DNA of 64,000 bases from positions 97,374 through 161,373 of the forward strand of contig CALXSF010000004.1 of NCBI GenBank assembly GCA_944391055.1, in the 5' to 3' direction. Positions within the stretch are counted from its first letter, which is position 1. Every line of letters starts with the position of its first letter. Origin of the DNA: an uncultured Kiritimatiellota bacterium. GTDB lineage: Bacteria; Verrucomicrobiota; Kiritimatiellia; RFP12; DVOR01. Position numbers and translations under genes: made by a program. Positions 1 to 64,000 of this stretch are shown one piece after another. The notes below the pieces were generated by a model. The model did no database searches. It was given only the letters and a program-made list of their open reading frames with translations, and had not been told where the DNA came from.

Positions 1-1440
1 GCCCGGAGCGTCGGCCACCGCGGCCTCCCCATCGGCCGCGTCCTCCGCGTGGTGCGCGACGTCGACGGCCTCCGCTGGCTCGCCTTCGACGCCGCGCGCC
101 CCATCGAACGGCACGACGGGCTGCAAATCGACCTCCCCGGCCGCCCCGTCGGCTTCCCCGTCGACCGTTTGCGCGACGCCCGCACCAAACGCCCCGCTCT
201 CACGCTCCCCGCCGACGCGCGCGCCGAGGTGGCCCTCCCCCGCGAGGTCGGCGACATCCCGCGCGGCGCGGTCGTCTGCCACGCCGCCTCGCAGGCCGTC
301 CGCCGCGCCTTCCCCATCCCCAAGCCCCGCGCCGCCGACCTCCGCGCCCTTCGCCCCGCCGACCTCACCCTCACCCTCGCGCCCGACGCCCTCACCCTCT
401 CTGGGGGAGGCGTGCGCGTCCGCCTCCCCGCCGCGCTCGGCCCCGCGCAGAACCCCGCCGGCACCCGCGCCGCCGCCGAGCGCCACCTGGCCCGCCTCGG
501 CGAGGACGGCTTCGCGCTCCGCGCGCTCGCCGTGGACGACAACGGCCTCTTCGCCCCTCCCTCCCTCCTCAACGCCGCCCGCCGCCAATGGGCCGCCCAG
601 GCCAACGCCGCCGCGCGACCGCCCGCCCCGCCGCCCGCGCCGGAAGCCGACGCGCCGCGCCGCGCGCCGGCGGCGGCCCCGTCCTGGTCGCTCAAGGTCT
701 CCGCCCTCCAATCCCCCGCTCTGCTCGGCGCGGGGGAATTGCCCCGCGAAGTCATCCTCGCGCTCCCCTCCGACGCCGACGAACGCCTGCTCGCCCCCTG
801 GCTCCGCGCCATCCCGCGCGACCGCCTCCGCATCGCCCTCCCCGTGGCCCTGCGCGACGCGGATCTCGGCCCGATGGCCGCCTTGGCCGGCGCGCTCGCC
901 GACCGCGGTCTCCGACGCTTCGAGTGCGCCGACCTGACCTCCTGGCAACTGCTGCGCGACCTCCAGCCCGCCTGCGACGCCTTCGACCTCACCGCCGACT
1001 GGACGTGGTACGCCACGAACGCCGAGGCCGCCCGCCTCCAACGCGCCTGCGGCCTCTCCGCCGCCGTCACGGGCTTCGAGGCGAACCTCCCCAACCTCCT
1101 CACCCTGCCCGACGACCCGCCGCGCGAGGTGCTCGCGGTCGGCTACGCCCCCCTCTTCATCGCCTGCGCCGCGCCGCTCCTCCCCCACCCCGACGGCGCG
1201 CGGCTGACCGACCGCGCCGCCCTGCCCCTGCGCGTGACACGCCTGGGGCGGCTGTGGGTCACCTTCTGCGAACGCCCATGGAGCGCCCTCGGCAGCCAGG
1301 AGACCCTCCTGCGCGCGGGCTTCGGGCGACTGCGCGCGGACGTCTCATGGGCCGGCGCGGCCATCCCCGCCCCCGATTGGCGCGCCCTGCTCCGCCATCC
1401 CTCCCCCCTCCCCTCCCACTTCGCCACGCCGCGGCTCTGA
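1..1440 (+). CDS. hypothetical protein, 5'-partial (reading frame is open to the window edge)
   Basis: GC-rich ORF with coding-like Ala/Arg/Leu/Pro composition and no in-frame stop back to nt 1. The annotated start at 49 is a GTG inside an open frame. No motif I can name with confidence. Confidence 0.35.
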   Translation, partial: ARSVGHRGLPIGRVLRVVRDVDGLRWLAFDAARPIERHDGLQIDLPGRPVGFPVDRLRDARTKRPALTLPADARAEVALPREVGDIPRGAVVCHAASQAVRRAFPIPKPRAADLRALRPADLTLTLAPDALTLSGGGVRVRLPAALGPAQNPAGTRAAAERHLARLGEDGFALRALAVDDNGLFAPPSLLNAARRQWAAQANAAARPPAPPPAPEADAPRRAPAAAPSWSLKVSALQSPALLGAGELPREVILALPSDADERLLAPWLRAIPRDRLRIALPVALRDADLGPMAALAGALADRGLRRFECADLTSWQLLRDLQPACDAFDLTADWTWYATNAEAARLQRACGLSAAVTGFEANLPNLLTLPDDPPREVLAVGYAPLFIACAAPLLPHPDGARLTDRAALPLRVTRLGRLWVTFCERPWSALGSQETLLRAGFGRLRADVSWAGAAIPAPDWRALLRHPSPLPSHFATPRL

Positions 1441-1516
1441 CGCCCGCGCCGTCGCGCCCACCTGTGAAATGCAAGTAAAATGACGCAAGGGTTTGGGGAG
1501 GGGCGAGAAGAGTCGC

Positions 1517-1895
1517 GTTTTCAGGCTGCCCTTCTGGTTTTGGTGGGGCGGGGGTAGAAGAAGCGGATGATGCGGTTGAGGTTTTCGACGGCGCCTTTCT
1601 CCCACCCGGCGTAGGCGTGGGTGTAGTAGACGGTGACCCCGAAAATCCGGCCGATGGTCTTTTCGTCGAGGAACTCGCCGCCGTTGTCGGTCAGGATGTG
1701 GGTGATCTTGATTCCGAGCCGCCGGCATTCCCGCGCGATGCCGCGGAGGGCGCGATGGACGGTTTCCTGGCGCAGGTCCTTCAGTTTCCGGACGAAGGTC
1801 TTGTGGCCGTCGGCGGGAGGATCATGGTGAGGAGGCCGCCTTTGCCGCGGGCCCCGGGGCGAATCGTGTCTATCTTCGCATAACCCTTTACCTTA
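1517..1895 (-). mobile_element. IS30-family DDE transposase remnant (C-terminal catalytic-core fragment, no start codon)
   Basis: Minus-strand translation reads ...ITHILTDNGGEFLDEKTIGRIFGVTVYYTHAYAGWEKGAVENLNRIIRFFYPRPTKT*. This matches the IS30 signature DNG.EF ... Y.SWERG.NEN.NGLIRQYFPK. There is no Met, the N-terminal part is degenerate, and no inverted repeats were seen. Confidence 0.55.
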
Positions 1896-2269
1896 TAGTT
1901 CATTACTTCACTGGGCAGGTCGTCGATGCGATGGGTCGGGTTGTGGTTTCCGGCCGCTTTGGGCGGCGCGCACCACGGCGACGGCCATGGGGTCTGTAAA
2001 GGTCTCTTCCGCCGACGCGCGCGGACCGGTCGCCCTTCTGCGCGTGGTATTGGAAGGTCTGGAGGCTGGGGAAGGACTCGTTTGGGTTCGTCTTGACCAT
2101 CTCGGTATAGGCCGAGGGGATGGTCGGCCAGTCCTCGAGGAAATCTTTTATGGAAGCGATGGCCTTGGGGTCGGGCTTGGGCGTGTGTTGCGGGGAGGGT
2201 GTGGTTTTGTTAGAGTATAGGCCCGGTTTTACGGCATGTCGCCGTGATCATTCAGGGAAGGCAGAAGCC

Positions 2270-5473
<3,204 letters not shown>

Positions 5474-5488
5474 GGCGAGGGAAACAAA

Positions 5489-5525
5489 AAGGCCGGCCGC
5501 GACGCACGTCGCGGCCGGCCTTTTT
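5489..5525. terminator. bidirectional rho-independent terminator (GC hairpin flanked by A and T runs) between convergent carB and gspE
   Basis: aaaaaGGCCGGCCGCGACGcacGTCGCGGCCGGCCttttt. Confidence 0.55.
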
Positions 5526-5534
5526 CGTGGGGCC

Positions 5535-7223
5535 TCACTTGGCGTCTTCGGTGACGCGCATGAGTTCCTCGACGGAGGTGAAGCCCGAGAAGACCTTGCG
5601 CCACCCGTCTTGGCGCAAGGTGGCCATGCCCTCCTCCATCGCGGCTTTGCGGATCTCGGCGGAGGAGTGGCGGCCGATGATGAGGCTGCCGATGCGCTCG
5701 GAGACGCCGAGCAGCTCGAAGATGGCGCCGCGGCCCTTGTAGCCGGTGTTGGCGCAGGCCTCGCAGCCGACGGGCGCGTAGACATGATCCTGCGGGGGGA
5801 GGTGGGGCTGATCCCACCAGCCGTCCTTGAGGGGGATTTCCTTGCGGCATTTGGGGCAAAGGCGCCGGGCGAGGCGTTGGGCGAGGACGCCGGCGACGGC
5901 GGAGGCCACGAGGAAGGGCTCGGCGCCCATGTCGATGAGGCGGGCGAAGGCGCCGGCGGCGTCGTTGGTGTGAAGGGTGGAGAAGACGAGGTGGCCGGTG
6001 AGCGAGGCGTTGATGGCAATCTCGGCGGTCTCGCCGTCGCGAATCTCGCCGACCATGATGATGTCCGGGTCTTGGCGGAGGAAGGCGCGGAGGGCGCGGG
6101 CGAAGGTGAGGCCGATGTCCGCGCGGACGAGGACTTGGTTGATCCCCTTCATCTCATACTCGATGGGGTCCTCGGCGGTCATGATGCGGACGTTGACCTT
6201 GTTGATTTCGTGCAGGAAGGCGTAGAGGCTCGTGGACTTCCCCGAGCCGGTGGGGCCGGTGACGAGGATGATGCCGTTGGGCCGGGTGATGAGCTTGTTG
6301 GTGAGGGCATAGTCGCGCTCGCTCATGCCAAGATCTTTGAGCTGGACGAAGTTGCCGGCCTTTTGGAGCAAACGCAGCGAGACGCTCTCGCCATAGGCGG
6401 TGGGGCAGGTGGAGACGCGGATGTCGATGTCCTCGCCGTTGAGGCGGATGCCGATGCGGCCGTCCATGGGCAGGCGCTTCTCGGCGATGTCGAGGTTGGC
6501 CATGACTTTGAGGCGCGAGATGATGGCGGCCTTGAGGCGATTGATCTGCGGGGGGACGTCGACCTTGTGCAGCATGCCGTCGATGCGATAACGGATCCGC
6601 AGCTCGTCCTCCATCGGCTCCACATGGATGTCCGTGGCGCCCTGGCGGTCGGCCTCGGCGATGATTTGGTTGACGAAGCGGACGATGGAGGCCTCCTGCC
6701 CCATCTCGTTCACGTCGATCTTCGAGATGTTGGCCTCCGTGTCAGAGACCTCGTAGCGCCCATCCTCGATCATCTTCTCGATGGCCTCGGCGCCGACGCC
6801 GTAATACTTCTTGATGGCCTTGTCGATTTCCTCGGAGGGCGCCAGCCGGATGCGGACGTGTTTGCCGCAGGCCAACCGGATGCCATCGGCGGCGGCGTTC
6901 ATGGGGTCGCTGAGGGCCACGACAAGCGTCTCCCCCTCGACGGCCAACGGCAGCGCATTGTATTGGTGGACGGCGCGGGCGGGCAGGAGGCGAAGCGCCT
7001 CGTCGGACGGGCGGGCCTTGGCAAGATCGACGTAGTCCAGTCCAAGCACCGGCGCGAGCTTCTCCAGGAAGTCCGCCTCGCGGGCCATCTCCAGCCTGGC
7101 CACCGCGGCGGGCAGCCCCTCGGCAAGGTCGGCGTTGAGTAAAATCTCGATCTGGGCGTCCTTGAAGAGGCCGGTCTTCTTGAGCAGGTTGGCCAGAAAG
7201 GTCTGTTGCGCGGTCATGGGCAC
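5535..7223 (-). CDS. gspE: type II secretion / type IV pilus assembly ATPase (GspE/PilB family)
   Basis: Walker A motif GPTGSGKST, the tetracysteine motif CPKC...CEAC, and a T2SSE N-terminal domain. 562 aa. Confidence 0.9.
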   Translation of the reverse strand: MPMTAQQTFLANLLKKTGLFKDAQIEILLNADLAEGLPAAVARLEMAREADFLEKLAPVLGLDYVDLAKARPSDEALRLLPARAVHQYNALPLAVEGETLVVALSDPMNAAADGIRLACGKHVRIRLAPSEEIDKAIKKYYGVGAEAIEKMIEDGRYEVSDTEANISKIDVNEMGQEASIVRFVNQIIAEADRQGATDIHVEPMEDELRIRYRIDGMLHKVDVPPQINRLKAAIISRLKVMANLDIAEKRLPMDGRIGIRLNGEDIDIRVSTCPTAYGESVSLRLLQKAGNFVQLKDLGMSERDYALTNKLITRPNGIILVTGPTGSGKSTSLYAFLHEINKVNVRIMTAEDPIEYEMKGINQVLVRADIGLTFARALRAFLRQDPDIIMVGEIRDGETAEIAINASLTGHLVFSTLHTNDAAGAFARLIDMGAEPFLVASAVAGVLAQRLARRLCPKCRKEIPLKDGWWDQPHLPPQDHVYAPVGCEACANTGYKGRGAIFELLGVSERIGSLIIGRHSSAEIRKAAMEEGMATLRQDGWRKVFSGFTSVEELMRVTEDAK

Positions 7224-7250
7224 CTCATGGGATTGGAGATCACGGAAGGG

Positions 7251-8465
7251 TCACAGCTCCTCGAGGAAGCGGACGAACTCAGGGTAAATGGCGTCCATCA
7301 TGAAGTTCTCCCGGGCAAGGCGGGCGGAGGCGAGGGCCTCCCGGGTGAGGCGGCTGCGGCGATGGAGATAATCCTTCAGGACGCGCGCGAAATCCGCCTC
7401 GTCCCCGGCGCGATACTGCGCGCCCGCCCCGTAACGTTCGATGAGCGCCTGCGTCTCGCCGGTCAGGCAGCAGATCATCGGGAGCCCGGCGGCGGTGTAA
7501 TCGGCGAGCTTGTAAGGCACGGCCACATGGCTGTCCGGGAACATCGGCACGACGGCGACGTCCGAATCGGCCAACAGCTGCTGCATATCCTCGTTGCTGA
7601 GGTAGCCATGGAAACGGATGGAGGCGCACCCCTTGGCCTCCCGGCGGAGAAGCGGCTCGCGAGGCCCCGTCCCGGCAAGGTCAAGGCGGACGTTCTCCCC
7701 GGCCTCGGACAGGCGGCGCACGACGCGGACGACGGTTCGCAGATCGTAGCTCCGCCCCATGTTCCCGACGTAAATGAGGCGCAGCGGCTCCGATTCGTCG
7801 AGGCTGTACCGCGAGGCGCCGTTGTTCATCCGCATGATCCCGTGATAGCACAGATGGCGCGGCGCGCGGCAGCCATACCGCATGGCCAAGCCCAGATAGG
7901 TGACGCCGACGGCCGAGACCGCGTCGGCCAGGCGATAGGCGCGCCGGGCCGCGCGGTGGGCCCGCGCGAAGACCACCCTCCCAAGCAACTCCTTGGCCCA
8001 CGGCGGGCCGGGAATGAGGCGATGGAAGTTCTCCGGCCACGCGTCCATCACGTCCACCACGGCCTTGCACCCCCACCGCCCGCGGAAACGCCGGGCGACG
8101 GCGGCGGTCTCGATGGGCGGCCACGAGGTCAGCACCAAATCCGGGCGCGGCAGCTCGCCCGCCTCGACGGCGGCGACGGCCAAACGCTCCCACGCGGCGG
8201 CATAACGGCGATGGCTCCACGCGCGGCGCAGCCCGATGTTGTCTCGGTAAGGCAGCGTCGGGACAAGGCGCACCTCGAACCCCTCCGGCGCGCGATAGAC
8301 AGGCTCCAGCCTGCGGGGACGTTTGGTGGCGTGCGAGAAGTCGCTGCTCCACCAAACCACCCGGTGGCCGGCCTTGGACAAGGCGCGGCACAGCAGGTTG
8401 TAGCGTTGGGGACGCCGCCCCTCGCCAGGGAGATTGTCGAAGGGGTTGTTGATCCACACGTTCAT
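7251..8465 (-). CDS. glycosyltransferase family 1 (GT4-type)
   Basis: C-terminal GT1 motif ...PMFPDSHVAVPYKLADYTAAGLPMICC...; the start was moved to MNVWINNPFDN so it overlaps the nadB stop by about 14 nt rather than 98 nt. Confidence 0.75.
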   Translation of the reverse strand: MNVWINNPFDNLPGEGRRPQRYNLLCRALSKAGHRVVWWSSDFSHATKRPRRLEPVYRAPEGFEVRLVPTLPYRDNIGLRRAWSHRRYAAAWERLAVAAVEAGELPRPDLVLTSWPPIETAAVARRFRGRWGCKAVVDVMDAWPENFHRLIPGPPWAKELLGRVVFARAHRAARRAYRLADAVSAVGVTYLGLAMRYGCRAPRHLCYHGIMRMNNGASRYSLDESEPLRLIYVGNMGRSYDLRTVVRVVRRLSEAGENVRLDLAGTGPREPLLRREAKGCASIRFHGYLSNEDMQQLLADSDVAVVPMFPDSHVAVPYKLADYTAAGLPMICCLTGETQALIERYGAGAQYRAGDEADFARVLKDYLHRRSRLTREALASARLARENFMMDAIYPEFVRFLEEL

Positions 8466-8475
8466 GCGCCCGCCC

Positions 8476-10086
8476 TCACCACTCCTTCTCCGGCGCGCGG
8501 ACAAGGTCGGTGTCATGGGCCAGGCGCAGCCGCTCGGGATAATCGAGGGTGTAATGGAGGCCGCGGCTCTCATGGCGGCTCATGGCCGAGGTGATGATGA
8601 GCTCGGCCACGTCGGCGATGTTGCGCAGCTCCAACACATCGGCGGTGACAAGATAGTCGAAATAATACTCGTTGATCTCCTCGCGCAGATTGCGGACCCG
8701 GCGCAGGGCGCGGCGAAGGCGCTTGTCGGTTCGGACGATGCCCACGTAGTCCCACATGCACGTGCGCAGCTCCTGCCAGTTGTGGGCCACGAGGACGGCC
8801 TCGTCGGTGGGGACGGCATGGCCATAGACCCAGTCGGGAACGGTGACGTGCGCGACGCTCGGGACCGGCTCGGCGCAAAGCGCCTTGGCGCACTCGCACC
8901 CGCAGACAAGCGCCTCCAGCAGCGAATTGCTGGCCAGGCGGTTGGCCCCATGAAGCCCCGTGCACGCGCACTCGCCGATGGCGTAAAGGCCGGGGAGCGT
9001 GGTGCGCCCGGCGACGTCCGCGGCGATGCCGCCGCAAAGGTAATGGGCGGCCGGCACGATGGGGATGAGGTCGCGCGCCATGTCGATGCCGAACTCCAGG
9101 CACTTGGCGTAGATGGCGGGGAAACGCGTCTTGAGATACGCCTCGCCCTTGTGGCGGATGTCGAGGCAGCAATAGGCGTCACCGCGCGTCTTCATCTCGT
9201 TGTCGATGGCGCGGGCCACGATGTCGCGCGGGGCGAGGGAGCCGCGCGGGTCGTACCGCTCCATGAACGGCGTGCCGTCGCGCGTCACCAAGACGGCCCC
9301 CTCGCCGCGCACCGCCTCGCTGATGAGGAACCGCTTGGCCTTCGGATGGAAGAGACAGGTGGGGTGGAACTGCACCATCTCCATGTTGCGGATCTTCGCG
9401 CCCGCGCGCCACGCCACGGCGATGCCGTCGCCCGTGGCGATGTCGGGGTTGCAGGTGTATTGGTAGACCTTGCCGATGCCGCCGGTGGCGAGGATGACCG
9501 CGCCCGTGCGCACGGCCCAGATTTCGCCGGTCTCCGTGCTCAGCAGATAGGCGCCGACCACGCGGTTCTCGCCGCCCTCGCGCAGAAAGCGCGTGGTCAC
9601 CAAATCGATCAGCAGCGTGTTCTCGCAGACATGCAAGCCCTTGGTCGCGCGCACGCGCGCCGCGAGCGTCCGCTCCACCTCGCGCCCCGTGATGTCGCCG
9701 GCATGGAGGATCCGCCGCCGCGTGTGCCCCCCCTCGCGCGTCAGGTCATAACCCTCCGGGCAGGCCGAGCCCTCGCCCTTGGTGAACGGCACGCCCATCT
9801 CGATGAGGCGGCGGAGACAGGCGGGGCCGGCCTCGACGATGCGCCGCACCACGTCCTCATGGCACAGCCCGGCCCCCGCGTCAAGCGTGTCGGCCACGTG
9901 TAGGTCAAACGTGTCGTCCGTGCCCATCACGCACGAAATGCCGCCCTGGGCATAGGCGGTGTTCGCCTCGTCCAACGCCCGCTTCGTCACCAACAGCACG
10001 CGCCCATGCCCCGCCAGCCCCATCGCGGCCATCGACCCGGCGATGCCGCTGCCGACGACCAGGTAATCGCAGTCAATCGTTCTCAT
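8476..10086 (-). CDS. nadB: L-aspartate oxidase
   Basis: MRTIDCDYLVVGSGIAGSMAA FAD-binding N-terminus and a succinate dehydrogenase/fumarate reductase flavoprotein-like fold. 536 aa. Confidence 0.9.
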   Translation of the reverse strand: MRTIDCDYLVVGSGIAGSMAAMGLAGHGRVLLVTKRALDEANTAYAQGGISCVMGTDDTFDLHVADTLDAGAGLCHEDVVRRIVEAGPACLRRLIEMGVPFTKGEGSACPEGYDLTREGGHTRRRILHAGDITGREVERTLAARVRATKGLHVCENTLLIDLVTTRFLREGGENRVVGAYLLSTETGEIWAVRTGAVILATGGIGKVYQYTCNPDIATGDGIAVAWRAGAKIRNMEMVQFHPTCLFHPKAKRFLISEAVRGEGAVLVTRDGTPFMERYDPRGSLAPRDIVARAIDNEMKTRGDAYCCLDIRHKGEAYLKTRFPAIYAKCLEFGIDMARDLIPIVPAAHYLCGGIAADVAGRTTLPGLYAIGECACTGLHGANRLASNSLLEALVCGCECAKALCAEPVPSVAHVTVPDWVYGHAVPTDEAVLVAHNWQELRTCMWDYVGIVRTDKRLRRALRRVRNLREEINEYYFDYLVTADVLELRNIADVAELIITSAMSRHESRGLHYTLDYPERLRLAHDTDLVRAPEKEW

Positions 10087-10933
10087 GCCAACCCTCCAAA
10101 CGGACGCCGCGGCGCCTGCACGCCCAGCAGCAATAAGCGATCGTGACGAAATAGGACGCCGGCAGACGCGTCCGCGCCGCCAGCTTCACCCCCAAAAGCG
10201 TCGTTTTCCCCCCCAGCCCCATCGGCCCCACGCCCAACGTGTTCGCCTCCTCTAGCAGCCGCGCCTCCAGCGCCGCCAGCTCCGGCTCCGGCGCATGGTC
10301 CCCCAACGGCCTCAGCAGCTGACGCTTCGCCACCGCGAAACCCTCCGCCCTGTCCGCCCCCACGCAGACGCCCAGGACGCCCGGCGCGCAGCCCTGCCCC
10401 TGGATCTGCGCCACCGCGTCAAGCACGCACGCGCGCACGCCCTCCAGGTCGCGCCCCGCCCCCAGTCGCGCGTCGGGCAGACTGTACTGCCGGCTCATGT
10501 TCTCGCTGCCCCCACCCTTCAGCAACAGCCACACCTCCGGGGCCGACGCCCCCTCCCGCTCCTCGAAGTGATGGACGGGGATGCCCTCGGCCACGTTCTC
10601 GTCCACCGAGCGCCCCGACAACGCGTCAATCGTGTTCCTGCGCAGCCACCCCCGCGCCGTCGCCGCGCGCACCGCCGCGTTCGCCGCCGCGGCGAGCGGC
10701 CCCTGGCGCGTCCCCGGCGGCACCGTCCAAAAGAAGGTCAGCGTGCCCGTGTCCTGGCACATCGGCACGCTCCGCGCCTTGGCCAGCGCGCAATTCTCCA
10801 AAATCGTCCCCAGCGTCCCCCGCGCCGGCTCCGCCTCGCGCGCCTGCGCACGCGCCAACGCCTCCAACACGTCCTCCGGCGCCTCGCACGCCGTCCGCCG
10901 CACCAATTCCAACAACTGAGCCTCAATATCCAT
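10073..10933 (-). CDS. Fe-S hydro-lyase, fumarate hydratase class I / tartrate dehydratase alpha-subunit-like
   Basis: CQDTGT motif and alpha-subunit length. An ATG at 10933 is preceded by TGTTATACT, whereas the track starts at a GTG at 10951. The 3' end overlaps the nadB start by 14 nt. Confidence 0.65.
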   Translation of the reverse strand: MDIEAQLLELVRRTACEAPEDVLEALARAQAREAEPARGTLGTILENCALAKARSVPMCQDTGTLTFFWTVPPGTRQGPLAAAANAAVRAATARGWLRRNTIDALSGRSVDENVAEGIPVHHFEEREGASAPEVWLLLKGGGSENMSRQYSLPDARLGAGRDLEGVRACVLDAVAQIQGQGCAPGVLGVCVGADRAEGFAVAKRQLLRPLGDHAPEPELAALEARLLEEANTLGVGPMGLGGKTTLLGVKLAARTRLPASYFVTIAYCCWACRRRGVRLEGWHEND

Positions 10934-10941
10934 GATTGGGT

Positions 10942-10950
10942 AGTATAACA
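10942..10950 (-). promoter_or_regulatory. extended -10 box (TGTTATACT on the minus strand) 8 nt upstream of ATG 10933, implying a leaderless mRNA
   Basis: Direct read of the minus strand. Confidence 0.4.
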
Positions 10951-11016
10951 CGTTCCCGCCCGCACGTGTGCCGCGTCGGGACGTCCCGGGGCGCGCGCGG
11001 CGCGCCCGTCGGCGCC

Positions 11017-12021
11017 TCAGCGGTCGGGGGCGTGGCGGAGGCCAAGCGCGGCAAGGTCGGCCCGAAGGGCGGTGATCGCGTCGGCCTCCGGGGCGACGAC
11101 GCAGATTTTGCCGGGATAGATCTGATAGCCCTCGCGATACGCGGCAGGCGTCAGATTGGGCATGAACACGTTCGCGCCGGCCTCAAACCCCATGCGGCGG
11201 CCTCGCGCGGGGTCAAGCGTCGAGAGGGCCGTGGTGGCGGGGATGTTGGCGTCGGGCAGGAGCAGCCGGGCAAGCGCGTAACAGCGGCAGGTGAAGTCGG
11301 CGGAGACCGGCACCTCGCCGGAGGGCGGGCGTTTTCCAAGCGGGGTCTTGGGATGGGCGAGGTAAGGCCCCAGGCCCACCATGTCCAACCCGAGCGCGCG
11401 GAGCGTCAGCAAATCCTCGACCACGGATTCGAGCGTCTGCCCGGGGAGCCCCAGCATCATGCCGCCGCCGATCTCGTAGCCCTGGGCCTTCATGCGCCGC
11501 AGCTGCGCGAGGCGCGGGTGCTCGCCATCGCGTGGGGCGCCGGGATGGATCTGGGCGAAGAGCGCGCGGTCGGAGGTCTCGAAACGCAGCAGGTAACGGT
11601 CGGCCCCGGCCTCGCGCCAAACCGCGGTGTCGGCCTCGGAGCGTTCGCCGAGGGAGAGGGTGACGCGCTGGCCGGTCTCGGCCTTGATCCTGCGCACAAG
11701 CGCGGCGACGCGGGCGCGCGACCAGAGCGCGGGGCATTCGCCGGCCTGAAGGACGACGGTCCCGAAGCGGAGGTCGCGGGCGAGGCGGGCACAGGCCACG
11801 ATCTCCTCGTCGCGCATCGCGTAGCGGCGGACGTCCGGGTTGGCGTGGCGCATCCCGCAGTAAAGGCAGTCGCGGTCGCAGACGCTGGAGAGCTCGACCA
11901 ATCCCCGCAGGCAGACGCCGTCGCCCTTTGTCTTGGCGCGGACGGCGCGCGCCTCGGCGAAGAGCGCGGAGGCGTCCGGCACCGTGAGCCAACGGCGGAT
12001 TGCGTCGCGGCCAAGCGTCAT
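11017..12021 (-). CDS. radical SAM protein, HydE/BioB-like family
   Basis: CDRDCLYCGMRHANPDVRRYAM is a CxxxCxxC cluster with the HydE-like downstream context. The start was chosen at MTLGRD, which overlaps the upstream stop as ATGA. The N-terminal extension in the track looks non-coding. Confidence 0.65.
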   Translation of the reverse strand: MTLGRDAIRRWLTVPDASALFAEARAVRAKTKGDGVCLRGLVELSSVCDRDCLYCGMRHANPDVRRYAMRDEEIVACARLARDLRFGTVVLQAGECPALWSRARVAALVRRIKAETGQRVTLSLGERSEADTAVWREAGADRYLLRFETSDRALFAQIHPGAPRDGEHPRLAQLRRMKAQGYEIGGGMMLGLPGQTLESVVEDLLTLRALGLDMVGLGPYLAHPKTPLGKRPPSGEVPVSADFTCRCYALARLLLPDANIPATTALSTLDPARGRRMGFEAGANVFMPNLTPAAYREGYQIYPGKICVVAPEADAITALRADLAALGLRHAPDR

Positions 12022-13619
12022 GCGCGCTCCAGGAAACGCCCCCGGCGCGGCGCGGAGGGGTTGGGCTGGCCGCCCAGAAAGACCGGCGAGCCATTGACGA
12101 GCACGGTGTCCACCCCGCGCGCGAAGCGATGCGGCCGCGCGTAGTCGGCGGCGTCGCGCCAAGCCTCCGGGTCGATCAGGGCCAAATCGGCGAAATACCC
12201 TTCCCGGACCAAGCCGCGGCGCGGGATGCCGAAGGCCTGCGCGGGGAGGCCCGTCATGCGGCGGATGGCCTCCTCCGGGGGCAGCCCGAGCCGTTCGGTG
12301 AGCGTGCGGAAGAAGCGCGGGTGCGTGCCATAGGCGCGCGGGTGCGGCCAATCGCGCCCCAACGGCCCCCACGGCGCGCGGAGGGAGGCGTCGGAACCGG
12401 CCATCACCCACGGCTGGGCCAAGATCCGGAGCAGGTTGGCCTCGCACATCCCAAAGAAGAAGGCGCCCGTCCGGCTACGGTCCGCGCGGAGAATACGCAC
12501 GACGGCCTCGCCGAAGCCGCACCCCCACCCTTCCATGATCGCGGCGAGGGTCCGCCCCGAGCACGGGCGCGTCTCGGCGGACCACGCGCCGCCGATCATG
12601 ACGGAGGCCGGGTCGCGCCCCGAGGCGTCAAGCGCGGCGGCGATCCGCGCGCGCTCCCCGGGATCGTCCAGCCTGGCCAGAATGGCGGCGTTGCCGCCGG
12701 CGGCGGCCCAATCCGGCAGCACGATGTCAAGGTCGGTGCCGGAGGAGAGATAGGGATAGCGATCGGCGTTCACCCAGAGGCCCTCCGCCCGGGCGGCGTG
12801 GATGCGGGCCAAGGCGGCGTCGAGTTTGCCCCAGTTGGCGCGGCCGGAGGTCTTGAGGTGGGAGATCTGCGTGCGCACCCCCGTGGCGCGGACCAGGCCG
12901 AGCACTTCGTCGATGGCCTCCAGCAGGCGGTCGCCCTCGCTGCGCATATGCGTGGCGTACATCCCGCCGCGTTTGGCGCAGGCCGCGACCAAGGCCCCGA
13001 CCTCCTCGGGGCGGCTGTGGACGCCGGGGTGGTAGACCAGCCCCGTCGTCATGCCCCAGGCGCCCTCGTCCAACGCCTGCTCCAGGACGCGCACCATGCC
13101 CTGCGTCTCCTCCACTGTCGCGGCGCGCGGCGCGTCGCCCATCACGCCCTTACGGATGGTGTTGTGGCCGGCGAAGAGGATGAGGTTGGTGGCCGGGCGC
13201 GCGGCCTCCAGGCAGGCGCGGAAGTCGGCCACGGTGTCCCAGTTCGGGCCGGGGCCCGGCGGATGGCCCGGGCGCGGGGGATAGGTCTGCGCCTCCCAGT
13301 CGGAGGGCAGCCGCGCGCCGTTGAGGCGGGGGGCCGCGCTGCCGCCGCATTGACCGCCGATCTCGGTGGTGACGCCCTGGGCGAGTTTGCTGGGGCACGT
13401 CGGCTCCAAAAGCAGGAAGGCGTCGGAGTGGGTGTGCGCGTCGATGAGGCCGGGCGTCAGCCACAGCCCGCGCGCGTCGCGCTCCTCCCTGCCCTGCGCG
13501 GCGGCGAGGTCGCCGACCGCGGCGATGCGGTCGCCCCGCACGCCGACGTCCGCCACGAAGGCCCGGGCGCCGGAGCCGTCGATGACCGTGGCCCGCCGGA
13601 AGAGGAAATCGAAGTCCAT
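12018..13619 (-). CDS. amidohydrolase, N-acyl-D-amino-acid deacylase (D-aminoacylase) family
   Basis: RATVIDGSG...LTPGLIDAHTHSD metal-binding N-terminus. 533 aa. Confidence 0.8.
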   Translation of the reverse strand: MDFDFLFRRATVIDGSGARAFVADVGVRGDRIAAVGDLAAAQGREERDARGLWLTPGLIDAHTHSDAFLLLEPTCPSKLAQGVTTEIGGQCGGSAAPRLNGARLPSDWEAQTYPPRPGHPPGPGPNWDTVADFRACLEAARPATNLILFAGHNTIRKGVMGDAPRAATVEETQGMVRVLEQALDEGAWGMTTGLVYHPGVHSRPEEVGALVAACAKRGGMYATHMRSEGDRLLEAIDEVLGLVRATGVRTQISHLKTSGRANWGKLDAALARIHAARAEGLWVNADRYPYLSSGTDLDIVLPDWAAAGGNAAILARLDDPGERARIAAALDASGRDPASVMIGGAWSAETRPCSGRTLAAIMEGWGCGFGEAVVRILRADRSRTGAFFFGMCEANLLRILAQPWVMAGSDASLRAPWGPLGRDWPHPRAYGTHPRFFRTLTERLGLPPEEAIRRMTGLPAQAFGIPRRGLVREGYFADLALIDPEAWRDAADYARPHRFARGVDTVLVNGSPVFLGGQPNPSAPRRGRFLERA

Positions 13620-13641
13620 GCCGTTTATTATAGCACCGCGC

Positions 13642-14487
13642 TCAGCGTTCGGGCGCGAGGGGCAGGAGCGGCGCCAGGGTGGCGTCGCCCAGGAGCGTGG
13701 TGGGGGTGCGGCCGTCCCATTTCTCGATGGCCTTGAGCAGCAGATACTGATCGCCGCCGTTCTCCTTGATGACCTCGGTCTGGAGGCGGATGGCCTCGGC
13801 CTCGGCCTTGGCGAGGAGGACTTTGGCCTCGGCCTGCGCGTTGGCCTTCTCGAGCTGCTGCTGGGCCTCGGTCTTGACGCGCTCGAGGACGTTCTTGGCC
13901 TTGAGCGCCTCCTGCTCGGCGATCATCTTCTCCTCGATGGCGTCGTTGAAGCGCTGGGAGAAGTTGAGGTCGGCGATTTGGAGCGAGTCGAGGGTGACGT
14001 TGTAGGAGGCCAGGAGGTCGCGGAGGGAGTCGAAGATGAGGGCGCGGACCTCCTCGCGCTTGGTGATGAGCTCCTCCGCGTTGAACTTGGAGAAGGCGGA
14101 CTTGACGGATTCGAAGATGGCGGGGATGACGATGCGCCGCTGGAAATCGTCGTAGCCAAACTTGGAGTAGGTCTCGACGACCTTCTCGGGGTCGAAGTGG
14201 CACTGGGTGGTGACGGAGGCGGAGACCTCCTGGAGATCCTTGGAGGAGGCGTTCATCCCTTGGGTGAGGACGGTCTCGGTGCGGACGTTGACGGTCTTGA
14301 TGGTCTCGACGAAGGGGATTTTGGCGTAGAGGCCGGGCGTGACGACGCGGACGGGGCGCCCGAAGCGGATGATGATGCCGCGTTCGCCCGCGTTGATGTT
14401 GCCGCAGGAGAGGAAGGCGACGGCGAGGGCGATGACCGCGAGGGCGACGGGGATGAGGTAGCCGGTGTCTTTGAGCGAGGCGTTCAT
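13642..14487 (-). CDS. SPFH/band-7 (prohibitin/HflC-like) membrane protein
   Basis: N-terminal transmembrane helix followed by an SPFH core (GERGIIIRFGRP...) and a C-terminal coiled coil. Confidence 0.85.
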   Translation of the reverse strand: MNASLKDTGYLIPVALAVIALAVAFLSCGNINAGERGIIIRFGRPVRVVTPGLYAKIPFVETIKTVNVRTETVLTQGMNASSKDLQEVSASVTTQCHFDPEKVVETYSKFGYDDFQRRIVIPAIFESVKSAFSKFNAEELITKREEVRALIFDSLRDLLASYNVTLDSLQIADLNFSQRFNDAIEEKMIAEQEALKAKNVLERVKTEAQQQLEKANAQAEAKVLLAKAEAEAIRLQTEVIKENGGDQYLLLKAIEKWDGRTPTTLLGDATLAPLLPLAPER

Positions 14488-14572
14488 GGGGACTCCTTTC
14501 GCGCCCAGTCTACCAAACCGCGCACGCCCGCGCAGTCATGTTTTCGGACCGAAGGGTTGGGCCCGCGATGGG

Positions 14573-16378
14573 TCACGGAAGCGGTTTGAGGGTGATGACG
14601 GCAAGCTGGAGGGCATCGCCCTTGGCGGGGACTTCGGGGCGGACGGCGAGGGTGCTCTCGCCGGCGGGAAGGCTCACCTCGCCGAGGGGAAGATCGACAT
14701 AGCGATTGGCGGCGCCCGTGTTGGTGGCGGCGAAGACGGCGGAAAGGGCCTGCCCGGCGACCTCGCAGCGGAGACGGCACCCTTCGGCCTCCTTTCCCGC
14801 GGCGTAGCGCAAGGTAAGGGCGTAGCGGCCGGGCTTGGGCAGGGCAAGCGTCCACTTGGCGGCGCTTTTGGGGGAGCCCCACCCGATGAGGCGTTCCTCA
14901 AAGCGGTTGGCGAGGCCGGCGTATTCGGTGGGGCCGAGGCGGACATCGCCAAAGGCAAGGGCCTGGCTTGGGGGGCAGCGCAGGATGCCTTCCTCGGTGG
15001 GGGCGACGCCGCCGATGCGGGCGCGGCCCTCCAGTTCGATGGCAATCACGAAGTCCTTGGCGGCCATGGCCGTGGCGTCGAGGCGCACCTTGCGGGCGGG
15101 GCCCTCGCCTTCGATGGGGAAGGCCCGGCCGCCAGGGGCGAGGAGACGGACGGAGCGGATGGCATTGGCGAGGCCGGGAAGAAGAAGGGCGCCATCCTTG
15201 GGCGGGTCGAAGACGATGGCATGGAGCGTGTCGTTCTCGCGGCCGGGGCGAACGGTGAAGCGTCCCCACGCGGGCAGGCTGGGGAAAGGCGAGGCTTGGG
15301 TGCCATAAATGGCTTGGCCGTTCTCGCCGAGCCAGGCGCCGATGACGTCGAGGCGGTCAAGGCAGGGGCGAGGGATGACGCCATAGGCATCGGGGCCGAG
15401 GTTGAGGAGGAGGTTCCCGCCCTTGGAGGCGATGTCGCAAAGCCGATGGATCACGTCGCGGGCGCTCTTCCAGTCGTGGTCGACGGCGGAGAAGCCCCAG
15501 CTGTGGTTGAAGGTGAGGCAGGTCTCCCAGTCCACGCCGGGAATGCCGGTGGCGGGCACGAAGTTCTCGGGTGTCTGGATGTCGTAGGGGATGCCGCGGC
15601 GGAGGCGGTTGTTCACGATTATCCCGGGCTGGAGTTCGCGCACCATGCGGTCGATGCGCTCGGCGTAGGCCTGCGGGATGCGCGTGCCGTTGCTGATGTC
15701 ATACCACAGAATGTCCACCTTGCCATAATTCGTGAGGAGCTCGCGGAGCTGGGGGATGCAGACGTTGTCGAGGTAGTCCTCGATGCGCCCTTTCTGCGCG
15801 GGATCCCACCCGCCGCCACCGCCGCCGGGGTGATGCCAGTCGAGGTTCTGCGAGTAGTAGATGCCGAACCTGACGCCATAGCGGCGGCAGGCGGCGGCGA
15901 TCTCGGCCACCACGTCGCGCTTGAAGGGGGTGGCGTCCACGATGTTGAAGTCGCTGGCCTCCGACTTGAAGAGGGCGAAGCCGTCGTGGTGCTTGGCGTC
16001 GAAGACCACATAGCGCGCGCCGGCATCGCGCACGGCGCGGATCCATTCGTCGGCGTCGAAGCCCTCGGGATTGAACTTCGCCGCGGCGGCGGCATACTCG
16101 GCCACGGGGGCTTTCGCGGCGATCATCATCCATTCGGAGCAACGGTTGGCCATGCGTACCTGCCCCTTCCAGACGCCACCGTAATAGGAATAAAGGCCGA
16201 AGTTGAAGAAGATGCCGAATCGGGCCTCGCGGAACCACCTCATCTTGGCGTCTTGCGCGGCCTTGGCGGCTTGCTCGCCGGCCAACGGCGCATCGGGCGG
16301 GGGTGGCGTGTCCGCCCGCCCCGGGCGGGCCAGTGCGAGCGCGCCCAAAAGGGAAAAGGTGAGCATTGTGCGTTTCAT
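14573..16378 (-). CDS. alpha-L-fucosidase, GH29, secreted
   Basis: Signal peptide MKRTMLTFSLLGALALA, then RWFREARFGIFFNFGLYS and DAKHHDGFALF, which are GH29 hallmarks. The start was trimmed from the longer track ORF. Confidence 0.85.
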   Translation of the reverse strand: MKRTMLTFSLLGALALARPGRADTPPPPDAPLAGEQAAKAAQDAKMRWFREARFGIFFNFGLYSYYGGVWKGQVRMANRCSEWMMIAAKAPVAEYAAAAAKFNPEGFDADEWIRAVRDAGARYVVFDAKHHDGFALFKSEASDFNIVDATPFKRDVVAEIAAACRRYGVRFGIYYSQNLDWHHPGGGGGGWDPAQKGRIEDYLDNVCIPQLRELLTNYGKVDILWYDISNGTRIPQAYAERIDRMVRELQPGIIVNNRLRRGIPYDIQTPENFVPATGIPGVDWETCLTFNHSWGFSAVDHDWKSARDVIHRLCDIASKGGNLLLNLGPDAYGVIPRPCLDRLDVIGAWLGENGQAIYGTQASPFPSLPAWGRFTVRPGRENDTLHAIVFDPPKDGALLLPGLANAIRSVRLLAPGGRAFPIEGEGPARKVRLDATAMAAKDFVIAIELEGRARIGGVAPTEEGILRCPPSQALAFGDVRLGPTEYAGLANRFEERLIGWGSPKSAAKWTLALPKPGRYALTLRYAAGKEAEGCRLRCEVAGQALSAVFAATNTGAANRYVDLPLGEVSLPAGESTLAVRPEVPAKGDALQLAVITLKPLP

Positions 16379-16395
16379 GATCGGGACTCTCCAAG

Positions 16396-17860
16396 TTAGT
16401 TCCGAAGGACATCCGCCTGCGTCAGTGGGCGATCGAATGTGAGCTCGAGGATAAGCGGCGCGTCCAAGGAGGCATTTCCGAAAGCAATCTCGTAGCCCTG
16501 TGGGGACTCTTTGAGGATGAGGCCCTCGCCGCTCAGCGCACGCTGCGCCACAAGGCGGACGCCGGGGAGCTTCGGCAACGCCACGGGCGTGCCATCCTTG
16601 GGCAGACGGATGACGTGGAGCCACGCCTTGTTGCCCTTGAAGGTGGCGCCGCCCCATGCGCCGGGGCGCCACGGGCCGCCGCGCGTGCCGTAGATGCTGT
16701 CGCCGTAGGCCTTGAGCCAATCGCCGACCTTCGCGAGCACGGCGGCTTGCTTTTCCGGCCACGAGCCATCCCAACGAGGCCCCCAGCTCAGGAGCAGGTT
16801 GCCATCGCCCATCGCGCACGCCTGCAATTTGCGGAAGACCTCCGCGGGCGGCTTGGGGACGGACTTCTCGCCGGTGTACGACCAGCCACGCGCAAGCGTC
16901 ATGCAGGTTTCCCACGGGCGACGGTTTTGGAACATGCCAATGCGTTGCTCGGGGGTGTCGAAGTCGCCGGGGACGCTGGCGCGGTTGTTGATGAGGATGC
17001 CGGGCTGGAGCTCGCGAACGCGGCGGGTGAGGCGCTCGGCGTCCCACATTTCGGGCGTGAACATCCCGCCATTCCAAACGGCGTCGAACCAGAAGATGTC
17101 AATCTTGCCGTAGTTCGAGCAAAGCTCCTCCACGGCCTTGAACTGATAGTCGATGTACGCCTTGTGGCGCGGGCCTGGCCGTATGGCCTTCCCGGGCTTG
17201 GCCTTCACGCGGCCTGGCGAGTTGGGGGAGTAATCCGCCGTCTCGGGATCCACGGGGCAATAATCCGGGTGATACCAATCGCGCTGAGAATAGTAGATGC
17301 CCACCTTCACGCCGGCCATGCGGCAGGCCTCGATGACTTCGCGCAGGAAGTCTTTGCCATAAGGCGTGTTCGTCACCTTGAAGTCCGAGAGTTTCGTGTC
17401 CCAAAGATGGAAACCGTCGTGGTGTTTGGCCACGATGACGGCATAACGCATCCCGGAGGAACGAAAGATGGTGGCCAAGTCCTCGCGCGAAAACCTCTCC
17501 AACCTCATCTGTTTGGGCCACGCTGTCCACGTCTCAAAGGTGTAAGGCTTTTTCCCGGGGTTGTCGGGAAGTTTTGCCTGCACCACGCCCCAGCTGAGGT
17601 CTTTGTTGGCGAAAGTGCTCGGACCAAAGCAGATGAACATCCCATAGCGCGCGCCGCGGAACCACTGGAGATCCCTCTCCGAGGCGAAGTTCGTCGCCGC
17701 CCAATCGTCATCGGGAATCACCTGCACGGCTCTGGCGTTTTGCCGTGCCATCGCTTCGAGGTTGCTGCCCTCCACGTCGCTCGCGCGAATCGACCATCCG
17801 GCCTGGACGCCACCCGCCGCAAGGGCAAGCGCTAAGGCAAACATAGGTTTCGTCCTCATC
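16396..17860 (-). CDS. alpha-L-fucosidase, GH29, secreted (tandem paralog)
   Basis: Signal peptide MRTKPMFALALALAAG; WFRGARYGMFICFGP...AKHHDGFHLWDT. Confidence 0.85.
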
Positions 17861-18066
17861 TTCTTTCGCTCCTTTCGCTTTGGTCGCGCCATCCGGCGAA
17901 CGTGGCGGCGACGGCACCTACAGCGATGCTTCACCACAATTATACGTTTTTGCGACTTCCCCACACGCCTCAAAGACGCTTCCCCCAGACGGGCGAAACG
18001 ACTGTATGCGGCAAATCCTGCCCCCTTGCCGATTCCGCAAAAACACGCGCCCTTCTTGGCGGCCTA

Positions 18067-18075
18067 TGCTATAAT
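18067..18075 (+). promoter_or_regulatory. extended -10 box TGcTATAAT 6 nt upstream of ATG 18082, implying a leaderless mRNA
   Basis: Direct read. Confidence 0.45.
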
Positions 18076-18081
18076 CCAAGC

Positions 18082-20223
18082 ATGAAGAAAGGCCTGATGC
18101 TTCTGTTCGCGCTGTGCGCGGCGACGGTGTTCGCCGCGGGCACGGAGTCTGCCGGGTTGAACATCACGCACCGGATGATGACCTTGGCCATCCAAGTGGG
18201 CGTGATCCTGTTCGCGGCGCGCTTCGGCAATCTGCTCTTCTCGTGGCTGAGGCTGCCCAGCGTGTTGGGCGAGCTGTGCGCGGGCATCCTGATCGGGCCT
18301 TATGCGCTGGGGACGCTTTGGCCGGGCTGGGTCTTCCAGCTTTTCCCGGGGTCGTCGGTGGGCGTCTCGCCGGAGCTTTACGGGCTTTGCACGGTGGCTT
18401 CGATCGTCCTGCTCTTCCTGGTGGGGGCGGAGACGGATCTGCGGATGTTCATGCGCTATTCGGCGGTGGGGTCGCTGGTGGGCGTGGGGGGCGTGGTCTT
18501 CTCGTATCTGGCGGGGGCGACGATCGGGGTGTGGCTGCTGGGGCTGGAATGGTCTGACCCGACGACGATCCTGCTGGGCGTGATGAGCACGGCGACCTCC
18601 GTCTCCATCACCGCGCGCATCCTCTCCGACCGCCGCAAACTGGATTCGCAGGAAGGCGTCACCATCCTGGCCGGCGCGGTGATCGACGACGTGCTGGGCA
18701 TCATCATGCTGGCCATCGGCATGGGGCTCATCGCGGCGAAGGAGAACGGGGACGCCTTTTCGTGGGGGCACATCGTGGGCATCGCCGCCAAGTGCATGGG
18801 CATTTGGCTGGGGGCGACGGCGGTGGGCATCCTGGTCTCGCGCAAGGTGGCGTGGCTGCTGCGTTTCTGCGGGTCGCACGGCGAGGTGGCGATTCTGACG
18901 CTTGGGCTGGCGCTGTTGGTGGGCGGGCTTTTCGAGCAAGCGAGTTTGGCGATGATCATCGGCGCTTACGTCACCGGGCTCTCCTTCTCGCGCACGGACA
19001 TGGGGGTGATGATCCAGGAGAAGCTCCACGGCGTCTATCAGTTCTTGGTGCCCATTTTCTTCGTGGTCATGGGCATGATGGTGAACATCGGGGAGTTCGC
19101 CAAGGAGGGCGTCCTCGTCGCCGGGCTTATTTACACGGCCGTCGCCGTCGTCGCGAAGATCGTGGGCTGCGGCCTGCCGACGCTGCTCTTCGGCTTCACG
19201 CCGGTGGGGGCGCTGCGCGTGGGGCTGGGGATGGTGCCGCGCGGCGAGGTGGCGCTGATCATCGCGGGCATCGCCGCGGCGCACGGCCACACCGAGATCC
19301 TCGGCGTCGCCGTGCTCATGACCATGCTCACCACGCTTGTCTCGCCCCCGCTCCTCTTGGCGGCCTTCGCCATCGGGCGCCCCGGCCACAGACAGAAGGC
19401 CGCGCGCGACGGTCAGCCGGTGGCCGCCTATCACTTCCCCAACCGCGCCATCACCAGCACCGTGATGGGCAAAATCCTCCAGAATCTGACCAAGGAAGGC
19501 TTCTTCACCCATCAAATCAACCCCGCGCAGGGCCTTTATCAGGCGCGGCGCGACGACATCGTGGTGAACATCACCTGCGGCGAGATGGAGATCACCTTCT
19601 CCGCCTCCCAGGAGGCCCTGCCCTTCGTGCGCATCGTGATGGCGGAGTCGCTGGCCGAGTTCGAGACGGTGCTCGACGCCCTGCGCAAGCCCATCGCCGA
19701 AAGCGCGCACTTCGCCATCGACGCCTCCACGCCGCCCCCCAAGCCCCGCGCCAAGCCCGCCGGGCGGCTGGACGTCCTGGCGCGCCACGTCCGCGAGGAG
19801 GCCATCATCCCCCGCCTGAAGGCCACCGACCGCGACGGCGCCATCCGCGAGCTGCTGGGCCGCCTCCATGACCTCGGCGCGGTGGGGGACGTCGCCGAGG
19901 CCGAGGCCGAGGTCTTCCGCCGCGAGGCCGTCATGCCCACGGGCGTCGGGTTCGGCGTGGCCTGCCCGCATGCCCGCACCAACGCCGTCCCCATGCTCAC
20001 CTGCGCCATCGGCATCGCCGGGCGCCCCATCGATTTCTCGCCGGACGAGGAGGGCCGCGCCTGCCGCATCATCATCCTCACCCTCACGCCCGACACCGTG
20101 AACAGCCCCTACATGACCTTCATCACCGCGGCGCTCACCGCCCTCCGCGCCCCCTCCAAACGCCAGGCGCTCACGGAGGCGCCGGACGCCGCCGCCATCC
20201 GTGCCATCCTGCTCACCCCATGA
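18082..20223 (+). CDS. CPA2-family monovalent cation:proton antiporter fused to a C-terminal PTS EIIA type-2 (EIIA-Ntr-like) domain
   Basis: About 400 aa of polytopic Kef/NapA-like membrane domain, then a soluble domain (...LARHVREEAIIPRLKATDRDGAIRELL...MPTGVGFGVACPHART...ILTLTPDT) typical of PTS EIIA-2/PtsN. Confidence 0.75.
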   Translation: MKKGLMLLFALCAATVFAAGTESAGLNITHRMMTLAIQVGVILFAARFGNLLFSWLRLPSVLGELCAGILIGPYALGTLWPGWVFQLFPGSSVGVSPELYGLCTVASIVLLFLVGAETDLRMFMRYSAVGSLVGVGGVVFSYLAGATIGVWLLGLEWSDPTTILLGVMSTATSVSITARILSDRRKLDSQEGVTILAGAVIDDVLGIIMLAIGMGLIAAKENGDAFSWGHIVGIAAKCMGIWLGATAVGILVSRKVAWLLRFCGSHGEVAILTLGLALLVGGLFEQASLAMIIGAYVTGLSFSRTDMGVMIQEKLHGVYQFLVPIFFVVMGMMVNIGEFAKEGVLVAGLIYTAVAVVAKIVGCGLPTLLFGFTPVGALRVGLGMVPRGEVALIIAGIAAAHGHTEILGVAVLMTMLTTLVSPPLLLAAFAIGRPGHRQKAARDGQPVAAYHFPNRAITSTVMGKILQNLTKEGFFTHQINPAQGLYQARRDDIVVNITCGEMEITFSASQEALPFVRIVMAESLAEFETVLDALRKPIAESAHFAIDASTPPPKPRAKPAGRLDVLARHVREEAIIPRLKATDRDGAIRELLGRLHDLGAVGDVAEAEAEVFRREAVMPTGVGFGVACPHARTNAVPMLTCAIGIAGRPIDFSPDEEGRACRIIILTLTPDTVNSPYMTFITAALTALRAPSKRQALTEAPDAAAIRAILLTP

Positions 20224-21182
20224 GACGCCTCCTCGCCAGCCTTCTCCTCGCCGCGGCCGCCTTGGCGCAGGGTGCCTGGGAGCCGCGCGCCCGTGAACAT
20301 TACGCGCTCATCATCGACAAGGAGCCCTTCGGCCCCATGGCCGCCGAGACCGCGGGGGGCGAGGCCGTCCCCGAGGCCACCCCCGAGCAGGTGCGCGAGG
20401 AATCCAACAAAGTCCAGCTCTGCGCCATGACCGTCACCCCGGACGGCCGCACCGCCGTCGGCATCATCGACAACGGCGCGAACCCGCCCGCCTACATCAC
20501 CCTTTTCGACGGCGAATCCAGCAACGGCCTCGAGCTGATCGTCTCCGACCTCGATCGGGAGTTCGCCACCTTCCGCCGCGACGGCATCACCTTCACCCTC
20601 GGGCTTGGCCTCGGGCTGCTGGAGACCATCACGCCGGAACTGCTGGCCCAACGCGAGGCCGAGGCGCAGGAGCTGGCCGCGGCCGACGAGGAACGCAAGC
20701 GCAAGTCGGCCAACTCCCTGGCCGAGCAGCTCATCGCCATGCAGATGAGCCTCCCGCCGGACGTCGAGGCCCCGCCCCTCCCCATCCCCCACGGCGACGC
20801 CGCCGCCTTCACCAAGGAGTTCGACCCCAACAAGGCGCGGAGCGAACCGCAGACCGAGACCGAGGCGCTCGTGCAGGCCGGCGTGGAAGAGCTCAAGGCC
20901 GCCGTCGCCGCCGGCGAAAGCCCGCAGGATTACCTCCGCCGCTTGGTGGCACATCGGCAGCAGGAGGTCCAACGGCAGCAGGCCGAGAAACAGGCCGCCC
21001 AAAACGCCCTTGACCAGGAACTCGCCGCCGGCGGGCTCTCCGAGAGCGACGCGGCGTACCTCCGCCGCCGCACCAACATCGAATTGATGAAGAAGGGCGT
21101 CGTGCCGCTGACCCCCGTGAATGACCTCTCCGACTCCGAGCGCGCCGAGATCGAGGCCGCGCTCAACGCCTCCCAGCCGTGA
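20220..21182 (+). CDS. hypothetical secreted acidic/coiled-coil protein
   Basis: Signal peptide; 4-nt overlaps with both neighbouring genes. No recognisable domain. Confidence 0.45.
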   Translation: MRRLLASLLLAAAALAQGAWEPRAREHYALIIDKEPFGPMAAETAGGEAVPEATPEQVREESNKVQLCAMTVTPDGRTAVGIIDNGANPPAYITLFDGESSNGLELIVSDLDREFATFRRDGITFTLGLGLGLLETITPELLAQREAEAQELAAADEERKRKSANSLAEQLIAMQMSLPPDVEAPPLPIPHGDAAAFTKEFDPNKARSEPQTETEALVQAGVEELKAAVAAGESPQDYLRRLVAHRQQEVQRQQAEKQAAQNALDQELAAGGLSESDAAYLRRRTNIELMKKGVVPLTPVNDLSDSERAEIEAALNASQP

Positions 21183-21853
21183 CCCCCGCCCCACCCCGCC
21201 CATCCTCCCCGCTCCGCCGCGTCCCCAAGACAGTCTGGCTTCTCTTGGGCGTGGGCGCGCTCATCCTTGTCCCCTTCCTGTTCTTCGGCGAGGCCATCGA
21301 GGCCTGGTTCGCGGGGCTGGCGAGCCCCGAGGCGGGCGTGGCGCGCGGCGTCTTCGGCGCGGTGCTTTTCGGCCTGCTGGCGTTGGACGTCCTCCTCCCC
21401 GTGCCAAGCAGTCTGGCCAGCACGCTCTGCGGCGTGGTCTTCGGCCTCTGGGGCGGGTTCTGGCTCTCCTTCGGCGCGATGACCGTCAGCTGCGTCATCG
21501 GCTACGGCCTGGGGCGCCTCTGCGCCGGTTACGCGCGGCGGCTGATCGGCGAGCGCGAGAACGCGCTCCTGCGCCTTTTCCTGCGCCGCCACGGCGCGCC
21601 CGCGCTGGTCGCCCTGCGGACGGTGCCGGTGCTGGCCGAGGCCTCCGTCCTCTTCGCCGGGTTGGGGCGGATGGGCGCCGGCCGCGCGGCCTGGCCGCTT
21701 CTGCTCGGCAACGCCGCCGTTTCCCTCATCTACGCTTGGGTCGGCGACGCCGGCCGCTCGCCCGACGCCATGCTGCCGGCCTTCCTCGGCTCCCTCGCTG
21801 TCTCCGCCCTGCTGATGGCCGGCGCGTGGCTTTGGCGCCGCCGCCTCGGCTGA
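21179..21853 (+). CDS. DedA/SNARE-associated (TVP38/TMEM64 family) membrane protein
   Basis: Multi-pass membrane protein carrying the DedA-type LLPVPSS...G motif. Confidence 0.7.
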   Translation: MTPAPPRPSSPLRRVPKTVWLLLGVGALILVPFLFFGEAIEAWFAGLASPEAGVARGVFGAVLFGLLALDVLLPVPSSLASTLCGVVFGLWGGFWLSFGAMTVSCVIGYGLGRLCAGYARRLIGERENALLRLFLRRHGAPALVALRTVPVLAEASVLFAGLGRMGAGRAAWPLLLGNAAVSLIYAWVGDAGRSPDAMLPAFLGSLAVSALLMAGAWLWRRRLG

Positions 21854-21862
21854 GCGCGTTCG

Positions 21863-21871
21863 TGTTATAAT
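21863..21871 (+). promoter_or_regulatory. extended -10 box TGtTATAAT 7 nt upstream of ATG 21879, implying a leaderless mRNA
   Basis: Direct read. Confidence 0.45.
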
Positions 21872-21878
21872 GGCCCGT

Positions 21879-23171
21879 ATGCAAGCGGTTCATTTGATCG
21901 GCATCGGCGGCGTGGGGATGAGCGCGTTGGCCCAGGCCTTCCTGGACAAAGGGTGGCGCGTGGGCGGCTCTGACCGTCTGCTTGGCGCGGGGACGGAGAC
22001 GCCGACGTTGGCGACGCTCCGCCGGCAGGGCGTCGCGCTCTTCCCGCAGGACGGCAGCGGCGTGGCGCCGGGCATGACCGTGGTCTACTCCACCGCCATC
22101 GAGGCCGACAACCCGGATCTCTCCAAAGCCAAGGCCCTGGGGCTGCGGACGCTCCACCGAAGCGCGGCCTTGGCGGCCTTGGCGCGCGGGCATACGCTCG
22201 TCGCGGTGACGGGCACCTGCGGCAAATCCTCCGTCACCGCGCTCTTGGGCCATCTGCTGGCGGAATGCGGACGCGACCCGTTCGTGGTGAACGGCGCGGA
22301 GGCCATCGGCTGGGAGGCCGGCGGCGCGCGCGTGGGGTCGGTGCGCCCCTCCGCGGACCCGAACGGCCTGATGGTGGCGGAGGCCGACGAGTCCGACCGC
22401 TCACTCATGGCCCTTGACCCCACCCACGTCATCGTCACGAACGTCTTCAGCGACCACTTCCCCAAGGCCGAGGCCGAGGCGCTCTTCCGGGCCTTCGAGG
22501 CCAAGGCCGCCGGGCACGTCGTCGACGCCAGGGACGAGCCGCCCGGCCCCCCGCCACGCGGAACGGGCTGGGAGACGGTCTTTGACTGGCGCGGGCGGAC
22601 ATGGCGGCTCCCGATGCCGGGCGCCCACAACGTGGCCAACGCCAAGGCCGCGCTGGCGATGGCCCTCGCGCTCGGCTGCGAGGAGGGCGCCCTCGGCGCG
22701 GCGCTCGCCACCTTCCGCGGCGTGCGGCGGCGCTTGGAGCGCGTGGGGACGTTGGGCGGCGCGTGCGTGGTGGACGATTACGCGCACAACGTGGAAAAGC
22801 TCGCCGCCGCCTGGGGCACCCTCGCCGCCGCCTTCCCCGCGGGGGTCTTCGGCCTCTGGCGGCCGCACGGCTACGCGCCGCTCCGGAAACTGCTGGACGG
22901 GCTGGCCGCGATGTTCAACGCCGTCGTGCGCCCCTGCGACCGCCTTTTGGTGCCGCCCGTCTACGACGCGGGCGGGACGACCGACCGCTCCGTGAACAGC
23001 GACGCCCTCCTGGCGCGTCTGCGCTGCCCGGCCGAGGGCGTGGCCGACCTCGCGGCGGCGGAGGCGCGGCTCCGCGCGCTGGCGCGCCCCGGCACGGCGC
23101 TTGTCACCTTTGGCGCGCGCGACCCGGGCCTCCCCGCGCTGGCGCGGCGTTTGGCGGGGCTGGCCCAATAA
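21879..23171 (+). CDS. Mur ligase, UDP-N-acetylmuramate--L-alanine ligase family (MurC/Mpl-like)
   Basis: VHLIGIGGVGMSALAQAFLDKGWRVGGSD N-terminus, then GTCGKSS (P-loop) in the central domain. Confidence 0.8.
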   Translation: MQAVHLIGIGGVGMSALAQAFLDKGWRVGGSDRLLGAGTETPTLATLRRQGVALFPQDGSGVAPGMTVVYSTAIEADNPDLSKAKALGLRTLHRSAALAALARGHTLVAVTGTCGKSSVTALLGHLLAECGRDPFVVNGAEAIGWEAGGARVGSVRPSADPNGLMVAEADESDRSLMALDPTHVIVTNVFSDHFPKAEAEALFRAFEAKAAGHVVDARDEPPGPPPRGTGWETVFDWRGRTWRLPMPGAHNVANAKAALAMALALGCEEGALGAALATFRGVRRRLERVGTLGGACVVDDYAHNVEKLAAAWGTLAAAFPAGVFGLWRPHGYAPLRKLLDGLAAMFNAVVRPCDRLLVPPVYDAGGTTDRSVNSDALLARLRCPAEGVADLAAAEARLRALARPGTALVTFGARDPGLPALARRLAGLAQ

Positions 23172-23180
23172 AGGAAAACG

Positions 23181-24257
23181 ATGGCTCACGATTTTCTTCA
23201 CCGCTTCCTTGACATTTGGCTGGACATGGCCCCCTGGCTGCTCGTGGGGTTCGCCGTGGCCTTTCTGTGCTCGTATTGCCTGAGCGAACGCTGGATGCGG
23301 CGCCATCTCGGCGGCTCGGGCTGGCTGCCCATCCTCAAGGCGTCGCTGGTCGGCCTGCCGATGCCGATCTGCTCCTGCGGCGTGTTGGTGGTGGGGCTGG
23401 CGCTGCGCAAAAGCGGCGCGCGCAAGGCGCCTGTCTGCGCCTTCCTGGCCTCGGCCCCGCAGGCGGGCTCTGACGCGCTTTTCCCGAGCTGGGCGATTCT
23501 CGGCCCCGCGCTGACGGTGGCGCGGTTCGTGGGCGCGATGGCCGCCGGCGTCGCCTCCGGCGCGCTGGTGCGCTGGTTCGGCGTGGCCCAGCCCCCGCCC
23601 GACGAGACGCCCGACCTGAAGGCCGACTGCTCCGGCCTCTGCGCGTGCCACCATCACGACCCGGATCATCCGCACCACGACGGCGAGGCCCATCATCATG
23701 AGTTCGCCGACCGCCGCACGCGCTTGCGCGACGCCGCGCGCTACGCGTTCGTGCACCTGCCCGGCGAGCTGGCGGGCTTCCTCGTCGTGGGCGTGGCCGT
23801 GGCGGCGGCCTTGGGCATGGCCATCCCGGAGGATGCGCTCGGCGGGCTCCCCCTGCCGATGGCCTATGTGCTGGCCGTGCTCATCGGCATCCCCACCTAT
23901 GCCTGCTCGCTGGCCATCATCCCGGTGGCGGCGGGCCTCATCGCGGGCGGGCTTTCGCCGGGGGCGGCCTTCGTCTTCATGGCCTGCGCCTCCACCACCC
24001 ATGTGGCCGCGCTGCTGGTGCTGGGGCGGGCGTTCGGCTGGCGGGCGACGGCGGCCTTCGTGCTTGGCGTGGCGCTCACCGCCGTGCTCTTCGGCCTGCT
24101 CATCGACTTCCCCCTCGCCGACCTCATCCGCGTCCCGGGCCTCACCGGCCCCGGCCATGCGCACACGCATGCGCACGCGCTCTGGGCGCTCGCCCCCCTT
24201 GCCCTCCTGCTCGTCAACGGCGCCATCCGCGCGCGCCACCATCGCCACGAAGGCTGA
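23181..24257 (+). CDS. permease, DUF318/ArsP-like family, with a histidine-rich loop
   Basis: Polytopic membrane protein with the PMPICSCGV motif and a loop CACHHHDPDHPHHDGEAHHHEF. Confidence 0.65.
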   Translation: MAHDFLHRFLDIWLDMAPWLLVGFAVAFLCSYCLSERWMRRHLGGSGWLPILKASLVGLPMPICSCGVLVVGLALRKSGARKAPVCAFLASAPQAGSDALFPSWAILGPALTVARFVGAMAAGVASGALVRWFGVAQPPPDETPDLKADCSGLCACHHHDPDHPHHDGEAHHHEFADRRTRLRDAARYAFVHLPGELAGFLVVGVAVAAALGMAIPEDALGGLPLPMAYVLAVLIGIPTYACSLAIIPVAAGLIAGGLSPGAAFVFMACASTTHVAALLVLGRAFGWRATAAFVLGVALTAVLFGLLIDFPLADLIRVPGLTGPGHAHTHAHALWALAPLALLLVNGAIRARHHRHEG

Positions 24258-24261
24258 CCCC

Positions 24262-25407
24262 ATGGAAAAACCCCATCTTTGCGTGGCCGCGGCCATGATC
24301 TTGGATGACGCCGGAGCCGTGCTCTGCGTCAGGCGCGGCGCCTCGCGTTATGCCTCCACCGCCGACAAATGGGAGTTCCCCGGCGGCAAGATCGAGCCCG
24401 GCGAGACCCCCGCCCAAGCCGCCGTGCGCGAGGTGCGCGAGGAATTGGGCCTGGACGTCGCGCCGCTTGCCGAGGCCGCCGTCGTGCGCCACGCGTATCC
24501 CGAGTTCACCATCGCCCTCCATGGCGTCCTCTGCGCCCCCGTGGGCGGCGGGCGGCCGACGCCGGCCCTCCGCGAGCATACCGCCTTTGATTGGTGCCCC
24601 CCGGACGGCCTGTGGCGCCACGACTTCGCGGAGGCGGACACCGCCTTGCTCGTCTCGCTCCGCGAACGTTTCTTCGGCAGTCGGCTGCGCACCAAGACCT
24701 TTGGCCGGAACTGCCGTTTCGTGCAGGAGAGCGCCAGCACCAACACCGACGCCCTCGCGCTCGCCGCGCAGGGCGCCCCGGAAGGCACCCTCGTCGTCGC
24801 CGAGCGCCAAACCGCCGGGCGGGGGCGCCTTGGCCGCGTCTGGGAGGCCGCGCCGGGGCAATGCCTCACCTTTTCCCTCCTGGCCCGCCCCAAAGCCCCG
24901 CCCGAGGTCGCCGCCACGCTTCCGCTCGTGGCGGGGGTCGCCGTGGCCGCGGCGCTCCGGGCCCGCGGGTTCGCGGCGGGCGTCAAGTGGCCGAACGACG
25001 TCCTCCTCGACGATCGCAAAGTCTGCGGCATCCTCTGCGAGGCCCAGACCTCCGCGCGGGGCATCGAAGGCATCGTCGTCGGCATCGGCGTGAACACCGG
25101 TGCCGTCCCCGCGGCGTTGGCCCATCGCGCCATCGGCCTCGGCGGCGTGGATCGGCTTGCGCTCCTGGCGGATCTCTGCGCGGCCTTCGAGACGTTCTAC
25201 GCCCGGTGGTCCGAGGGCGGCCTGCCCGCGCTCCGCGCCGAGCTCGACGCCCTCGACTGCAAACGCGGCCGCGCCATCCGCGTGCGCCCCGCCGGCGGCA
25301 CGATTGACGGCATCGCCCGCGGCATCCGCGACGACGGCGCGCTGCTTTTGGAACAGAACGGCCGCACCGAGGCCATCCTTTGCGGGGAGATCGCACAATG
25401 GGACTGA
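24262..25407 (+). CDS. birA: fusion protein: NUDIX hydrolase (MutT-like) N-terminal domain plus a biotin--[acetyl-CoA-carboxylase] ligase (BirA) catalytic domain
   Basis: NUDIX box GGKIEPGETPAQAAVREVREELG, then BirA motifs QTAGRGRLGRVWEA and KWPNDVLLDDRKVCGIL. No N-terminal HTH. Confidence 0.8.
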   Translation: MEKPHLCVAAAMILDDAGAVLCVRRGASRYASTADKWEFPGGKIEPGETPAQAAVREVREELGLDVAPLAEAAVVRHAYPEFTIALHGVLCAPVGGGRPTPALREHTAFDWCPPDGLWRHDFAEADTALLVSLRERFFGSRLRTKTFGRNCRFVQESASTNTDALALAAQGAPEGTLVVAERQTAGRGRLGRVWEAAPGQCLTFSLLARPKAPPEVAATLPLVAGVAVAAALRARGFAAGVKWPNDVLLDDRKVCGILCEAQTSARGIEGIVVGIGVNTGAVPAALAHRAIGLGGVDRLALLADLCAAFETFYARWSEGGLPALRAELDALDCKRGRAIRVRPAGGTIDGIARGIRDDGALLLEQNGRTEAILCGEIAQWD

Positions 25408-26120
25408 ATCCGCTGCTTCTTGCGGCCCTCGCCGCCGCCCCCCTGGCCGCCAAGGACATCTACGTCTGCGGCCCCACCAACGCCATCCCGCCCCTCACGC
25501 AGGACGTCCGCGCCCTCCACCTCCGCGACGTCGGCGCCGCCCGCGTCTATGCCCTCCACTTCCCGGCCGGGCTTCGCGAGCTCAACCTTTCGTCAAACGC
25601 CCTCCTTGCCCTCCCGGACGGCCTCGTCCCCCAGGGCGTCGCCCGCCTTTGGCTCGCCGACAACCGCCTCACCGCCCTCCCCAAAACCGCCTCCGGCTGG
25701 ACGAACCTAGAGTATCTCAACCTCGACCGGAACCTCCTCGCCGCCCTCCCCGACCTCTCGCGCACCCGCCTCCGCTGGCTCCGCCTCAACGGCAACCGCC
25801 TCACCGCCCTCCCCACCCTCCCCGACACCGTCGAGCGCCTCTACCTCGCCGACAACCGCCTCGCCGCCGTCCCACGGAAACCCGCGGCCCTCCGGCACCT
25901 CACGCTTGCCGGGAACCCCATCACCGCCGTCCCCGACGACCTCGGCGCCGGGCTCGAATGGCTTGACCTCTCCCGCACCCGCCTCACCGCCCTCCCCCGC
26001 GACCTCTCCGCTTGGCGGACCCTCAAGCTCCTCAACCTCGCCGGCTGCCCCCTCCCGGACGCCGAGAAAGACCGCATCGAAGCCGCCTTCGACCCCGACA
26101 AAACCACCATCCTGTTCTAA
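25398..26120 (+). CDS. secreted leucine-rich-repeat protein
   Basis: Signal peptide followed by about 8 tandem LxxLxLxxNxLxxLP repeats. Confidence 0.7.
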   Translation: MGLNPLLLAALAAAPLAAKDIYVCGPTNAIPPLTQDVRALHLRDVGAARVYALHFPAGLRELNLSSNALLALPDGLVPQGVARLWLADNRLTALPKTASGWTNLEYLNLDRNLLAALPDLSRTRLRWLRLNGNRLTALPTLPDTVERLYLADNRLAAVPRKPAALRHLTLAGNPITAVPDDLGAGLEWLDLSRTRLTALPRDLSAWRTLKLLNLAGCPLPDAEKDRIEAAFDPDKTTILF

Positions 26121-26131
26121 GCCTCCCCGCC

Positions 26132-28662
26132 ATGCAAGGCTCCGCCAACCCGCTCATCCAGCTTCTCTATCACTCGGGGCGCCAGTACATCGTTCCGGTC
26201 TATCAGCGCCCCTACAGCTGGTCTGTCAAGCAATGCGCCCAGTTGTTTGACGACCTCGAGGGAATGCTCCGAAACGACCGCTCGTCCCATTTCTTTGGGA
26301 GCGTGGTGTTGAAATACAATCAATGCGGCGACTTCACCGAATGTGTCGTCATCGATGGCCAGCAGCGCCTCACCACGGTCTCCTTGCTTCTCCTGACCCT
26401 CCGCGACCTTCTGCGGCAGGGTGTTTTGTCGTCTCCGCCCGACAAACCACAATTGGCAGATGAGATCACGGAATACACGCTCATCAACAAGTTCCAACCC
26501 CTTGAGAAGACCCCGCGTTTGCGACTTGGCGCCGACGATCAACCCGCGTGGCTGAATCTTCTGGGAATCGGCGGGACGGCCTTGCCAACCTCCCACCTTC
26601 TGGAGAACCGCGACTTTTTCGCCGAGCGGCTGTGCCGTTCCGACTTCTCCCCCGCCCAACTTTACGCGGCCATCGGGAAATTGGAGGTCCTGAGCGTCTC
26701 CCTTGAGAACAAGGACGACCCGCAACTCATCTTCGAGAGCCTCAATGCCACCGGCCTCGCGCTCACCGAAGGCGACAAGGTGCGCAATTACCTGCTCATG
26801 AATCTCTCCCCCGGCGACCAAGAGCGTCTCCACGCCAAATATTGGCGAGCCATCGAACGCCACGCCCAAGAGGCCGTCAGCGAGTTGATCCGTGACTTCC
26901 TGAGCGTCAAATGCCAGCAAACGCCCCGTTTGGATGCCGTCTACGCGACCTTCAAGCAGTATGCCGCCCAATGCGGGCTCTGCCGCGAGGCGCTTCTCAG
27001 GGAACTGGGACGCTACGCAAAATGGTTCGCCCAATTGCGCGATTGCAAGGCGGATGGGTGGGGCCTCGCCTTGCAGGCCCTGCTCAATCGCCTCAACCGG
27101 TTGGATGTCGCCACCCTCCGCCCCTTCGCGTTGGAGGTCCTGCGCCAACATGAGGAGGGGACGCTGTCCCAAGATGACCTCATCGCCATCTTCGCCACCA
27201 TCGAAAGCTACCTCTTCCGCCGCGCCATCTGCGAGGTGCCCACCAACGCACTCAGCAAAATCTTCCTCACCCTCAACGCCGACATCGCCCGTCTGCGTCA
27301 CGGCAACGTGCGTTACGGCGACGTCCTCGCCTACGTCTTGCTCGCCAAAAGCGGCAGCGGCCGCTTCCCCGACGACGCGAGTTCCGCGCGGATCTCGCCA
27401 CCCGCCAGGTCTACAAGATGCGGCCGGCCTACGCCCACCACCTCTTTGAGCGGCTTGAGAACGCCGACTCCAAGGAGACCAAGGACGTCTGCGCTCATCT
27501 CGACAACAAGGACTACTCCATCGAGCACATCATGCCCCAGCACCTCACCCAGGCCTGGCGCGAGGCGCTCGGCCCCAACAGCGAGGAAATCCACGCCACT
27601 TGGCTCCACCGCCTCGCGAACCTTACTCTGACCGCCTACAACCCCAATCTTGGCGACGCGCCCTTCACGAAGAAACGCGACGCCATCCCCGGCGGCTTCA
27701 GCGACAGCGGGCTGCGCCTCAACCAAGCCATCGCCAAGCTTGAACGTTGGGGCGAACCCGAGCTCAAAGCGCGCGAAGAGGCGCTCTGCGCACAGGCGCT
27801 TCGTCTCTGGCCTTTTCCCAAAACCGACTTCCGTCCCCCGGAACGGCAGTGGGCCGCCTGCACCTTGGCCGACACGGGGATCCCTCTCTCCAACCGCAAA
27901 CCTGCGCGCTACGCCTATCACAGCGACCCCATCCCAGTGAAGGACTGGTCCGCCCTCCTCACAGGCGTGCTGCGAGCCCTATTGGATGCCCACCACGAGA
28001 AATTGCACGCCCTTGCCCACCACCAAAACGCTGGGGGCTTCGCATGGTTGGCGCGCGATCCCGACGGCTTTCGCATGCCAGAGAAATTGGACGAGGGACT
28101 CTTCGTCGAAAAGCATGGCAGCACAGAACAGCGCCTCCGCAACCTCCGCGCACTCTTCGCCTACCTTGGCGAAGAACCCGGCGACCTCGTCATCTACCTG
28201 CAAAACGGCGACGCCGCCAAACACAAACCGAACACGCTCAGCGCCGTTTGCCGCGACTACTGGGCGTTTGCCCTCCCCACCCTGCAAGAACAATGCCCTT
28301 GGCTCAAAAACCGCACACCGCCCCTCAACGACCATTTCATAACGCGACTTCCTGGCGCCCGCGGTTACGAACCCCATTATGTCGTGACCAATTCCGCCGC
28401 CCGCGTCGCCCTCTGTATCTGGCTGAAAACCACGGAAGAGAACAAGGCCGCCTTCGACCGCCTCTTTGCCCAGCGACAGGCGATTGAGGCGGACTTCGGC
28501 GCACAGCTTCATTGGGTGCGCAACGACACGGGACGCAGCAGTTGGGTGGAATACGCCCTCCCCAATGTCAGTGTCCGCAACCATGCCGATTGGCCGCGCA
28601 TCCTCGACTTCCACAAAACCCACGGCCTGCGCCTTTGGGACGCCGTGCGCCACCATCGCTGA
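26132..28662 (+). pseudogene. GmrSD-family type IV restriction endonuclease (DUF262 ParB-like NTPase domain plus DUF1524 His-Me finger nuclease domain) interrupted by a -1 frameshift near 27378
   Basis: Frame A carries YIVPVYQRPYSW...IDGQQRLTT (DUF262) and runs through ...GRFPDD. Homology then continues in the +1-shifted frame as EFRADLATRQVYKMRPAYAHHLFERL...EHIMPQ...HRLANLTL (DUF1524). The two frames overlap by a single base at 27379. Confidence 0.8.
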
Positions 28663-28961
28663 CCCGGCGCCCCTGACTGCCAGACAACCGCCAAAAAACG
28701 GCTGGAAAGATACGCGCCCCGCCAAAACGTTCCCCGACGGCAAAGGGGAGGGCTTGCGGCGTGTCTTGGGGGGAGATGCGGCGGGGTCGGGGGTGAGATG
28801 CGGCGCGATCCAAGAAACGAGGCCCGTAATCTCGTTCCCCCACCCCGCGTGCAGGGCAAGGGCTCGGATCGGACGACACGAAACGGCACCCGCCCCCTCC
28901 GCAACGGAGCGGGCCACCTCGAAGATGGGGTCAGGCCAGGCGGCCCGTCATGCGCGAGGCC

Positions 28962-29141
28962 TCATCCCAACGCCGCGCGGAGCCAGTCGCGGGATTGGGC
29001 GCGCGCGGCCTCCAAGGCCGCCGTGTCGTAGCCGATCGCCGCCCCGGCCTCAAAGCCCGCCAACGCCCCCCGCAGCGCCCACGCCTGCAGCACCCCGCCG
29101 TAATTCAGCTGCGAATGAAACGTCAATATCCCAATCCTCAT
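28962..29141 (-). pseudogene. gene fragment: N-terminal ~59 aa of a polysaccharide pyruvyl-transferase-like protein
   Basis: MRIGILTFHSQLNYGGVLQAWALRGAL matches the pyruvyl-transferase N-terminus, but the ORF stops after 59 aa. Confidence 0.35.
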
Positions 29142-29347
29142 GCGCGCTCCTTCCCGAATCCGCCGACCCTCGCGGCCCACTTGCCTGGCCTAGAGCAAAG
29201 GCCCCTTTTTTCTAGGCCACGAAACAAGGCGAAAACGACGCATAAGTATAGCAAACACGGTTCGTGGAATGGCCTAGAAAAAGGCCGCTTTGTCAGGGAT
29301 GGTTGCGTTTGGGGGAGGGATGTGTTATTGTTAGGGCACCTTTTCAA

Positions 29348-29702
29348 GGGGGTGACCAGGTTTCGACAGGGTATGTCCGGGCCTCGGTTGCGTGCCGGGG
29401 ATGATCGTTGGCCCCGTAAAACATCGATCAAAACCTAACTGCGAACGATAACTTCGCTTACGCGGCCTAACTTTAACGGCCCGTCGCCGAAACGCCGATG
29501 TCTGCTGAGCGTGGAAGCGTCGACTAGCAGGCCCTGTCGCGAACCGAACCCTCGGGGACGCGCGCTTGTACCAACATGAGGGTGTGCGTCCGTCCAAGCC
29601 CGTCGGTCGGCCTGTCGGACGCGAGACAATAGGCCGGATACGCACGTAGACATCGTGGTGAGGCTATCTTGGACGGGGGTTCGACTCCCCCCACCTCCAC
29701 CA
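29348..29702 (+). ncRNA. ssrA: tmRNA (SsrA)
   Basis: 5' GGGGGUGACCAGGUUUCGACAGGG. Tag ORF gcg aac gat aac ttc gct tac gcg gcc taa, giving ANDNFAYAA, at 29451-29480. 3' GGACGGGGGUUCGACUCCCCCCACCUCCACCA, which is a T-arm, an acceptor stem complementary to the 5' end, and CCA. Confidence 0.9.
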
Positions 29703-29704
29703 TC

Positions 29705-29740
29705 TGGGCCATAAGCCGATGAGGCTTATGGCTTTTTGTT
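29705..29740 (+). terminator. rho-independent terminator after ssrA
   Basis: GCCATAAGCCgatgaGGCTTATGGC followed by TTTTTGTTTT. Confidence 0.7.
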
Positions 29741-29836
29741 TTGCGGAGGGATCGCTCTCCCTTCGCGGGGGCGAGGACGGGTGGGGCCGACACGCGCAGG
29801 GAGGCCCGAAAAGCGTGTGCGGGGACGGGGGGATTG

Positions 29837-29845
29837 TGTTATAGT
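29837..29845 (+). promoter_or_regulatory. extended -10 box TGtTATAGT 9 nt upstream of ATG 29855
   Basis: Direct read. Confidence 0.4.
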
Positions 29846-29854
29846 GGGTGGGTT

Positions 29855-30358
29855 ATGGACAGCGATTGCGAACGGACGAACCGCGCGTTGGCGGGCAGGC
29901 TCATCGAGGCGTGCCGGCTGGCGGGGGTGCGTTTGGCGACGGCGGAGTCGTGCACGGGCGGCCTGATCGGGGCGGCGCTGACGGCGACGCCGGGGGCGAG
30001 CACGGTCTATGAGGGGGGCGTGGTGTGCTATCAGAACCGGGTGAAAGCGGCGTTGCTGGGCGTCTCGCAGGGGACGTTGGCGCGCGTGGGGGCGGTGAGC
30101 GCGGAGTGCGCGCGGGAGATGGCGCTGGGGGCGCGGCGGGCGCTGGGGGCGGATCTGGCGGTGGCGGTGACGGGCATCGCGGGGCCGGGGGGGGCGACGC
30201 CGGGCAAGCCGGTGGGGTTGGTCTACGTGGCGGCGGCGTGGGGGGACGGCCGGGTGACGGCGACGGAGAACCATTTCGCGGGGGACCGGGACGCGGTGCG
30301 CGCCCAGACGGTCCGCCGGGCATTGGATTTGGCACTGGAGTGCCTTGAGAGAAAGTGA
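29855..30358 (+). CDS. CinA-type C-terminal domain protein (nicotinamide-nucleotide amidohydrolase PncC-like)
   Basis: LATAESCTGGLIGAALTATPGAS...VAVTGIAGP are typical CinA_C motifs. Confidence 0.8.
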   Translation: MDSDCERTNRALAGRLIEACRLAGVRLATAESCTGGLIGAALTATPGASTVYEGGVVCYQNRVKAALLGVSQGTLARVGAVSAECAREMALGARRALGADLAVAVTGIAGPGGATPGKPVGLVYVAAAWGDGRVTATENHFAGDRDAVRAQTVRRALDLALECLERK

Positions 30359-30365
30359 GAGAGCC

Positions 30366-31388
30366 ATGACTGAGATTGATTGGTCGAGCCTGGGTTTCGC
30401 CTATCTGCCGACGCGGAGCCACATCCGTTACCATTGGAAGGACGGCGCGTGGGACGGCGGGAGGCTGGTTTACGAGGACACGATCACCATGTCCATCGCG
30501 GCGGGGTGCCTGCATTACGGGCAGGAGGCCTTCGAGGGTCTCAAGGTCTTCCGTCAGAAGGACGGGCGGGTCGTCGCCTTCCGTCCGCAGATGAACGCGG
30601 AGCGGATGCAGCGCACGGCGGTGCGCACGGTGATGCCGCCGGTGCCGACGGAGATGTTCCTGGACGCGCTGGACCGGGTGGTGAGGGACAACCTCGACTA
30701 CGTGCCGCCCTACGGCACGGGGTGCTCGCTCTATGTGCGGCCGCTGCTGATCGGCTCTGGGGCGCAGATTGGCGTGGCCTCGGCGCATGAGTTCGACTTC
30801 CTGATGATGGTGATGCCGATGGGCGATTACTACAAGGGCGGGATCAAGCCGGTGCGGGCGATCGTCTTCGACGAGTATGACCGCGCGGCGCCCTTGGGCA
30901 TGGGCGACGTGAAGGTGGGCGGCAACTACGCCGCCAGCCTCTACGCCCACGAGAAGGCCCACGCGATGGGCTTCCCCGTGGAGCTCTACCTGGACAGCAA
31001 GACGCACACGAACGTGGAGGAGTTCGCCACCTCCAACTTCCTGGGCTTCAAGAAGGACGGCACGTACGTGACGGTGAAGTCGCGCTCGGTGCTGCCCTCG
31101 GTGACGAACCAGTCGCTCCAGCAGCTGGCGCGGGACATGGGCCACGCGGTGGAAGTGCGCACGGTGCCCTACGAGGAGCTGCGCGAGTTCGCCGAAATCG
31201 CCGCCTGCGGCACGGCCGTGGTGGTCACGCCCGTCTATGAGATCGTCCGCGGCGACGACGTCATCCGCGTGGGCTCGCCGGAGGTGTGCGGGCCGAACCT
31301 GCTGAAGCTGCACAACGCCGTCCAGGACATCCAGTTCGGCCGCGCGCCCGACCCCTACGGTTGGTGCCGCGAGATCGCGACCAAGTGA
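30366..31388 (+). CDS. ilvE: branched-chain amino acid aminotransferase
   Basis: Class IV PLP aminotransferase; GQEAFEGLKVFR... Confidence 0.9.
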   Translation: MTEIDWSSLGFAYLPTRSHIRYHWKDGAWDGGRLVYEDTITMSIAAGCLHYGQEAFEGLKVFRQKDGRVVAFRPQMNAERMQRTAVRTVMPPVPTEMFLDALDRVVRDNLDYVPPYGTGCSLYVRPLLIGSGAQIGVASAHEFDFLMMVMPMGDYYKGGIKPVRAIVFDEYDRAAPLGMGDVKVGGNYAASLYAHEKAHAMGFPVELYLDSKTHTNVEEFATSNFLGFKKDGTYVTVKSRSVLPSVTNQSLQQLARDMGHAVEVRTVPYEELREFAEIAACGTAVVVTPVYEIVRGDDVIRVGSPEVCGPNLLKLHNAVQDIQFGRAPDPYGWCREIATK

Positions 31389-31398
31389 GGAGCGCCGC

Positions 31399-33156
31399 AT
31401 GACCCCCTACCAACCCCCTCAGGGCCGCACGGGCGCGCAGTGCGTCGTCGACGGCCTGCTCAACAACGGCTGCGAGGTCGTCTTCGGCTATCCGGGCGGC
31501 CAGGCCATCGATATGTTCGACAAGCTCTACGGCTCGCCCCTGCGCCTGGTGCTGCCGCGCCACGAGCAGGGCGGCATCCACATGGCCGACGGTTACGCGC
31601 GCGCCACCGGCCGCGTGGGCTGCGCCATCGTCACCTCCGGCCCCGGCGCCACCAACACCGTCACCGGCCTGGCGACGGCGATGATGGACGGCGTGCCGCT
31701 GGTGGTGATCGCCGGGCAGGTGAGTCTGGGCCTCATCGGCACGGACGCCTTCCAGGAGGCCGACAACACGGGCATCACCCGCAGCGTCACCAAGCATAAC
31801 TACCTGGTGCGTTCGGTGGACGAGCTGCCGCGCGTAATCGCCGAGGCCTTCTTCATCGCCTCCACCGGCAAGCCCGGCCCCGTGCTCATCGACATCCCCA
31901 AGAACGTCCAGCAGGCCATCACCTTCCAGCCCGACGTGCAGGACGTGGCCATCCGCGCCTACCACCCCACCATCCAGCCGCCCCCCGCGCAGGTGGCGCG
32001 CCTGGCCGACGCCATCAACAAGGCGCACCGCCCCGTGCTCTACGTCGGCGGCGGGGCGGTCATCTCCGGCTCCTGCCCCCTCGTCAAGGCGCTGGCCGAG
32101 GGTTTCGACATCCCCGTCTGCACCACGCTCATGGGCCTGGGCGCCTTCCCCGAGACCTCGCCCCTCGCGCTCTGGATGGTGGGCATGCACGGCTCCGTGG
32201 CCGCCAACAACGCCATCCAGCAGGCCGACCTCGTCATCGGCGCCGGCGCGCGCTACGACGACCGCGTCACCGGCCGCATCGCCGACTTCGCCCAGGGTGC
32301 CAAGATCGCCCACATCGACGTCGACGCCTCGGCCATCGGCAAGAACGTCCACACCCAGATTCCCGTCTGCGGCGACCTCCGGCAGACGCTCGAGATGCTC
32401 CTGCCCCAGCTCGTCAAGGCCGACCGTTCCGACTGGCTGGCGCAGATCGCCAAGTGGCGCGAGGCCAAGCCCGCCACCTATCACCCGCGCGAGGACGGCA
32501 AACTCCAGCCCCAGGCCGTGATCGAGGCGATCGACCGCTCCGCCCGCGCCACCGGCCGGCCCGTGGTGCTCGCCACCGACGTCGGGCAGAACCAGATGTG
32601 GGCCGCCCAGTTCTTCCGCCACACCGAGCCGCGCGGGTTCATCACCTCCGGCGGGATGGGCACGATGGGCTTCGGCGTGCCCAGCGCCATCGGCGCGCAG
32701 CTCGGCCGGCCCGACGCGCTCGTCGTCTCCGTGAACGGCGACGGCGGCTTCCAGATGAACATCCAGGAGCTGGTGGTGGCCGTCGAGCACCGCCTGCCCG
32801 TCAAGTTCATCATCCTCAACAACTACCGCCTCGGCATGGTGCGCCAGTGGCAGGATCTCTTCTACGGCGGGCGCCACTCGGCCACCATCCTCTCCCAGGA
32901 CGGCCGCCCCGACAACGAGCGCATCGTCGCCGACGAGCCCCGCTACCTCCCCGACTTCGTGGGCGTGGCGCAGGCCTACGGCCTCAAGGCCGCGCGCGCC
33001 ACGACCCTCGCCGAGACCGAGGCCATCCTCGCCGAGGCCTTCGCCGACCCCAACCCGTGGGTCATCGAGTGCATCGTGGCCGAGGACGAGAACGTCCTGC
33101 CCATGGTCGCCCCCGGCGCCGCCCTCTCCGAGATGATCCTGGACCGCGACAACTAA
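31399..33156 (+). CDS. ilvB: acetolactate synthase large subunit
   Basis: ThDP enzyme; GYPGGQAIDMFDKLY...HEQGGIHMADGYAR... Confidence 0.9.
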   Translation: MTPYQPPQGRTGAQCVVDGLLNNGCEVVFGYPGGQAIDMFDKLYGSPLRLVLPRHEQGGIHMADGYARATGRVGCAIVTSGPGATNTVTGLATAMMDGVPLVVIAGQVSLGLIGTDAFQEADNTGITRSVTKHNYLVRSVDELPRVIAEAFFIASTGKPGPVLIDIPKNVQQAITFQPDVQDVAIRAYHPTIQPPPAQVARLADAINKAHRPVLYVGGGAVISGSCPLVKALAEGFDIPVCTTLMGLGAFPETSPLALWMVGMHGSVAANNAIQQADLVIGAGARYDDRVTGRIADFAQGAKIAHIDVDASAIGKNVHTQIPVCGDLRQTLEMLLPQLVKADRSDWLAQIAKWREAKPATYHPREDGKLQPQAVIEAIDRSARATGRPVVLATDVGQNQMWAAQFFRHTEPRGFITSGGMGTMGFGVPSAIGAQLGRPDALVVSVNGDGGFQMNIQELVVAVEHRLPVKFIILNNYRLGMVRQWQDLFYGGRHSATILSQDGRPDNERIVADEPRYLPDFVGVAQAYGLKAARATTLAETEAILAEAFADPNPWVIECIVAEDENVLPMVAPGAALSEMILDRDN

Positions 33157-33166
33157 GGAGCCCGCC

Positions 33167-33643
33167 ATGCAGAAGCACATCCTCAACGTCCTGGTCGAGA
33201 ACCGCCCCGGCGTGCTCGCCCGCATCGTCGGCCTCATCACCGGGCGCGGCTACAACATCGAGACCCTCAACGTCGGCCCCTCCAACGACCCCACCATCTC
33301 CAAGATGACCATCGTCATCCCCGGGGACGAGACCGTCATCGCCCAGGTCGTCGCCCAGCTGGCCAAGCAGATCAACGTCTTCCGCGTGGACGACGTGACC
33401 GCCCGGCCGCACATCGACCGCGAGGCCATCCTCCTCAAGGTCAGCACCCGCGCCACCGGCCGCGCCCCCATCATCGAGGTGGCCATGCTCTTCGGCGCCA
33501 AGGTCGTCGGCGTCCAGCCCGACGCCCTCACCATCCAGATGCTCGGCTCGCAAATGCAGGTGGAGCAATTCCTCACGCTCGTGCGCCCCTTCGACGTGCT
33601 CGACATCTCCCGCTCCGGCTCCGTCGCCATGATTCAGGAGTAA
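33167..33643 (+). CDS. ilvH: acetolactate synthase small (regulatory) subunit
   Basis: ACT domain HILNVLVENRPGVLARIVGLITGRGYNIETLNVG; AAGGAG RBS upstream. Confidence 0.9.
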   Translation: MQKHILNVLVENRPGVLARIVGLITGRGYNIETLNVGPSNDPTISKMTIVIPGDETVIAQVVAQLAKQINVFRVDDVTARPHIDREAILLKVSTRATGRAPIIEVAMLFGAKVVGVQPDALTIQMLGSQMQVEQFLTLVRPFDVLDISRSGSVAMIQE

Positions 33644-33646
33644 GCC

Positions 33647-34477
33647 ATGCAGCGCTTCGCCGTCCTCGGCCACCCCATCAACCACAGCTTCTCGCCCGTC
33701 ATGCACATGGCGAGCTTCCGGAGCCTCGGCTTCGACGGCGAATACGTGCGCCTGGACGTGCCCCCCGAAATGCTCGGCGACGCGCTCAAGGCCTTGGCCG
33801 ACGAAGGCTTCTCCGGCGTCAACCTCACCATCCCCCACAAAATGCTCGCCCTCCCGATGATGGACGCGCTCACCCCCGAGGCCCAACGCCTCGGCGCCGT
33901 GAACACCGTCCGCTTCGAGGCGGACGGCACGCGCTCCGGCCACAACACCGACGGCCCCGGCTTCCTCGCCGCCGCCAAGGCCACGCTCGGCTTCGAGCCC
34001 GCGGGCCAGACCGTCGCCGTCGTCGGGTGCGGCGGCGCGGGCCGCGCCGTCGCCATCACCCTCGCCCACGCCGGCGCCAAGGTCGGCCTCCTGGACATCG
34101 ACCGGGGCCGCGCCGAGGCGCTCGCCGAGGAAATCCGCGCCACGGGCCGCGAGGCCGCCCCCATCGGCCGCGGGCAGATCCGCGACGCCGCCCTCATCGC
34201 CCAATGCTCCCCCAGCGGCCTGGCGATTTTCCCCGAACCCGCCGTCCGCGCCGACGAGATGCGCCCCGGGCAATGCCTCTACGACATCGTCATCCCCCCC
34301 GGCGACCCGACCACGCCCACCATGCGGGAGGCCCAAACGCTCGGCATCCCCTGCGCCAACGGCGTGCGGATGCTCGTCGAGCAAGGCGCCCTCTCCTTCA
34401 CTTACTGGACGGGGCTGGAGGCCGACCGCGCCGCCATGCTCCGCGCCGTCGAGGAAGGCGTCTCCGGCCATGAATGA
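33647..34477 (+). CDS. aroE: shikimate dehydrogenase
   Basis: FAVLGHPINHSFSPVMH...NLTIPHK...GCGGAGRAV. Confidence 0.85.
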   Translation: MQRFAVLGHPINHSFSPVMHMASFRSLGFDGEYVRLDVPPEMLGDALKALADEGFSGVNLTIPHKMLALPMMDALTPEAQRLGAVNTVRFEADGTRSGHNTDGPGFLAAAKATLGFEPAGQTVAVVGCGGAGRAVAITLAHAGAKVGLLDIDRGRAEALAEEIRATGREAAPIGRGQIRDAALIAQCSPSGLAIFPEPAVRADEMRPGQCLYDIVIPPGDPTTPTMREAQTLGIPCANGVRMLVEQGALSFTYWTGLEADRAAMLRAVEEGVSGHE

Positions 34478-35522
34478 GTGGCTCATCGCCCTGAGCGAGG
34501 AAGACGCCACCTTCCTGGCGCGCGTCGCCCTCGCCTTCGTCGTCTGCCTCGGCGCCGTCATCGGCAGCTTCCTCAACGTCTGCATCTACCGCATCCCACT
34601 CGGGCAATCGGTGAGCCGCCCCCGCTCGCACTGCTTCGCCTGCGGCAAGACGATCCCCTGGTACCTCAACATCCCCATCCTCTCCTGGTTCCTCCTCCGC
34701 GGGCGCTGCGCCAACTGCAAGAGCCCCATCTCCTTCCGCTACCCCCTCGTCGAGGCCCTCACCGCGCTCCTCTTCCTCCTCGTCTTCCTCATGTGGGGCA
34801 ACCCAAGGCTCCTCGCCCTCAACCCCCTCCAAGCCCCCGAGCTCATCCCCTTCCTCTGGCTCTTCGTCGCCTCCACCGTCGTCAATGTCATGATCGACAT
34901 CGACCACCGCATCCTCCTCGACCGCATCTCCCTCGGCGGCACCCTCCTTGCCCTCGCCGTCTCCGCCGCCTTCCCCATCCTCCACGGCGCCATGCTTTGG
35001 AGCCAAGGGCTCACCGCCTCGCTGATCGGCGGCGCCGCCGGCTTCGGCCTCGGCTTCGCCATCGCCTGGCTCGGCGAACGCATCTTCCTGCAAGACGCCT
35101 TTGGCTTCGGCGACGTCAAGTGGCTCATGCTCTTCGGCGCGCTCTTCGGCTGGCGCGGGATGCTCTTTGTCCTGATGCTCGCGGCCTTCCTGGGGCTGCT
35201 CATGGGGCTGGGCGCGGCGCTGGCCCGCCGCCTCCGCCGCGCCCCCGCCGAGGAAGGCCCCCTCGCCATCCCCTTCGGCCCCGCCCTCGGCGCCGGCGCG
35301 CTCCTCTGGCTCTTCTGGGGCCGCTGGGTCCTCCGCGCCCTCGAGGCCCTCCAAGCCTGGGCCCTCGACCACCGGCAAGCCGTCCTCCTCACCCTCGTCC
35401 CCCTCCTTGCCCTCGCATCAATCTGGCTCCTCATCCGCATCCGCGCCATCCGCCGCGCCGCCCTCGAGGAAGGCCTCGAACCCCTCCCCGACGGCGACGC
35501 CCCCGACCCCGAACGCCCATGA
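34470..35522 (+). CDS. pilD: prepilin peptidase (A24 family) with an extended C-terminal region
   Basis: Zinc-finger CFACGKTIPWYLNIP...CANCKS and the DxxxxRI catalytic region. About 100 aa longer than is typical. Confidence 0.85.
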   Translation: MNEWLIALSEEDATFLARVALAFVVCLGAVIGSFLNVCIYRIPLGQSVSRPRSHCFACGKTIPWYLNIPILSWFLLRGRCANCKSPISFRYPLVEALTALLFLLVFLMWGNPRLLALNPLQAPELIPFLWLFVASTVVNVMIDIDHRILLDRISLGGTLLALAVSAAFPILHGAMLWSQGLTASLIGGAAGFGLGFAIAWLGERIFLQDAFGFGDVKWLMLFGALFGWRGMLFVLMLAAFLGLLMGLGAALARRLRRAPAEEGPLAIPFGPALGAGALLWLFWGRWVLRALEALQAWALDHRQAVLLTLVPLLALASIWLLIRIRAIRRAALEEGLEPLPDGDAPDPERP

Positions 35523-35872
35523 CCGACACCATCCTCCTCGAAGGCCTCCGCGTCGAATGCATCGTCGGCGACCTTCCCCACGAGCGCACCTTCCCCCAAG
35601 AGCTCTTCCTTGACATCGAGCTCGGGTGCGACACCCTCCCCGCCACCCAGACCGACGCCCTCGCCGACACCGTCGACTACGTCGCCGTCGCCCAATCCGT
35701 CCGCGAGACCCTCATCGCCGCCCGCTGCCGCATGGTCGAGCGCGCCGCCCAGCTCGCCGCCGACGCCTGCCTCGCCGCCGACCCGCGCGTCCGCGACGTC
35801 CGCGTCACCCTCCGCAAGCCCCACGCCCTCCCCGGCGTCGTCGCCGGCGTCCGCCTCCGCCGCGCCCGCTGA
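35519..35872 (+). CDS. folB: dihydroneopterin aldolase
   Basis: ILLEGLRVECIVGDLPHERTFPQELFLDIEL...; ATGA overlap with pilD. Confidence 0.75.
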   Translation: MTDTILLEGLRVECIVGDLPHERTFPQELFLDIELGCDTLPATQTDALADTVDYVAVAQSVRETLIAARCRMVERAAQLAADACLAADPRVRDVRVTLRKPHALPGVVAGVRLRRAR

Positions 35873-36030
35873 CCCCACCCCGCACGCCTTCGACTTTGGA
35901 GCACCGTGCCTTGGCGTGCGTGCTGGCGTAGGCAGGGGGCGGGACGGCGGGAAGAGAAATTGCGCGGCGGGCGGCGTTTGGGGTATCCTAAAAGACGTAT
36001 AAAGCAGTCGGCAAAAAGGAGGAACGGGAC

Positions 36031-36618
36031 ATGATTGCCAGGATTTTCCGCTTAGGGACGCTCGGCGCGCTGGCGCTCGCCTCCGCGGCATGGTCGGGTT
36101 GCGCGGCCTCGCGCCCCGAGACGCCCGCGCCAAACCATCTGGCCGCGGACCCGCTGGCCGCGTGGCTGGAGGCGGCCGAGCGCCCAAGCCCCGTGGTCTG
36201 CTCCGTCAAGGCCGCCGACGCGCCGGAGGCCGTGGCGCGCTTCGAGGCCATCTCGGCGCGCGTGGCCGCGCTCTACGGCGCCGTCTACGAGGCGGCGGCG
36301 GAGGCCGCCCCCCTGCCGGGCGCCGCGCACGCCGGGGAGACGCAGGGCGAGTGGAAGGCCGCGGCCCAGGCCGCCGTCACCGCCCGCTACCAGGCCACGA
36401 TGGCCGAGATCGCCGCCGTGCGCCGGGAGCTCGACGCCTACACCGAGACGCTGCGCGTGGATGACTCCATCTCCAACATCACCGAAAGCCTCCGCCACAC
36501 CCGCATCCTCACCGCCTTCGGCAACGACTCCACGCGCCTGGACGCCCAGCTCCGCGCCGCCGAGCGCGGGGCCGCCCTCATGCTCCGCGAGGGCCTCGCC
36601 GCAACCTCCGCCCGATGA
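36031..36618 (+). CDS. hypothetical lipoprotein
   Basis: Lipobox LALASAAWSGC; AAGGAGG RBS upstream. No recognisable domain. Confidence 0.45.
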   Translation: MIARIFRLGTLGALALASAAWSGCAASRPETPAPNHLAADPLAAWLEAAERPSPVVCSVKAADAPEAVARFEAISARVAALYGAVYEAAAEAAPLPGAAHAGETQGEWKAAAQAAVTARYQATMAEIAAVRRELDAYTETLRVDDSISNITESLRHTRILTAFGNDSTRLDAQLRAAERGAALMLREGLAATSAR

Positions 36619-37808
36619 GCCGACCGTCTATGCCGAAAGCCACCATCGCCCTCTACAAGGATTTCCTCAGAACCGGCCGCGGGGCCGACCGCGCGACGGC
36701 GGCCTTGGCCAACGCCCTCGCCGCCCGCGGCTATGACGTGCGCGTCATCACCCAGCAAGGCGCCCGCGAGCCACTCTCCGTCACCTTCGCGCCGGGGGTG
36801 ACGTGCCACCGCGTGCGCCCGGTGAGCCTGCGCTCGGTGGCGGCCTTCGTGAACAAACTGCTGCTGCGCACGCGCCTGGGCGCGCGGATCCTGCGGCTTT
36901 TCCCGGCGCTGGATCTGATGCGGCGCACGTCGCGGCGCGTGCAGGCCGTCCTGGCCGCCATCCGCCCCGACCTCATCCTCTCCTCGGGCAGCAACGAGTG
37001 CGTGGAGCTGACCTACGCGGGCCCTCTGCCGGCGCCCTTCGTCCAGCTCTTCCACGTCTACCCGCCCACCTGCTTCGCCTCCAACAAGTACCGCCGGGCC
37101 GACCGTTTCCGCGCGGCGCTGCCCTTGGCGGCGGAGTGCCAGGTGCTCCTGCCGGCCTTCCGCGACCTGCTGCGCCCCTACACCCAGGCCCCCGTGGCCG
37201 CCATCGGCAACGCCATCGACTGGCCCGCCGACGAGCCCCTCCCCGACCCCGCCGGCCGCGAGAAGACCATCGTCTACGTGGCTTACTTCACCAAGGACAA
37301 AAACCACCTCCAGCTCATCGAGGCCTTCGCCCGCCTCCGCCGCGCCGAGGATTGGACGCTCTGCCTCTACGGCTCCGGAAGGCCCGAGTGGGAGCGCCGC
37401 CTGCGCGCCAAGGCCCAGGCCGAGGGCGTGGCCGGGCGCGTGCGCTTCTTCGGGGTGACCCGCACGCCGCGCCCCATCCTCCTGCGCGCCGGGATCTGCG
37501 CCTATCCCTCGCGCGTCGAGGGGTTCGGGCTGGCTTTGGCCGAGGCCATGTGGTGCGGGCTGCCGTGCGTGGGCTTTGCCGACGCGCCGGGCGTCAGCGG
37601 ACTTCTCGCGCACGAGGCCAACGGCCTCCTCGCCGCCCCCGGCCCCGAGGCCTTCGCCGGCCAGCTCCAGCGGTTGGTCGACGACCCCGCACTCCGCGCG
37701 CGCCTCGGCGCCCACGCCGCCCAAACCGTCCGCCACGCCTACGCACCCGCCCGCATCTGGCAGCAGTGGGAAGACCTCCTGGCCCGCCACCTCGCGCCCC
37801 ACGCGTGA
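36615..37808 (+). CDS. glycosyltransferase family 1
   Basis: GT-B fold; C-terminal EGFGLALAEAMWCGLPCV. Confidence 0.8.
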   Translation: MSRPSMPKATIALYKDFLRTGRGADRATAALANALAARGYDVRVITQQGAREPLSVTFAPGVTCHRVRPVSLRSVAAFVNKLLLRTRLGARILRLFPALDLMRRTSRRVQAVLAAIRPDLILSSGSNECVELTYAGPLPAPFVQLFHVYPPTCFASNKYRRADRFRAALPLAAECQVLLPAFRDLLRPYTQAPVAAIGNAIDWPADEPLPDPAGREKTIVYVAYFTKDKNHLQLIEAFARLRRAEDWTLCLYGSGRPEWERRLRAKAQAEGVAGRVRFFGVTRTPRPILLRAGICAYPSRVEGFGLALAEAMWCGLPCVGFADAPGVSGLLAHEANGLLAAPGPEAFAGQLQRLVDDPALRARLGAHAAQTVRHAYAPARIWQQWEDLLARHLAPHA

Positions 37809-37809
37809 C

Positions 37810-39141
37810 CTAGGGGGCCCACTCCAGCGCCCGCGCGGCGGCGAGCGTGGGGGCGCGGCGGATGCGCACCGGCGCATCCGGCGAGACGGGGCGCACGTGA
37901 TCCACCCATTCCTCCGAGAAGCGCCGCCCCAGCAGATGGACGTCGGTGGGCGAGGGATAGGGCACGTAACCGTGGATGTCGGTGCAATGGTAATCCACGT
38001 CGCCCACCAACACCACCTCATGGCGGCGCTCGCCGCCGACGTAGACGTTGCCGATGGCCAGCGTGTGGCGTCCCGAAGGATTGTGAAGGATGACCCGCTG
38101 GGGCCCCGCGGCCTCGCCCATGAAGCTGAAACTGCCGCACCAGACCACGCCGCCTGGGTTGTCGGGCAGGGCGATCTCCGTCACCCGCTCCGTCAGCATC
38201 ACCGTGGCATAGACGGTCTTGGCCTTGAAGGCGGCGTGCTCCTTGACGTAGAAGCCCGTGCGCGAGAAGGTCCACCCCCGCAGGCGCGCCCAGTCGCAGA
38301 CCGGCTCCCACCCCAGCGCCACCCCCACCACGGCCCACGGCAGCAGCCAGCGGCCCAACGCCTCCAACCAGGGCCTCCTGGCCCCGCGGCAGATGGCCGC
38401 GCCGAGGGCCCGGGGCGTGGGCAGGCGCAGCGCGGGGTCGGCCACCAAGGCCCGCGCCATCACCCGCCGCCACAGGGGGTGGGCCTGCCAATCGGGCAGC
38501 AGGTCGCGCACGAGCATGGCGATGGCGTAGACATCCGCCGCCGCGGAGAGGGGCGCGCCCTCGAACTGCTCCGGGGCGGAGCGCCCCAGCGTCCCCAGCC
38601 CCGCCGGCGCGCCCGCGAGGGTCGGGTTGGGCAGCGTGCCCATCGCGTCGGCAGCCTCCGCGGTCAGGGCCTTGGCCACGCCGAAATCGACCAGCACGGC
38701 ATGGCCGCCGCGGAGCATGACGTTCGAGCGCTTGATGTCGCGGTGCAGGACGCCATGCCGGTGGAGCTCCTCGGCCGCGTCGCAGAGCTGCAAGGCCCAC
38801 CGGCGCACCGTCGGCTCCGGCGCGGCCTCGGGCAAAGGCTCCAACACCTCCATCGCGAACCACGGCGTCGCGCCGCGCTCGCCGTGGGCGAAGACCCGCA
38901 CGATGCCGGGGTGGCTCAGCCCCGCCAGCAGACGCGCCTCGCGCAGGAAGCGCACCCGCGCGCCGGGCTCCCCCGCGCGCAGCGCCTTCACCGCCGCCAG
39001 GCGCCCATCCTCCCCGCGCGCGCACCAGACCTCCGCCGAGGCCCCCACCCCGAGCAGACCGGTGACGGCAAAGCCGCCCACACGGTCGCCCACCTTGAAG
39101 AGACGCCCCTCCGGGACCAGATCCGCCCAATCCTCCCGCAT
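37810..39141 (-). CDS. Ser/Thr protein kinase with an uncharacterised ~170-aa C-terminal domain
   Basis: VAIK-like AAVKAL, then HRDIKRSNVML, DFGVAKA and APE. The C-terminal half has no recognisable motif. Confidence 0.85.
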   Translation of the reverse strand: MREDWADLVPEGRLFKVGDRVGGFAVTGLLGVGASAEVWCARGEDGRLAAVKALRAGEPGARVRFLREARLLAGLSHPGIVRVFAHGERGATPWFAMEVLEPLPEAAPEPTVRRWALQLCDAAEELHRHGVLHRDIKRSNVMLRGGHAVLVDFGVAKALTAEAADAMGTLPNPTLAGAPAGLGTLGRSAPEQFEGAPLSAAADVYAIAMLVRDLLPDWQAHPLWRRVMARALVADPALRLPTPRALGAAICRGARRPWLEALGRWLLPWAVVGVALGWEPVCDWARLRGWTFSRTGFYVKEHAAFKAKTVYATVMLTERVTEIALPDNPGGVVWCGSFSFMGEAAGPQRVILHNPSGRHTLAIGNVYVGGERRHEVVLVGDVDYHCTDIHGYVPYPSPTDVHLLGRRFSEEWVDHVRPVSPDAPVRIRRAPTLAAARALEWAP

Positions 39142-39144
39142 GGC

Positions 39145-39630
39145 TCACCCCCGGCGCGCCACGTCGGCGAAGGCCGCGGGCACGAGCGCCACCAACGCGC
39201 GCGGCGCCACCTCCACGTTCAGCCCGATCAGCCCCGCGCTCACGAAGATGCGCGGCAACGCCTCCGCCGAGGCGTCGACGAACGTGGGCAGGCGGCGCTT
39301 CATCCCCAGCGGCGAGCACCCCCCGTGGCGATAACCCGTCAGCGGGAAGAGCTTGGCCTGCGGCAGCATCGTCAGCGCCCGCACCCCGGCCGCCCGCGCC
39401 GCCTTCTTCAGATCCAGCGTCCCGTCGGCCGGCACGGCGAAGACGAAGGCCTCGTGGCGCTCCGTCTCCGTGACGAGCGTCTTGAAGACGTGCGCCGCCG
39501 GCACGCCCAGCTGCGCGGCGATCTCCGCCGCCTCCGCCCGCCCCTCGCGCCCGTCGAAGGCGTGCGCGGCGTAAGGCACGCCCGCCGCCTCCAAGAGGCG
39601 CTCCACGTTGGTCTTCCTGCCGGTTTTCAT
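39145..39630 (-). CDS. ybaK: YbaK/ProX-type aminoacyl-tRNA deacylase (Cys-tRNA(Pro) deacylase-like)
   Basis: TGYRHGGCSPLGMK motif; about 160 aa. Confidence 0.75.
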   Translation of the reverse strand: MKTGRKTNVERLLEAAGVPYAAHAFDGREGRAEAAEIAAQLGVPAAHVFKTLVTETERHEAFVFAVPADGTLDLKKAARAAGVRALTMLPQAKLFPLTGYRHGGCSPLGMKRRLPTFVDASAEALPRIFVSAGLIGLNVEVAPRALVALVPAAFADVARRG

Positions 39631-39672
39631 GCCCCCATTCTACCAAACCGCCCCCGCGCCGCGGGGCGGGTG

Positions 39673-39681
39673 TGCTATAAT
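39673..39681 (+). promoter_or_regulatory. extended -10 box TGcTATAAT with ATG codons at 39680 and 39689, the latter a leaderless start
   Basis: Direct read. Confidence 0.45.
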
Positions 39682-39688
39682 GGCGGCC

Positions 39689-40318
39689 ATGGAGCGGATC
39701 GGACAGCCGGTGGGCGGGGACAGCCTCGCCATCATCGCCAACGGCGCGCCGCCTGAGCGCGCCGGCGAGCGGGCGGCCTTGGCGGCGTGCGCGGCGTGCG
39801 TGTGCTGCGACCGTCTGCCGCCGCCGGGGGCGCCGCCGCTGTTGCAGGTGGTGGGGGACTGCGACACGCTCCGCCCGCCGCTCCCCCCCGCCCATCTGCT
39901 CACGCGCGACGCGGATCAGGAGACCAACGACCTCACCAAGGCGATGCGGTGGTGCCGCGCCCACGCGCCGGGGAGGCCTTTGGCCTTCTTCGCGGTGGCG
40001 GGTGGGCGGCTGGACCACACGTTGGCGAACCTCGCCCTCATCGCGGAGGGGCCGGCCCCGGCGCGGGTCTACGCCAACGACGGAGCCTTCGCGCTGCTCC
40101 CGGCGGGGAGGCACGCGCTGGGGGTGGAGGCGGGGGTGCCGCTGTCGCTGCTTTCGTTCGCGCCCCAGCGCGTCACCGCGCGGGGGGTGGCGTGGCCGGT
40201 GGAGGATCTGCCGCTGCGGGCGCTGTGGCGGGCCACGCTGAACCGCGCCACGGGGCCTGTGCTGGAGGTTGACTGCCAGGCGCCGCTTTTCGTCTACCAA
40301 CCTTGGAGCGTCCCATGA
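39689..40318 (+). CDS. thiamine pyrophosphokinase
   Basis: ...ETNDLTKAMRW...VAGGRLDHTLANLAL... are TPK catalytic motifs. An alternative ATG lies at 39680. Confidence 0.7.
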   Translation: MERIGQPVGGDSLAIIANGAPPERAGERAALAACAACVCCDRLPPPGAPPLLQVVGDCDTLRPPLPPAHLLTRDADQETNDLTKAMRWCRAHAPGRPLAFFAVAGGRLDHTLANLALIAEGPAPARVYANDGAFALLPAGRHALGVEAGVPLSLLSFAPQRVTARGVAWPVEDLPLRALWRATLNRATGPVLEVDCQAPLFVYQPWSVP

Positions 40319-40821
40319 AACGCCGTCTCATCCTTTCGTTCGCGCTGTGCGCGCTGTGCGCGTGTGCGGCCTGCTCGCCGTATTGGTACAAGAAGCCCGA
40401 CCGCTTCGTGGTGCAGAGCTCGCGGCTGAACTGGGCGCAGATTTTCTACCAGGCCTCCGAGAACGCGCCGCGCGTCCGCTGCGACCTGCGGGACAACGGG
40501 CAGATCACCATCCTGGAGGGAAAGTCGGTGACGGTGGGCGACGACTTCAACATCGAGTACCACAAGCCGGACTTCGGCGACGTGCGGAAGTATTATTACC
40601 AGATGGACGCGGAGTTCTTCCGCGAGACGCTCCAGCTGCTGGTGGACACCGGCCTGATGGATGAGGAGGAGATCGGGGAGGAGGACCCCGTCTACCCCAA
40701 GGTGATGGTGCGGGGCAACATCAACCACCACGTCTTCGAGAAGTTCACGGTGGATCCCGACCTGATCGCGGAGATCCGCGCGCAGCTCTTCCAGTTCAAG
40801 ATGCAGGGCCAGCTGCGCTGA
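40303..40821 (+). CDS. hypothetical lipoprotein
   Basis: Lipobox ALCALCACAAC. No recognisable domain. Confidence 0.45.
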   Translation: MERPMKRRLILSFALCALCACAACSPYWYKKPDRFVVQSSRLNWAQIFYQASENAPRVRCDLRDNGQITILEGKSVTVGDDFNIEYHKPDFGDVRKYYYQMDAEFFRETLQLLVDTGLMDEEEIGEEDPVYPKVMVRGNINHHVFEKFTVDPDLIAEIRAQLFQFKMQGQLR

Positions 40822-40840
40822 GCGCGCGGCGGGACGAAAA

Positions 40841-40880
40841 AGCCGCCCTCGCCTTCGCGGCGGGGCGGCTTCCGTTTTTG
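40841..40880. terminator. bidirectional rho-independent terminator
   Basis: aaaaaGCCGCCCtcgccttcgcggcGGGGCGGCttccgttttt. Confidence 0.55.
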
Positions 40881-40887
40881 GGCGGAC

Positions 40888-41547
40888 TCAGCGGGCGGGC
40901 GCGGCCTTGGCGGCGGCGCGGATCTCCCCCATGAGCGCGTCGGGGTCGCCATAGGTGCGGGCGAGCCAGGCGGCGCCGTCCTCGCCCCGCCGGCAGACGG
41001 CGTTGAGGGGATGGAGGAGGGCGCGGGCGTCGCCGTTATGACGGGTGCGGACGAGGTGGTCGAGGAGGAGGGCGGCGTCGGCGTAGCCCCTGCGGTGGTC
41101 GGCGGCGGCGGGGTCGGCGCGGCGGGCGGGCTCGGGGAGGAGGAGGTAGTAGCGGAGGTAGTCGGTGATGCCCTCGACGAGCCAGGCGGGCGTGGTGCCG
41201 GAGGGGTAGGCTTGGACGACGTGGGTGAGCTCGTGGACGAACATCCCGGCGTCGTCGGGATGGCGGCGGAGGTGGTGGCCGCTGAGGGTGATGGCGCGGC
41301 CGAGGGTGACGCCGGGGGCGGCGTCGGCGGCCTCGGTGACATGGAGCGTGATGGGCACGGCGTAGTCGAAGGGCGCGCCGAGGGCGTCGGCGATACGGGG
41401 GAGGTAGAGTGTGGCGAGGCCGGCGAGGATGGCCTTGCGCCCGACGCTGACCTCGGGGCCGAAGTCGAGCGCGACGGGCGCGCCGGCGAAGGTCTCGGCA
41501 AGGAGGAGGCTCGGGGCGAGGAGAAGCGCGGGCAGGAGGGTACGCAT
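40888..41547 (-). CDS. secreted HExxH-motif protein (putative zinc metallopeptidase, resembles the basic-secretory-protein-like family)
   Basis: Signal peptide MRTLLPALLLAPSLLLA, then FVHELTHVV...EGITDY. Confidence 0.5.
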   Translation of the reverse strand: MRTLLPALLLAPSLLLAETFAGAPVALDFGPEVSVGRKAILAGLATLYLPRIADALGAPFDYAVPITLHVTEAADAAPGVTLGRAITLSGHHLRRHPDDAGMFVHELTHVVQAYPSGTTPAWLVEGITDYLRYYLLLPEPARRADPAAADHRRGYADAALLLDHLVRTRHNGDARALLHPLNAVCRRGEDGAAWLARTYGDPDALMGEIRAAAKAAPAR

Positions 41548-41630
41548 GGGCGGGGCCTTTCGTGAGGGACGAGGGACAAGAAAACGCCTCCCCGGCGCGA
41601 GGCGCGGGGAGGCGTCGGGACGGGCTCGGC

Positions 41631-42873
41631 TCACTTGCCGGCGATCTGGCCGGAGAGGGCGAGCATCCGGGCCTCGACGGACTGGATCTCGGCGAAGCCT
41701 TGGGAGGAGACGGGGTTGACGCCGTCGGAGGCCTCCATGGAGGAATCCGCCTCGTTGTAGATGGAGTGCGGGCAGTCCGTGAGGGAATCGAAGAGGATGT
41801 TGCCCTTGTAGAGGCTGAGGGCGACGGTGCCGTCGGCGTACTGCGCAAGCGTGTCGACGGCGTTGCGGGCGGCGACGGTGGTGGGGTCGTAGTAGCGGCC
41901 GTCGTAGATCTGGTCGGAGATGAGCTTGGAGAGCTGCGTGAAGAAGAGGGTGGCGCGGCGGTCCATCGTGGCCTGGTAGACGTAGCGGATGGCGGAGCCG
42001 AGGAGCTCCATGCCGGGGGCCTCGTAGACGCCGCGGCTCTTGGTGCCGATGATGCGGTTCTCAAGGGCGTGCTTCATGCCGATGCCGTTGCGGCCGCCGA
42101 TCTCGTTGGCGAGCATCATGGCCTCGAGGGGGGTGACGTCCTTGCCGTTGATCTGGACGGGGCGGCCCTTGGCGAAGCGGATGGCGACGCGCTCGGGCTT
42201 GTCGGGGGCCTGCCAGGGCCAGACGCCCATGGTGGGCTCGACGATGGTCATGGAGGTCTCCATGCTCTCGAGGTCCTCGGCCTCGTGGGAGAGGCCGGCC
42301 ATGTTGGCGTCGGTGGAGTATTTCTTCTTGCCGCCGGCGAAGGCGACGATGCCGAACTGCGCGAGGTAGTCGACCATCTGCGTGCGGCCGGGGAACCGCT
42401 TCAGCAGCCCGGCGTCGCGCCAGGGGGAGTAGACCTTCATCTCGGGGGCGAAGACGTTGGTGTAGCGCTCGATGCGCATCTGGTCGTTGCCGCGGCCGGT
42501 GGCGCCGTGGACGAGGACTTGGACGCCGCGCTTCTTCATCTCGGGGATGAGGCCCTTGATGGTGACGGCGCGGCCGATGCCGGTGGAGTTCCAGTAGCCG
42601 CCGTCGTACATCGCCTGGCACTTGACGGCCTCGAGGCAGGCCTCGGCCATCTCGTCGCGCAGGTCGACGATGACGGTCTCGATGCCGGTGGGCGCCATGC
42701 GCTTGGCCACGTCGTTGATGTCCTTCTCGTCGGGCTGGCCGATGCCGCCGGTGAAGCCGATGACCTTCACGCCGTGCTCCATCATCACCTTCGCGATGGT
42801 GCGCGAATCGAGGCCGCCGGAAACGCAGGTGCCCGCGACCATACCTTTGAGATCGTCCAAAACCAATGCCATG
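41631..42873 (-). CDS. argG: argininosuccinate synthase
   Basis: MALVLDD...VSGGLDS (PP-loop) and the ArgG core; 414 aa. Confidence 0.9.
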
Positions 42874-42908
42874 ATGTCACTCCATGTTGGGGTTGAGAAA
42901 CGGGCGTT

Positions 42909-42917
42909 AGTGTAGCA
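42909..42917 (-). promoter_or_regulatory. extended -10-like box TGcTACACT on the minus strand upstream of argG, divergent from the gyrA promoter
   Basis: Direct read; leader of about 35 nt. Confidence 0.35.
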
Positions 42918-42965
42918 CAATCCGTGCGCGCACGCCGCGCGGGCCGTGCGGGGCGGGGAGGATTA

Positions 42966-42974
42966 TGGTATACT
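42966..42974 (+). promoter_or_regulatory. extended -10 box TGgTATACT upstream of gyrA, with a leader of about 22 nt and an AAAGGA RBS
   Basis: Direct read. Confidence 0.45.
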
Positions 42975-42996
42975 GACGGGTCGAAAGGATTGACCA

Positions 42997-45546
<2,550 letters not shown>

Positions 45547-45559
45547 CCGCCGCCCCGGC

Positions 45560-45600
45560 ATGGAAAGGCCCCCGGCCCCAAGCCGGGGGCCTTTCCATGC
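45560..45600. terminator. perfect 18-bp inverted repeat (stem-loop) downstream of gyrA; no T-tract
   Basis: CATGGAAAGGCCCCCGGCcccaaGCCGGGGGCCTTTCCATG. Confidence 0.4.
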
Positions 45601-45621
45601 CGCCGCCAATGGGGACGTTCG

Positions 45622-45630
45622 TGGTATAAT
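45622..45630 (+). promoter_or_regulatory. extended -10 box TGgTATAAT 6 nt upstream of ATG 45637, implying a leaderless mRNA
   Basis: Direct read. Confidence 0.45.
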
Positions 45631-45636
45631 GGCGCC

Positions 45637-46977
45637 ATGGACGATTTGTTCGACAGGGAGGACGAAGGCGAGGATCAGGCGCCCGCCGACCCCGCGAAGC
45701 TGGGGCCGCTGCCGGCGCGCATGCGCCCGCGGAGCCTGGAGGAGATCGTGGGGCAGGAACACCTGCTGGCGCCGGGGCGCCTCCTGCGCCGCGTGATCGA
45801 GAGCGACCGCTTCACCAACCTGATCTTCTATGGGCCGCCGGGGACGGGGAAGACGACGCTGGCGGAGGTCATCGCCCGCACGACCCACCGCCGCTTCGAG
45901 CGCACCAGCGGGGTCACGAGCAACGTGGCGCAGCTGCGCGCCGTCTGCGAGAAGGCGCGCGCCCTGCGCGGGCGGATCGGGACGGTGCTCTTCGTGGACG
46001 AGATTCACCGCTTCAACAAAGCCCAGCAGGACGTCCTCCTCCCCTACGTGGAGGACGGCACGGTGACGCTCATCGGGGCGACGACGCACAACCCCGGCAT
46101 CTTCATCAACACCCCGCTCGTCTCGCGCTCGCTCGTCTTCGAGCTGCGCGCCCTGGACGCGGCGGCGATCGGGGCGGTGCTGCGCCGGGCCTTGGCCGAC
46201 CGCGAGCGCGGCCTGGGCGACAGCGGGGCGACGCTCGACCCGGAGGCGGAGGCCTTCCTGGCCAAGGTCTGCGACGGCGACGCGCGGCGCGCCCTGACGG
46301 CGCTGGAGATCGCGGCGCGCTCGACCCCGCCGGACGCCGAGGGCCGCATCCGCATCACCGCGGAGGTCATGGCCGAATGCGTCCAGCGCCGCGTCATCGC
46401 CTACGACAAGGACGAGGATCAGCACTACGACACCATCTCCGCCTTCATCAAATCCATCCGCGGCTCCGACCCCGACGCGGCGGTCTACTGGCTGGCCAAG
46501 ATGCTCGAGGGTGGCGAGGACCCCCGCTTCATCGCGCGGCGGCTGGTCATCTCCGCCTCGGAGGACATCGGCAACGCCGACCCGCGCGGGCTGACGGTGG
46601 CCGTGGCCGCCATGCAGGCGGTGGAGTTCGTGGGGATGCCCGAGGCGCGGATCGCCCTGGCCCAGGCCACCACCTACCTGGCCTCGGCGCCGAAATCCAA
46701 CGCCGCCTACCTGGCGCTGGACGAGGCGGCGGCGGACGTCCGCTCCGGCCGCGTGCAGCCGGTGCCCGAGCACCTCAAGAACGTCCACGTGAAGGCCGAG
46801 GGCAAGGCGGCCGCCCCCGCCTACAAATATCCCCACGACTACCGCGACACGGCGGTCGACCAAGCCTACCTGACCATCCCGGCCACCTATTACCGGCCCA
46901 AACCCGCGGGCTACGAGGACACCATCGCCAAACGCCTGGCCTGGCTCCGCGCCCGCAAAGCCCAAGCGAGGGAATGA
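45637..46977 (+). CDS. rarA: replication-associated recombination protein A (AAA+ ATPase)
   Basis: GPPGTGKTTLA Walker A, VLFVDEIHRFNK, and the MgsA C-terminal domain. Confidence 0.9.
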   Translation: MDDLFDREDEGEDQAPADPAKLGPLPARMRPRSLEEIVGQEHLLAPGRLLRRVIESDRFTNLIFYGPPGTGKTTLAEVIARTTHRRFERTSGVTSNVAQLRAVCEKARALRGRIGTVLFVDEIHRFNKAQQDVLLPYVEDGTVTLIGATTHNPGIFINTPLVSRSLVFELRALDAAAIGAVLRRALADRERGLGDSGATLDPEAEAFLAKVCDGDARRALTALEIAARSTPPDAEGRIRITAEVMAECVQRRVIAYDKDEDQHYDTISAFIKSIRGSDPDAAVYWLAKMLEGGEDPRFIARRLVISASEDIGNADPRGLTVAVAAMQAVEFVGMPEARIALAQATTYLASAPKSNAAYLALDEAAADVRSGRVQPVPEHLKNVHVKAEGKAAAPAYKYPHDYRDTAVDQAYLTIPATYYRPKPAGYEDTIAKRLAWLRARKAQARE

Positions 46978-46980
46978 CGC

Positions 46981-48516
46981 ATGAAATGGATCGACGTGCC
47001 CGGCATCCGCGAGGCCGAGCGCCTGGCCTTCGCCCAACGCAACCTGCCCAGCTACACGGCCATGTGCCGCGCCGGCGCCGCCGTCGCCCGAATGGCCGAG
47101 GCCGTGGCCGAGCGCGCCGGGCTCCGCCGCGCCATCGTCCTCTGCGGCCCCGGCAACAACGGCGGCGACGGCTGCGTGGCCGCCCGCTGCCTGCATGAGG
47201 ACGGCTTCGACGTGGAGGTGCGCCTCACCTGCGTGCCCTCCCACCTCAGGGGCGACGCCCTGCGCGCCTGGAAGGATCTGGTGGCCGCCGGGCTCCAGAC
47301 CCGTGTCCTCCCCTCCCCCGAGGCCTGGCAGGACACACCTTGGGCCGACCCCGCCGTCGCCCCCCGCCGCGCCCTCATCGTGGACGCGCTCCTGGGCATC
47401 GGCGCCAAGGGGGCGCCCACCGGCGCCGTGGCCGCGGCCATCCTCTGGGCCAACGGCACCGCCCCCTCCTGCCCCGTCCTCTCCGTGGACGTCCCCAGCG
47501 GCCTGGACGCCGACACCGGCGCGACGCCCGGCGCCGCCATCCGCGCCGACGCCACCATCACCTTCTCGCGGCCCAAGCTCGGCTTCGCCAACCCCGCCGC
47601 CCGCCCCTGCCTGGGCCATCTGACCGTGGCGGACATCGGCATCCCCAACGACCTGCTCGAGACCGCCGCCCGCCTCCCGCCCGACGGGGCCGAGCTCATC
47701 GCCGCGCCCGAGATCCGCCACGTCCTCCGCCCCGAGCGCGCGCAGGATTCCCACAAGCGCACCTACGGCCACGCCCTCATCATCGGCGGCTGCCCGCGCT
47801 ACCCGCACGCCCCCGTGCTCGCCGCCCAGGCGGCCTACCGCGCCGGGTGCGGCCTCGTCTCCCTCGCCGTGCCCGAATGCGCCCGCCCCGCCGCCGCCCA
47901 CTGGGCGCCCGAGGCCATCTTCGCCGACGAGACGCCGGGCGACCTCTCGGACTTCGACGCCCTGGCCATCGGCCCCGGCATGGGCCCCCTCACGGGCGGG
48001 CGCCTGGCGCTCCTCCGCCGCCTGGTGAGCGACGCGCAGGCCCCCCGCGCCGTGGTCGACGCCGACGCCCTCACCGCCTTGGCCGCGCTCCGCCAAGAGG
48101 AAGGCTGGGCCCCCGACGGCTCGGCGCTCCGCCTCATCCTCACGCCCCATCCCGGCGAGGCCGCCCGCCTCCTCGGCGTCACCCCCAAGGACGTGCAGGG
48201 CGACCGCCCCGCCGCCGCCCGCGCCCTCGCGGCCAACTACCACGCCATCGCCGTGCTCAAGGGCCACAACACCCTCGTGGCCGAGCCCGGCGGCCGCCTG
48301 CGCGTCTGCATGGGCGGCAATCCCGGCATGGCCACCGCCGGCACCGGCGACCTGCTCACCGGCATCATCGCGGGGCTCCTCGCGCGCGGCCTCGGCACGG
48401 AGGACGCCGCCGTCCTCGGCGTCTACCACCACGCCCTCGCCGGCGACGCCGCCGCCTTCGCCCACGGCGAGGAATCGCTCGTGGCCACCGACCTCTTCGC
48501 CACCCTCCGTCTCTGA
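46981..48516 (+). CDS. nnr: bifunctional NAD(P)H-hydrate repair enzyme (epimerase plus ADP-dependent dehydratase)
   Basis: YjeF-N domain (VLCGPGNNGGDG) followed by a carbohydrate-kinase-like C-terminal domain (GMATAGTGDLL). Confidence 0.85.
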   Translation: MKWIDVPGIREAERLAFAQRNLPSYTAMCRAGAAVARMAEAVAERAGLRRAIVLCGPGNNGGDGCVAARCLHEDGFDVEVRLTCVPSHLRGDALRAWKDLVAAGLQTRVLPSPEAWQDTPWADPAVAPRRALIVDALLGIGAKGAPTGAVAAAILWANGTAPSCPVLSVDVPSGLDADTGATPGAAIRADATITFSRPKLGFANPAARPCLGHLTVADIGIPNDLLETAARLPPDGAELIAAPEIRHVLRPERAQDSHKRTYGHALIIGGCPRYPHAPVLAAQAAYRAGCGLVSLAVPECARPAAAHWAPEAIFADETPGDLSDFDALAIGPGMGPLTGGRLALLRRLVSDAQAPRAVVDADALTALAALRQEEGWAPDGSALRLILTPHPGEAARLLGVTPKDVQGDRPAAARALAANYHAIAVLKGHNTLVAEPGGRLRVCMGGNPGMATAGTGDLLTGIIAGLLARGLGTEDAAVLGVYHHALAGDAAAFAHGEESLVATDLFATLRL

Positions 48517-48534
48517 CGGGGGCGAGGCGCTTTT

Positions 48535-48543
48535 TGCTACAAT
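48535..48543 (+). promoter_or_regulatory. extended -10 box TGcTACAAT 9 nt upstream of ATG 48553
   Basis: Direct read. Confidence 0.4.
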
Positions 48544-48552
48544 GTGTGATTG

Positions 48553-49425
48553 ATGAAAGCCACGGATCTCACTGTCGTATCCCTGCCGCTGCCCTCGTCC
48601 GAGGCGGCGGACACGCTGTTGGAGCTGGTGGACGCGGAGGCCTTCACGCCGACGGTGTGGGAGGACGTGGAGACCGGCGAGACGCGCTTCGAGGTCTTCC
48701 TGGAGGACGCCGCGCGCGCGCCGGCGGTGGCCGAGGCCCTGCGCGGCGCGGCTGCCCTCGCGGGGCTCGGCGCGGCGTCGCCCGAGATCGGGACGTTGCC
48801 GGCGGCGGACTGGGCGGAGGCCTGGAAGCGCTTCTTCCATGTGGAGCGCGTGTCGCCGCGCGTGACGATCCGCCCCTCGTGGGAGCCTTACGAGGCGGCG
48901 CCCGGGGAGGCGGTGGTGACGCTGGATCCCGGGATGAGCTTCGGCACGGGGCGCCACCCGACCACGCGGGCCTGCCTGATTTTCTTGGACGAGCTGGCGC
49001 AGGGCGACCTCTCGCGGCCGGTGCTGGACATGGGCTGCGGAAGCGGCATCCTCTCCATCGCGGCGCGGAAGCTGGGCTTCGCCCATGTGCGCGGCTTCGA
49101 CTACGACCCCGACGCGGTGGCGGTGGCGCGGGAGAACGCGGCCCTGAACGGCGTGCGCATCCCCTTCGAGCCGCGCGACCTGGCGGCGAACCTCGACCAA
49201 GGCGCGGTGGTGCTGGCCAACATCCTGGGCCCGGTGCTCGCCGCGCACGCGGCGGAGGTGGCCTGCGCGGTGCTGCCGGGCGGCGCGTTGGTGGCCTCGG
49301 GCATCTTGGAGTCTTTCTACCCGGAGGTGCGCGCCGCCTTCGAGGCGCAGGGGCTGCGCGAGGCCCGCGCCCTGACGCTCGGCGAATGGCGCACCGGCCT
49401 TTTCACGAAACCCGAACAGCCCTGA
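48553..49425 (+). CDS. prmA: ribosomal protein L11 methyltransferase
   Basis: LDMGCGSGILSIAARKLG SAM motif and the PrmA N-terminal domain. Confidence 0.85.
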   Translation: MKATDLTVVSLPLPSSEAADTLLELVDAEAFTPTVWEDVETGETRFEVFLEDAARAPAVAEALRGAAALAGLGAASPEIGTLPAADWAEAWKRFFHVERVSPRVTIRPSWEPYEAAPGEAVVTLDPGMSFGTGRHPTTRACLIFLDELAQGDLSRPVLDMGCGSGILSIAARKLGFAHVRGFDYDPDAVAVARENAALNGVRIPFEPRDLAANLDQGAVVLANILGPVLAAHAAEVACAVLPGGALVASGILESFYPEVRAAFEAQGLREARALTLGEWRTGLFTKPEQP

Positions 49426-49435
49426 CGGAGCCTGC

Positions 49436-49969
49436 ATGAACCTGCTTCTGGCCATCGCCACGCTTGTCTTTTTCTCCTTCCTGCCGCTCTTGGAGCTGCG
49501 CGCCTCCATCCCCATCGGCTTCTTCGCGCTGGAGGGGATGTATGGGGTGACGATGGGATGGTGGTGGGTGGTGCTCATCTGCGTGGCGGCGAACATCGCG
49601 CAGGGCATCGTGGTCTTCGAGATCCTGCTGCCCATCCTGGCGCTGCTGCGGCGGAAGTGGCCGTGGTTCGCCACCAAGGTCTGGCCGCACGTGGAGAAGC
49701 GTCAGGAGAAGCTCCGGCCCGCCATCGAGAAGTACGGCGAATGGGGGCTGGCCGTCTTCATCGGGATCCCGCTCCCGGGGACGGGCGCGCTGACGGGCGC
49801 GGTGGGCGCCTTCCTGCTGGGCTTCGACCGGAGGCGCTTCTACCTGGCCAACGCGGCGGGCGTGCTCATCGCGGGCGTCTGCGTCACGGCCATCTGCCTG
49901 CTGATCCAGAACGGCGTGGTGGGCGAGGATTCCTGGATCCGTTCGCTGTTCATCAAGGAGCTGCACTGA
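49436..49969 (+). CDS. small membrane protein (putative small multidrug-export-like, COG2426-like)
   Basis: Four predicted transmembrane helices; family assignment is tentative. Confidence 0.5.
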   Translation: MNLLLAIATLVFFSFLPLLELRASIPIGFFALEGMYGVTMGWWWVVLICVAANIAQGIVVFEILLPILALLRRKWPWFATKVWPHVEKRQEKLRPAIEKYGEWGLAVFIGIPLPGTGALTGAVGAFLLGFDRRRFYLANAAGVLIAGVCVTAICLLIQNGVVGEDSWIRSLFIKELH

Positions 49970-50868
49970 TGCGCAAACGTATCGCCGTCGTGATGGGGGG
50001 CACGAGCCATGAGGCCGACATCTCCCTGCTTTCCGGCGCGGCAGTGGCCGAGGCGCTGCGCCAGGCCGGCCGCGAGGTCGTCGAGGCCCGCCTGACGCGC
50101 GACGCCGCGGACGAGGTGCCGCGCGACGTGGACGCCGTCTTCATCGCCCTTCACGGCGGCTACGGGGAGGGCGGCGGCATCCAGGCGGATTTGGACGCGC
50201 TCCGCCTGCCTTACACCGGGCCCGGCGCCAAGACCAGCCGCCTGTGCATGGACAAGCCCGCCACCAAGGCCGTCCTCCGGCGCGCGGGCGTGCCGACGCC
50301 CGAGGGCGCGGTGGTCGGCGCGGAGGCCGCCGCCTTCCGTCCCCCCTTTGACCTGCCGGTTGTGGTGAAGCCGCCGCGCGACGGTTCGAGCGTCGGCCTC
50401 TCGAAGGTGACGGCGCCGGGGCAATGGGCCGACGCCGTGCGCCTGGCGGCGGGGCAAGACGCGCGCGGCGAGGCGTTGGTGGAGCGGTACGTGCCGGGGC
50501 GCGAGCTGGCGGTGGGCGTGGTGATGGGCCGGGCGCTGCCGGTGCTGGAGATCGTCGCGCCGGACGGTTGGTACGACTGGAAGGCGAAGTACGCGGAGGG
50601 CGGCTCGCGCCATCGCTTCCCGGAGGAATCCGCGTGGACGCGCGAGGCGCAGCGGCTGGCCGAGCGAACCTATGAGGCGACCGGCTGCCGGGGCGCGGTG
50701 CGCGTGGACTTCCGCCTCTCGCCGGAGGGGCGGCTCTATGTGTTGGAGGTGAACACGGCGCCCGGCTGCACGGCGCGGAGCCTCCTGCCCGAGGCCGCGG
50801 CGCGCGCGGGCATCCCCTTCCCGGAGCTGTGCGCGCGGTTGGCGGAGGCGGCGACGTATGGCGAATGA
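49969..50868 (+). CDS. ddl: D-alanine--D-alanine ligase
   Basis: ATP-grasp fold; IAVVMGGTSHE...LHGGYGEGG... Confidence 0.9.
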   Translation: MRKRIAVVMGGTSHEADISLLSGAAVAEALRQAGREVVEARLTRDAADEVPRDVDAVFIALHGGYGEGGGIQADLDALRLPYTGPGAKTSRLCMDKPATKAVLRRAGVPTPEGAVVGAEAAAFRPPFDLPVVVKPPRDGSSVGLSKVTAPGQWADAVRLAAGQDARGEALVERYVPGRELAVGVVMGRALPVLEIVAPDGWYDWKAKYAEGGSRHRFPEESAWTREAQRLAERTYEATGCRGAVRVDFRLSPEGRLYVLEVNTAPGCTARSLLPEAAARAGIPFPELCARLAEAATYGE

Positions 50869-51706
50869 CCGGCGCAAGGGCAAGAAACGCCAGCCCGGCG
50901 CCCTCGCGGCGCTGGCCGGGCGCTTGGCGCACGCGGCGGCGGGGCCGGCGTCGCGCCTCCTTTTCCCCGCGCTGGTGGCGGTCGCGGCCCTCGCGCTCTT
51001 CGCTTGGTTCCGCCACGCCTATTACGACAGGAACCCCGCCTTCATGGTGGACCCGGAGGGGATCGTCATCCACGGGAACGCCACGCTGACGCGCGAGCAG
51101 GTGCTGCAAACCTTCGGGCTGGATCATCCCGTCAACGGCTTCGCCTTGGTGCGGAGCGACATCGTGGCGCGCCTGCGCCGGCAAAGCCCGCTGATCAAGA
51201 GCGTGTCCATGACCTTCCAGCCGGGGCGGTCGTTGGCGCTGCGGGTGGACGAGCGGACGCCGCTGGCGCGCCTGGCCAAGACCTCCCTGCCGCTGGTGGT
51301 CGACGAGGAGGGCGTCTGTTTCATCTATCCCCGCCCGCGAGACGCCTATCCCGAGATCGGCGGGTTCGACCTGCCCACGGATCTGATGCCCGGCGACCGC
51401 CTGCCGCCGCAGCTGCACTGCATGCTCCGCCTGATCGCGGCCGCCGCCTCGCCGGACTACCACCTGCCGGGCTCCGTGGAGCGCGTCTTCCTGCTCTCCG
51501 ACGACGCCGACGACGGCCTCGCCGTGACCCTGCGCGACGGGCGGAAAATCGACATCGCCTGGCCCGACATGGCGCGCGAGCGGGGCGCCTCGGACGCGAT
51601 GCTGCGCCGCCTCGCGAACGTGGGGCGGGCGCTGCGCAGCCCCGCGCTGGAGGGCAAACAGCATTTCAACGCGATGGCGCCGAACGCCGTCTCGGTCTCG
51701 GATTGA
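50858..51706 (+). CDS. ftsQ: cell division protein FtsQ/DivIB-like (POTRA)
   Basis: Basic N-terminus, one transmembrane helix and a POTRA-like region; sits between ddl and ftsA. Confidence 0.7.
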   Translation: MANDRRKGKKRQPGALAALAGRLAHAAAGPASRLLFPALVAVAALALFAWFRHAYYDRNPAFMVDPEGIVIHGNATLTREQVLQTFGLDHPVNGFALVRSDIVARLRRQSPLIKSVSMTFQPGRSLALRVDERTPLARLAKTSLPLVVDEEGVCFIYPRPRDAYPEIGGFDLPTDLMPGDRLPPQLHCMLRLIAAAASPDYHLPGSVERVFLLSDDADDGLAVTLRDGRKIDIAWPDMARERGASDAMLRRLANVGRALRSPALEGKQHFNAMAPNAVSVSD

Positions 51707-51714
51707 GGAGCGAC

Positions 51715-52908
51715 ATGGGCATTCTTCTGGGCGCATTGGACATCGGCACGCAGACCACCAGCTTGGTGGCCGGGGAGGTCACGGACGGCAAGCTCGCCAT
51801 CCTGGGCCGCACGGAGACCCCCACCCAAGGCGTCAAGAAAGGGGTCATCCGCGACATCGACAGCGTCACCGCCGGCATCCGCCGCGTCTGCGAGGCCATG
51901 AGCCAAGAGCACCGCGTGGATCTGGTGAACGTCTCCACCGCCTTTTCCTGCGGCGACCTCCGTTCCCTCGTGCGCACCGGCCGCGTCTCGCTCCTCCCCG
52001 GACACGCCATCAACCAGGATGACATCGAGGCCGCCGAGGAGAACGCGCAGTCCGAGAACGCGCCCGACGCGCCCGAGACGCTCCTTCAGCGCTTCCGCCA
52101 AAAATACCTCGTCAACGACCAGCTCGTCGTCTCCCCCACCGGCATGGCCGGCGCCGAGCTCAAGGCCAACGTCCTGGAGCTGATCGCGCCGCGGACCGCC
52201 CTCGGCTCCCTTCAGACCGCCATCCACCAGGCGGGGCTCCGCCTCGTGGACACCGTCTTCTCCGGCCTCGCCGCCGCCGAAGCCGTCCTCGACCGAAAAG
52301 CCCAGGAGGACGGCGCGGTGGTGATCGACTTCGGCGCCGGCACCGTGGACTACCTGGCCGTCTGCAACGGCGTCATCGCCGCCGTGGGCGCCATCGGCGT
52401 GGGCGGCGCGCACCTCACCAACGACCTCGCCCTCGCCTTCCAGGTCACCCAAAAACAGGCGGAGGAGATGAAACTGGCCCGCGGCGCGGCCATGATCCAG
52501 CCCGACCTCGCCAACGCCCGCCACCTCCTCCGCACCACCTTCTCCACCAACGACCGCTCCGTCTCCGTCCACGCCATCCAGACCGTCACCACCGAGCGCG
52601 TCGACGAAACCTTCCGCCTTGTCCGCGACGCGCTGCGCGACGTCCTCCCCCAAGTCCACGGCGGCATCTTCCTCACGGGCGGCACGGCCGCCCTGCCCCT
52701 CATCGCCGAGCAGGCCTCCGCCATCTTCGGCAAGCCCTGCTCCCTAGGCGTGCCCGTCAACGTCGCCAACCTCCCCGACGCGCTGGCGCAGGCCCCCTAC
52801 CGCCACGCCACCGCCGTGGGCATCCTGAACTGGCGCTGCCGCATGCTGACCCAGGAGACCTACCGCCCCACCCTGCTCGCGCGCCTCCGCGCCTTCCTCA
52901 AGGGCTGA
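51715..52908 (+). CDS. ftsA: cell division protein FtsA
   Basis: Actin-like ATPase; LDIGTQTTSLVAGEV...DFGAGTVD... Confidence 0.85.
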   Translation: MGILLGALDIGTQTTSLVAGEVTDGKLAILGRTETPTQGVKKGVIRDIDSVTAGIRRVCEAMSQEHRVDLVNVSTAFSCGDLRSLVRTGRVSLLPGHAINQDDIEAAEENAQSENAPDAPETLLQRFRQKYLVNDQLVVSPTGMAGAELKANVLELIAPRTALGSLQTAIHQAGLRLVDTVFSGLAAAEAVLDRKAQEDGAVVIDFGAGTVDYLAVCNGVIAAVGAIGVGGAHLTNDLALAFQVTQKQAEEMKLARGAAMIQPDLANARHLLRTTFSTNDRSVSVHAIQTVTTERVDETFRLVRDALRDVLPQVHGGIFLTGGTAALPLIAEQASAIFGKPCSLGVPVNVANLPDALAQAPYRHATAVGILNWRCRMLTQETYRPTLLARLRAFLKG

Positions 52909-52914
52909 CCGACC

Positions 52915-54063
52915 ATGGACACCGAAGACCTCCTCCTCCTTTCCGTGGGCGGCGCGGCGGCCGGCGTGGCGCGGCGCGTCGCCGAACGCGCCTCCGCGCC
53001 CCTGCGCGCCCTCATCCTCGACACCGACGACGCCGTCCTCCAAGCCCTCACCCCCGCCGTCGGCGTCGCCACCACCGTCTTCGGCGTCAAGCGGCTGGCC
53101 GGCCGCGGCACGGGCGGCGACCACAACCTCGGCGCCGGCGCGCTGCGCGACGACGCCGCGCAGCTCCTCGCCCAGATCGGCAGCCCACGCCTCACCGTCG
53201 TCCTCACCTGCTGCGGCGGCGGCACCTCCGGCGCGCTCCCCTTCCTGCTCGAGCTGCTCCACGCCCAAGGCGCCGCCACCGTCGTCGTCGCCACCGAGCC
53301 CTTCGCCTTCGAGGGCGAGGACCGCCAACGCTGCGCGCGCGTGCTCGCCCCCGCCATCGAGGCGCGGGCCGACGCCTTGGCGCGCGTCCCGCTCGACCTG
53401 CTTGTCGGCGAGGAGGCCTCAACCCTGCCCGCCGCGGAGGCCTTCGGCCGCGCCGCCGACCGCCTGGCCGCCGCGCTGGGGCTCCTGTGGACGCTCCTGG
53501 CCCACCCCGGCTTCATCGCCTTCGACGCCGAACGCTTCCGCCGCCTCATCGCCCAAGACCGCCGCGCTGCCCTGCCCTTCTGCTTCGCCGACGCCTCCGC
53601 GGCCGGCGAGGGCCGCGCGGAGGCCGTCCTCCGGGAGCTCCTCGCCAGCCCGCGCCTCCGCGTCGACGGCGTCGACCGCCTGGCCAACGCCGCGCAGTTC
53701 GTCGCCGGCGTCCTCGCCGGCCCGGATCTCCGCCTCTGCGAGCTGGGCGTCCTCATGGAGGGCCTCCGCGGCCACTGCAAGGTGTTGCAGGAGGATTTCC
53801 TGGGCACCGCCGACGAGGAAGGGCGCGAGGGCACGCTCGCCGCCGTCGTCCTGGCCTTCGGCGCGCCCGCCCCCGAGAGCCCCGCCGAGCCGGCCGCCGC
53901 GCGCCCCCTCGGCGCCAGGCGCGGCAAGGGCGCCAAGGCCGCCAAGGGCACCCTCCTCGGCGCCACGAAAGACCGTTTCTCCGACGTCGAGCACACCGTC
54001 TACGACGGCCAGGACCTTGATGTCCCCACCTATCAGCGCCGCGGCATCCGCCTGACCCGATGA
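52915..54063 (+). CDS. ftsZ: divergent FtsZ (tubulin-like GTPase)
   Basis: VGGAAAGV (G-box), NLGAGA, CCGGGTSGALP in place of GGGTGTG, a T7-like FIAFDAERF, and a C-terminal peptide DLDVPTYQRRG. Position directly after ftsA. Confidence 0.7.
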   Translation: MDTEDLLLLSVGGAAAGVARRVAERASAPLRALILDTDDAVLQALTPAVGVATTVFGVKRLAGRGTGGDHNLGAGALRDDAAQLLAQIGSPRLTVVLTCCGGGTSGALPFLLELLHAQGAATVVVATEPFAFEGEDRQRCARVLAPAIEARADALARVPLDLLVGEEASTLPAAEAFGRAADRLAAALGLLWTLLAHPGFIAFDAERFRRLIAQDRRAALPFCFADASAAGEGRAEAVLRELLASPRLRVDGVDRLANAAQFVAGVLAGPDLRLCELGVLMEGLRGHCKVLQEDFLGTADEEGREGTLAAVVLAFGAPAPESPAEPAAARPLGARRGKGAKAAKGTLLGATKDRFSDVEHTVYDGQDLDVPTYQRRGIRLTR

Positions 54064-54308
54064 GAACGCTCCTCCCCCTGCTGTCGCTCCTGCTCCTGCT
54101 CGCCGGCTGCCGCCGCGAGGATTGGCGCGAGGCCACCTTCGCGCTCCCCCCCGGCGTCCCCGCCGAGCGCGCCGCCGCGGCCTGCCGCGCGCTCGACGCG
54201 CAGACCCCCCCGTCCATCACCGTCGAAGGGCGGACGCTCCGCATCCGCTACAACTCCATGCGCGTCGCCCCAGGCAACTTCGCCTACACGCTCCGAACCC
54301 TCCGCTGA
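54060..54308 (+). CDS. small hypothetical lipoprotein
   Basis: LLLLAGC lipobox; ATGA overlap with ftsZ. Confidence 0.4.
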   Translation: MRTLLPLLSLLLLLAGCRREDWREATFALPPGVPAERAAAACRALDAQTPPSITVEGRTLRIRYNSMRVAPGNFAYTLRTLR

Positions 54309-54322
54309 CCCAAGGAGCCTCC

Positions 54323-54766
54323 ATGCGCCTGCTCGTCCAACGCGTCACCCAAGCCTCCGTCGCCGTCGCCGGCGAGACCGTCTCCGCCTTTGAGGGCCCC
54401 GGGCTTCTGGCCCTGTGCGGCTTCGCCCCCGGGGACACCCCCGCCCAAGCCGAGCGGCTCTGCGCCAAACTCCTGCGCCTGCGCATCTTCGAGGACGAGC
54501 GCGGCGCCATGAACCGCTCCGTCCTCGACGTCGGCGGCAGCGTCATCCTCGTCTCCCAATTCACCCTCTACGCCGACACCACGCACGGCAATCGCCCCGG
54601 CTTCTCCGCCGCCGCGCGCCCCGAGGTGGCCGAGCCGCTCTACCGCCACTGCCTTGCCACCCTCCGCGCCACGCTCGGCGACCGCCTCGGCGGCGGCGTC
54701 TTCGGCGCCGAGATGGAGGTCCGCCTCCTCAACCACGGCCCCTGCACCATCCTGTTGGAGGCCTGA
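54323..54766 (+). CDS. dtd: D-aminoacyl-tRNA deacylase
   Basis: MRLLVQRV...SQFTLYAD; AAGGAG RBS. Confidence 0.9.
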   Translation: MRLLVQRVTQASVAVAGETVSAFEGPGLLALCGFAPGDTPAQAERLCAKLLRLRIFEDERGAMNRSVLDVGGSVILVSQFTLYADTTHGNRPGFSAAARPEVAEPLYRHCLATLRATLGDRLGGGVFGAEMEVRLLNHGPCTILLEA

Positions 54767-54767
54767 C

Positions 54768-56432
54768 GTGCCCTGGGTTTCCGCGCCGGCACCCGACCCC
54801 GCGCTCGTCGCCGCCATCGCCGCCGAGGCCGGGCTCTCGCCTCTTGTCGCCGCCGTCGTCGCCCGCCGCGCCCCCACGCTCGCCGAGGCCCGCCGCTGGC
54901 TCGCCCCCGAACGCGCGCCGCTCTGCGACCCCTTCGCCCTCGGCGGCATGGAGGCCGCCGTCCGCCGCATCCTCCGCGCCGTCGCCGGGCGCGAGCCCAT
55001 CACCGTCTTCGGCGACTACGACGTGGACGGCGTCACCGCCACCGCCCTCCTCGTCCAAGCCCTCGCCCAGGCCGGCGCCGCCGTCAAACCCTTCATCCCC
55101 GACCGCGAGACCGAGGGCTACGGCCTCACCCCCGCCGCCCTCGCCCGCTGCCTGGCCTATCCCCCGCGCCCCGAGCTCCTGATCACCGTCGACTGCGGCA
55201 TCTCCAGCCCCGACGAGGTCGCCTGGCTGCGCGGCCAAGGCGTGGAGACCATCGTCACCGACCACCACACGCCCCCCGGCCGCCTCCCCGAGGCCGCCCT
55301 TGCCATCGTTAACCCCCGCCTCGCCGCGCCCCCCGGCGCCGAGGGCCTCTGCGGCTGCGCCGTCGCCCTCACACTCGTCCGGGCCCTTGCCGCGCGCGGA
55401 CTCCCCGTCCGCCCGGAGGCGTTCCTCGACCTTGCCGCCGTCGCCACCATCGCCGACGTCATGGCGCTCACCGGCGAGAACCGCGCCCTTGTCGCCCAAG
55501 GCCTCCGCGCCCTCGCCCGCCCCGGCGCCAACCCCGGGCTCCGCGCCTTGGCGGACGCCCAGCGCCTGCCGACCGCCCCGACCGCCGAGCAGGTCGCCTT
55601 CGGCGTCGTCCCCTGCGTCAACGCCGCCGGCCGCCTTGGCCGCCTCAAGCTGGCCTACGGCCTCATCGGCCTGCGCAACCCGGCCTTCGCCCGCCCCCTT
55701 GTCGCCCTCAACGAAGAGCGCCGCCGCATCGAGCGCGCGCTTTTGGGCCGCATCCTCGCCGCCGACCCCACACCCGCCGGCAACCTCCTGCTCGCCGCCG
55801 GCGAGGATTTCCACCCCGGCGTGCTGGGCATCGTCGCCGCCCGCCTCGTCGAACGCTTCGGACTCCCCGTCGCCCTCGTCCGCCTCACCCCCGACGGCGG
55901 CGGCAGCGGCTCCATGCGCGCCTGCCCGCCCTGGGACGCCGTCCGCGCCCTCGACGCCGTCGCCGACCTGCTCGCCGCCCACGGCGGCCACGCCGGCGCC
56001 GCCGGCTTCACCCTGCGCCCCGGCGCCTGGCCCGACTTCGCCCGACGCCTCCCCGATGCCTTCCCCGACATCCCCGGGCAGGAGCAGACCGCCACCTGCG
56101 AGGCCGACCTCACCCACCAGCCCATCACCCTCGCCCTCTGCCGCGAACTCGAACGGCTGGAACCCTACGGCCACGGCAACCCCAAGCCCATCTTCCGCAA
56201 AGACTTCACCCTCTGCGAAGCCCGCCCCATCGGCGCCGACGGCACCCACCTGCGTCTGGCCCTCCGCCCCCTCGAAGGCGGCAACCCCCTCAAGGCCGTC
56301 TGGTTCGGCAACGCCCAAGCCGCCCGCGACTGGCGCCCCGGGCTCCGCCTCCGCGCCTGGTTCACCCTCGCCGTCGACACCTTCCGCGAGCCCGTCCCCA
56401 ACCTCATCCTCGCCGACGCCCAACCCTTCTGA
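54768..56432 (+). CDS. recJ: single-stranded-DNA-specific exonuclease RecJ
   Basis: DHH (VFGDYDVDGVTAT...DHH) and DHHA1 domains; GTG start. Confidence 0.9.
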   Translation: MPWVSAPAPDPALVAAIAAEAGLSPLVAAVVARRAPTLAEARRWLAPERAPLCDPFALGGMEAAVRRILRAVAGREPITVFGDYDVDGVTATALLVQALAQAGAAVKPFIPDRETEGYGLTPAALARCLAYPPRPELLITVDCGISSPDEVAWLRGQGVETIVTDHHTPPGRLPEAALAIVNPRLAAPPGAEGLCGCAVALTLVRALAARGLPVRPEAFLDLAAVATIADVMALTGENRALVAQGLRALARPGANPGLRALADAQRLPTAPTAEQVAFGVVPCVNAAGRLGRLKLAYGLIGLRNPAFARPLVALNEERRRIERALLGRILAADPTPAGNLLLAAGEDFHPGVLGIVAARLVERFGLPVALVRLTPDGGGSGSMRACPPWDAVRALDAVADLLAAHGGHAGAAGFTLRPGAWPDFARRLPDAFPDIPGQEQTATCEADLTHQPITLALCRELERLEPYGHGNPKPIFRKDFTLCEARPIGADGTHLRLALRPLEGGNPLKAVWFGNAQAARDWRPGLRLRAWFTLAVDTFREPVPNLILADAQPF

Positions 56433-56463
56433 CCCCGCCCCCGCCCGATGCCGCTGCGCCCCC

Positions 56464-57042
56464 TCAAACCGGCAACGCAGGCAAGGCGAATCTTCCCCTC
56501 CCCCACTCCATCAAAGCAGCGACGGAAGTATGAGAGGCGACGGGCTCGGTGGGATCCCAGATGAATTCCTTGTAGACGTTCCACGGGCTGTTGGAGAAGA
56601 GCTGCTGAACGCAGAGGTAGCCGTTGTAAAGGAACTTGGTGTAGGTGACCTGGCGGTTGCCGGCCATCTCCTTGTGGAAGACGCGCCGGCCGAGGCGGTC
56701 GTAGCCCATCGTAACGACCGTGTTCCCCTGCGTCCAGCGGATGGGGCGATTTTCGGCGTTGTATTCCACCGCCCATTCGCCCGTGTCGGTGAGCACCTTG
56801 GTCTGGTTGCCGTCGGCGTCGTATTCCGGCACGAAGGCGTCGATGGCGGTGTATTGGTTGAGCGCGTTGGCGGCGTACGCCCGCCCCTCGGCCACGGTGC
56901 GGTTGCCGATGTCGTCGTAAGCATACGTGAAGCCCTGCCCGGCGACAAACTGGTCACAGAAGTCATAGGCATAGGTCTCCGTCTTGGCAATTCCCGTGCG
57001 GCGGCCAAAACGTGGAGGCGTTGTCCGAATTGTGTATCGTAA
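56464..57042 (-). pseudogene. Rhs/YD-repeat core remnant (third, degraded copy) with no toxin tip
   Basis: YAYDDIGNRTVAEGRAYAANALNQYTAID...QGNTVVTMGYDRLGRR...KEFIWDPTEPVA is about 95% identical to the internal core of the two upstream Rhs genes, then diverges into a short unrelated tail. Confidence 0.7.
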
Positions 57043-57052
57043 CATTTGCCTC

Positions 57053-57580
57053 CTAAAGATAAGCACTATTAAAGCTAAGATTTTTCAACATCTTGACATA
57101 GGCTTCGAAGAACTCACGCAACTGGATTCGCTCATCCAAAAGTTGCTTGAGACGACGCCTCATGTTCTTAGACATTTTTACCCCATCGTTATAACATGCT
57201 ATTCTTTTTTCCACCGCAAATGGTTTTAAGAAGCCGTTTGTTACGAATGAGGCATCGCAATGTTCAGCAACATCAACGGCATTCCACAGTAGCGGGTAGA
57301 TATTGTCAAACGAGAGAGCCGGACAATATCGGGTTTTACACTGGAACGCAACACATGCGGGCTCTTTCCAGCCGCGCAAATACCAAGGTGTAAGGATGGG
57401 GCCTTTATACATTCTCTCTATTCGGAAACAATGATAATTTTCTGTGATATATAACGCATTAACCCAACAATCCAATGTATGCAACTCAACAAGAGGAGGA
57501 CTACCATCTTCGAGAGAAATGAGAGAAGACCATTTCCCCGAGAAAATAATCATTCGCGGAAATCCTAAACCCGGTTTCAT
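57053..57580 (-). CDS. Rhs-cassette small protein, paralog B of an unclassified Cys/His-motif family (candidate immunity protein for the 57582-58299 toxin tip)
   Basis: Low-GC. Start is 1 nt after the Rhs stop (TGAcATG). About 50% identical to the protein at 60241-60783, with the shared block GFPRM...LEDG...WVNAL.ITENYHCF...LTPWYLRGW..P.CVAFQCK..YCP.LSFDN.YPLLW. Confidence 0.5.
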   Translation of the reverse strand: MKPGLGFPRMIIFSGKWSSLISLEDGSPPLVELHTLDCWVNALYITENYHCFRIERMYKGPILTPWYLRGWKEPACVAFQCKTRYCPALSFDNIYPLLWNAVDVAEHCDASFVTNGFLKPFAVEKRIACYNDGVKMSKNMRRRLKQLLDERIQLREFFEAYVKMLKNLSFNSAYL

Positions 57581-57581
57581 G

Positions 57582-58299
57582 TCAATCAACACGTTTACAG
57601 TCCAAATATGTTTCGCTTGCCTCTCCGTCTTTCTCAAAGACGAGTTCTTCCACAACACGCAAAGAAGTGGAAATTTGAAATGCTTTCGCACCTGTGGAAT
57701 ATTGCAAATACCAAAGTTCATACCTTGTAAGTGTAAGTCTTGGGGAATTACCATGTATAAATGAATGTACTTGCGAAGACGTCTTCATTTCTCCACGGAT
57801 AGTCTGTCCATAGATGGGATTCAGGTTCCACGGCTGATTTTTAATCCAGTCGGGAATGTGTTTTCCAATGGCACTGTTTTGACGGATGAATTGATGGTGG
57901 ACATGTGTTCCAGGAGGGATCGAATACTGTTTACCATACCACCTCCGAGTGGCTCGCCACGTGTGGCTGCCAGTCTTCCAACACCCTTTGCCCAAGGTTG
58001 ACACCACCGATCGAAGAAGGGTTATGTCCGAAATTGCAATGCCAAGATTGAACGCACCCTGCACATAATGCCCATTGTAAAAGGCTTCATCCATGCCACG
58101 GATTGGGCCATAAACAGGAATCAACTCCTCAATCCCACTTACCGGAGGAGGCGCTGGTCTGTCCGGATCATAAAGGATGGATTCCGCCATGGCATTTGGC
58201 CCACCAAGTGTCGCCACGTCCAATCCCAAGATATCGTAAAGATAAAAACTATTCCCGCAAATCAGATAGAGGTTTCGCGAAAACTCCTCCTCCAGCGGG
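57582..58299 (-). other. Rhs C-terminal toxin domain 2 (unclassified; contains WKTGSHTWR...GTHVHHQF)
   Basis: Sequence diverges from Rhs copy 1 exactly after GRD; markedly lower GC. Confidence 0.6.
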
Positions 58300-60212
58300 T
58301 CTCTTCCGAGCCAGCGGCCATCGTTGGGGTTGTAATGGCGGTAGTTGTAGTAGACGAGGGCGAGGGCGTCGTCGTGGAACTCGGAGGAGAAGCGGAAAGG
58401 ATTGTCGGCGGCGCGGGAGCCGGTGGCGGCGACGGCGCCGAAGGGGGCGTAGTCGTAGTGGGCGACGGGCTCGTTGAAGGGGCCGACGGTGACGACGTCG
58501 GTCACGTTCTTGTTGCCGTCGTGGAGGAGGAAGGTGGCGCGTTTGGCGTTTTGGCGGAAGCAGAGGGGACGGGTCGCAACGGGCTCGGTGGGATCCCAAA
58601 TGAACTCCTTGTAGACGTTCCACGGGCTGTTGGAGAAGAGTTGCTGGACGCAGAGGTAGCCGTTGTAAAGGAACTTGGTGTAGGTGACCTGGCGGTTGCC
58701 TTCCATCTCTTTGTAGAAGACCCGCCGCCCCATGCGGTCAAAACCCATGGTGATGACTTTATTGCCCTGCGTCCAGCGGATGGGGCGGTTCTCGGCGTTG
58801 TATTCCACCGCCCATTCGCCCGTTTCCGTGAGCACCTTGGTCTGATTGCCGTCGGCGTCGTATTCCGGCTCGAAGGCGTCGATGGCGGTGTATTGGTTGA
58901 GCGCGTTGGCGGCGTACGCCCGCCCCTCGGCCACGGTGCGGTTGCCGATGTCGTCATAGGCATAGGAACGGGCGTCGGCGGAGGTCAACTGGTCGCGGAG
59001 GTCGTAGCCATACTGCTCGTCATTCTTGGAGACGCGGCGGCCGAGGAGGTCGTTGGCGTAGACATACGTGCTGAGGGCCGTCCCGTCGGGGAGGCTGTTG
59101 GTGACGGCGGTCAGCAGGTCGCGCCCCGGCTCATACGCCCATTCCGCCGTGAGGCCATTGGGATAGGTCAGCCTGGCCTTGAGGTCGGAGCCGGGCAGGT
59201 AGGCCCAGGCGAAGTTCCCGCCCTCGTTCATCGTGGCGAGGCGCCCGGTGGCGGGGTCGTAGCCCAAGGTCATCCGACGGCTGCCGCTCACGGAATAACC
59301 CGCGTCGCGCCCGTAGGCGTCGAAGTGGTGGGTGAGCGTCTTGGCGTACTCGCCCGTGATGGACTCCGTCTCCAGCTCGCCGTAGGCATTATAGCCAAAG
59401 GTGGTGGTGCCCACCGCGTCCGTCGCCTGCGCCTGACGGCCAAAGACGTCATAAACATAGCCCACCGCCGGCGTGCCGTCCGAGTACGTCTGCGACACAA
59501 GGTCGCCGTAGACATTGTAGGCGTAGGTTGTCACGTTGCCGCGCGCGTCCGTGCGCGTCGCCACCTGGCCAAGGTCGGTGAGCGTGTAGGCCACGCCATG
59601 GCCGTCGGCATACGTCTTCGAGAGCAAGGCCCCCGTGGCCTCATCGTAAGCCCACGTCGTCGAGTCGCCCTCGCCGGAAGCCTCGTCGCGGAAGGTCGTC
59701 ATGCCCACCTTCTGCCCGAACAGGTCATAATCATACACCACGGGATAGACGGCGCCACCCTCGTAGGTCTTGTTGCCGCGCACGTCGTATTCATAGACCG
59801 TCACGTTGCCAAGGGCGTTGGTGACGGCGCAGACGCGCCCCGCCTCGTCATAACCATAGGCCGTCGTCGCCCCCACGGCGTCCGTCACCGAGGCCAGGCG
59901 CCCGCGCGCGTCATACGCCCGCGCCGTCACGTTCCCGCGGCCGTCCGTCTCCGCCACCACGCGCAGATACTTGTCATAGGCCGTCGAGTTGGTCACGCAC
60001 GAAGCGCTCACCGTCTGCACCGTCACCCCATCGAGCGCCACCTCCACCGATGGGTTGCCCACCCCAGGGAAGGTCGTCGTCACCAGACCGAAGAGGGCAT
60101 TGGCGTAAGCATTGCACGAAACAACAATATCATTGCTGATATTGATCTCGCAATTGAGAAATCCTAATGTCGCTCTATAATCCCAAATATGAACTGTTCT
60201 TTGGATAAACAT
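57582..60212 (-). CDS. Rhs repeat protein, N-terminally truncated duplicate of the core, with a low-GC C-terminal toxin domain of unknown class
   Basis: YD repeats through to ...YNYRHYNPNDGRWLGRD, then a divergent 238-aa tip. The first 45 aa come from low-GC DNA. Confidence 0.8.
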   Translation of the reverse strand: MFIQRTVHIWDYRATLGFLNCEINISNDIVVSCNAYANALFGLVTTTFPGVGNPSVEVALDGVTVQTVSASCVTNSTAYDKYLRVVAETDGRGNVTARAYDARGRLASVTDAVGATTAYGYDEAGRVCAVTNALGNVTVYEYDVRGNKTYEGGAVYPVVYDYDLFGQKVGMTTFRDEASGEGDSTTWAYDEATGALLSKTYADGHGVAYTLTDLGQVATRTDARGNVTTYAYNVYGDLVSQTYSDGTPAVGYVYDVFGRQAQATDAVGTTTFGYNAYGELETESITGEYAKTLTHHFDAYGRDAGYSVSGSRRMTLGYDPATGRLATMNEGGNFAWAYLPGSDLKARLTYPNGLTAEWAYEPGRDLLTAVTNSLPDGTALSTYVYANDLLGRRVSKNDEQYGYDLRDQLTSADARSYAYDDIGNRTVAEGRAYAANALNQYTAIDAFEPEYDADGNQTKVLTETGEWAVEYNAENRPIRWTQGNKVITMGFDRMGRRVFYKEMEGNRQVTYTKFLYNGYLCVQQLFSNSPWNVYKEFIWDPTEPVATRPLCFRQNAKRATFLLHDGNKNVTDVVTVGPFNEPVAHYDYAPFGAVAATGSRAADNPFRFSSEFHDDALALVYYNYRHYNPNDGRWLGRDPLEEEFSRNLYLICGNSFYLYDILGLDVATLGGPNAMAESILYDPDRPAPPPVSGIEELIPVYGPIRGMDEAFYNGHYVQGAFNLGIAISDITLLRSVVSTLGKGCWKTGSHTWRATRRWYGKQYSIPPGTHVHHQFIRQNSAIGKHIPDWIKNQPWNLNPIYGQTIRGEMKTSSQVHSFIHGNSPRLTLTRYELWYLQYSTGAKAFQISTSLRVVEELVFEKDGEASETYLDCKRVD
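58299..60080 (-). repeat. 1.78-kb direct repeat A (Rhs core), near-identical to 61980-63761
   Basis: Long runs are identical with only scattered SNPs, for example the 59101-59160 stretch matches its counterpart near 62782-62841. Confidence 0.85.
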
Positions 60213-60240
60213 GATTAACGATTTAATTTAGTTGGGACCG

Positions 60241-60783
60241 TTACACTTGGGAGACATAGGGACTATTCATACTGTAATTTCTCACTATCTCAATATAATG
60301 AACGAAAAATTCTCGCAATGGTATCCGATTTTCAACCAACCCTTTGAGTTTTTTCTTCATTCGCTGCGACATCGGCCCACCATCCCCAAATCGGGCAATC
60401 CGAGATGTCGTTGTGAACTCGCCCAATTGATAAGCATTACATAGACTAATCGACACACATGACGCAATGTCAATAGCCCTCCATAAAAGAGGATAAACGT
60501 TATCAAACGAAAGCTGTGGACAATAACATGCCTTGCAGTGAAATGCCACACATGAAGGTTGGCACCAACCACGCAAATACCACGGTGTAAGATTTCTCCC
60601 TTTTTCCATCTTGATTATCTTGAAGCAATGATAGTTCTCTGTGATAAGCAACGCATTGACCCAATGTTTAAGCGTCGACACTGCAATCTGTGGCATTGCC
60701 CCATCTTCTAGCGTAACAACAGAGGCGAATGCCCCAGGGAAAACAACCATTCGCGGAAAACCAAACAGTGGTCTCATAATCAC
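60241..60783 (-). CDS. Rhs-cassette small protein, paralog A of the same Cys/His-motif family (possibly an orphan immunity gene)
   Basis: Low-GC; about 50% identical to 57053-57580. Confidence 0.5.
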   Translation of the reverse strand: MIMRPLFGFPRMVVFPGAFASVVTLEDGAMPQIAVSTLKHWVNALLITENYHCFKIIKMEKGRNLTPWYLRGWCQPSCVAFHCKACYCPQLSFDNVYPLLWRAIDIASCVSISLCNAYQLGEFTTTSRIARFGDGGPMSQRMKKKLKGLVENRIPLREFFVHYIEIVRNYSMNSPYVSQV

Positions 60784-60792
60784 TCCAAGCGT

Positions 60793-61404
60793 TTACAAAT
60801 TAGATAATTGATAACGCTCTTCAACTAAAATTGTTTTGAAGAATGTCCGTTTTGAAAAATGGTAACAAATCCGCCAAAGGCCCTCTTGAAAAAATGTTAC
60901 ATCTTGGGAAAATCGCACCTCCATCCCTGGCTCCAACAAGAAAATTGGTGCAACGCAAGAAACATTCCCTACTCTAACAAAAGGTTCCTTTAGAACCTCT
61001 GTTCGCAAAAAATGAATGTTGTAAAAGCCATGAAACCCAACCACTCCATCCGTCGCATAGATTCCTGCTTCGTTAAAACATCCCTCAGCATTCTCATCAA
61101 GTAAAGCCCAGCGTTTCTCTGTTACATTGTATTTCTCCACCGTAATCTCAACCGGAAGGGACGCGACATCAACAGAAACCCTGTTCTCATTTGAAAGAAT
61201 GACCCACACTGTAATTGGTTGACCGCACGAAACAATGCAAGACTTTTGACTAAAGCGACCTTGTAACAACAAATCATCAGCGGGAAAATCAATTTGCACG
61301 ATTCCCTCATCTATGTCTAAACTCGACAAACAAGAGAATTGTGACAACGCCATTATAAAAAGCCCACTTACCAATACATTTCTGAATAGACGTTCTCTTC
61401 CCAT
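60793..61404 (-). CDS. Rhs-cassette small protein with a signal-peptide/lipoprotein-like N-terminus (candidate immunity protein for the HExxH toxin tip)
   Basis: Low-GC; overlaps the Rhs stop. N-terminus LVSGLFIMALSQFSCLSS. Confidence 0.45.
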   Translation of the reverse strand: MGRERLFRNVLVSGLFIMALSQFSCLSSLDIDEGIVQIDFPADDLLLQGRFSQKSCIVSCGQPITVWVILSNENRVSVDVASLPVEITVEKYNVTEKRWALLDENAEGCFNEAGIYATDGVVGFHGFYNIHFLRTEVLKEPFVRVGNVSCVAPIFLLEPGMEVRFSQDVTFFQEGLWRICYHFSKRTFFKTILVEERYQLSNL

Positions 61405-61980
61405 TCCTGTTCACTCCCCATATTTTGTCCATGATTCGTTTCTTCGTCAAAAGTCAAATTCCGCTCATTTTGTCGGTCCCAAGCTGTTTTTCTCAACTCA
61501 TCTCGTTCTGTTTGCAACGATTTCAAGGCCTTGGCTTTTGCGCCGTCATATGTCGTTGCGCAAACACTTACCATAGGAAGCGAAGAACGCTTGTACGCAT
61601 TTAAATAGATGTTAATATGAGTTCTCTCATGTGCAAGTATCTGCCAAGACTGTTTGGCTTCTTCTGTCGCCCAACTTTTGTCTTCCAAAAAGTAAAAAAT
61701 CCATTTGGCCCGAGTAGCAATAGCCTGAACACAAATACAATCTGTATCACTGGAAACGATTGAGAAATCAATATCCGCCTCATTTATACTCATGTATGGT
61801 TGTGCCAAAACAGTTTCTGCCACACGGCCGTTTCGCGTTTCATACGATGGGATTGTTCCTTGAAAATCAGCCCACGTTATCTCTGATGCATACTCAAACT
61901 TTTTAAGTCCACGTCGATCATATTGCGAAAGGGGAGAATTATCAACGAACGAATAAAGATTGTCAGAATAATCTTCAACG
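61368..61980 (-). other. Rhs C-terminal toxin domain 1 (HExxH zinc-metallopeptidase-like)
   Basis: AHERTH motif; low GC. Confidence 0.6.
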
Positions 61981-64000
61981 TCTCTTCCAAGCCAGCGGCC
62001 GTCGAGGGGGTTGTAGTGGCGGTAGTTGTAGTAGACGAGAGCGAGGGCGTCGTCGTGGAACTCGGAGGAGAAGCGGAAGGGATTGTCGGCGGCGCGGGAG
62101 CCGGCGGCGGCGACGGCACCGAAGGGGGCGTAGTCGTAGTTGGCGACGGGCTCATTGAAGGGGCCGACGGTGACGACGTCGGTCACGTTCTTGTTGCCGT
62201 CGTGGAGGAGGAAGGTGGCGCGTTTGGCGTTTTGGCGGAAACAGAGGGGACGGGTCGCGACGGGCTCGGTGGGATCCCAGATGAATTCCTTGTAGACGTT
62301 CCACGGGCTGTTGGAGAAGAGCTGCTGGACGCAGAGGTAGCCGTTGTAAAGGAACTTGGTGTAGGTAATCTGGCGGTTGCCGGCCATCTCCTTGTGGAAG
62401 ACGCGCCGACCGAGGCGGTCGTAACCCATCGTGACGACCGTGTTCCCCTGCGTCCAGCGGATGGGGCGGTTCTCGGCGTTGTATTCCACCGCCCACACGC
62501 CCGTGTCGGTGAGCACCTTGGTCTGATTGCCGTCGGCGTCGTATTCCGGCTCGAAGGCGTCGATGGCGGTGTATTGGTTGAGGGCGTTGGCGGCGTACGC
62601 CCGCCCCTCGGCCACGGTGCGGTTGCCGATGTCGTCGTAAGCATAGGAACGGGCGTCGGCGGAGGTCAACTGGTCGCGGAAGTCGTAGCCATACTGCTCG
62701 TCATTCTTGGAGACACGGCGGCCGAGGAGGTCGTTGGCGTAGACATACGTGCTGAGAGTCGTCCCGTCGGGGAGGCTGTTGGTGACGGCGGTCAGCAGGT
62801 CGCGCCCCGGCTCATACGCCCATTCCACCGTGAGGCCGTTGGGATAGGTCAGCCTGGCCTTGAGGTCGGAGCCGGGCAGGTAGGCCCAGGCGAAGGCGCC
62901 GCCCTCGTTCATCGTGGCGAGGCGCCCGGTGGCGGGGTCGTAACCCAAGGTCATCCGACGGCTGCCGTTCACGGAATAGCCCGCGTCGCGCCCGTAGGCG
63001 TCGAAGTGATGCGTGAGCGTCTTGGCGTACTCGCCCGTGATGGACTCCGTCTCCAGCTCGCCGTAGGCATTATAGCCAAAGGTGGTGGTGCCCACCGCGT
63101 CCGTCGCCTGCGCCTGACGGCCAAAGACGTCATAAACATAGCCCACCGCCGGCGTGCCGTCCGAGTACGTCTGCGACACAAGGTCGCCGTAGACATTGTA
63201 GGCGTAGGTTGTCACGTTGCCGCGCGCGTCCGTGCGCGTCGCCACCTGGCCAAGGTCGGTGAGCGTGTAGGCCACGCCATGGCCGTCGGCATACGTCTTC
63301 GAGAGCAAGGCCCCCGTGGCCTCATCGTAAGCCCACGTCGTCGAGTCGCCCTCGCCGGAAGCCTCGTCGCGGAAGGTCGTCATGCCCACCTTCTGCCCGA
63401 ACAGGTCATAATCATACACCACGGGATAGACGGCGCCACCCTCGTAGGTCTTGTTGCCGCGCACGTCGTATTCATAGACCGTCACGTTGCCAAGGGCGTT
63501 GGTGACGGCGCAGACGCGCCCCGCCTCGTCATAACCATAGGCCGTCGTCGCCCCCACGGCGTCCGTCACCGAGGCCAGGCGCCCGCGCGCGTCATACGCC
63601 CGCGCCGTCACGTTCCCGCGGCCGTCCGTCTCCGCCACCACGCGCAGATACTTGTCATAGGCCGTCGAGTTGGTCACGCACGAAGCGCTCACCGTCTGCA
63701 CCGTCACCCCATCGAGCGCCACCTCCACCGATGGGTTGCCCACCCCAGGGAAGGTCGTCGTCACCGTCCGCCACGCGCCCTCCTCCTCAATCACCGTCTC
63801 CGTCTCATTTCCGCGCACGTCCGTGGACACCTGGCTCAGGCCCTCCGCGTCCACGCGCACCGACTGCGTCAGGTTCGAGACCGCGACGACCGTCTCCAGC
63901 CACGGCTCGCCGTCGACGAGGACATAGGCCGTCGCCGTCTCCCGCGGCAGACGCGCGCCTACCTGCTCGGAGACGCGGTCGCCCCACGCGTCGTAGACGT
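61368..64000 (-). CDS. Rhs repeat protein (3' end of the gene; N-terminus lies beyond the window) with an HExxH metallopeptidase-like C-terminal toxin domain
   Basis: Frame is open to the window edge with YD repeats (YDAWGDRVSEQ...). The core ends ...RWLGRD, then a low-GC tip containing QILAHERTHINIY. Confidence 0.85.
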   Translation of the reverse strand, partial: VYDAWGDRVSEQVGARLPRETATAYVLVDGEPWLETVVAVSNLTQSVRVDAEGLSQVSTDVRGNETETVIEEEGAWRTVTTTFPGVGNPSVEVALDGVTVQTVSASCVTNSTAYDKYLRVVAETDGRGNVTARAYDARGRLASVTDAVGATTAYGYDEAGRVCAVTNALGNVTVYEYDVRGNKTYEGGAVYPVVYDYDLFGQKVGMTTFRDEASGEGDSTTWAYDEATGALLSKTYADGHGVAYTLTDLGQVATRTDARGNVTTYAYNVYGDLVSQTYSDGTPAVGYVYDVFGRQAQATDAVGTTTFGYNAYGELETESITGEYAKTLTHHFDAYGRDAGYSVNGSRRMTLGYDPATGRLATMNEGGAFAWAYLPGSDLKARLTYPNGLTVEWAYEPGRDLLTAVTNSLPDGTTLSTYVYANDLLGRRVSKNDEQYGYDFRDQLTSADARSYAYDDIGNRTVAEGRAYAANALNQYTAIDAFEPEYDADGNQTKVLTDTGVWAVEYNAENRPIRWTQGNTVVTMGYDRLGRRVFHKEMAGNRQITYTKFLYNGYLCVQQLFSNSPWNVYKEFIWDPTEPVATRPLCFRQNAKRATFLLHDGNKNVTDVVTVGPFNEPVANYDYAPFGAVAAAGSRAADNPFRFSSEFHDDALALVYYNYRHYNPLDGRWLGRDVEDYSDNLYSFVDNSPLSQYDRRGLKKFEYASEITWADFQGTIPSYETRNGRVAETVLAQPYMSINEADIDFSIVSSDTDCICVQAIATRAKWIFYFLEDKSWATEEAKQSWQILAHERTHINIYLNAYKRSSLPMVSVCATTYDGAKAKALKSLQTERDELRKTAWDRQNERNLTFDEETNHGQNMGSEQEWEENVYSEMYW
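61980..63761 (-). repeat. 1.78-kb direct repeat B (Rhs core), near-identical to 58299-60080
   Basis: See repeat A; constant offset of 3681 nt. Confidence 0.85.

Follow-up and report, generated by a model that had tools for sequence, protein, structure and literature searches.

A main Rhs gene and an orphan-module array sharing long direct repeats in an uncultured PVC-group gut bacterium

Organization of the Rhs array

The window analysed here (the whole stretch of 64,000 nt) contains an array of Rhs-related genes, all of them on the minus strand. Read in gene order, it comprises a main Rhs gene ending in a variable tip (tip B), a gene for a 203-aa protein, a gene for a 178-aa protein, a low-GC leader of 160 nt, an orphan Rhs core ending in a different tip (tip A), a gene for a 176-aa partner and a truncated third core fragment (fragment C). 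The array ends at a convergent recJ gene (54768..56432, plus strand), called with DHH, DHHA1 and RecJ_OB domains in the sister contig L001, and its neighbours are a greA-like gene, a DHH gene, recJ and ftsA/ftsZ. The idea that the two DHH-family genes flanking the array were duplicates of each other was rejected on comparison, and no tRNA or other integration landmark was found beside the array. A plus-strand open reading frame at 58068..60167 was also discarded as a gene, being an antisense shadow.

Only the 3' 2.6 kb of the main gene (61368..64000, minus strand) lie in the window, since its frame is open up to base 64000 and runs off the end; in L001 the gene is complete (3813..10037) and encodes 2074 aa, which bears out the first-pass annotation in placing the second of two repeats within a full-length Rhs. 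RHS repeats, YD repeats and an Rhs_assc_core region were detected in it with Pfam and NCBIfam, RHS_repeat being the sole Pfam domain of the 2074-aa protein, whose N-terminus is hydrophobic. The same repeats (PF05593 at E=1e-28 to 1e-43, together with TIGR01643) are found in the main gene, the orphan and fragment C, and TIGR03696 matches over its full length in both the main and the orphan core, at 51.4 bits for a cut-off of 32.5. Neither the main gene nor its surroundings yielded a PAAR, VgrG or T6SS signature, which leaves this gene outside the T6SS-delivered, PAAR/VgrG-linked subclass of Rhs proteins.

The orphan (57582..60212, minus strand) encodes 876 aa, namely 44 residues from the leader, 594 core residues and tip A; the first 1277 residues of the main protein have no counterpart in it. 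It thus has the features of an orphan rhs-CT module: it is downstream of the main gene and in the same direction, shares its core, has no N-terminal part and bears a distinct C-terminus with a partner of its own. The leader (60081..60240, minus strand; 39% GC) includes the ATG with which the orphan frame begins (60212), and joins the core abruptly at 60080. This junction is present in L001-L004; in L006 and L007 the leader is ~98% identical, but the core is joined to it at a different point.

Fragment C, which was missed in the first-pass annotation, occupies 56537..57052 (minus strand, flank included). Its core homology (56537-56924) stops at ...DPTEPVA, beside recJ, and sequence comparison shows the fragment to be a mosaic. 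In L031, the third orphan at this position is intact, with a tip of its own and a 100-aa membrane protein.

Two long direct repeats

The cores of the main gene and the orphan share a direct, gap-free repeat of 1782 nt. Repeat A (58299..60080, minus strand) is the core part of the orphan, and repeat B (61980..63761, minus strand) forms the 3'-terminal 1782 nt of the main core (TTTFPGVGNP to GRWLGRD). An ungapped comparison reproduces exactly the positions and the 3681-nt offset previously reported for them, although the "handful" of SNPs said to separate them proved an understatement. We count 55 mismatches in the window (96.9% identity), all 55 in the gene-3' 1033 nt, so that the gene-5' 749 nt are identical (59332-60080 and 63013-63761); both the mismatch count and the length of this perfect tract are unreliable because repeat-internal alleles vary between sister assemblies. 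The mismatches are distributed over 29 synonymous and 17 non-synonymous codons. Beyond the ends of A and B, identity falls within a few bases to the background of ~25%, and elsewhere in the window homology to them is limited to a single fragment of 388-437 nt (56537-56973); the match between A and B is too large for chance to be an issue. The offset is a multiple of three (3 x 1227) and the alignment is ungapped, so the reading frame is kept between both copies and any crossover between them would be in frame.

Base composition separates cores from tips. The cores have 65% GC, the tips, partner genes and leader 39-47%, and the remaining window 70%; at third codon positions, GC is ~0.89 in the core, 0.71 in the segment across the core-tip boundary and 0.35 in the tip. 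At the repeat start, there is no sharp GC3 boundary.

Two putative toxin tips and their partners

Both tips contain a DPxGL-type boundary motif (DILGL in A, DRRGL in B), are unrelated to each other by comparison, have no Pfam family match and are followed across loci by a conserved partner gene. Attempts to name them gave little: tips and small open reading frames alike returned nothing significant in Pfam or NCBIfam, sequence searches of the PDB were empty, AlphaFold modelled both tips poorly (pLDDT: tip A, 50.5; tip B, 60.5) and Foldseek found nothing in the PDB at E<=0.001 with the tip models.

In tip B (61368..61979, minus strand; 41% GC), the DRRGL motif precedes a domain with an HExxH motif (LAHERTHINIY), which is invariant in three homologues. 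There is a weak match to DUF922 (E=0.011), below the Pfam cut-off, and tip B is likely to be a zinc metallopeptidase-type toxin. HExxH tips of this kind are rare. The 203-aa open reading frame (60793..61404, minus strand), without a match in Pfam or NCBIfam, shares 37 nt with the end of tip B and encodes a lipoprotein-like signal peptide. In L029 and L030, a homologue of this gene follows a tip-B homologue with an identical 37-nt overlap, which makes three loci with the pairing, and the 203-aa protein is likely the cognate immunity protein predicted for tip B.

Tip A (57582..58298, minus strand; 47% GC) continues after DILGL with a domain of an unannotated family in which WK.GSH.W.ATR, VHH, NQPWN and H...H are invariant. 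The family is large, with 360 representative clusters at E<=1e-3, and the domain is C-terminal in 146 of the best 150 matches, many of them on Rhs/YD proteins. Tip A itself has no match in Pfam or the PDB; since all the naming attempts listed above failed, an HNH-like reading (VHH...NQPWN...H...H) is only a guess. The open reading frame that follows (57053..57580, minus strand; ~176 aa, called as 166 aa from 57553) lies next to tip A in at least 10 of the contigs examined, which come from several projects, with 15 such contigs recorded, and its product is likely the cognate immunity protein predicted for tip A.

The first-pass annotation had assigned two small genes, the 203-aa and the 178-aa gene, to the tip of the main gene (tip B). 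Only the former pairs with tip B; the latter (60241..60777, minus strand) belongs to another tip family. This Cys-rich 178-aa protein is 53% identical to the 176-aa protein, its family, which invariably comes after tip-A-type toxins, comprises only four clusters and its gene lies directly after a tip-A-family C-terminus in L005-L008 and L016. Judging from these homologies, it is a leftover immunity-type gene of the tip-A-partner family, apparently stranded when tip B and the 203-aa gene replaced a tip A'.

Strain comparison

Related strains hold the same core with different tips, and related PVC-group MAGs have similar arrays of core fragments. The most informative comparison is with L006, in which a unique upstream core is followed by the whole repeat, a tip-A-type toxin, the 178-aa gene and the same leader. 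With respect to it, the window has 1193 nt (tip B and the 203-aa gene) in place of 718 nt, between flanks that are 97-98% identical. This toxin change is a clean cassette replacement between flanking homologies, and not a repeat-mediated deletion. In the core of L006, moreover, A-type and B-type variants are interspersed in a fine mosaic.

Within the strain of the window, the architecture is identical in six large assemblies, all of them undeleted. The product that a deletion between the repeats would leave in this strain (upstream core, A-type variants, tip A and the 176-aa gene) is in no contig, nor does any contig contain an unambiguous circle junction. Five sister assemblies differ from the window at 19 sites only, all repeat-internal, a pattern typical of an unphased repeat consensus. 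One of them, L045, has the other allele at 8 sites within the 749-nt tract, in both copies. We had taken this tract as a sign of recent homogenisation (Fisher p=7e-14; 19 private L006 SNPs in the tract), a reading withdrawn in view of the L045 alleles, and 11 differences between the window and L001 had been considered as gene-conversion polymorphism, an interpretation dropped because the unphased consensus explains them better. An earlier warning about assembly collapse or expansion was therefore sound as regards SNP phasing and misplaced as regards the layout, on which the six assemblies agree: the fine sequence of the repeats is untrustworthy, whereas the overall arrangement holds.

Proposed mechanism and alternatives

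The locus is very probably an Rhs (YD-repeat) polymorphic-toxin gene with an array of orphan modules, in which the repeats are the 3' core of the main gene and the core stub of the orphan, shaped by displacement and recombination. Each core ends in a different low-GC, presumably horizontally acquired tip, a putative toxin, followed by its own immunity-type gene. In terms of the C-terminal displacement model from the literature, the main gene would have acquired new core-tip-immunity cassettes by recombination, with older tips displaced downstream, which would account for the orphan with tip A, the stray 178-aa gene and the truncated third fragment. Given their length, ~97% identity, direct orientation and common frame, A and B could undergo RecA-type recombination that deletes 3681 bp and puts tip A on the full-length delivery protein, giving an in-frame product of main core and tip A of ~2109 aa. 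The deletion would include the predicted tip-B immunity gene (203 aa), so single-step recombinants should die by sibling attack. In Salmonella, the loss of the main immunity made a prior duplication necessary (PMC3967940); were duplication to come first here, a cell may hold both main-tip forms. Gene conversion between A and B may also take place. The proposal that the repeats serve as a toxin switch thus gains from the in-frame geometry and the Salmonella precedent (PMC3967940), although the mechanism is not new and no deletion or circle junction was found.

How far can the assembled arrangement be trusted? It is very improbable that it is an artefact in which the second copy or the core-tip links were mis-assembled, with truly one Rhs core or another tip order. 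Such an error would explain why the 19 differing sites are all inside the repeats, with both copies always carrying one allele and all four G1/G2 combinations seen; the gene-5' 1 kb was evidently left unphased by the assemblers, joining the unique upstream core to the B-type variants needs a read path over 749-1000 nt of apparent identity, and one sister sample yielded a permuted contig (L002). However, several unique junctions can exist only if there are two copies: those between the end of a core and tip B, from the 178-aa gene through the leader into the start of a core, between the end of a core and tip A, and from the 176-aa gene through the flank into fragment C. Independent assemblies from at least three projects contain each of them. 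In addition, the gene-3' 780 nt show 44 consistent A/B differences in every assembly, and the alternative wiring would strand tip B and the 203- and 178-aa genes on a circle without an origin. The same variation might instead be real, the allele flips and L002 reflecting ongoing gene conversion and duplication in a natural population followed by a gut time series. The differences do fall only at repeat-variant sites, the alternative alleles are natural and partly shared with L006, and the L002 junction fits an unequal exchange between B and C giving a 5.7-kb duplication or circle, duplication being the first step in the Salmonella model (PMC3967940). We nonetheless hold this to be unlikely: the copies always change jointly, with all four block combinations among five or six samples, which fits random bubble choice by the assembler better than many independent conversions, and the tract of 93 nt in which the join in L002 is placed is the same in B and C and exceeds the apparent k of 55; other assemblies simply break there.

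A different question is what the orphan is kept for. Its main role might be to store immunity, or it might be expressed independently as a unit of toxin-antitoxin type, the repeat being a displacement scar and not a substrate for switching, which we regard as possible though somewhat doubtful. Retention of the 178-aa immunity-type gene without its cognate toxin points to immunity as the part under selection; in CDI arrays, orphan immunity genes are expressed and protective (PMC3150448), a role as a toxin-antitoxin module is reported for a Salmonella orphan rhs (PMC7043789), and orphan A has its in-frame ATG within the conserved leader. On the other hand, tip A and the 594-residue core stub are intact across 876 codons, though immunity alone would suffice, and no sigma-70-like site was found on the minus strand before 60212, in a scan that is weak for this phylum, where such promoter rules may not apply. 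A reservoir role is in any case compatible with the displacement and recombination model and does not exclude it.

Significance

The understanding of Rhs systems is unchanged by this locus, as its layout is already well known for storing and swapping toxins in bacteria. What it does is to extend the main-plus-orphan layout, and the toxin reloading that it implies, to uncultured high-GC PVC-group gut bacteria (Lentisphaerota/Kiritimatiellota-like), and to provide two uncharacterised putative toxin-partner pairs: one from the widespread tip-A family (~360 clusters), accompanied in this clade by a rare Cys-rich partner, and one joining a rare HExxH tip to a lipoprotein-like partner. There is also a practical warning, as the fine sequence of metagenome-assembled repeats is not to be trusted even where the layout is sound. 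Should the allele flips and L002 prove real against expectation, the gut population would be undergoing Rhs cassette gene conversion and duplication/excision, and public metagenomes would be a record of toxin switching in situ, in a lineage whose Rhs delivery involves no recognisable T6SS.

Comparison with known systems

The closest parallel is STM0291/STM0292 of Salmonella Typhimurium LT2, where a full-length rhs is likewise followed by a same-direction orphan that shares part of its core (~95-97% identical), differs in its CT and has a separate immunity gene (PMC3967940). In LT2, it was shown experimentally that recombination over the shared stretch (522 bp at 95% identity) moved the orphan tip onto the main rhs, fusing the orphan CT to it with loss of the main CT and immunity (PMC3967940), an outcome that is proposed here for A and B. 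The present locus differs from LT2 in its longer shared stretch (1782 nt vs 522 bp), in the additional stray immunity-type gene and the truncated fragment C, and in its host, a gut bacterium of the PVC group in which no T6SS signature lies near the gene. The orphan stub is also unusually long when compared with the ~0.7-kb stubs of the sister strains L006, L031 and L032.

Enterobacterial Rhs loci, the subject of the C-terminal displacement model, share with this array a GC-rich conserved core, AT-rich variable tips and small downstream open reading frames, as well as displaced tips with core stubs and mosaic cores (PMC2935791), whereas the phylum is another one and the tip and immunity families are new. 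The orphan cdiA-CT/cdiI arrays of CDI systems also place toxin-tip/immunity modules behind a large delivery gene, with short shared sequences that permit tip reloading and stray immunity genes that are kept (PMC3150448); unlike them, the present system has a YD-repeat shell instead of a two-partner-secretion filament, and its boundary motif is Rhs_assc_core/DxxGL and not VENN.

Architecture of the Rhs Locus

The two direct repeats reported by the first-pass annotation are real, and their limits (repeat A, 58299-60080; repeat B, 61980-63761; 1782 nt each) proved exact to the base in an ungapped comparison at offset 3681, in which the A/B identity collapses to background outside both ends. Instead of the "handful" of SNPs mentioned there, 55 mismatches were counted (96.9% identity), affecting 29 synonymous and 17 non-synonymous codons and all lying, in the window, within the gene-3' 1033 nt (gene-3' meaning toward lower coordinates), while the gene-5' 749 nt are identical. 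The 3' limit of the repeat is GRWLGRD, about 30 residues ahead of a DxxGL motif that reads DILGL in tip A and DRRGL in tip B (the variable C-termini of the orphan and the main Rhs, respectively), and a short third copy of the repeat is found at 56537-56973.

The genes of the locus are encoded on the minus strand. RHS/YD repeats, along with a complete Rhs-associated core domain, are present in the ORF of each copy; a 699-aa plus-strand ORF across repeat A was dismissed as an antisense shadow in GC-rich DNA. In gene order, the main Rhs with tip B (61368-61979) is followed by a 203-aa ORF (61404..60793), a 178-aa ORF (60777..60241), a low-GC leader of 160 nt with an ATG at 60212, the orphan core (repeat A) with tip A (58298..57582), an ORF of ~176 aa (57580..57053), a flank with the truncated core fragment C (57052..56537) and, lastly, the convergent recJ. 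The main Rhs and the orphan are neighbours that point the same way and share a reading frame (3681 = 3 x 1227); their tips differ, and each tip comes with its own conserved partner gene. The reading frame of copy B stays open as far as base 64000, and the sister contig L001 (11 differing sites from the window in 13.2 kb) shows that copy B closes an Rhs gene of 2074 aa. The N-terminus of the main protein is hydrophobic, and the ~1270 residues ahead of the repeats lack any recognisable domain (L001 3813-5400, past the window end); neither a PAAR nor a VgrG domain is present in the protein, and PAAR, VgrG or T6SS genes were not found within 10 kb of its gene in L001. The GC content is 65% in the cores, 39-47% in the tips, small genes and leader, and 70% in the remaining window; GC3 drops from ~0.89 (core) through 0.71 (segment across the core-tip boundary) to 0.35 (tip). 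Elsewhere in the window, a tmRNA gene (29348-29702, plus strand) specifies the tag peptide ANDNFAYAA.

Toxin Tips and Partner Proteins

Tip A and tip B are unrelated. The domain in tip A (57582-58229) apparently represents a sizeable Rhs C-terminal toxin family lacking annotation: it retrieved 360 representative clusters at E<=1e-3 (counted at 50% identity), including members from Phenylobacterium, Bradyrhizobium and Planctomycetia, is C-terminal in 146 of the 150 best matches, several of them Rhs or teneurin-like proteins, and shows invariant HH, Q..N and H residues, and Pfam and PDB searches with it gave no match. In tip B, an HExxH is invariant and DUF922 is matched below threshold; only two homologue clusters were found. 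The structure models of the tips were too poor for a fold assignment.

The proteins of 178 and 176 aa are paralogues (53% identical) of a very rare family, with 4 clusters among 5.8 billion proteins. Since in every other locus found (L005, L006-L008 and L016) a member lies directly after a tip-A-family Rhs C-terminus, this family provides the partners, presumably the immunity proteins, of tip-A-type toxins. Homologues of the 203-aa ORF follow tip-B homologues in two further loci (L029 and L030), with an identical 37-nt overlap. Judging from these positions, therefore, the two small genes previously credited to tip B have to be separated: only the 203-aa ORF is its cognate partner, the 178-aa ORF being a stray immunity-type gene. 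In L030 (388-1995), a truncated 176-like gene comes after the tip-B and 203-aa homologues, which places the tip B/203 cassette ahead of a 178-family gene for a second time, in other surroundings. The N-termini of the 203-aa family resemble lipoprotein signals (basic residues, a hydrophobic stretch and then a Cys), which hints that tip B may act outside the cytoplasm.

Variation among Strains and Relatives

The same core bears different tips in different strains. In strain L006, the unique upstream core leads into the whole repeat and a tip-A-type toxin (tip A'), then into a 178-aa gene 98% identical to its window counterpart and into the same leader. Where L006 has 718 nt, the window carries 1193 nt (tip B and the 203-aa ORF) between flanks 97-98% identical, a clean cassette replacement. 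In L006 and L007 this leader is fused to a short stub of core, at another point than in the window. Tip A and tip A' match in 479 of 480 nt and then fall abruptly to ~65% over the final 220 nt (57582-57800 vs L006 3290-3505), a divergence continuing into the partner genes (176 aa in the window, 178 aa in L006; 53% identical). The breakpoint falls inside the toxin domain and, because the final ~70 residues of tip A co-vary with the partner protein, this suggests that they are the putative immunity-binding part.

A-type and B-type variants alternate as a fine mosaic in the core of L006, which also has 41 private SNPs; fragment C is likewise mosaic. The place of fragment C is taken in L031 (1485-3234, equivalent to 56464-57052) by a third orphan that is intact: its core is short, its tip Gly-rich, and a 100-aa membrane protein goes with it. 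The best genome matches (56-62% identity) come from gut MAGs of uncultured Kiritimatiellia- or Lentisphaeraceae-type bacteria, and their loci also carry arrays of core fragments, mostly 70-89% identical; in a related Kiritimatiellaeota MAG (L013), the Rhs locus contains a 4.1-kb direct repeat (7066-11173 and 14273-18380; 94.5% identity, 7.2 kb apart).

Reliability of the Assembled Repeats

The earlier caution about assembly artefacts holds for the SNP content of the repeats, but not for their existence: the two-copy layout is safe, because every unique junction for which two copies are needed recurs in independent assemblies of several projects. The architecture is unchanged in five further assemblies of the strain, which belong to a single sample series and have contigs of 164-410 kb; over 12.6-20.6 kb these sister assemblies differ from the window only at 19 sites, all within the repeats (8 at repeat positions 324-553, 8 at 750-866, and those at 924, 935 and 1179). 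At these sites both copies share one allele in every sister assembly, the allele choice differs among assemblies and the two middle blocks occur in all four combinations. One of them, L045, has the alternative allele in both copies at the 8 sites within the "perfect" tract of the window, 4 of these alleles being common to strain L006. Such a pattern is expected of an assembler that fails to phase a repeat and chooses one branch per bubble; genuine concerted conversion may instead be at work, though that explanation is less economical. With an unphased consensus, both the A/B difference and the length of the perfect tract are uncertain: the former may reach 63 sites and the latter may shrink to ~320 nt.

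An assembler might also account for the permuted contig L002 (4.1 kb, from a sister sample), in which the stretch from tip A across the 176-aa gene to the C flank leads into distal core B and on through tip B, the 203-aa ORF, the 178-aa ORF and the leader. The two parts meet in a 93-nt tract that B and C share without a mismatch (window equivalents 56925-57017 and 62553-62645). A B x C duplication or circle should leave this junction, a mis-join at k=55 would yield it as well, and other assemblies break at this very tract; that L002 records a genuine rearrangement is considered improbable.

Possible Recombination and Toxin Switching

The array would have arisen by C-terminal displacement (following the model of PMC2935791). 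Through recombination between A and B, tip A could become attached to the main protein in a product of ~2109 aa. The event would also delete the 203-aa gene, and because of that loss the recombinants would become sensitised to the tip B of their siblings. The A x B deletion product of the window strain was not found. In Salmonella LT2, an orphan tip is loaded onto the main Rhs, for which 522 bp at 95% identity are enough, and sensitisation of the recombinants is avoided through prior duplication (PMC3967940). The interpretation of the repeats as a toxin switch pointed in the right direction, but the locus is a textbook Rhs main-plus-orphan array and the mechanism proposed for it has already been published, rather than being new.

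Follow-up and report, generated by a model that had tools for sequence, protein, structure and literature searches.

RESULTS

The Rhs gene and the start of its tip

The window, by which we mean the whole 64 000-nt stretch of DNA analysed here, ends on its right in an Rhs gene whose variable tip carries an HExxH motif and whose stop codon is overlapped by a small gene. This arrangement raises the question of whether the tip is a metallopeptidase-like toxin and whether the small gene encodes the protein that neutralises it. An earlier reading made from the letters of the DNA (the sequence-only reading) had proposed such a pair, with a lipoprotein-like partner protecting against a toxin that acts in the periplasm or envelope. 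We examined the architecture of the locus, the relatives of both proteins and their predicted structures.

All the features lie on the minus strand, and the positions and peptides given in the sequence-only reading proved correct. The Rhs frame (frame 2) is still open at base 64000, so that the gene continues beyond the right end of the window, and its stop codon is located at 61370–61368. In a public-metagenome copy of the same contig (L004), the full-length Rhs protein has 2074 aa. The part of the main Rhs/YD-repeat gene at 61980–64000, which is the 3′ part, has a GC content of ∼65% and gives RHS_repeat, YD_repeat and RHS_core matches. Upstream of the tip, the RHS repeats were matched by PF05593 (E 3e-29, nine stretches) and by TIGR01643 (E 2e-17).

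The end of the Rhs core had earlier been placed at RWLGRD. We observed that the core profile TIGR03696 (Rhs_assc_core) is matched over its full length (1–76) at residues 577–652 of the 830-aa window ORF, with 51.5 bits against a cutoff of 32.5 bits. The C-terminal end of the core is thereby moved 26 residues past RWLGRD, to ...NLYSFVDNSPLSQYDRRGL, YDRRGL. RWLGRD is a recombination and GC boundary and not a domain boundary: the 3′ region of the Rhs core is present in three tandem copies (56537, 58576 and 62257; 90–96% identity), and the main gene and the first orphan copy are homologous up to that point, the divergence beginning exactly at 61980 / 58299. The GC content is ∼75% in the host DNA, ∼62–67% in the Rhs core and ∼41% in the region 60000–61980. 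The first 75 nt of this low-GC cassette (61905–61979) encode the C-terminal 25 residues of the core, VEDYSDNLYSFVDNSPLSQYDRRGL, as defined by TIGR03696 and by the drop in GC. The core-end motif, DRRGL, is a variant of the usual DPxGL in which R replaces P, and the Rhs protein likely cleaves itself there. The toxin domain begins immediately after it, with KKFEYAS (61904).

On the minus strand, the Rhs gene with tip 1 is followed by a 203-aa gene, a 180-aa gene and an orphan Rhs fragment with a second tip (tip 2). After tip 2 come a gene of ∼175–185 aa, inside a 233-aa ORF (57053–57754), and a truncated Rhs fragment that abuts recJ. The second tip and the truncated third Rhs fragment are displaced orphan modules. 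The locus thus combines the features by which an Rhs polymorphic toxin is recognised, namely the repeats, a core with a DPxGL-type end, a variable tip and orphan modules. Pfam and NCBIfam searches assigned no family to the 233-aa ORF or to tip 2. Among the genes within 10 kb of the Rhs gene in L004, there was no Pfam match to PAAR, VgrG or T6SS components. The N-terminus of the Rhs protein, also taken from L004, is hydrophobic and has no charged n-region. A scan for promoters and terminators gave nothing informative. The FtsZ encoded in the window reaches 88% identity at best, to MAGs labelled uncultured Lentisphaeraceae; it also matches MAGs labelled Kiritimatiellae or Candidatus Spyradenecus, several of them bearing isolate names that refer to animal guts.

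Tip 1 carries a conserved HExxH motif

Tip 1 is a domain of 178 aa (61371–61904) and carries QILAHERTHINIY, the HExxH motif on which the metallopeptidase proposal had been based. The motif reads HERTH (61617–61631; H92, E93, R94, T95 and H96 of the toxin domain) and is putatively zinc-binding and catalytic. Further downstream, the domain has FDEETNHG (61428–61451), the counterpart of the (Y/F)DxETxHG signature of the DUF922 family, in which D153 or E155 is a candidate for the third metal ligand.

A word-indexed search of 5.8 billion clusters yielded only three close homologues of the tip, with 55–58% identity. All of them are located on short metagenome contigs, and in the two whose contigs reach far enough upstream (L001 and L002) the tip sits on Rhs fragments. 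H92, E93 and H96 are invariant in all three, and the HExxH of the tip aligns with the family-defining HExxH of ∼20 distant relatives. A profile search of genome contigs with the tip alignment did not find any relative.

The tip also has a pair of cysteines, one in the second strand (C56/C58) and the other (C115) in the loop that follows the HExxH helix. In an alignment of 25 sequences both are present in 11 members and both are absent in 10; this concordance (21/25) is inflated by the shared ancestry of the sequences. The pattern suggests that the two cysteines may form a disulfide, and hence that the domain works in an oxidising compartment.

Tip 1 is a divergent relative of the DUF922 superfamily

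The sequence-only reading could not place the tip in a named family and recommended profile searches for families of the Tox-MPTase type. These were not what we found: models of Tox-MPTase1–5 and of HopH1/M91 are absent from the Pfam matches of the tip listed up to E 10. The top Pfam match was PF06037 (DUF922), both for the tip and for all four close homologues tested (E 5e-4 to 0.1). These matches cover the C-terminal half of the model and stay below the gathering cutoff of 27 bits, with 16.4 bits for the isolated tip and 13–21 bits for the close homologues.

We then compared profiles. An exhaustive search with the tip profile through 1.84 billion representatives gave 24 matches at E ≤1e-3. 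Most of them are DUF922 by Pfam, nine above the gathering score, and the DUF922 members were retrieved at whole-library E values of 2e-6 to 1e-3. Alignment of the tip family with the nine cutoff-passing DUF922 members by hhalign gave a probability of 99.7% (E 8e-26, 153 columns); this test is partly circular, as the nine sequences had been found with the tip profile, while their DUF922 status is independent of it. In the 25-sequence alignment, KSW, HExxH and (Y/F)DxETxHG...Q..W are held in common and in that order, and in the tip they have the same order and spacing as in DUF922. The Y, D, E, T and G columns of (Y/F)DxETxHG are invariant in the nine cutoff-passing members.

From these profile comparisons we conclude that tip 1 is a divergent relative of the DUF922 (PF06037) superfamily and not a member at the Pfam threshold, and the tip appears to be a zincin-like lineage distinct from Tox-MPTase1–5 and M91. 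The term metallopeptidase-like holds up in the sense that the HExxH is a conserved, catalytic-type motif of a recognisable superfamily.

DUF922 members are mostly extracytoplasmic, and most of the stand-alone ones have signal peptides. The tip differs from these in two respects: it forms the C-terminus of an Rhs protein and is not placed behind a signal peptide, and it belongs to a subclade, mostly Rhs-linked, that has the cysteine pair. HExxH has been reported in 100% of DUF922 members, and a zincin-like fold was predicted for the family from a weak FFAS score (PMC3650047). PDB sequence searches and the literature yielded no solved structure or biochemistry for DUF922, and we found no description of it as a toxin domain in the literature searched. 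As DUF922 has no assigned function, membership does not give the tip a mechanism.

Predicted fold of the tip

The topology of a small zincin consists of a beta-sheet, the HExxH helix and then a long helix with an acidic motif. The AF2 model of the tip, which was built from four sequences and has a moderate confidence (pLDDT 69.9), shows a three-stranded sheet, the HExxH helix, a short strand and, last, a long helix with FDEET at its end. This predicted order of elements is compatible with a small zincin. Fold searches did not bear out a zincin fold, no metallopeptidase being among the structural matches listed, and PDB sequence searches with the tip and with the DUF922 profile gave no meaningful match. 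For peptidase chemistry specifically, our confidence is lower than for the reading of the pair as an envelope toxin with an exported immunity protein.

The overlapping gene encodes a probably exported or anchored protein with a predicted Ig-like fold

The gene directly downstream of the tip (60793–61404) is, as had been noted, a 203-aa ORF that overlaps the Rhs stop. The overlap is 37 nt, in another frame, and a GGAG is located 9 nt upstream of the ATG. The protein begins MGRERLFRNVLVSGLFIMALSQFSC. Its first 25 residues (61330–61404) form an N-terminal export or anchor segment that has three Arg, a hydrophobic stretch and SQFSC; the hydrophobic segment ending in a Cys described earlier, FIMALSQFSC, corresponds to residues 16–25, so that the cysteine is Cys25. 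In a heuristic analysis, the hydrophobic stretch comprises 13 residues with a mean Kyte–Doolittle value of 1.95. The AF2 model has a helix at residues 3–23, and residues ∼34–197 (60814–61305) are predicted to form an Ig-like beta-sandwich.

Neither Pfam nor NCBIfam searches gave a family for this protein, and the word-indexed search with it returned only itself; its homologues were reached through synteny and then by a profile search. At three loci with tip homologues, the tip is accompanied by a gene for a partner of 192–224 aa that aligns with the 203-aa protein over its full length (29–44% identity). The profile search added P0005–P0008 to the family (members P0004–P0008). The 37-nt overlap of the partner gene with the tip stop is identical in five loci, those of the window, L001, L002, L003 and L013. 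The partners thus appear to constitute an unnamed family, with an N-terminal export or anchor helix and an Ig-like beta-sandwich according to the models.

We assessed lipidation by requiring [LVI][ASTVI][GAS]C or PROSITE PS51257 after a charged n-region and a hydrophobic h-region. The proposal that the partner is lipoprotein-like was upheld only in part. The window protein has the n- and h-regions and Cys25, but SQFSC is non-canonical and misses both patterns at position −3 (Q). Its L002 orthologue has a canonical LTSC, with the Cys likewise at position 25. Elsewhere in the survey, the pattern was passed by P0007 and by the partners from L035 and L037; it was failed by the partners from L001 and L003 and by P0008, and two of these family members (L003 and P0008) have no suitably placed Cys. 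It is safer to describe the partner as exported or membrane-anchored, 'lipoprotein' being an insecure term for the window's protein.

Distant Rhs-linked tips are followed by lipoprotein genes

At least seven of the 24 tip-profile matches are Rhs-linked. We inspected five of these distant DUF922-like tips, and all five are followed by a small gene with a canonical lipobox that overlaps the tip gene or lies within ∼85 nt of it. The lipoboxes are VIGC (L035), VLGC (L037), MAGC (L038), LCGC (L039) and LFGC (L040). In sequence these proteins are mostly unrelated. The hhalign comparison of the L037 lipoprotein with the partner family showed no homology, which indicates that the partners of the distant tips are analogous and not all homologous. 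Among the stand-alone DUF922-like matches, most have signal peptides. Taken with the N-terminus of the window's partner and the cysteine pair of the tip, these observations suggest that the tip most likely acts in the periplasm or envelope.

The partner behaves like an immunity gene

One distant Rhs-linked tip, P0010 (profile E 1e-21), has a partner that is homologous to the window's partner family (hhalign 97%, E 5e-11), which indicates that tip and partner diverged together. Copies of the partner are also found apart from an intact tip. At L013, all that is left of the tip is a 52-aa 3′ remnant that has no HExxH, and the partner homologue that follows it is intact. P0007, with 35 member sequences, lies in a group of four small genes that form an island flanked by topA and a SurA-like gene, no Rhs gene being nearby; lipobox-type signals are present on at least three of the four. 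With its fixed overlap, its co-variation with the tip and its orphan copies, the 203-aa gene behaves like an immunity gene. The earlier suggestion of immunity against an envelope toxin thus gains support from the co-occurrence, the co-divergence and the orphans, as well as from the lipoprotein genes downstream of all five distant tips.

The next gene, ORF180 (60241–60783), encodes a Cys-rich, cytosolic protein of 180 aa that has no export signal and no Pfam or NCBIfam match. It is 53% identical to its paralogue, the gene directly after tip 2. Two grounds led us to reject ORF180 as a second part of the tip-1 system: a paralogue follows tip 2, and a homologue is absent after the L035 tip. Probably, ORF180 is an immunity gene of the tip-2 kind that stands here as an orphan and has no part in the tip-1 pair.

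DISCUSSION

A working model for the pair

What we have shown by computation are the shared motifs, the relationship to DUF922, the conserved synteny, the immunity-like orphan copies and the export signals. With a probability of about 0.65, we read them as an envelope-acting zinc hydrolase toxin, carried as an Rhs tip, together with a periplasm-facing, exported immunity protein. The low-GC cassette would bring in the final 25 core residues together with the 178-aa toxin domain. The Rhs shell would carry the tip, and self-cleavage of the Rhs protein at DRRGL could free it. Zinc binding, catalysis, toxicity, the periplasmic site and neutralisation by binding are parts of this model that we infer. 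To judge from the motifs, zinc would be held by H92 and H96 of HERTH and by an acidic residue of FDEETNHG, D153 or E155, and E93 would serve as the general base. In the envelope of the target cell, the tip would act by hydrolysing a peptide or amide bond, and peptidoglycan peptides or envelope (lipo)proteins are candidate substrates by analogy with VgrG2b. The 37-nt overlap and the upstream GGAG suggest that translation of the 203-aa gene is probably coupled to that of the Rhs gene. The Ig-like product of the 203-aa gene, exported and lipid- or membrane-anchored, would block the toxin by binding it on the periplasmic face and in this way shield the producer and its kin.

Alternative readings of the locus

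Any six-frame reading contains many short motifs and ORFs, and neither the tip nor the 203-aa protein reaches a curated family cutoff, so one could ask whether the HExxH arose by chance and the downstream ORF is spurious. The conservation data have effectively refuted this: the motif is kept across the 25 sequences, the synteny is kept, and the 203-aa ORF is conserved over its full length at 29–44% identity. A related doubt concerns the chemistry. Instead of being a peptidase, the HExxH domain might hydrolyse lipid, glycan or nucleic acid in a zinc-dependent or metal-independent reaction, or might serve as a binding module without catalytic activity, and would still be a toxin neutralised by its partner. 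We regard this as rather unlikely, since even very divergent members keep the HExxH and the downstream acidic motif with little or no change, and since the predicted order of sheet, HExxH helix and long helix with the acidic motif is that of a small zincin. The role of the partner can be contested as well. If the 203-aa protein were an accessory, for instance one that acts as a chaperone, helps in export or is co-secreted as an adhesin-like Ig protein, immunity could come from ORF180, which is directly next to it, has its ATG at 60777 with a GGAG 5 nt upstream, is kept in all the contigs of the same species (L005–L007) and has left a remnant in L002. Against this stands the paralogue with 53% identity to ORF180, which lies immediately behind tip 2, an unrelated tip that has no other candidate immunity gene. 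Moreover, in L035 the DUF922-like tip has no homologue of ORF180 behind it, and both the co-variation with the tip and the orphan beside a truncated tip belong to the 203-aa family and not to ORF180. An accessory role for the 203-aa protein is thus highly improbable.

The target is a further point of divergence. The toxin could be aimed at host or extracellular substrates, the partner merely guarding the periplasm of the producer during the transit of a Sec-exported Rhs protein. The gut habitat of the organism fits this proposal, as do the lack of T6SS, PAAR or VgrG genes in the 10-kb flank of the Rhs gene, the Sec-type or anchor-like appearance of the Rhs N-terminus and the fact that some stand-alone DUF922 proteins are simply secreted. 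It is opposed by the orphan immunity-like copies in genomes or loci that lack the toxin and by the arrays of displaced tip and partner modules, two features that characterise interbacterial polymorphic toxin systems (Zhang et al. 2012, PMC3482391). We consider a host or extracellular target improbable, and retain the reading of an antibacterial envelope toxin with its exported immunity protein.

A broader proposal starts from that same reading. The Cys-pair subclade of DUF922 might be an unnamed, widespread family of envelope-acting Rhs toxins with fast-diversifying lipoprotein immunity, and in Kiritimatiellae Sec-type Rhs proteins might reach the periplasm of neighbours without a T6SS. We offer it tentatively, as a speculation that is unlikely to hold.

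Relation to known systems

Rhs proteins with zincin-like tips have been described before, namely Tox-MPTase1–5 (Zhang et al. 2012, PMC3482391) and the HopH1/M91-type SED_RS06335 of Salmonella Dublin (PMC13556075). The window's system resembles them in its YD-repeat shell, its core, its variable HExxH tip, its partner and its orphan modules. Zhang et al. listed no immunity protein for Tox-MPTase1–5, and only one lipoprotein immunity family overall, Imm65 (PMC3482391); in the window's system, a conserved exported partner is evident.

The other parallel is with VgrG2b C-ter / PA0261 and Tpe1 / Tpi1, effector–immunity pairs of the T6SS whose HExxH metallopeptidases are toxic only in the periplasm (PMC6899460). 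They share with the window's pair an HExxH toxin and an immunity protein that reaches, or in the window's pair would reach, the periplasm. The carrier differs, being a VgrG spike in VgrG2b and, in the window, an Rhs protein with a hydrophobic N-terminus from a bacterium of the PVC group. The predicted Ig-like sandwich of the window's immunity protein is another difference from the VgrG2b and Tpe1 pairs. Proteins of the PA0261/Tpi immunity family, which acts against the periplasmic VgrG2b, are soluble, lipidated or anchored by a TM segment depending on the taxon (PMC6899460), and these mixed forms parallel the variable lipobox or anchor in the window's partner family.

Implications

The system extends a well-understood kind, that of Rhs tips with cognate immunity and of periplasmic metallopeptidase effectors, and does not introduce a new principle. 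The lipoprotein partners of all five distant tips make a clear prediction of where the toxin acts. If the pair is confirmed, DUF922 would for the first time have a functional context, that of an antibacterial zinc hydrolase directed at the envelope, and the repertoire of Rhs toxins would gain a named tip family and a new family of Ig-like immunity proteins. Delivery of the Sec type without a T6SS, if true, would be an undescribed route for Rhs toxins in bacteria of the PVC group. Confirmation of the pair would also document interbacterial weaponry in the uncultured Kiritimatiellae of the gut.

The full-length Rhs protein and the DUF922-like tip domain

The full-length Rhs protein (2074 aa) is encoded at 3804-10037 of L004, the same contig in a public metagenome. 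At its N-terminus is the hydrophobic segment MNVFGLLGAGIALAGAVWVG, which is preceded by no basic residues. The neighbourhood of this gene contains neither PAAR nor VgrG, nor any other domain recognisable as serving delivery.

We examined a pair of cysteines, C56/C58 and C115 in the numbering of tip 1 (the DUF922-like HExxH domain ending the main Rhs gene), in an alignment of 25 DUF922-like sequences. Both cysteines were present in 11 sequences and neither in 10, only four having just one of them, and the pair occurred mostly in the Rhs-linked members. This pattern suggests a toxin subclade stabilised by a disulfide.

Tip 2 and the paralogous Cys-rich genes

The C-terminal ∼212 aa of an 876-aa orphan Rhs ORF form tip 2 (57582-58220, minus strand), a toxin domain unrelated to tip 1. 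It had no match in a Pfam search and contains a His-rich stretch (GTHVHHQF...NQPWNLNPI...HSFIHG), a motif pattern that we take to be reminiscent of HNH-type nuclease tips.

Two Cys-rich genes on the minus strand, with products of ∼175–180 aa, are paralogues (53% identity). One (57053-57580) lies directly 3′ of tip 2 and the other (60241-60783) 3′ of the tip-1 partner, the 203-aa candidate immunity gene. Neither an export signal nor a family match was found for their products. Both are likely to be immunity genes of the tip-2 type, of which one is cognate and the other an orphan. As the 233-aa ORF call at the tip-2-adjacent gene runs into the Rhs stop, its true start is probably MKPGLGF, near 57580.

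Partner homologues away from an intact tip

Homologues of the tip-1 partner were also present at other loci. An island of four small genes lies between topA and a SurA-like gene (L008, 6504-9180; also in L009-L012), with no Rhs nearby. Two of the genes encode canonical lipoproteins (LLGC and ISGC), one encodes P0007, a homologue of the partner (GFAC), and the remaining one a TM protein. The arrangement looks like an orphan immunity island against envelope-acting toxins. At L013 (1665-2404), only a 52-aa 3′ remnant of the DUF922-like tip is left, without HExxH, but the partner homologue behind it is intact and the 37-nt overlap is kept. Upstream of this remnant lies another Rhs tip, which has a membrane-like segment rich in glycine and is itself followed by two small genes.

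Boundary and base composition of the Rhs array

A third, truncated Rhs core fragment (56464-57066, minus strand), diverging past ...WDPTEPVA, abuts the recJ 3′ end and forms the boundary of the Rhs array. Between 52000 and 64000, GC content falls into three nested tiers: host (∼75%), Rhs core (∼62–67%) and tip/immunity cassettes (∼40–45%). This nesting suggests that the cassettes came from lower-GC donors, as possibly did the whole Rhs element.
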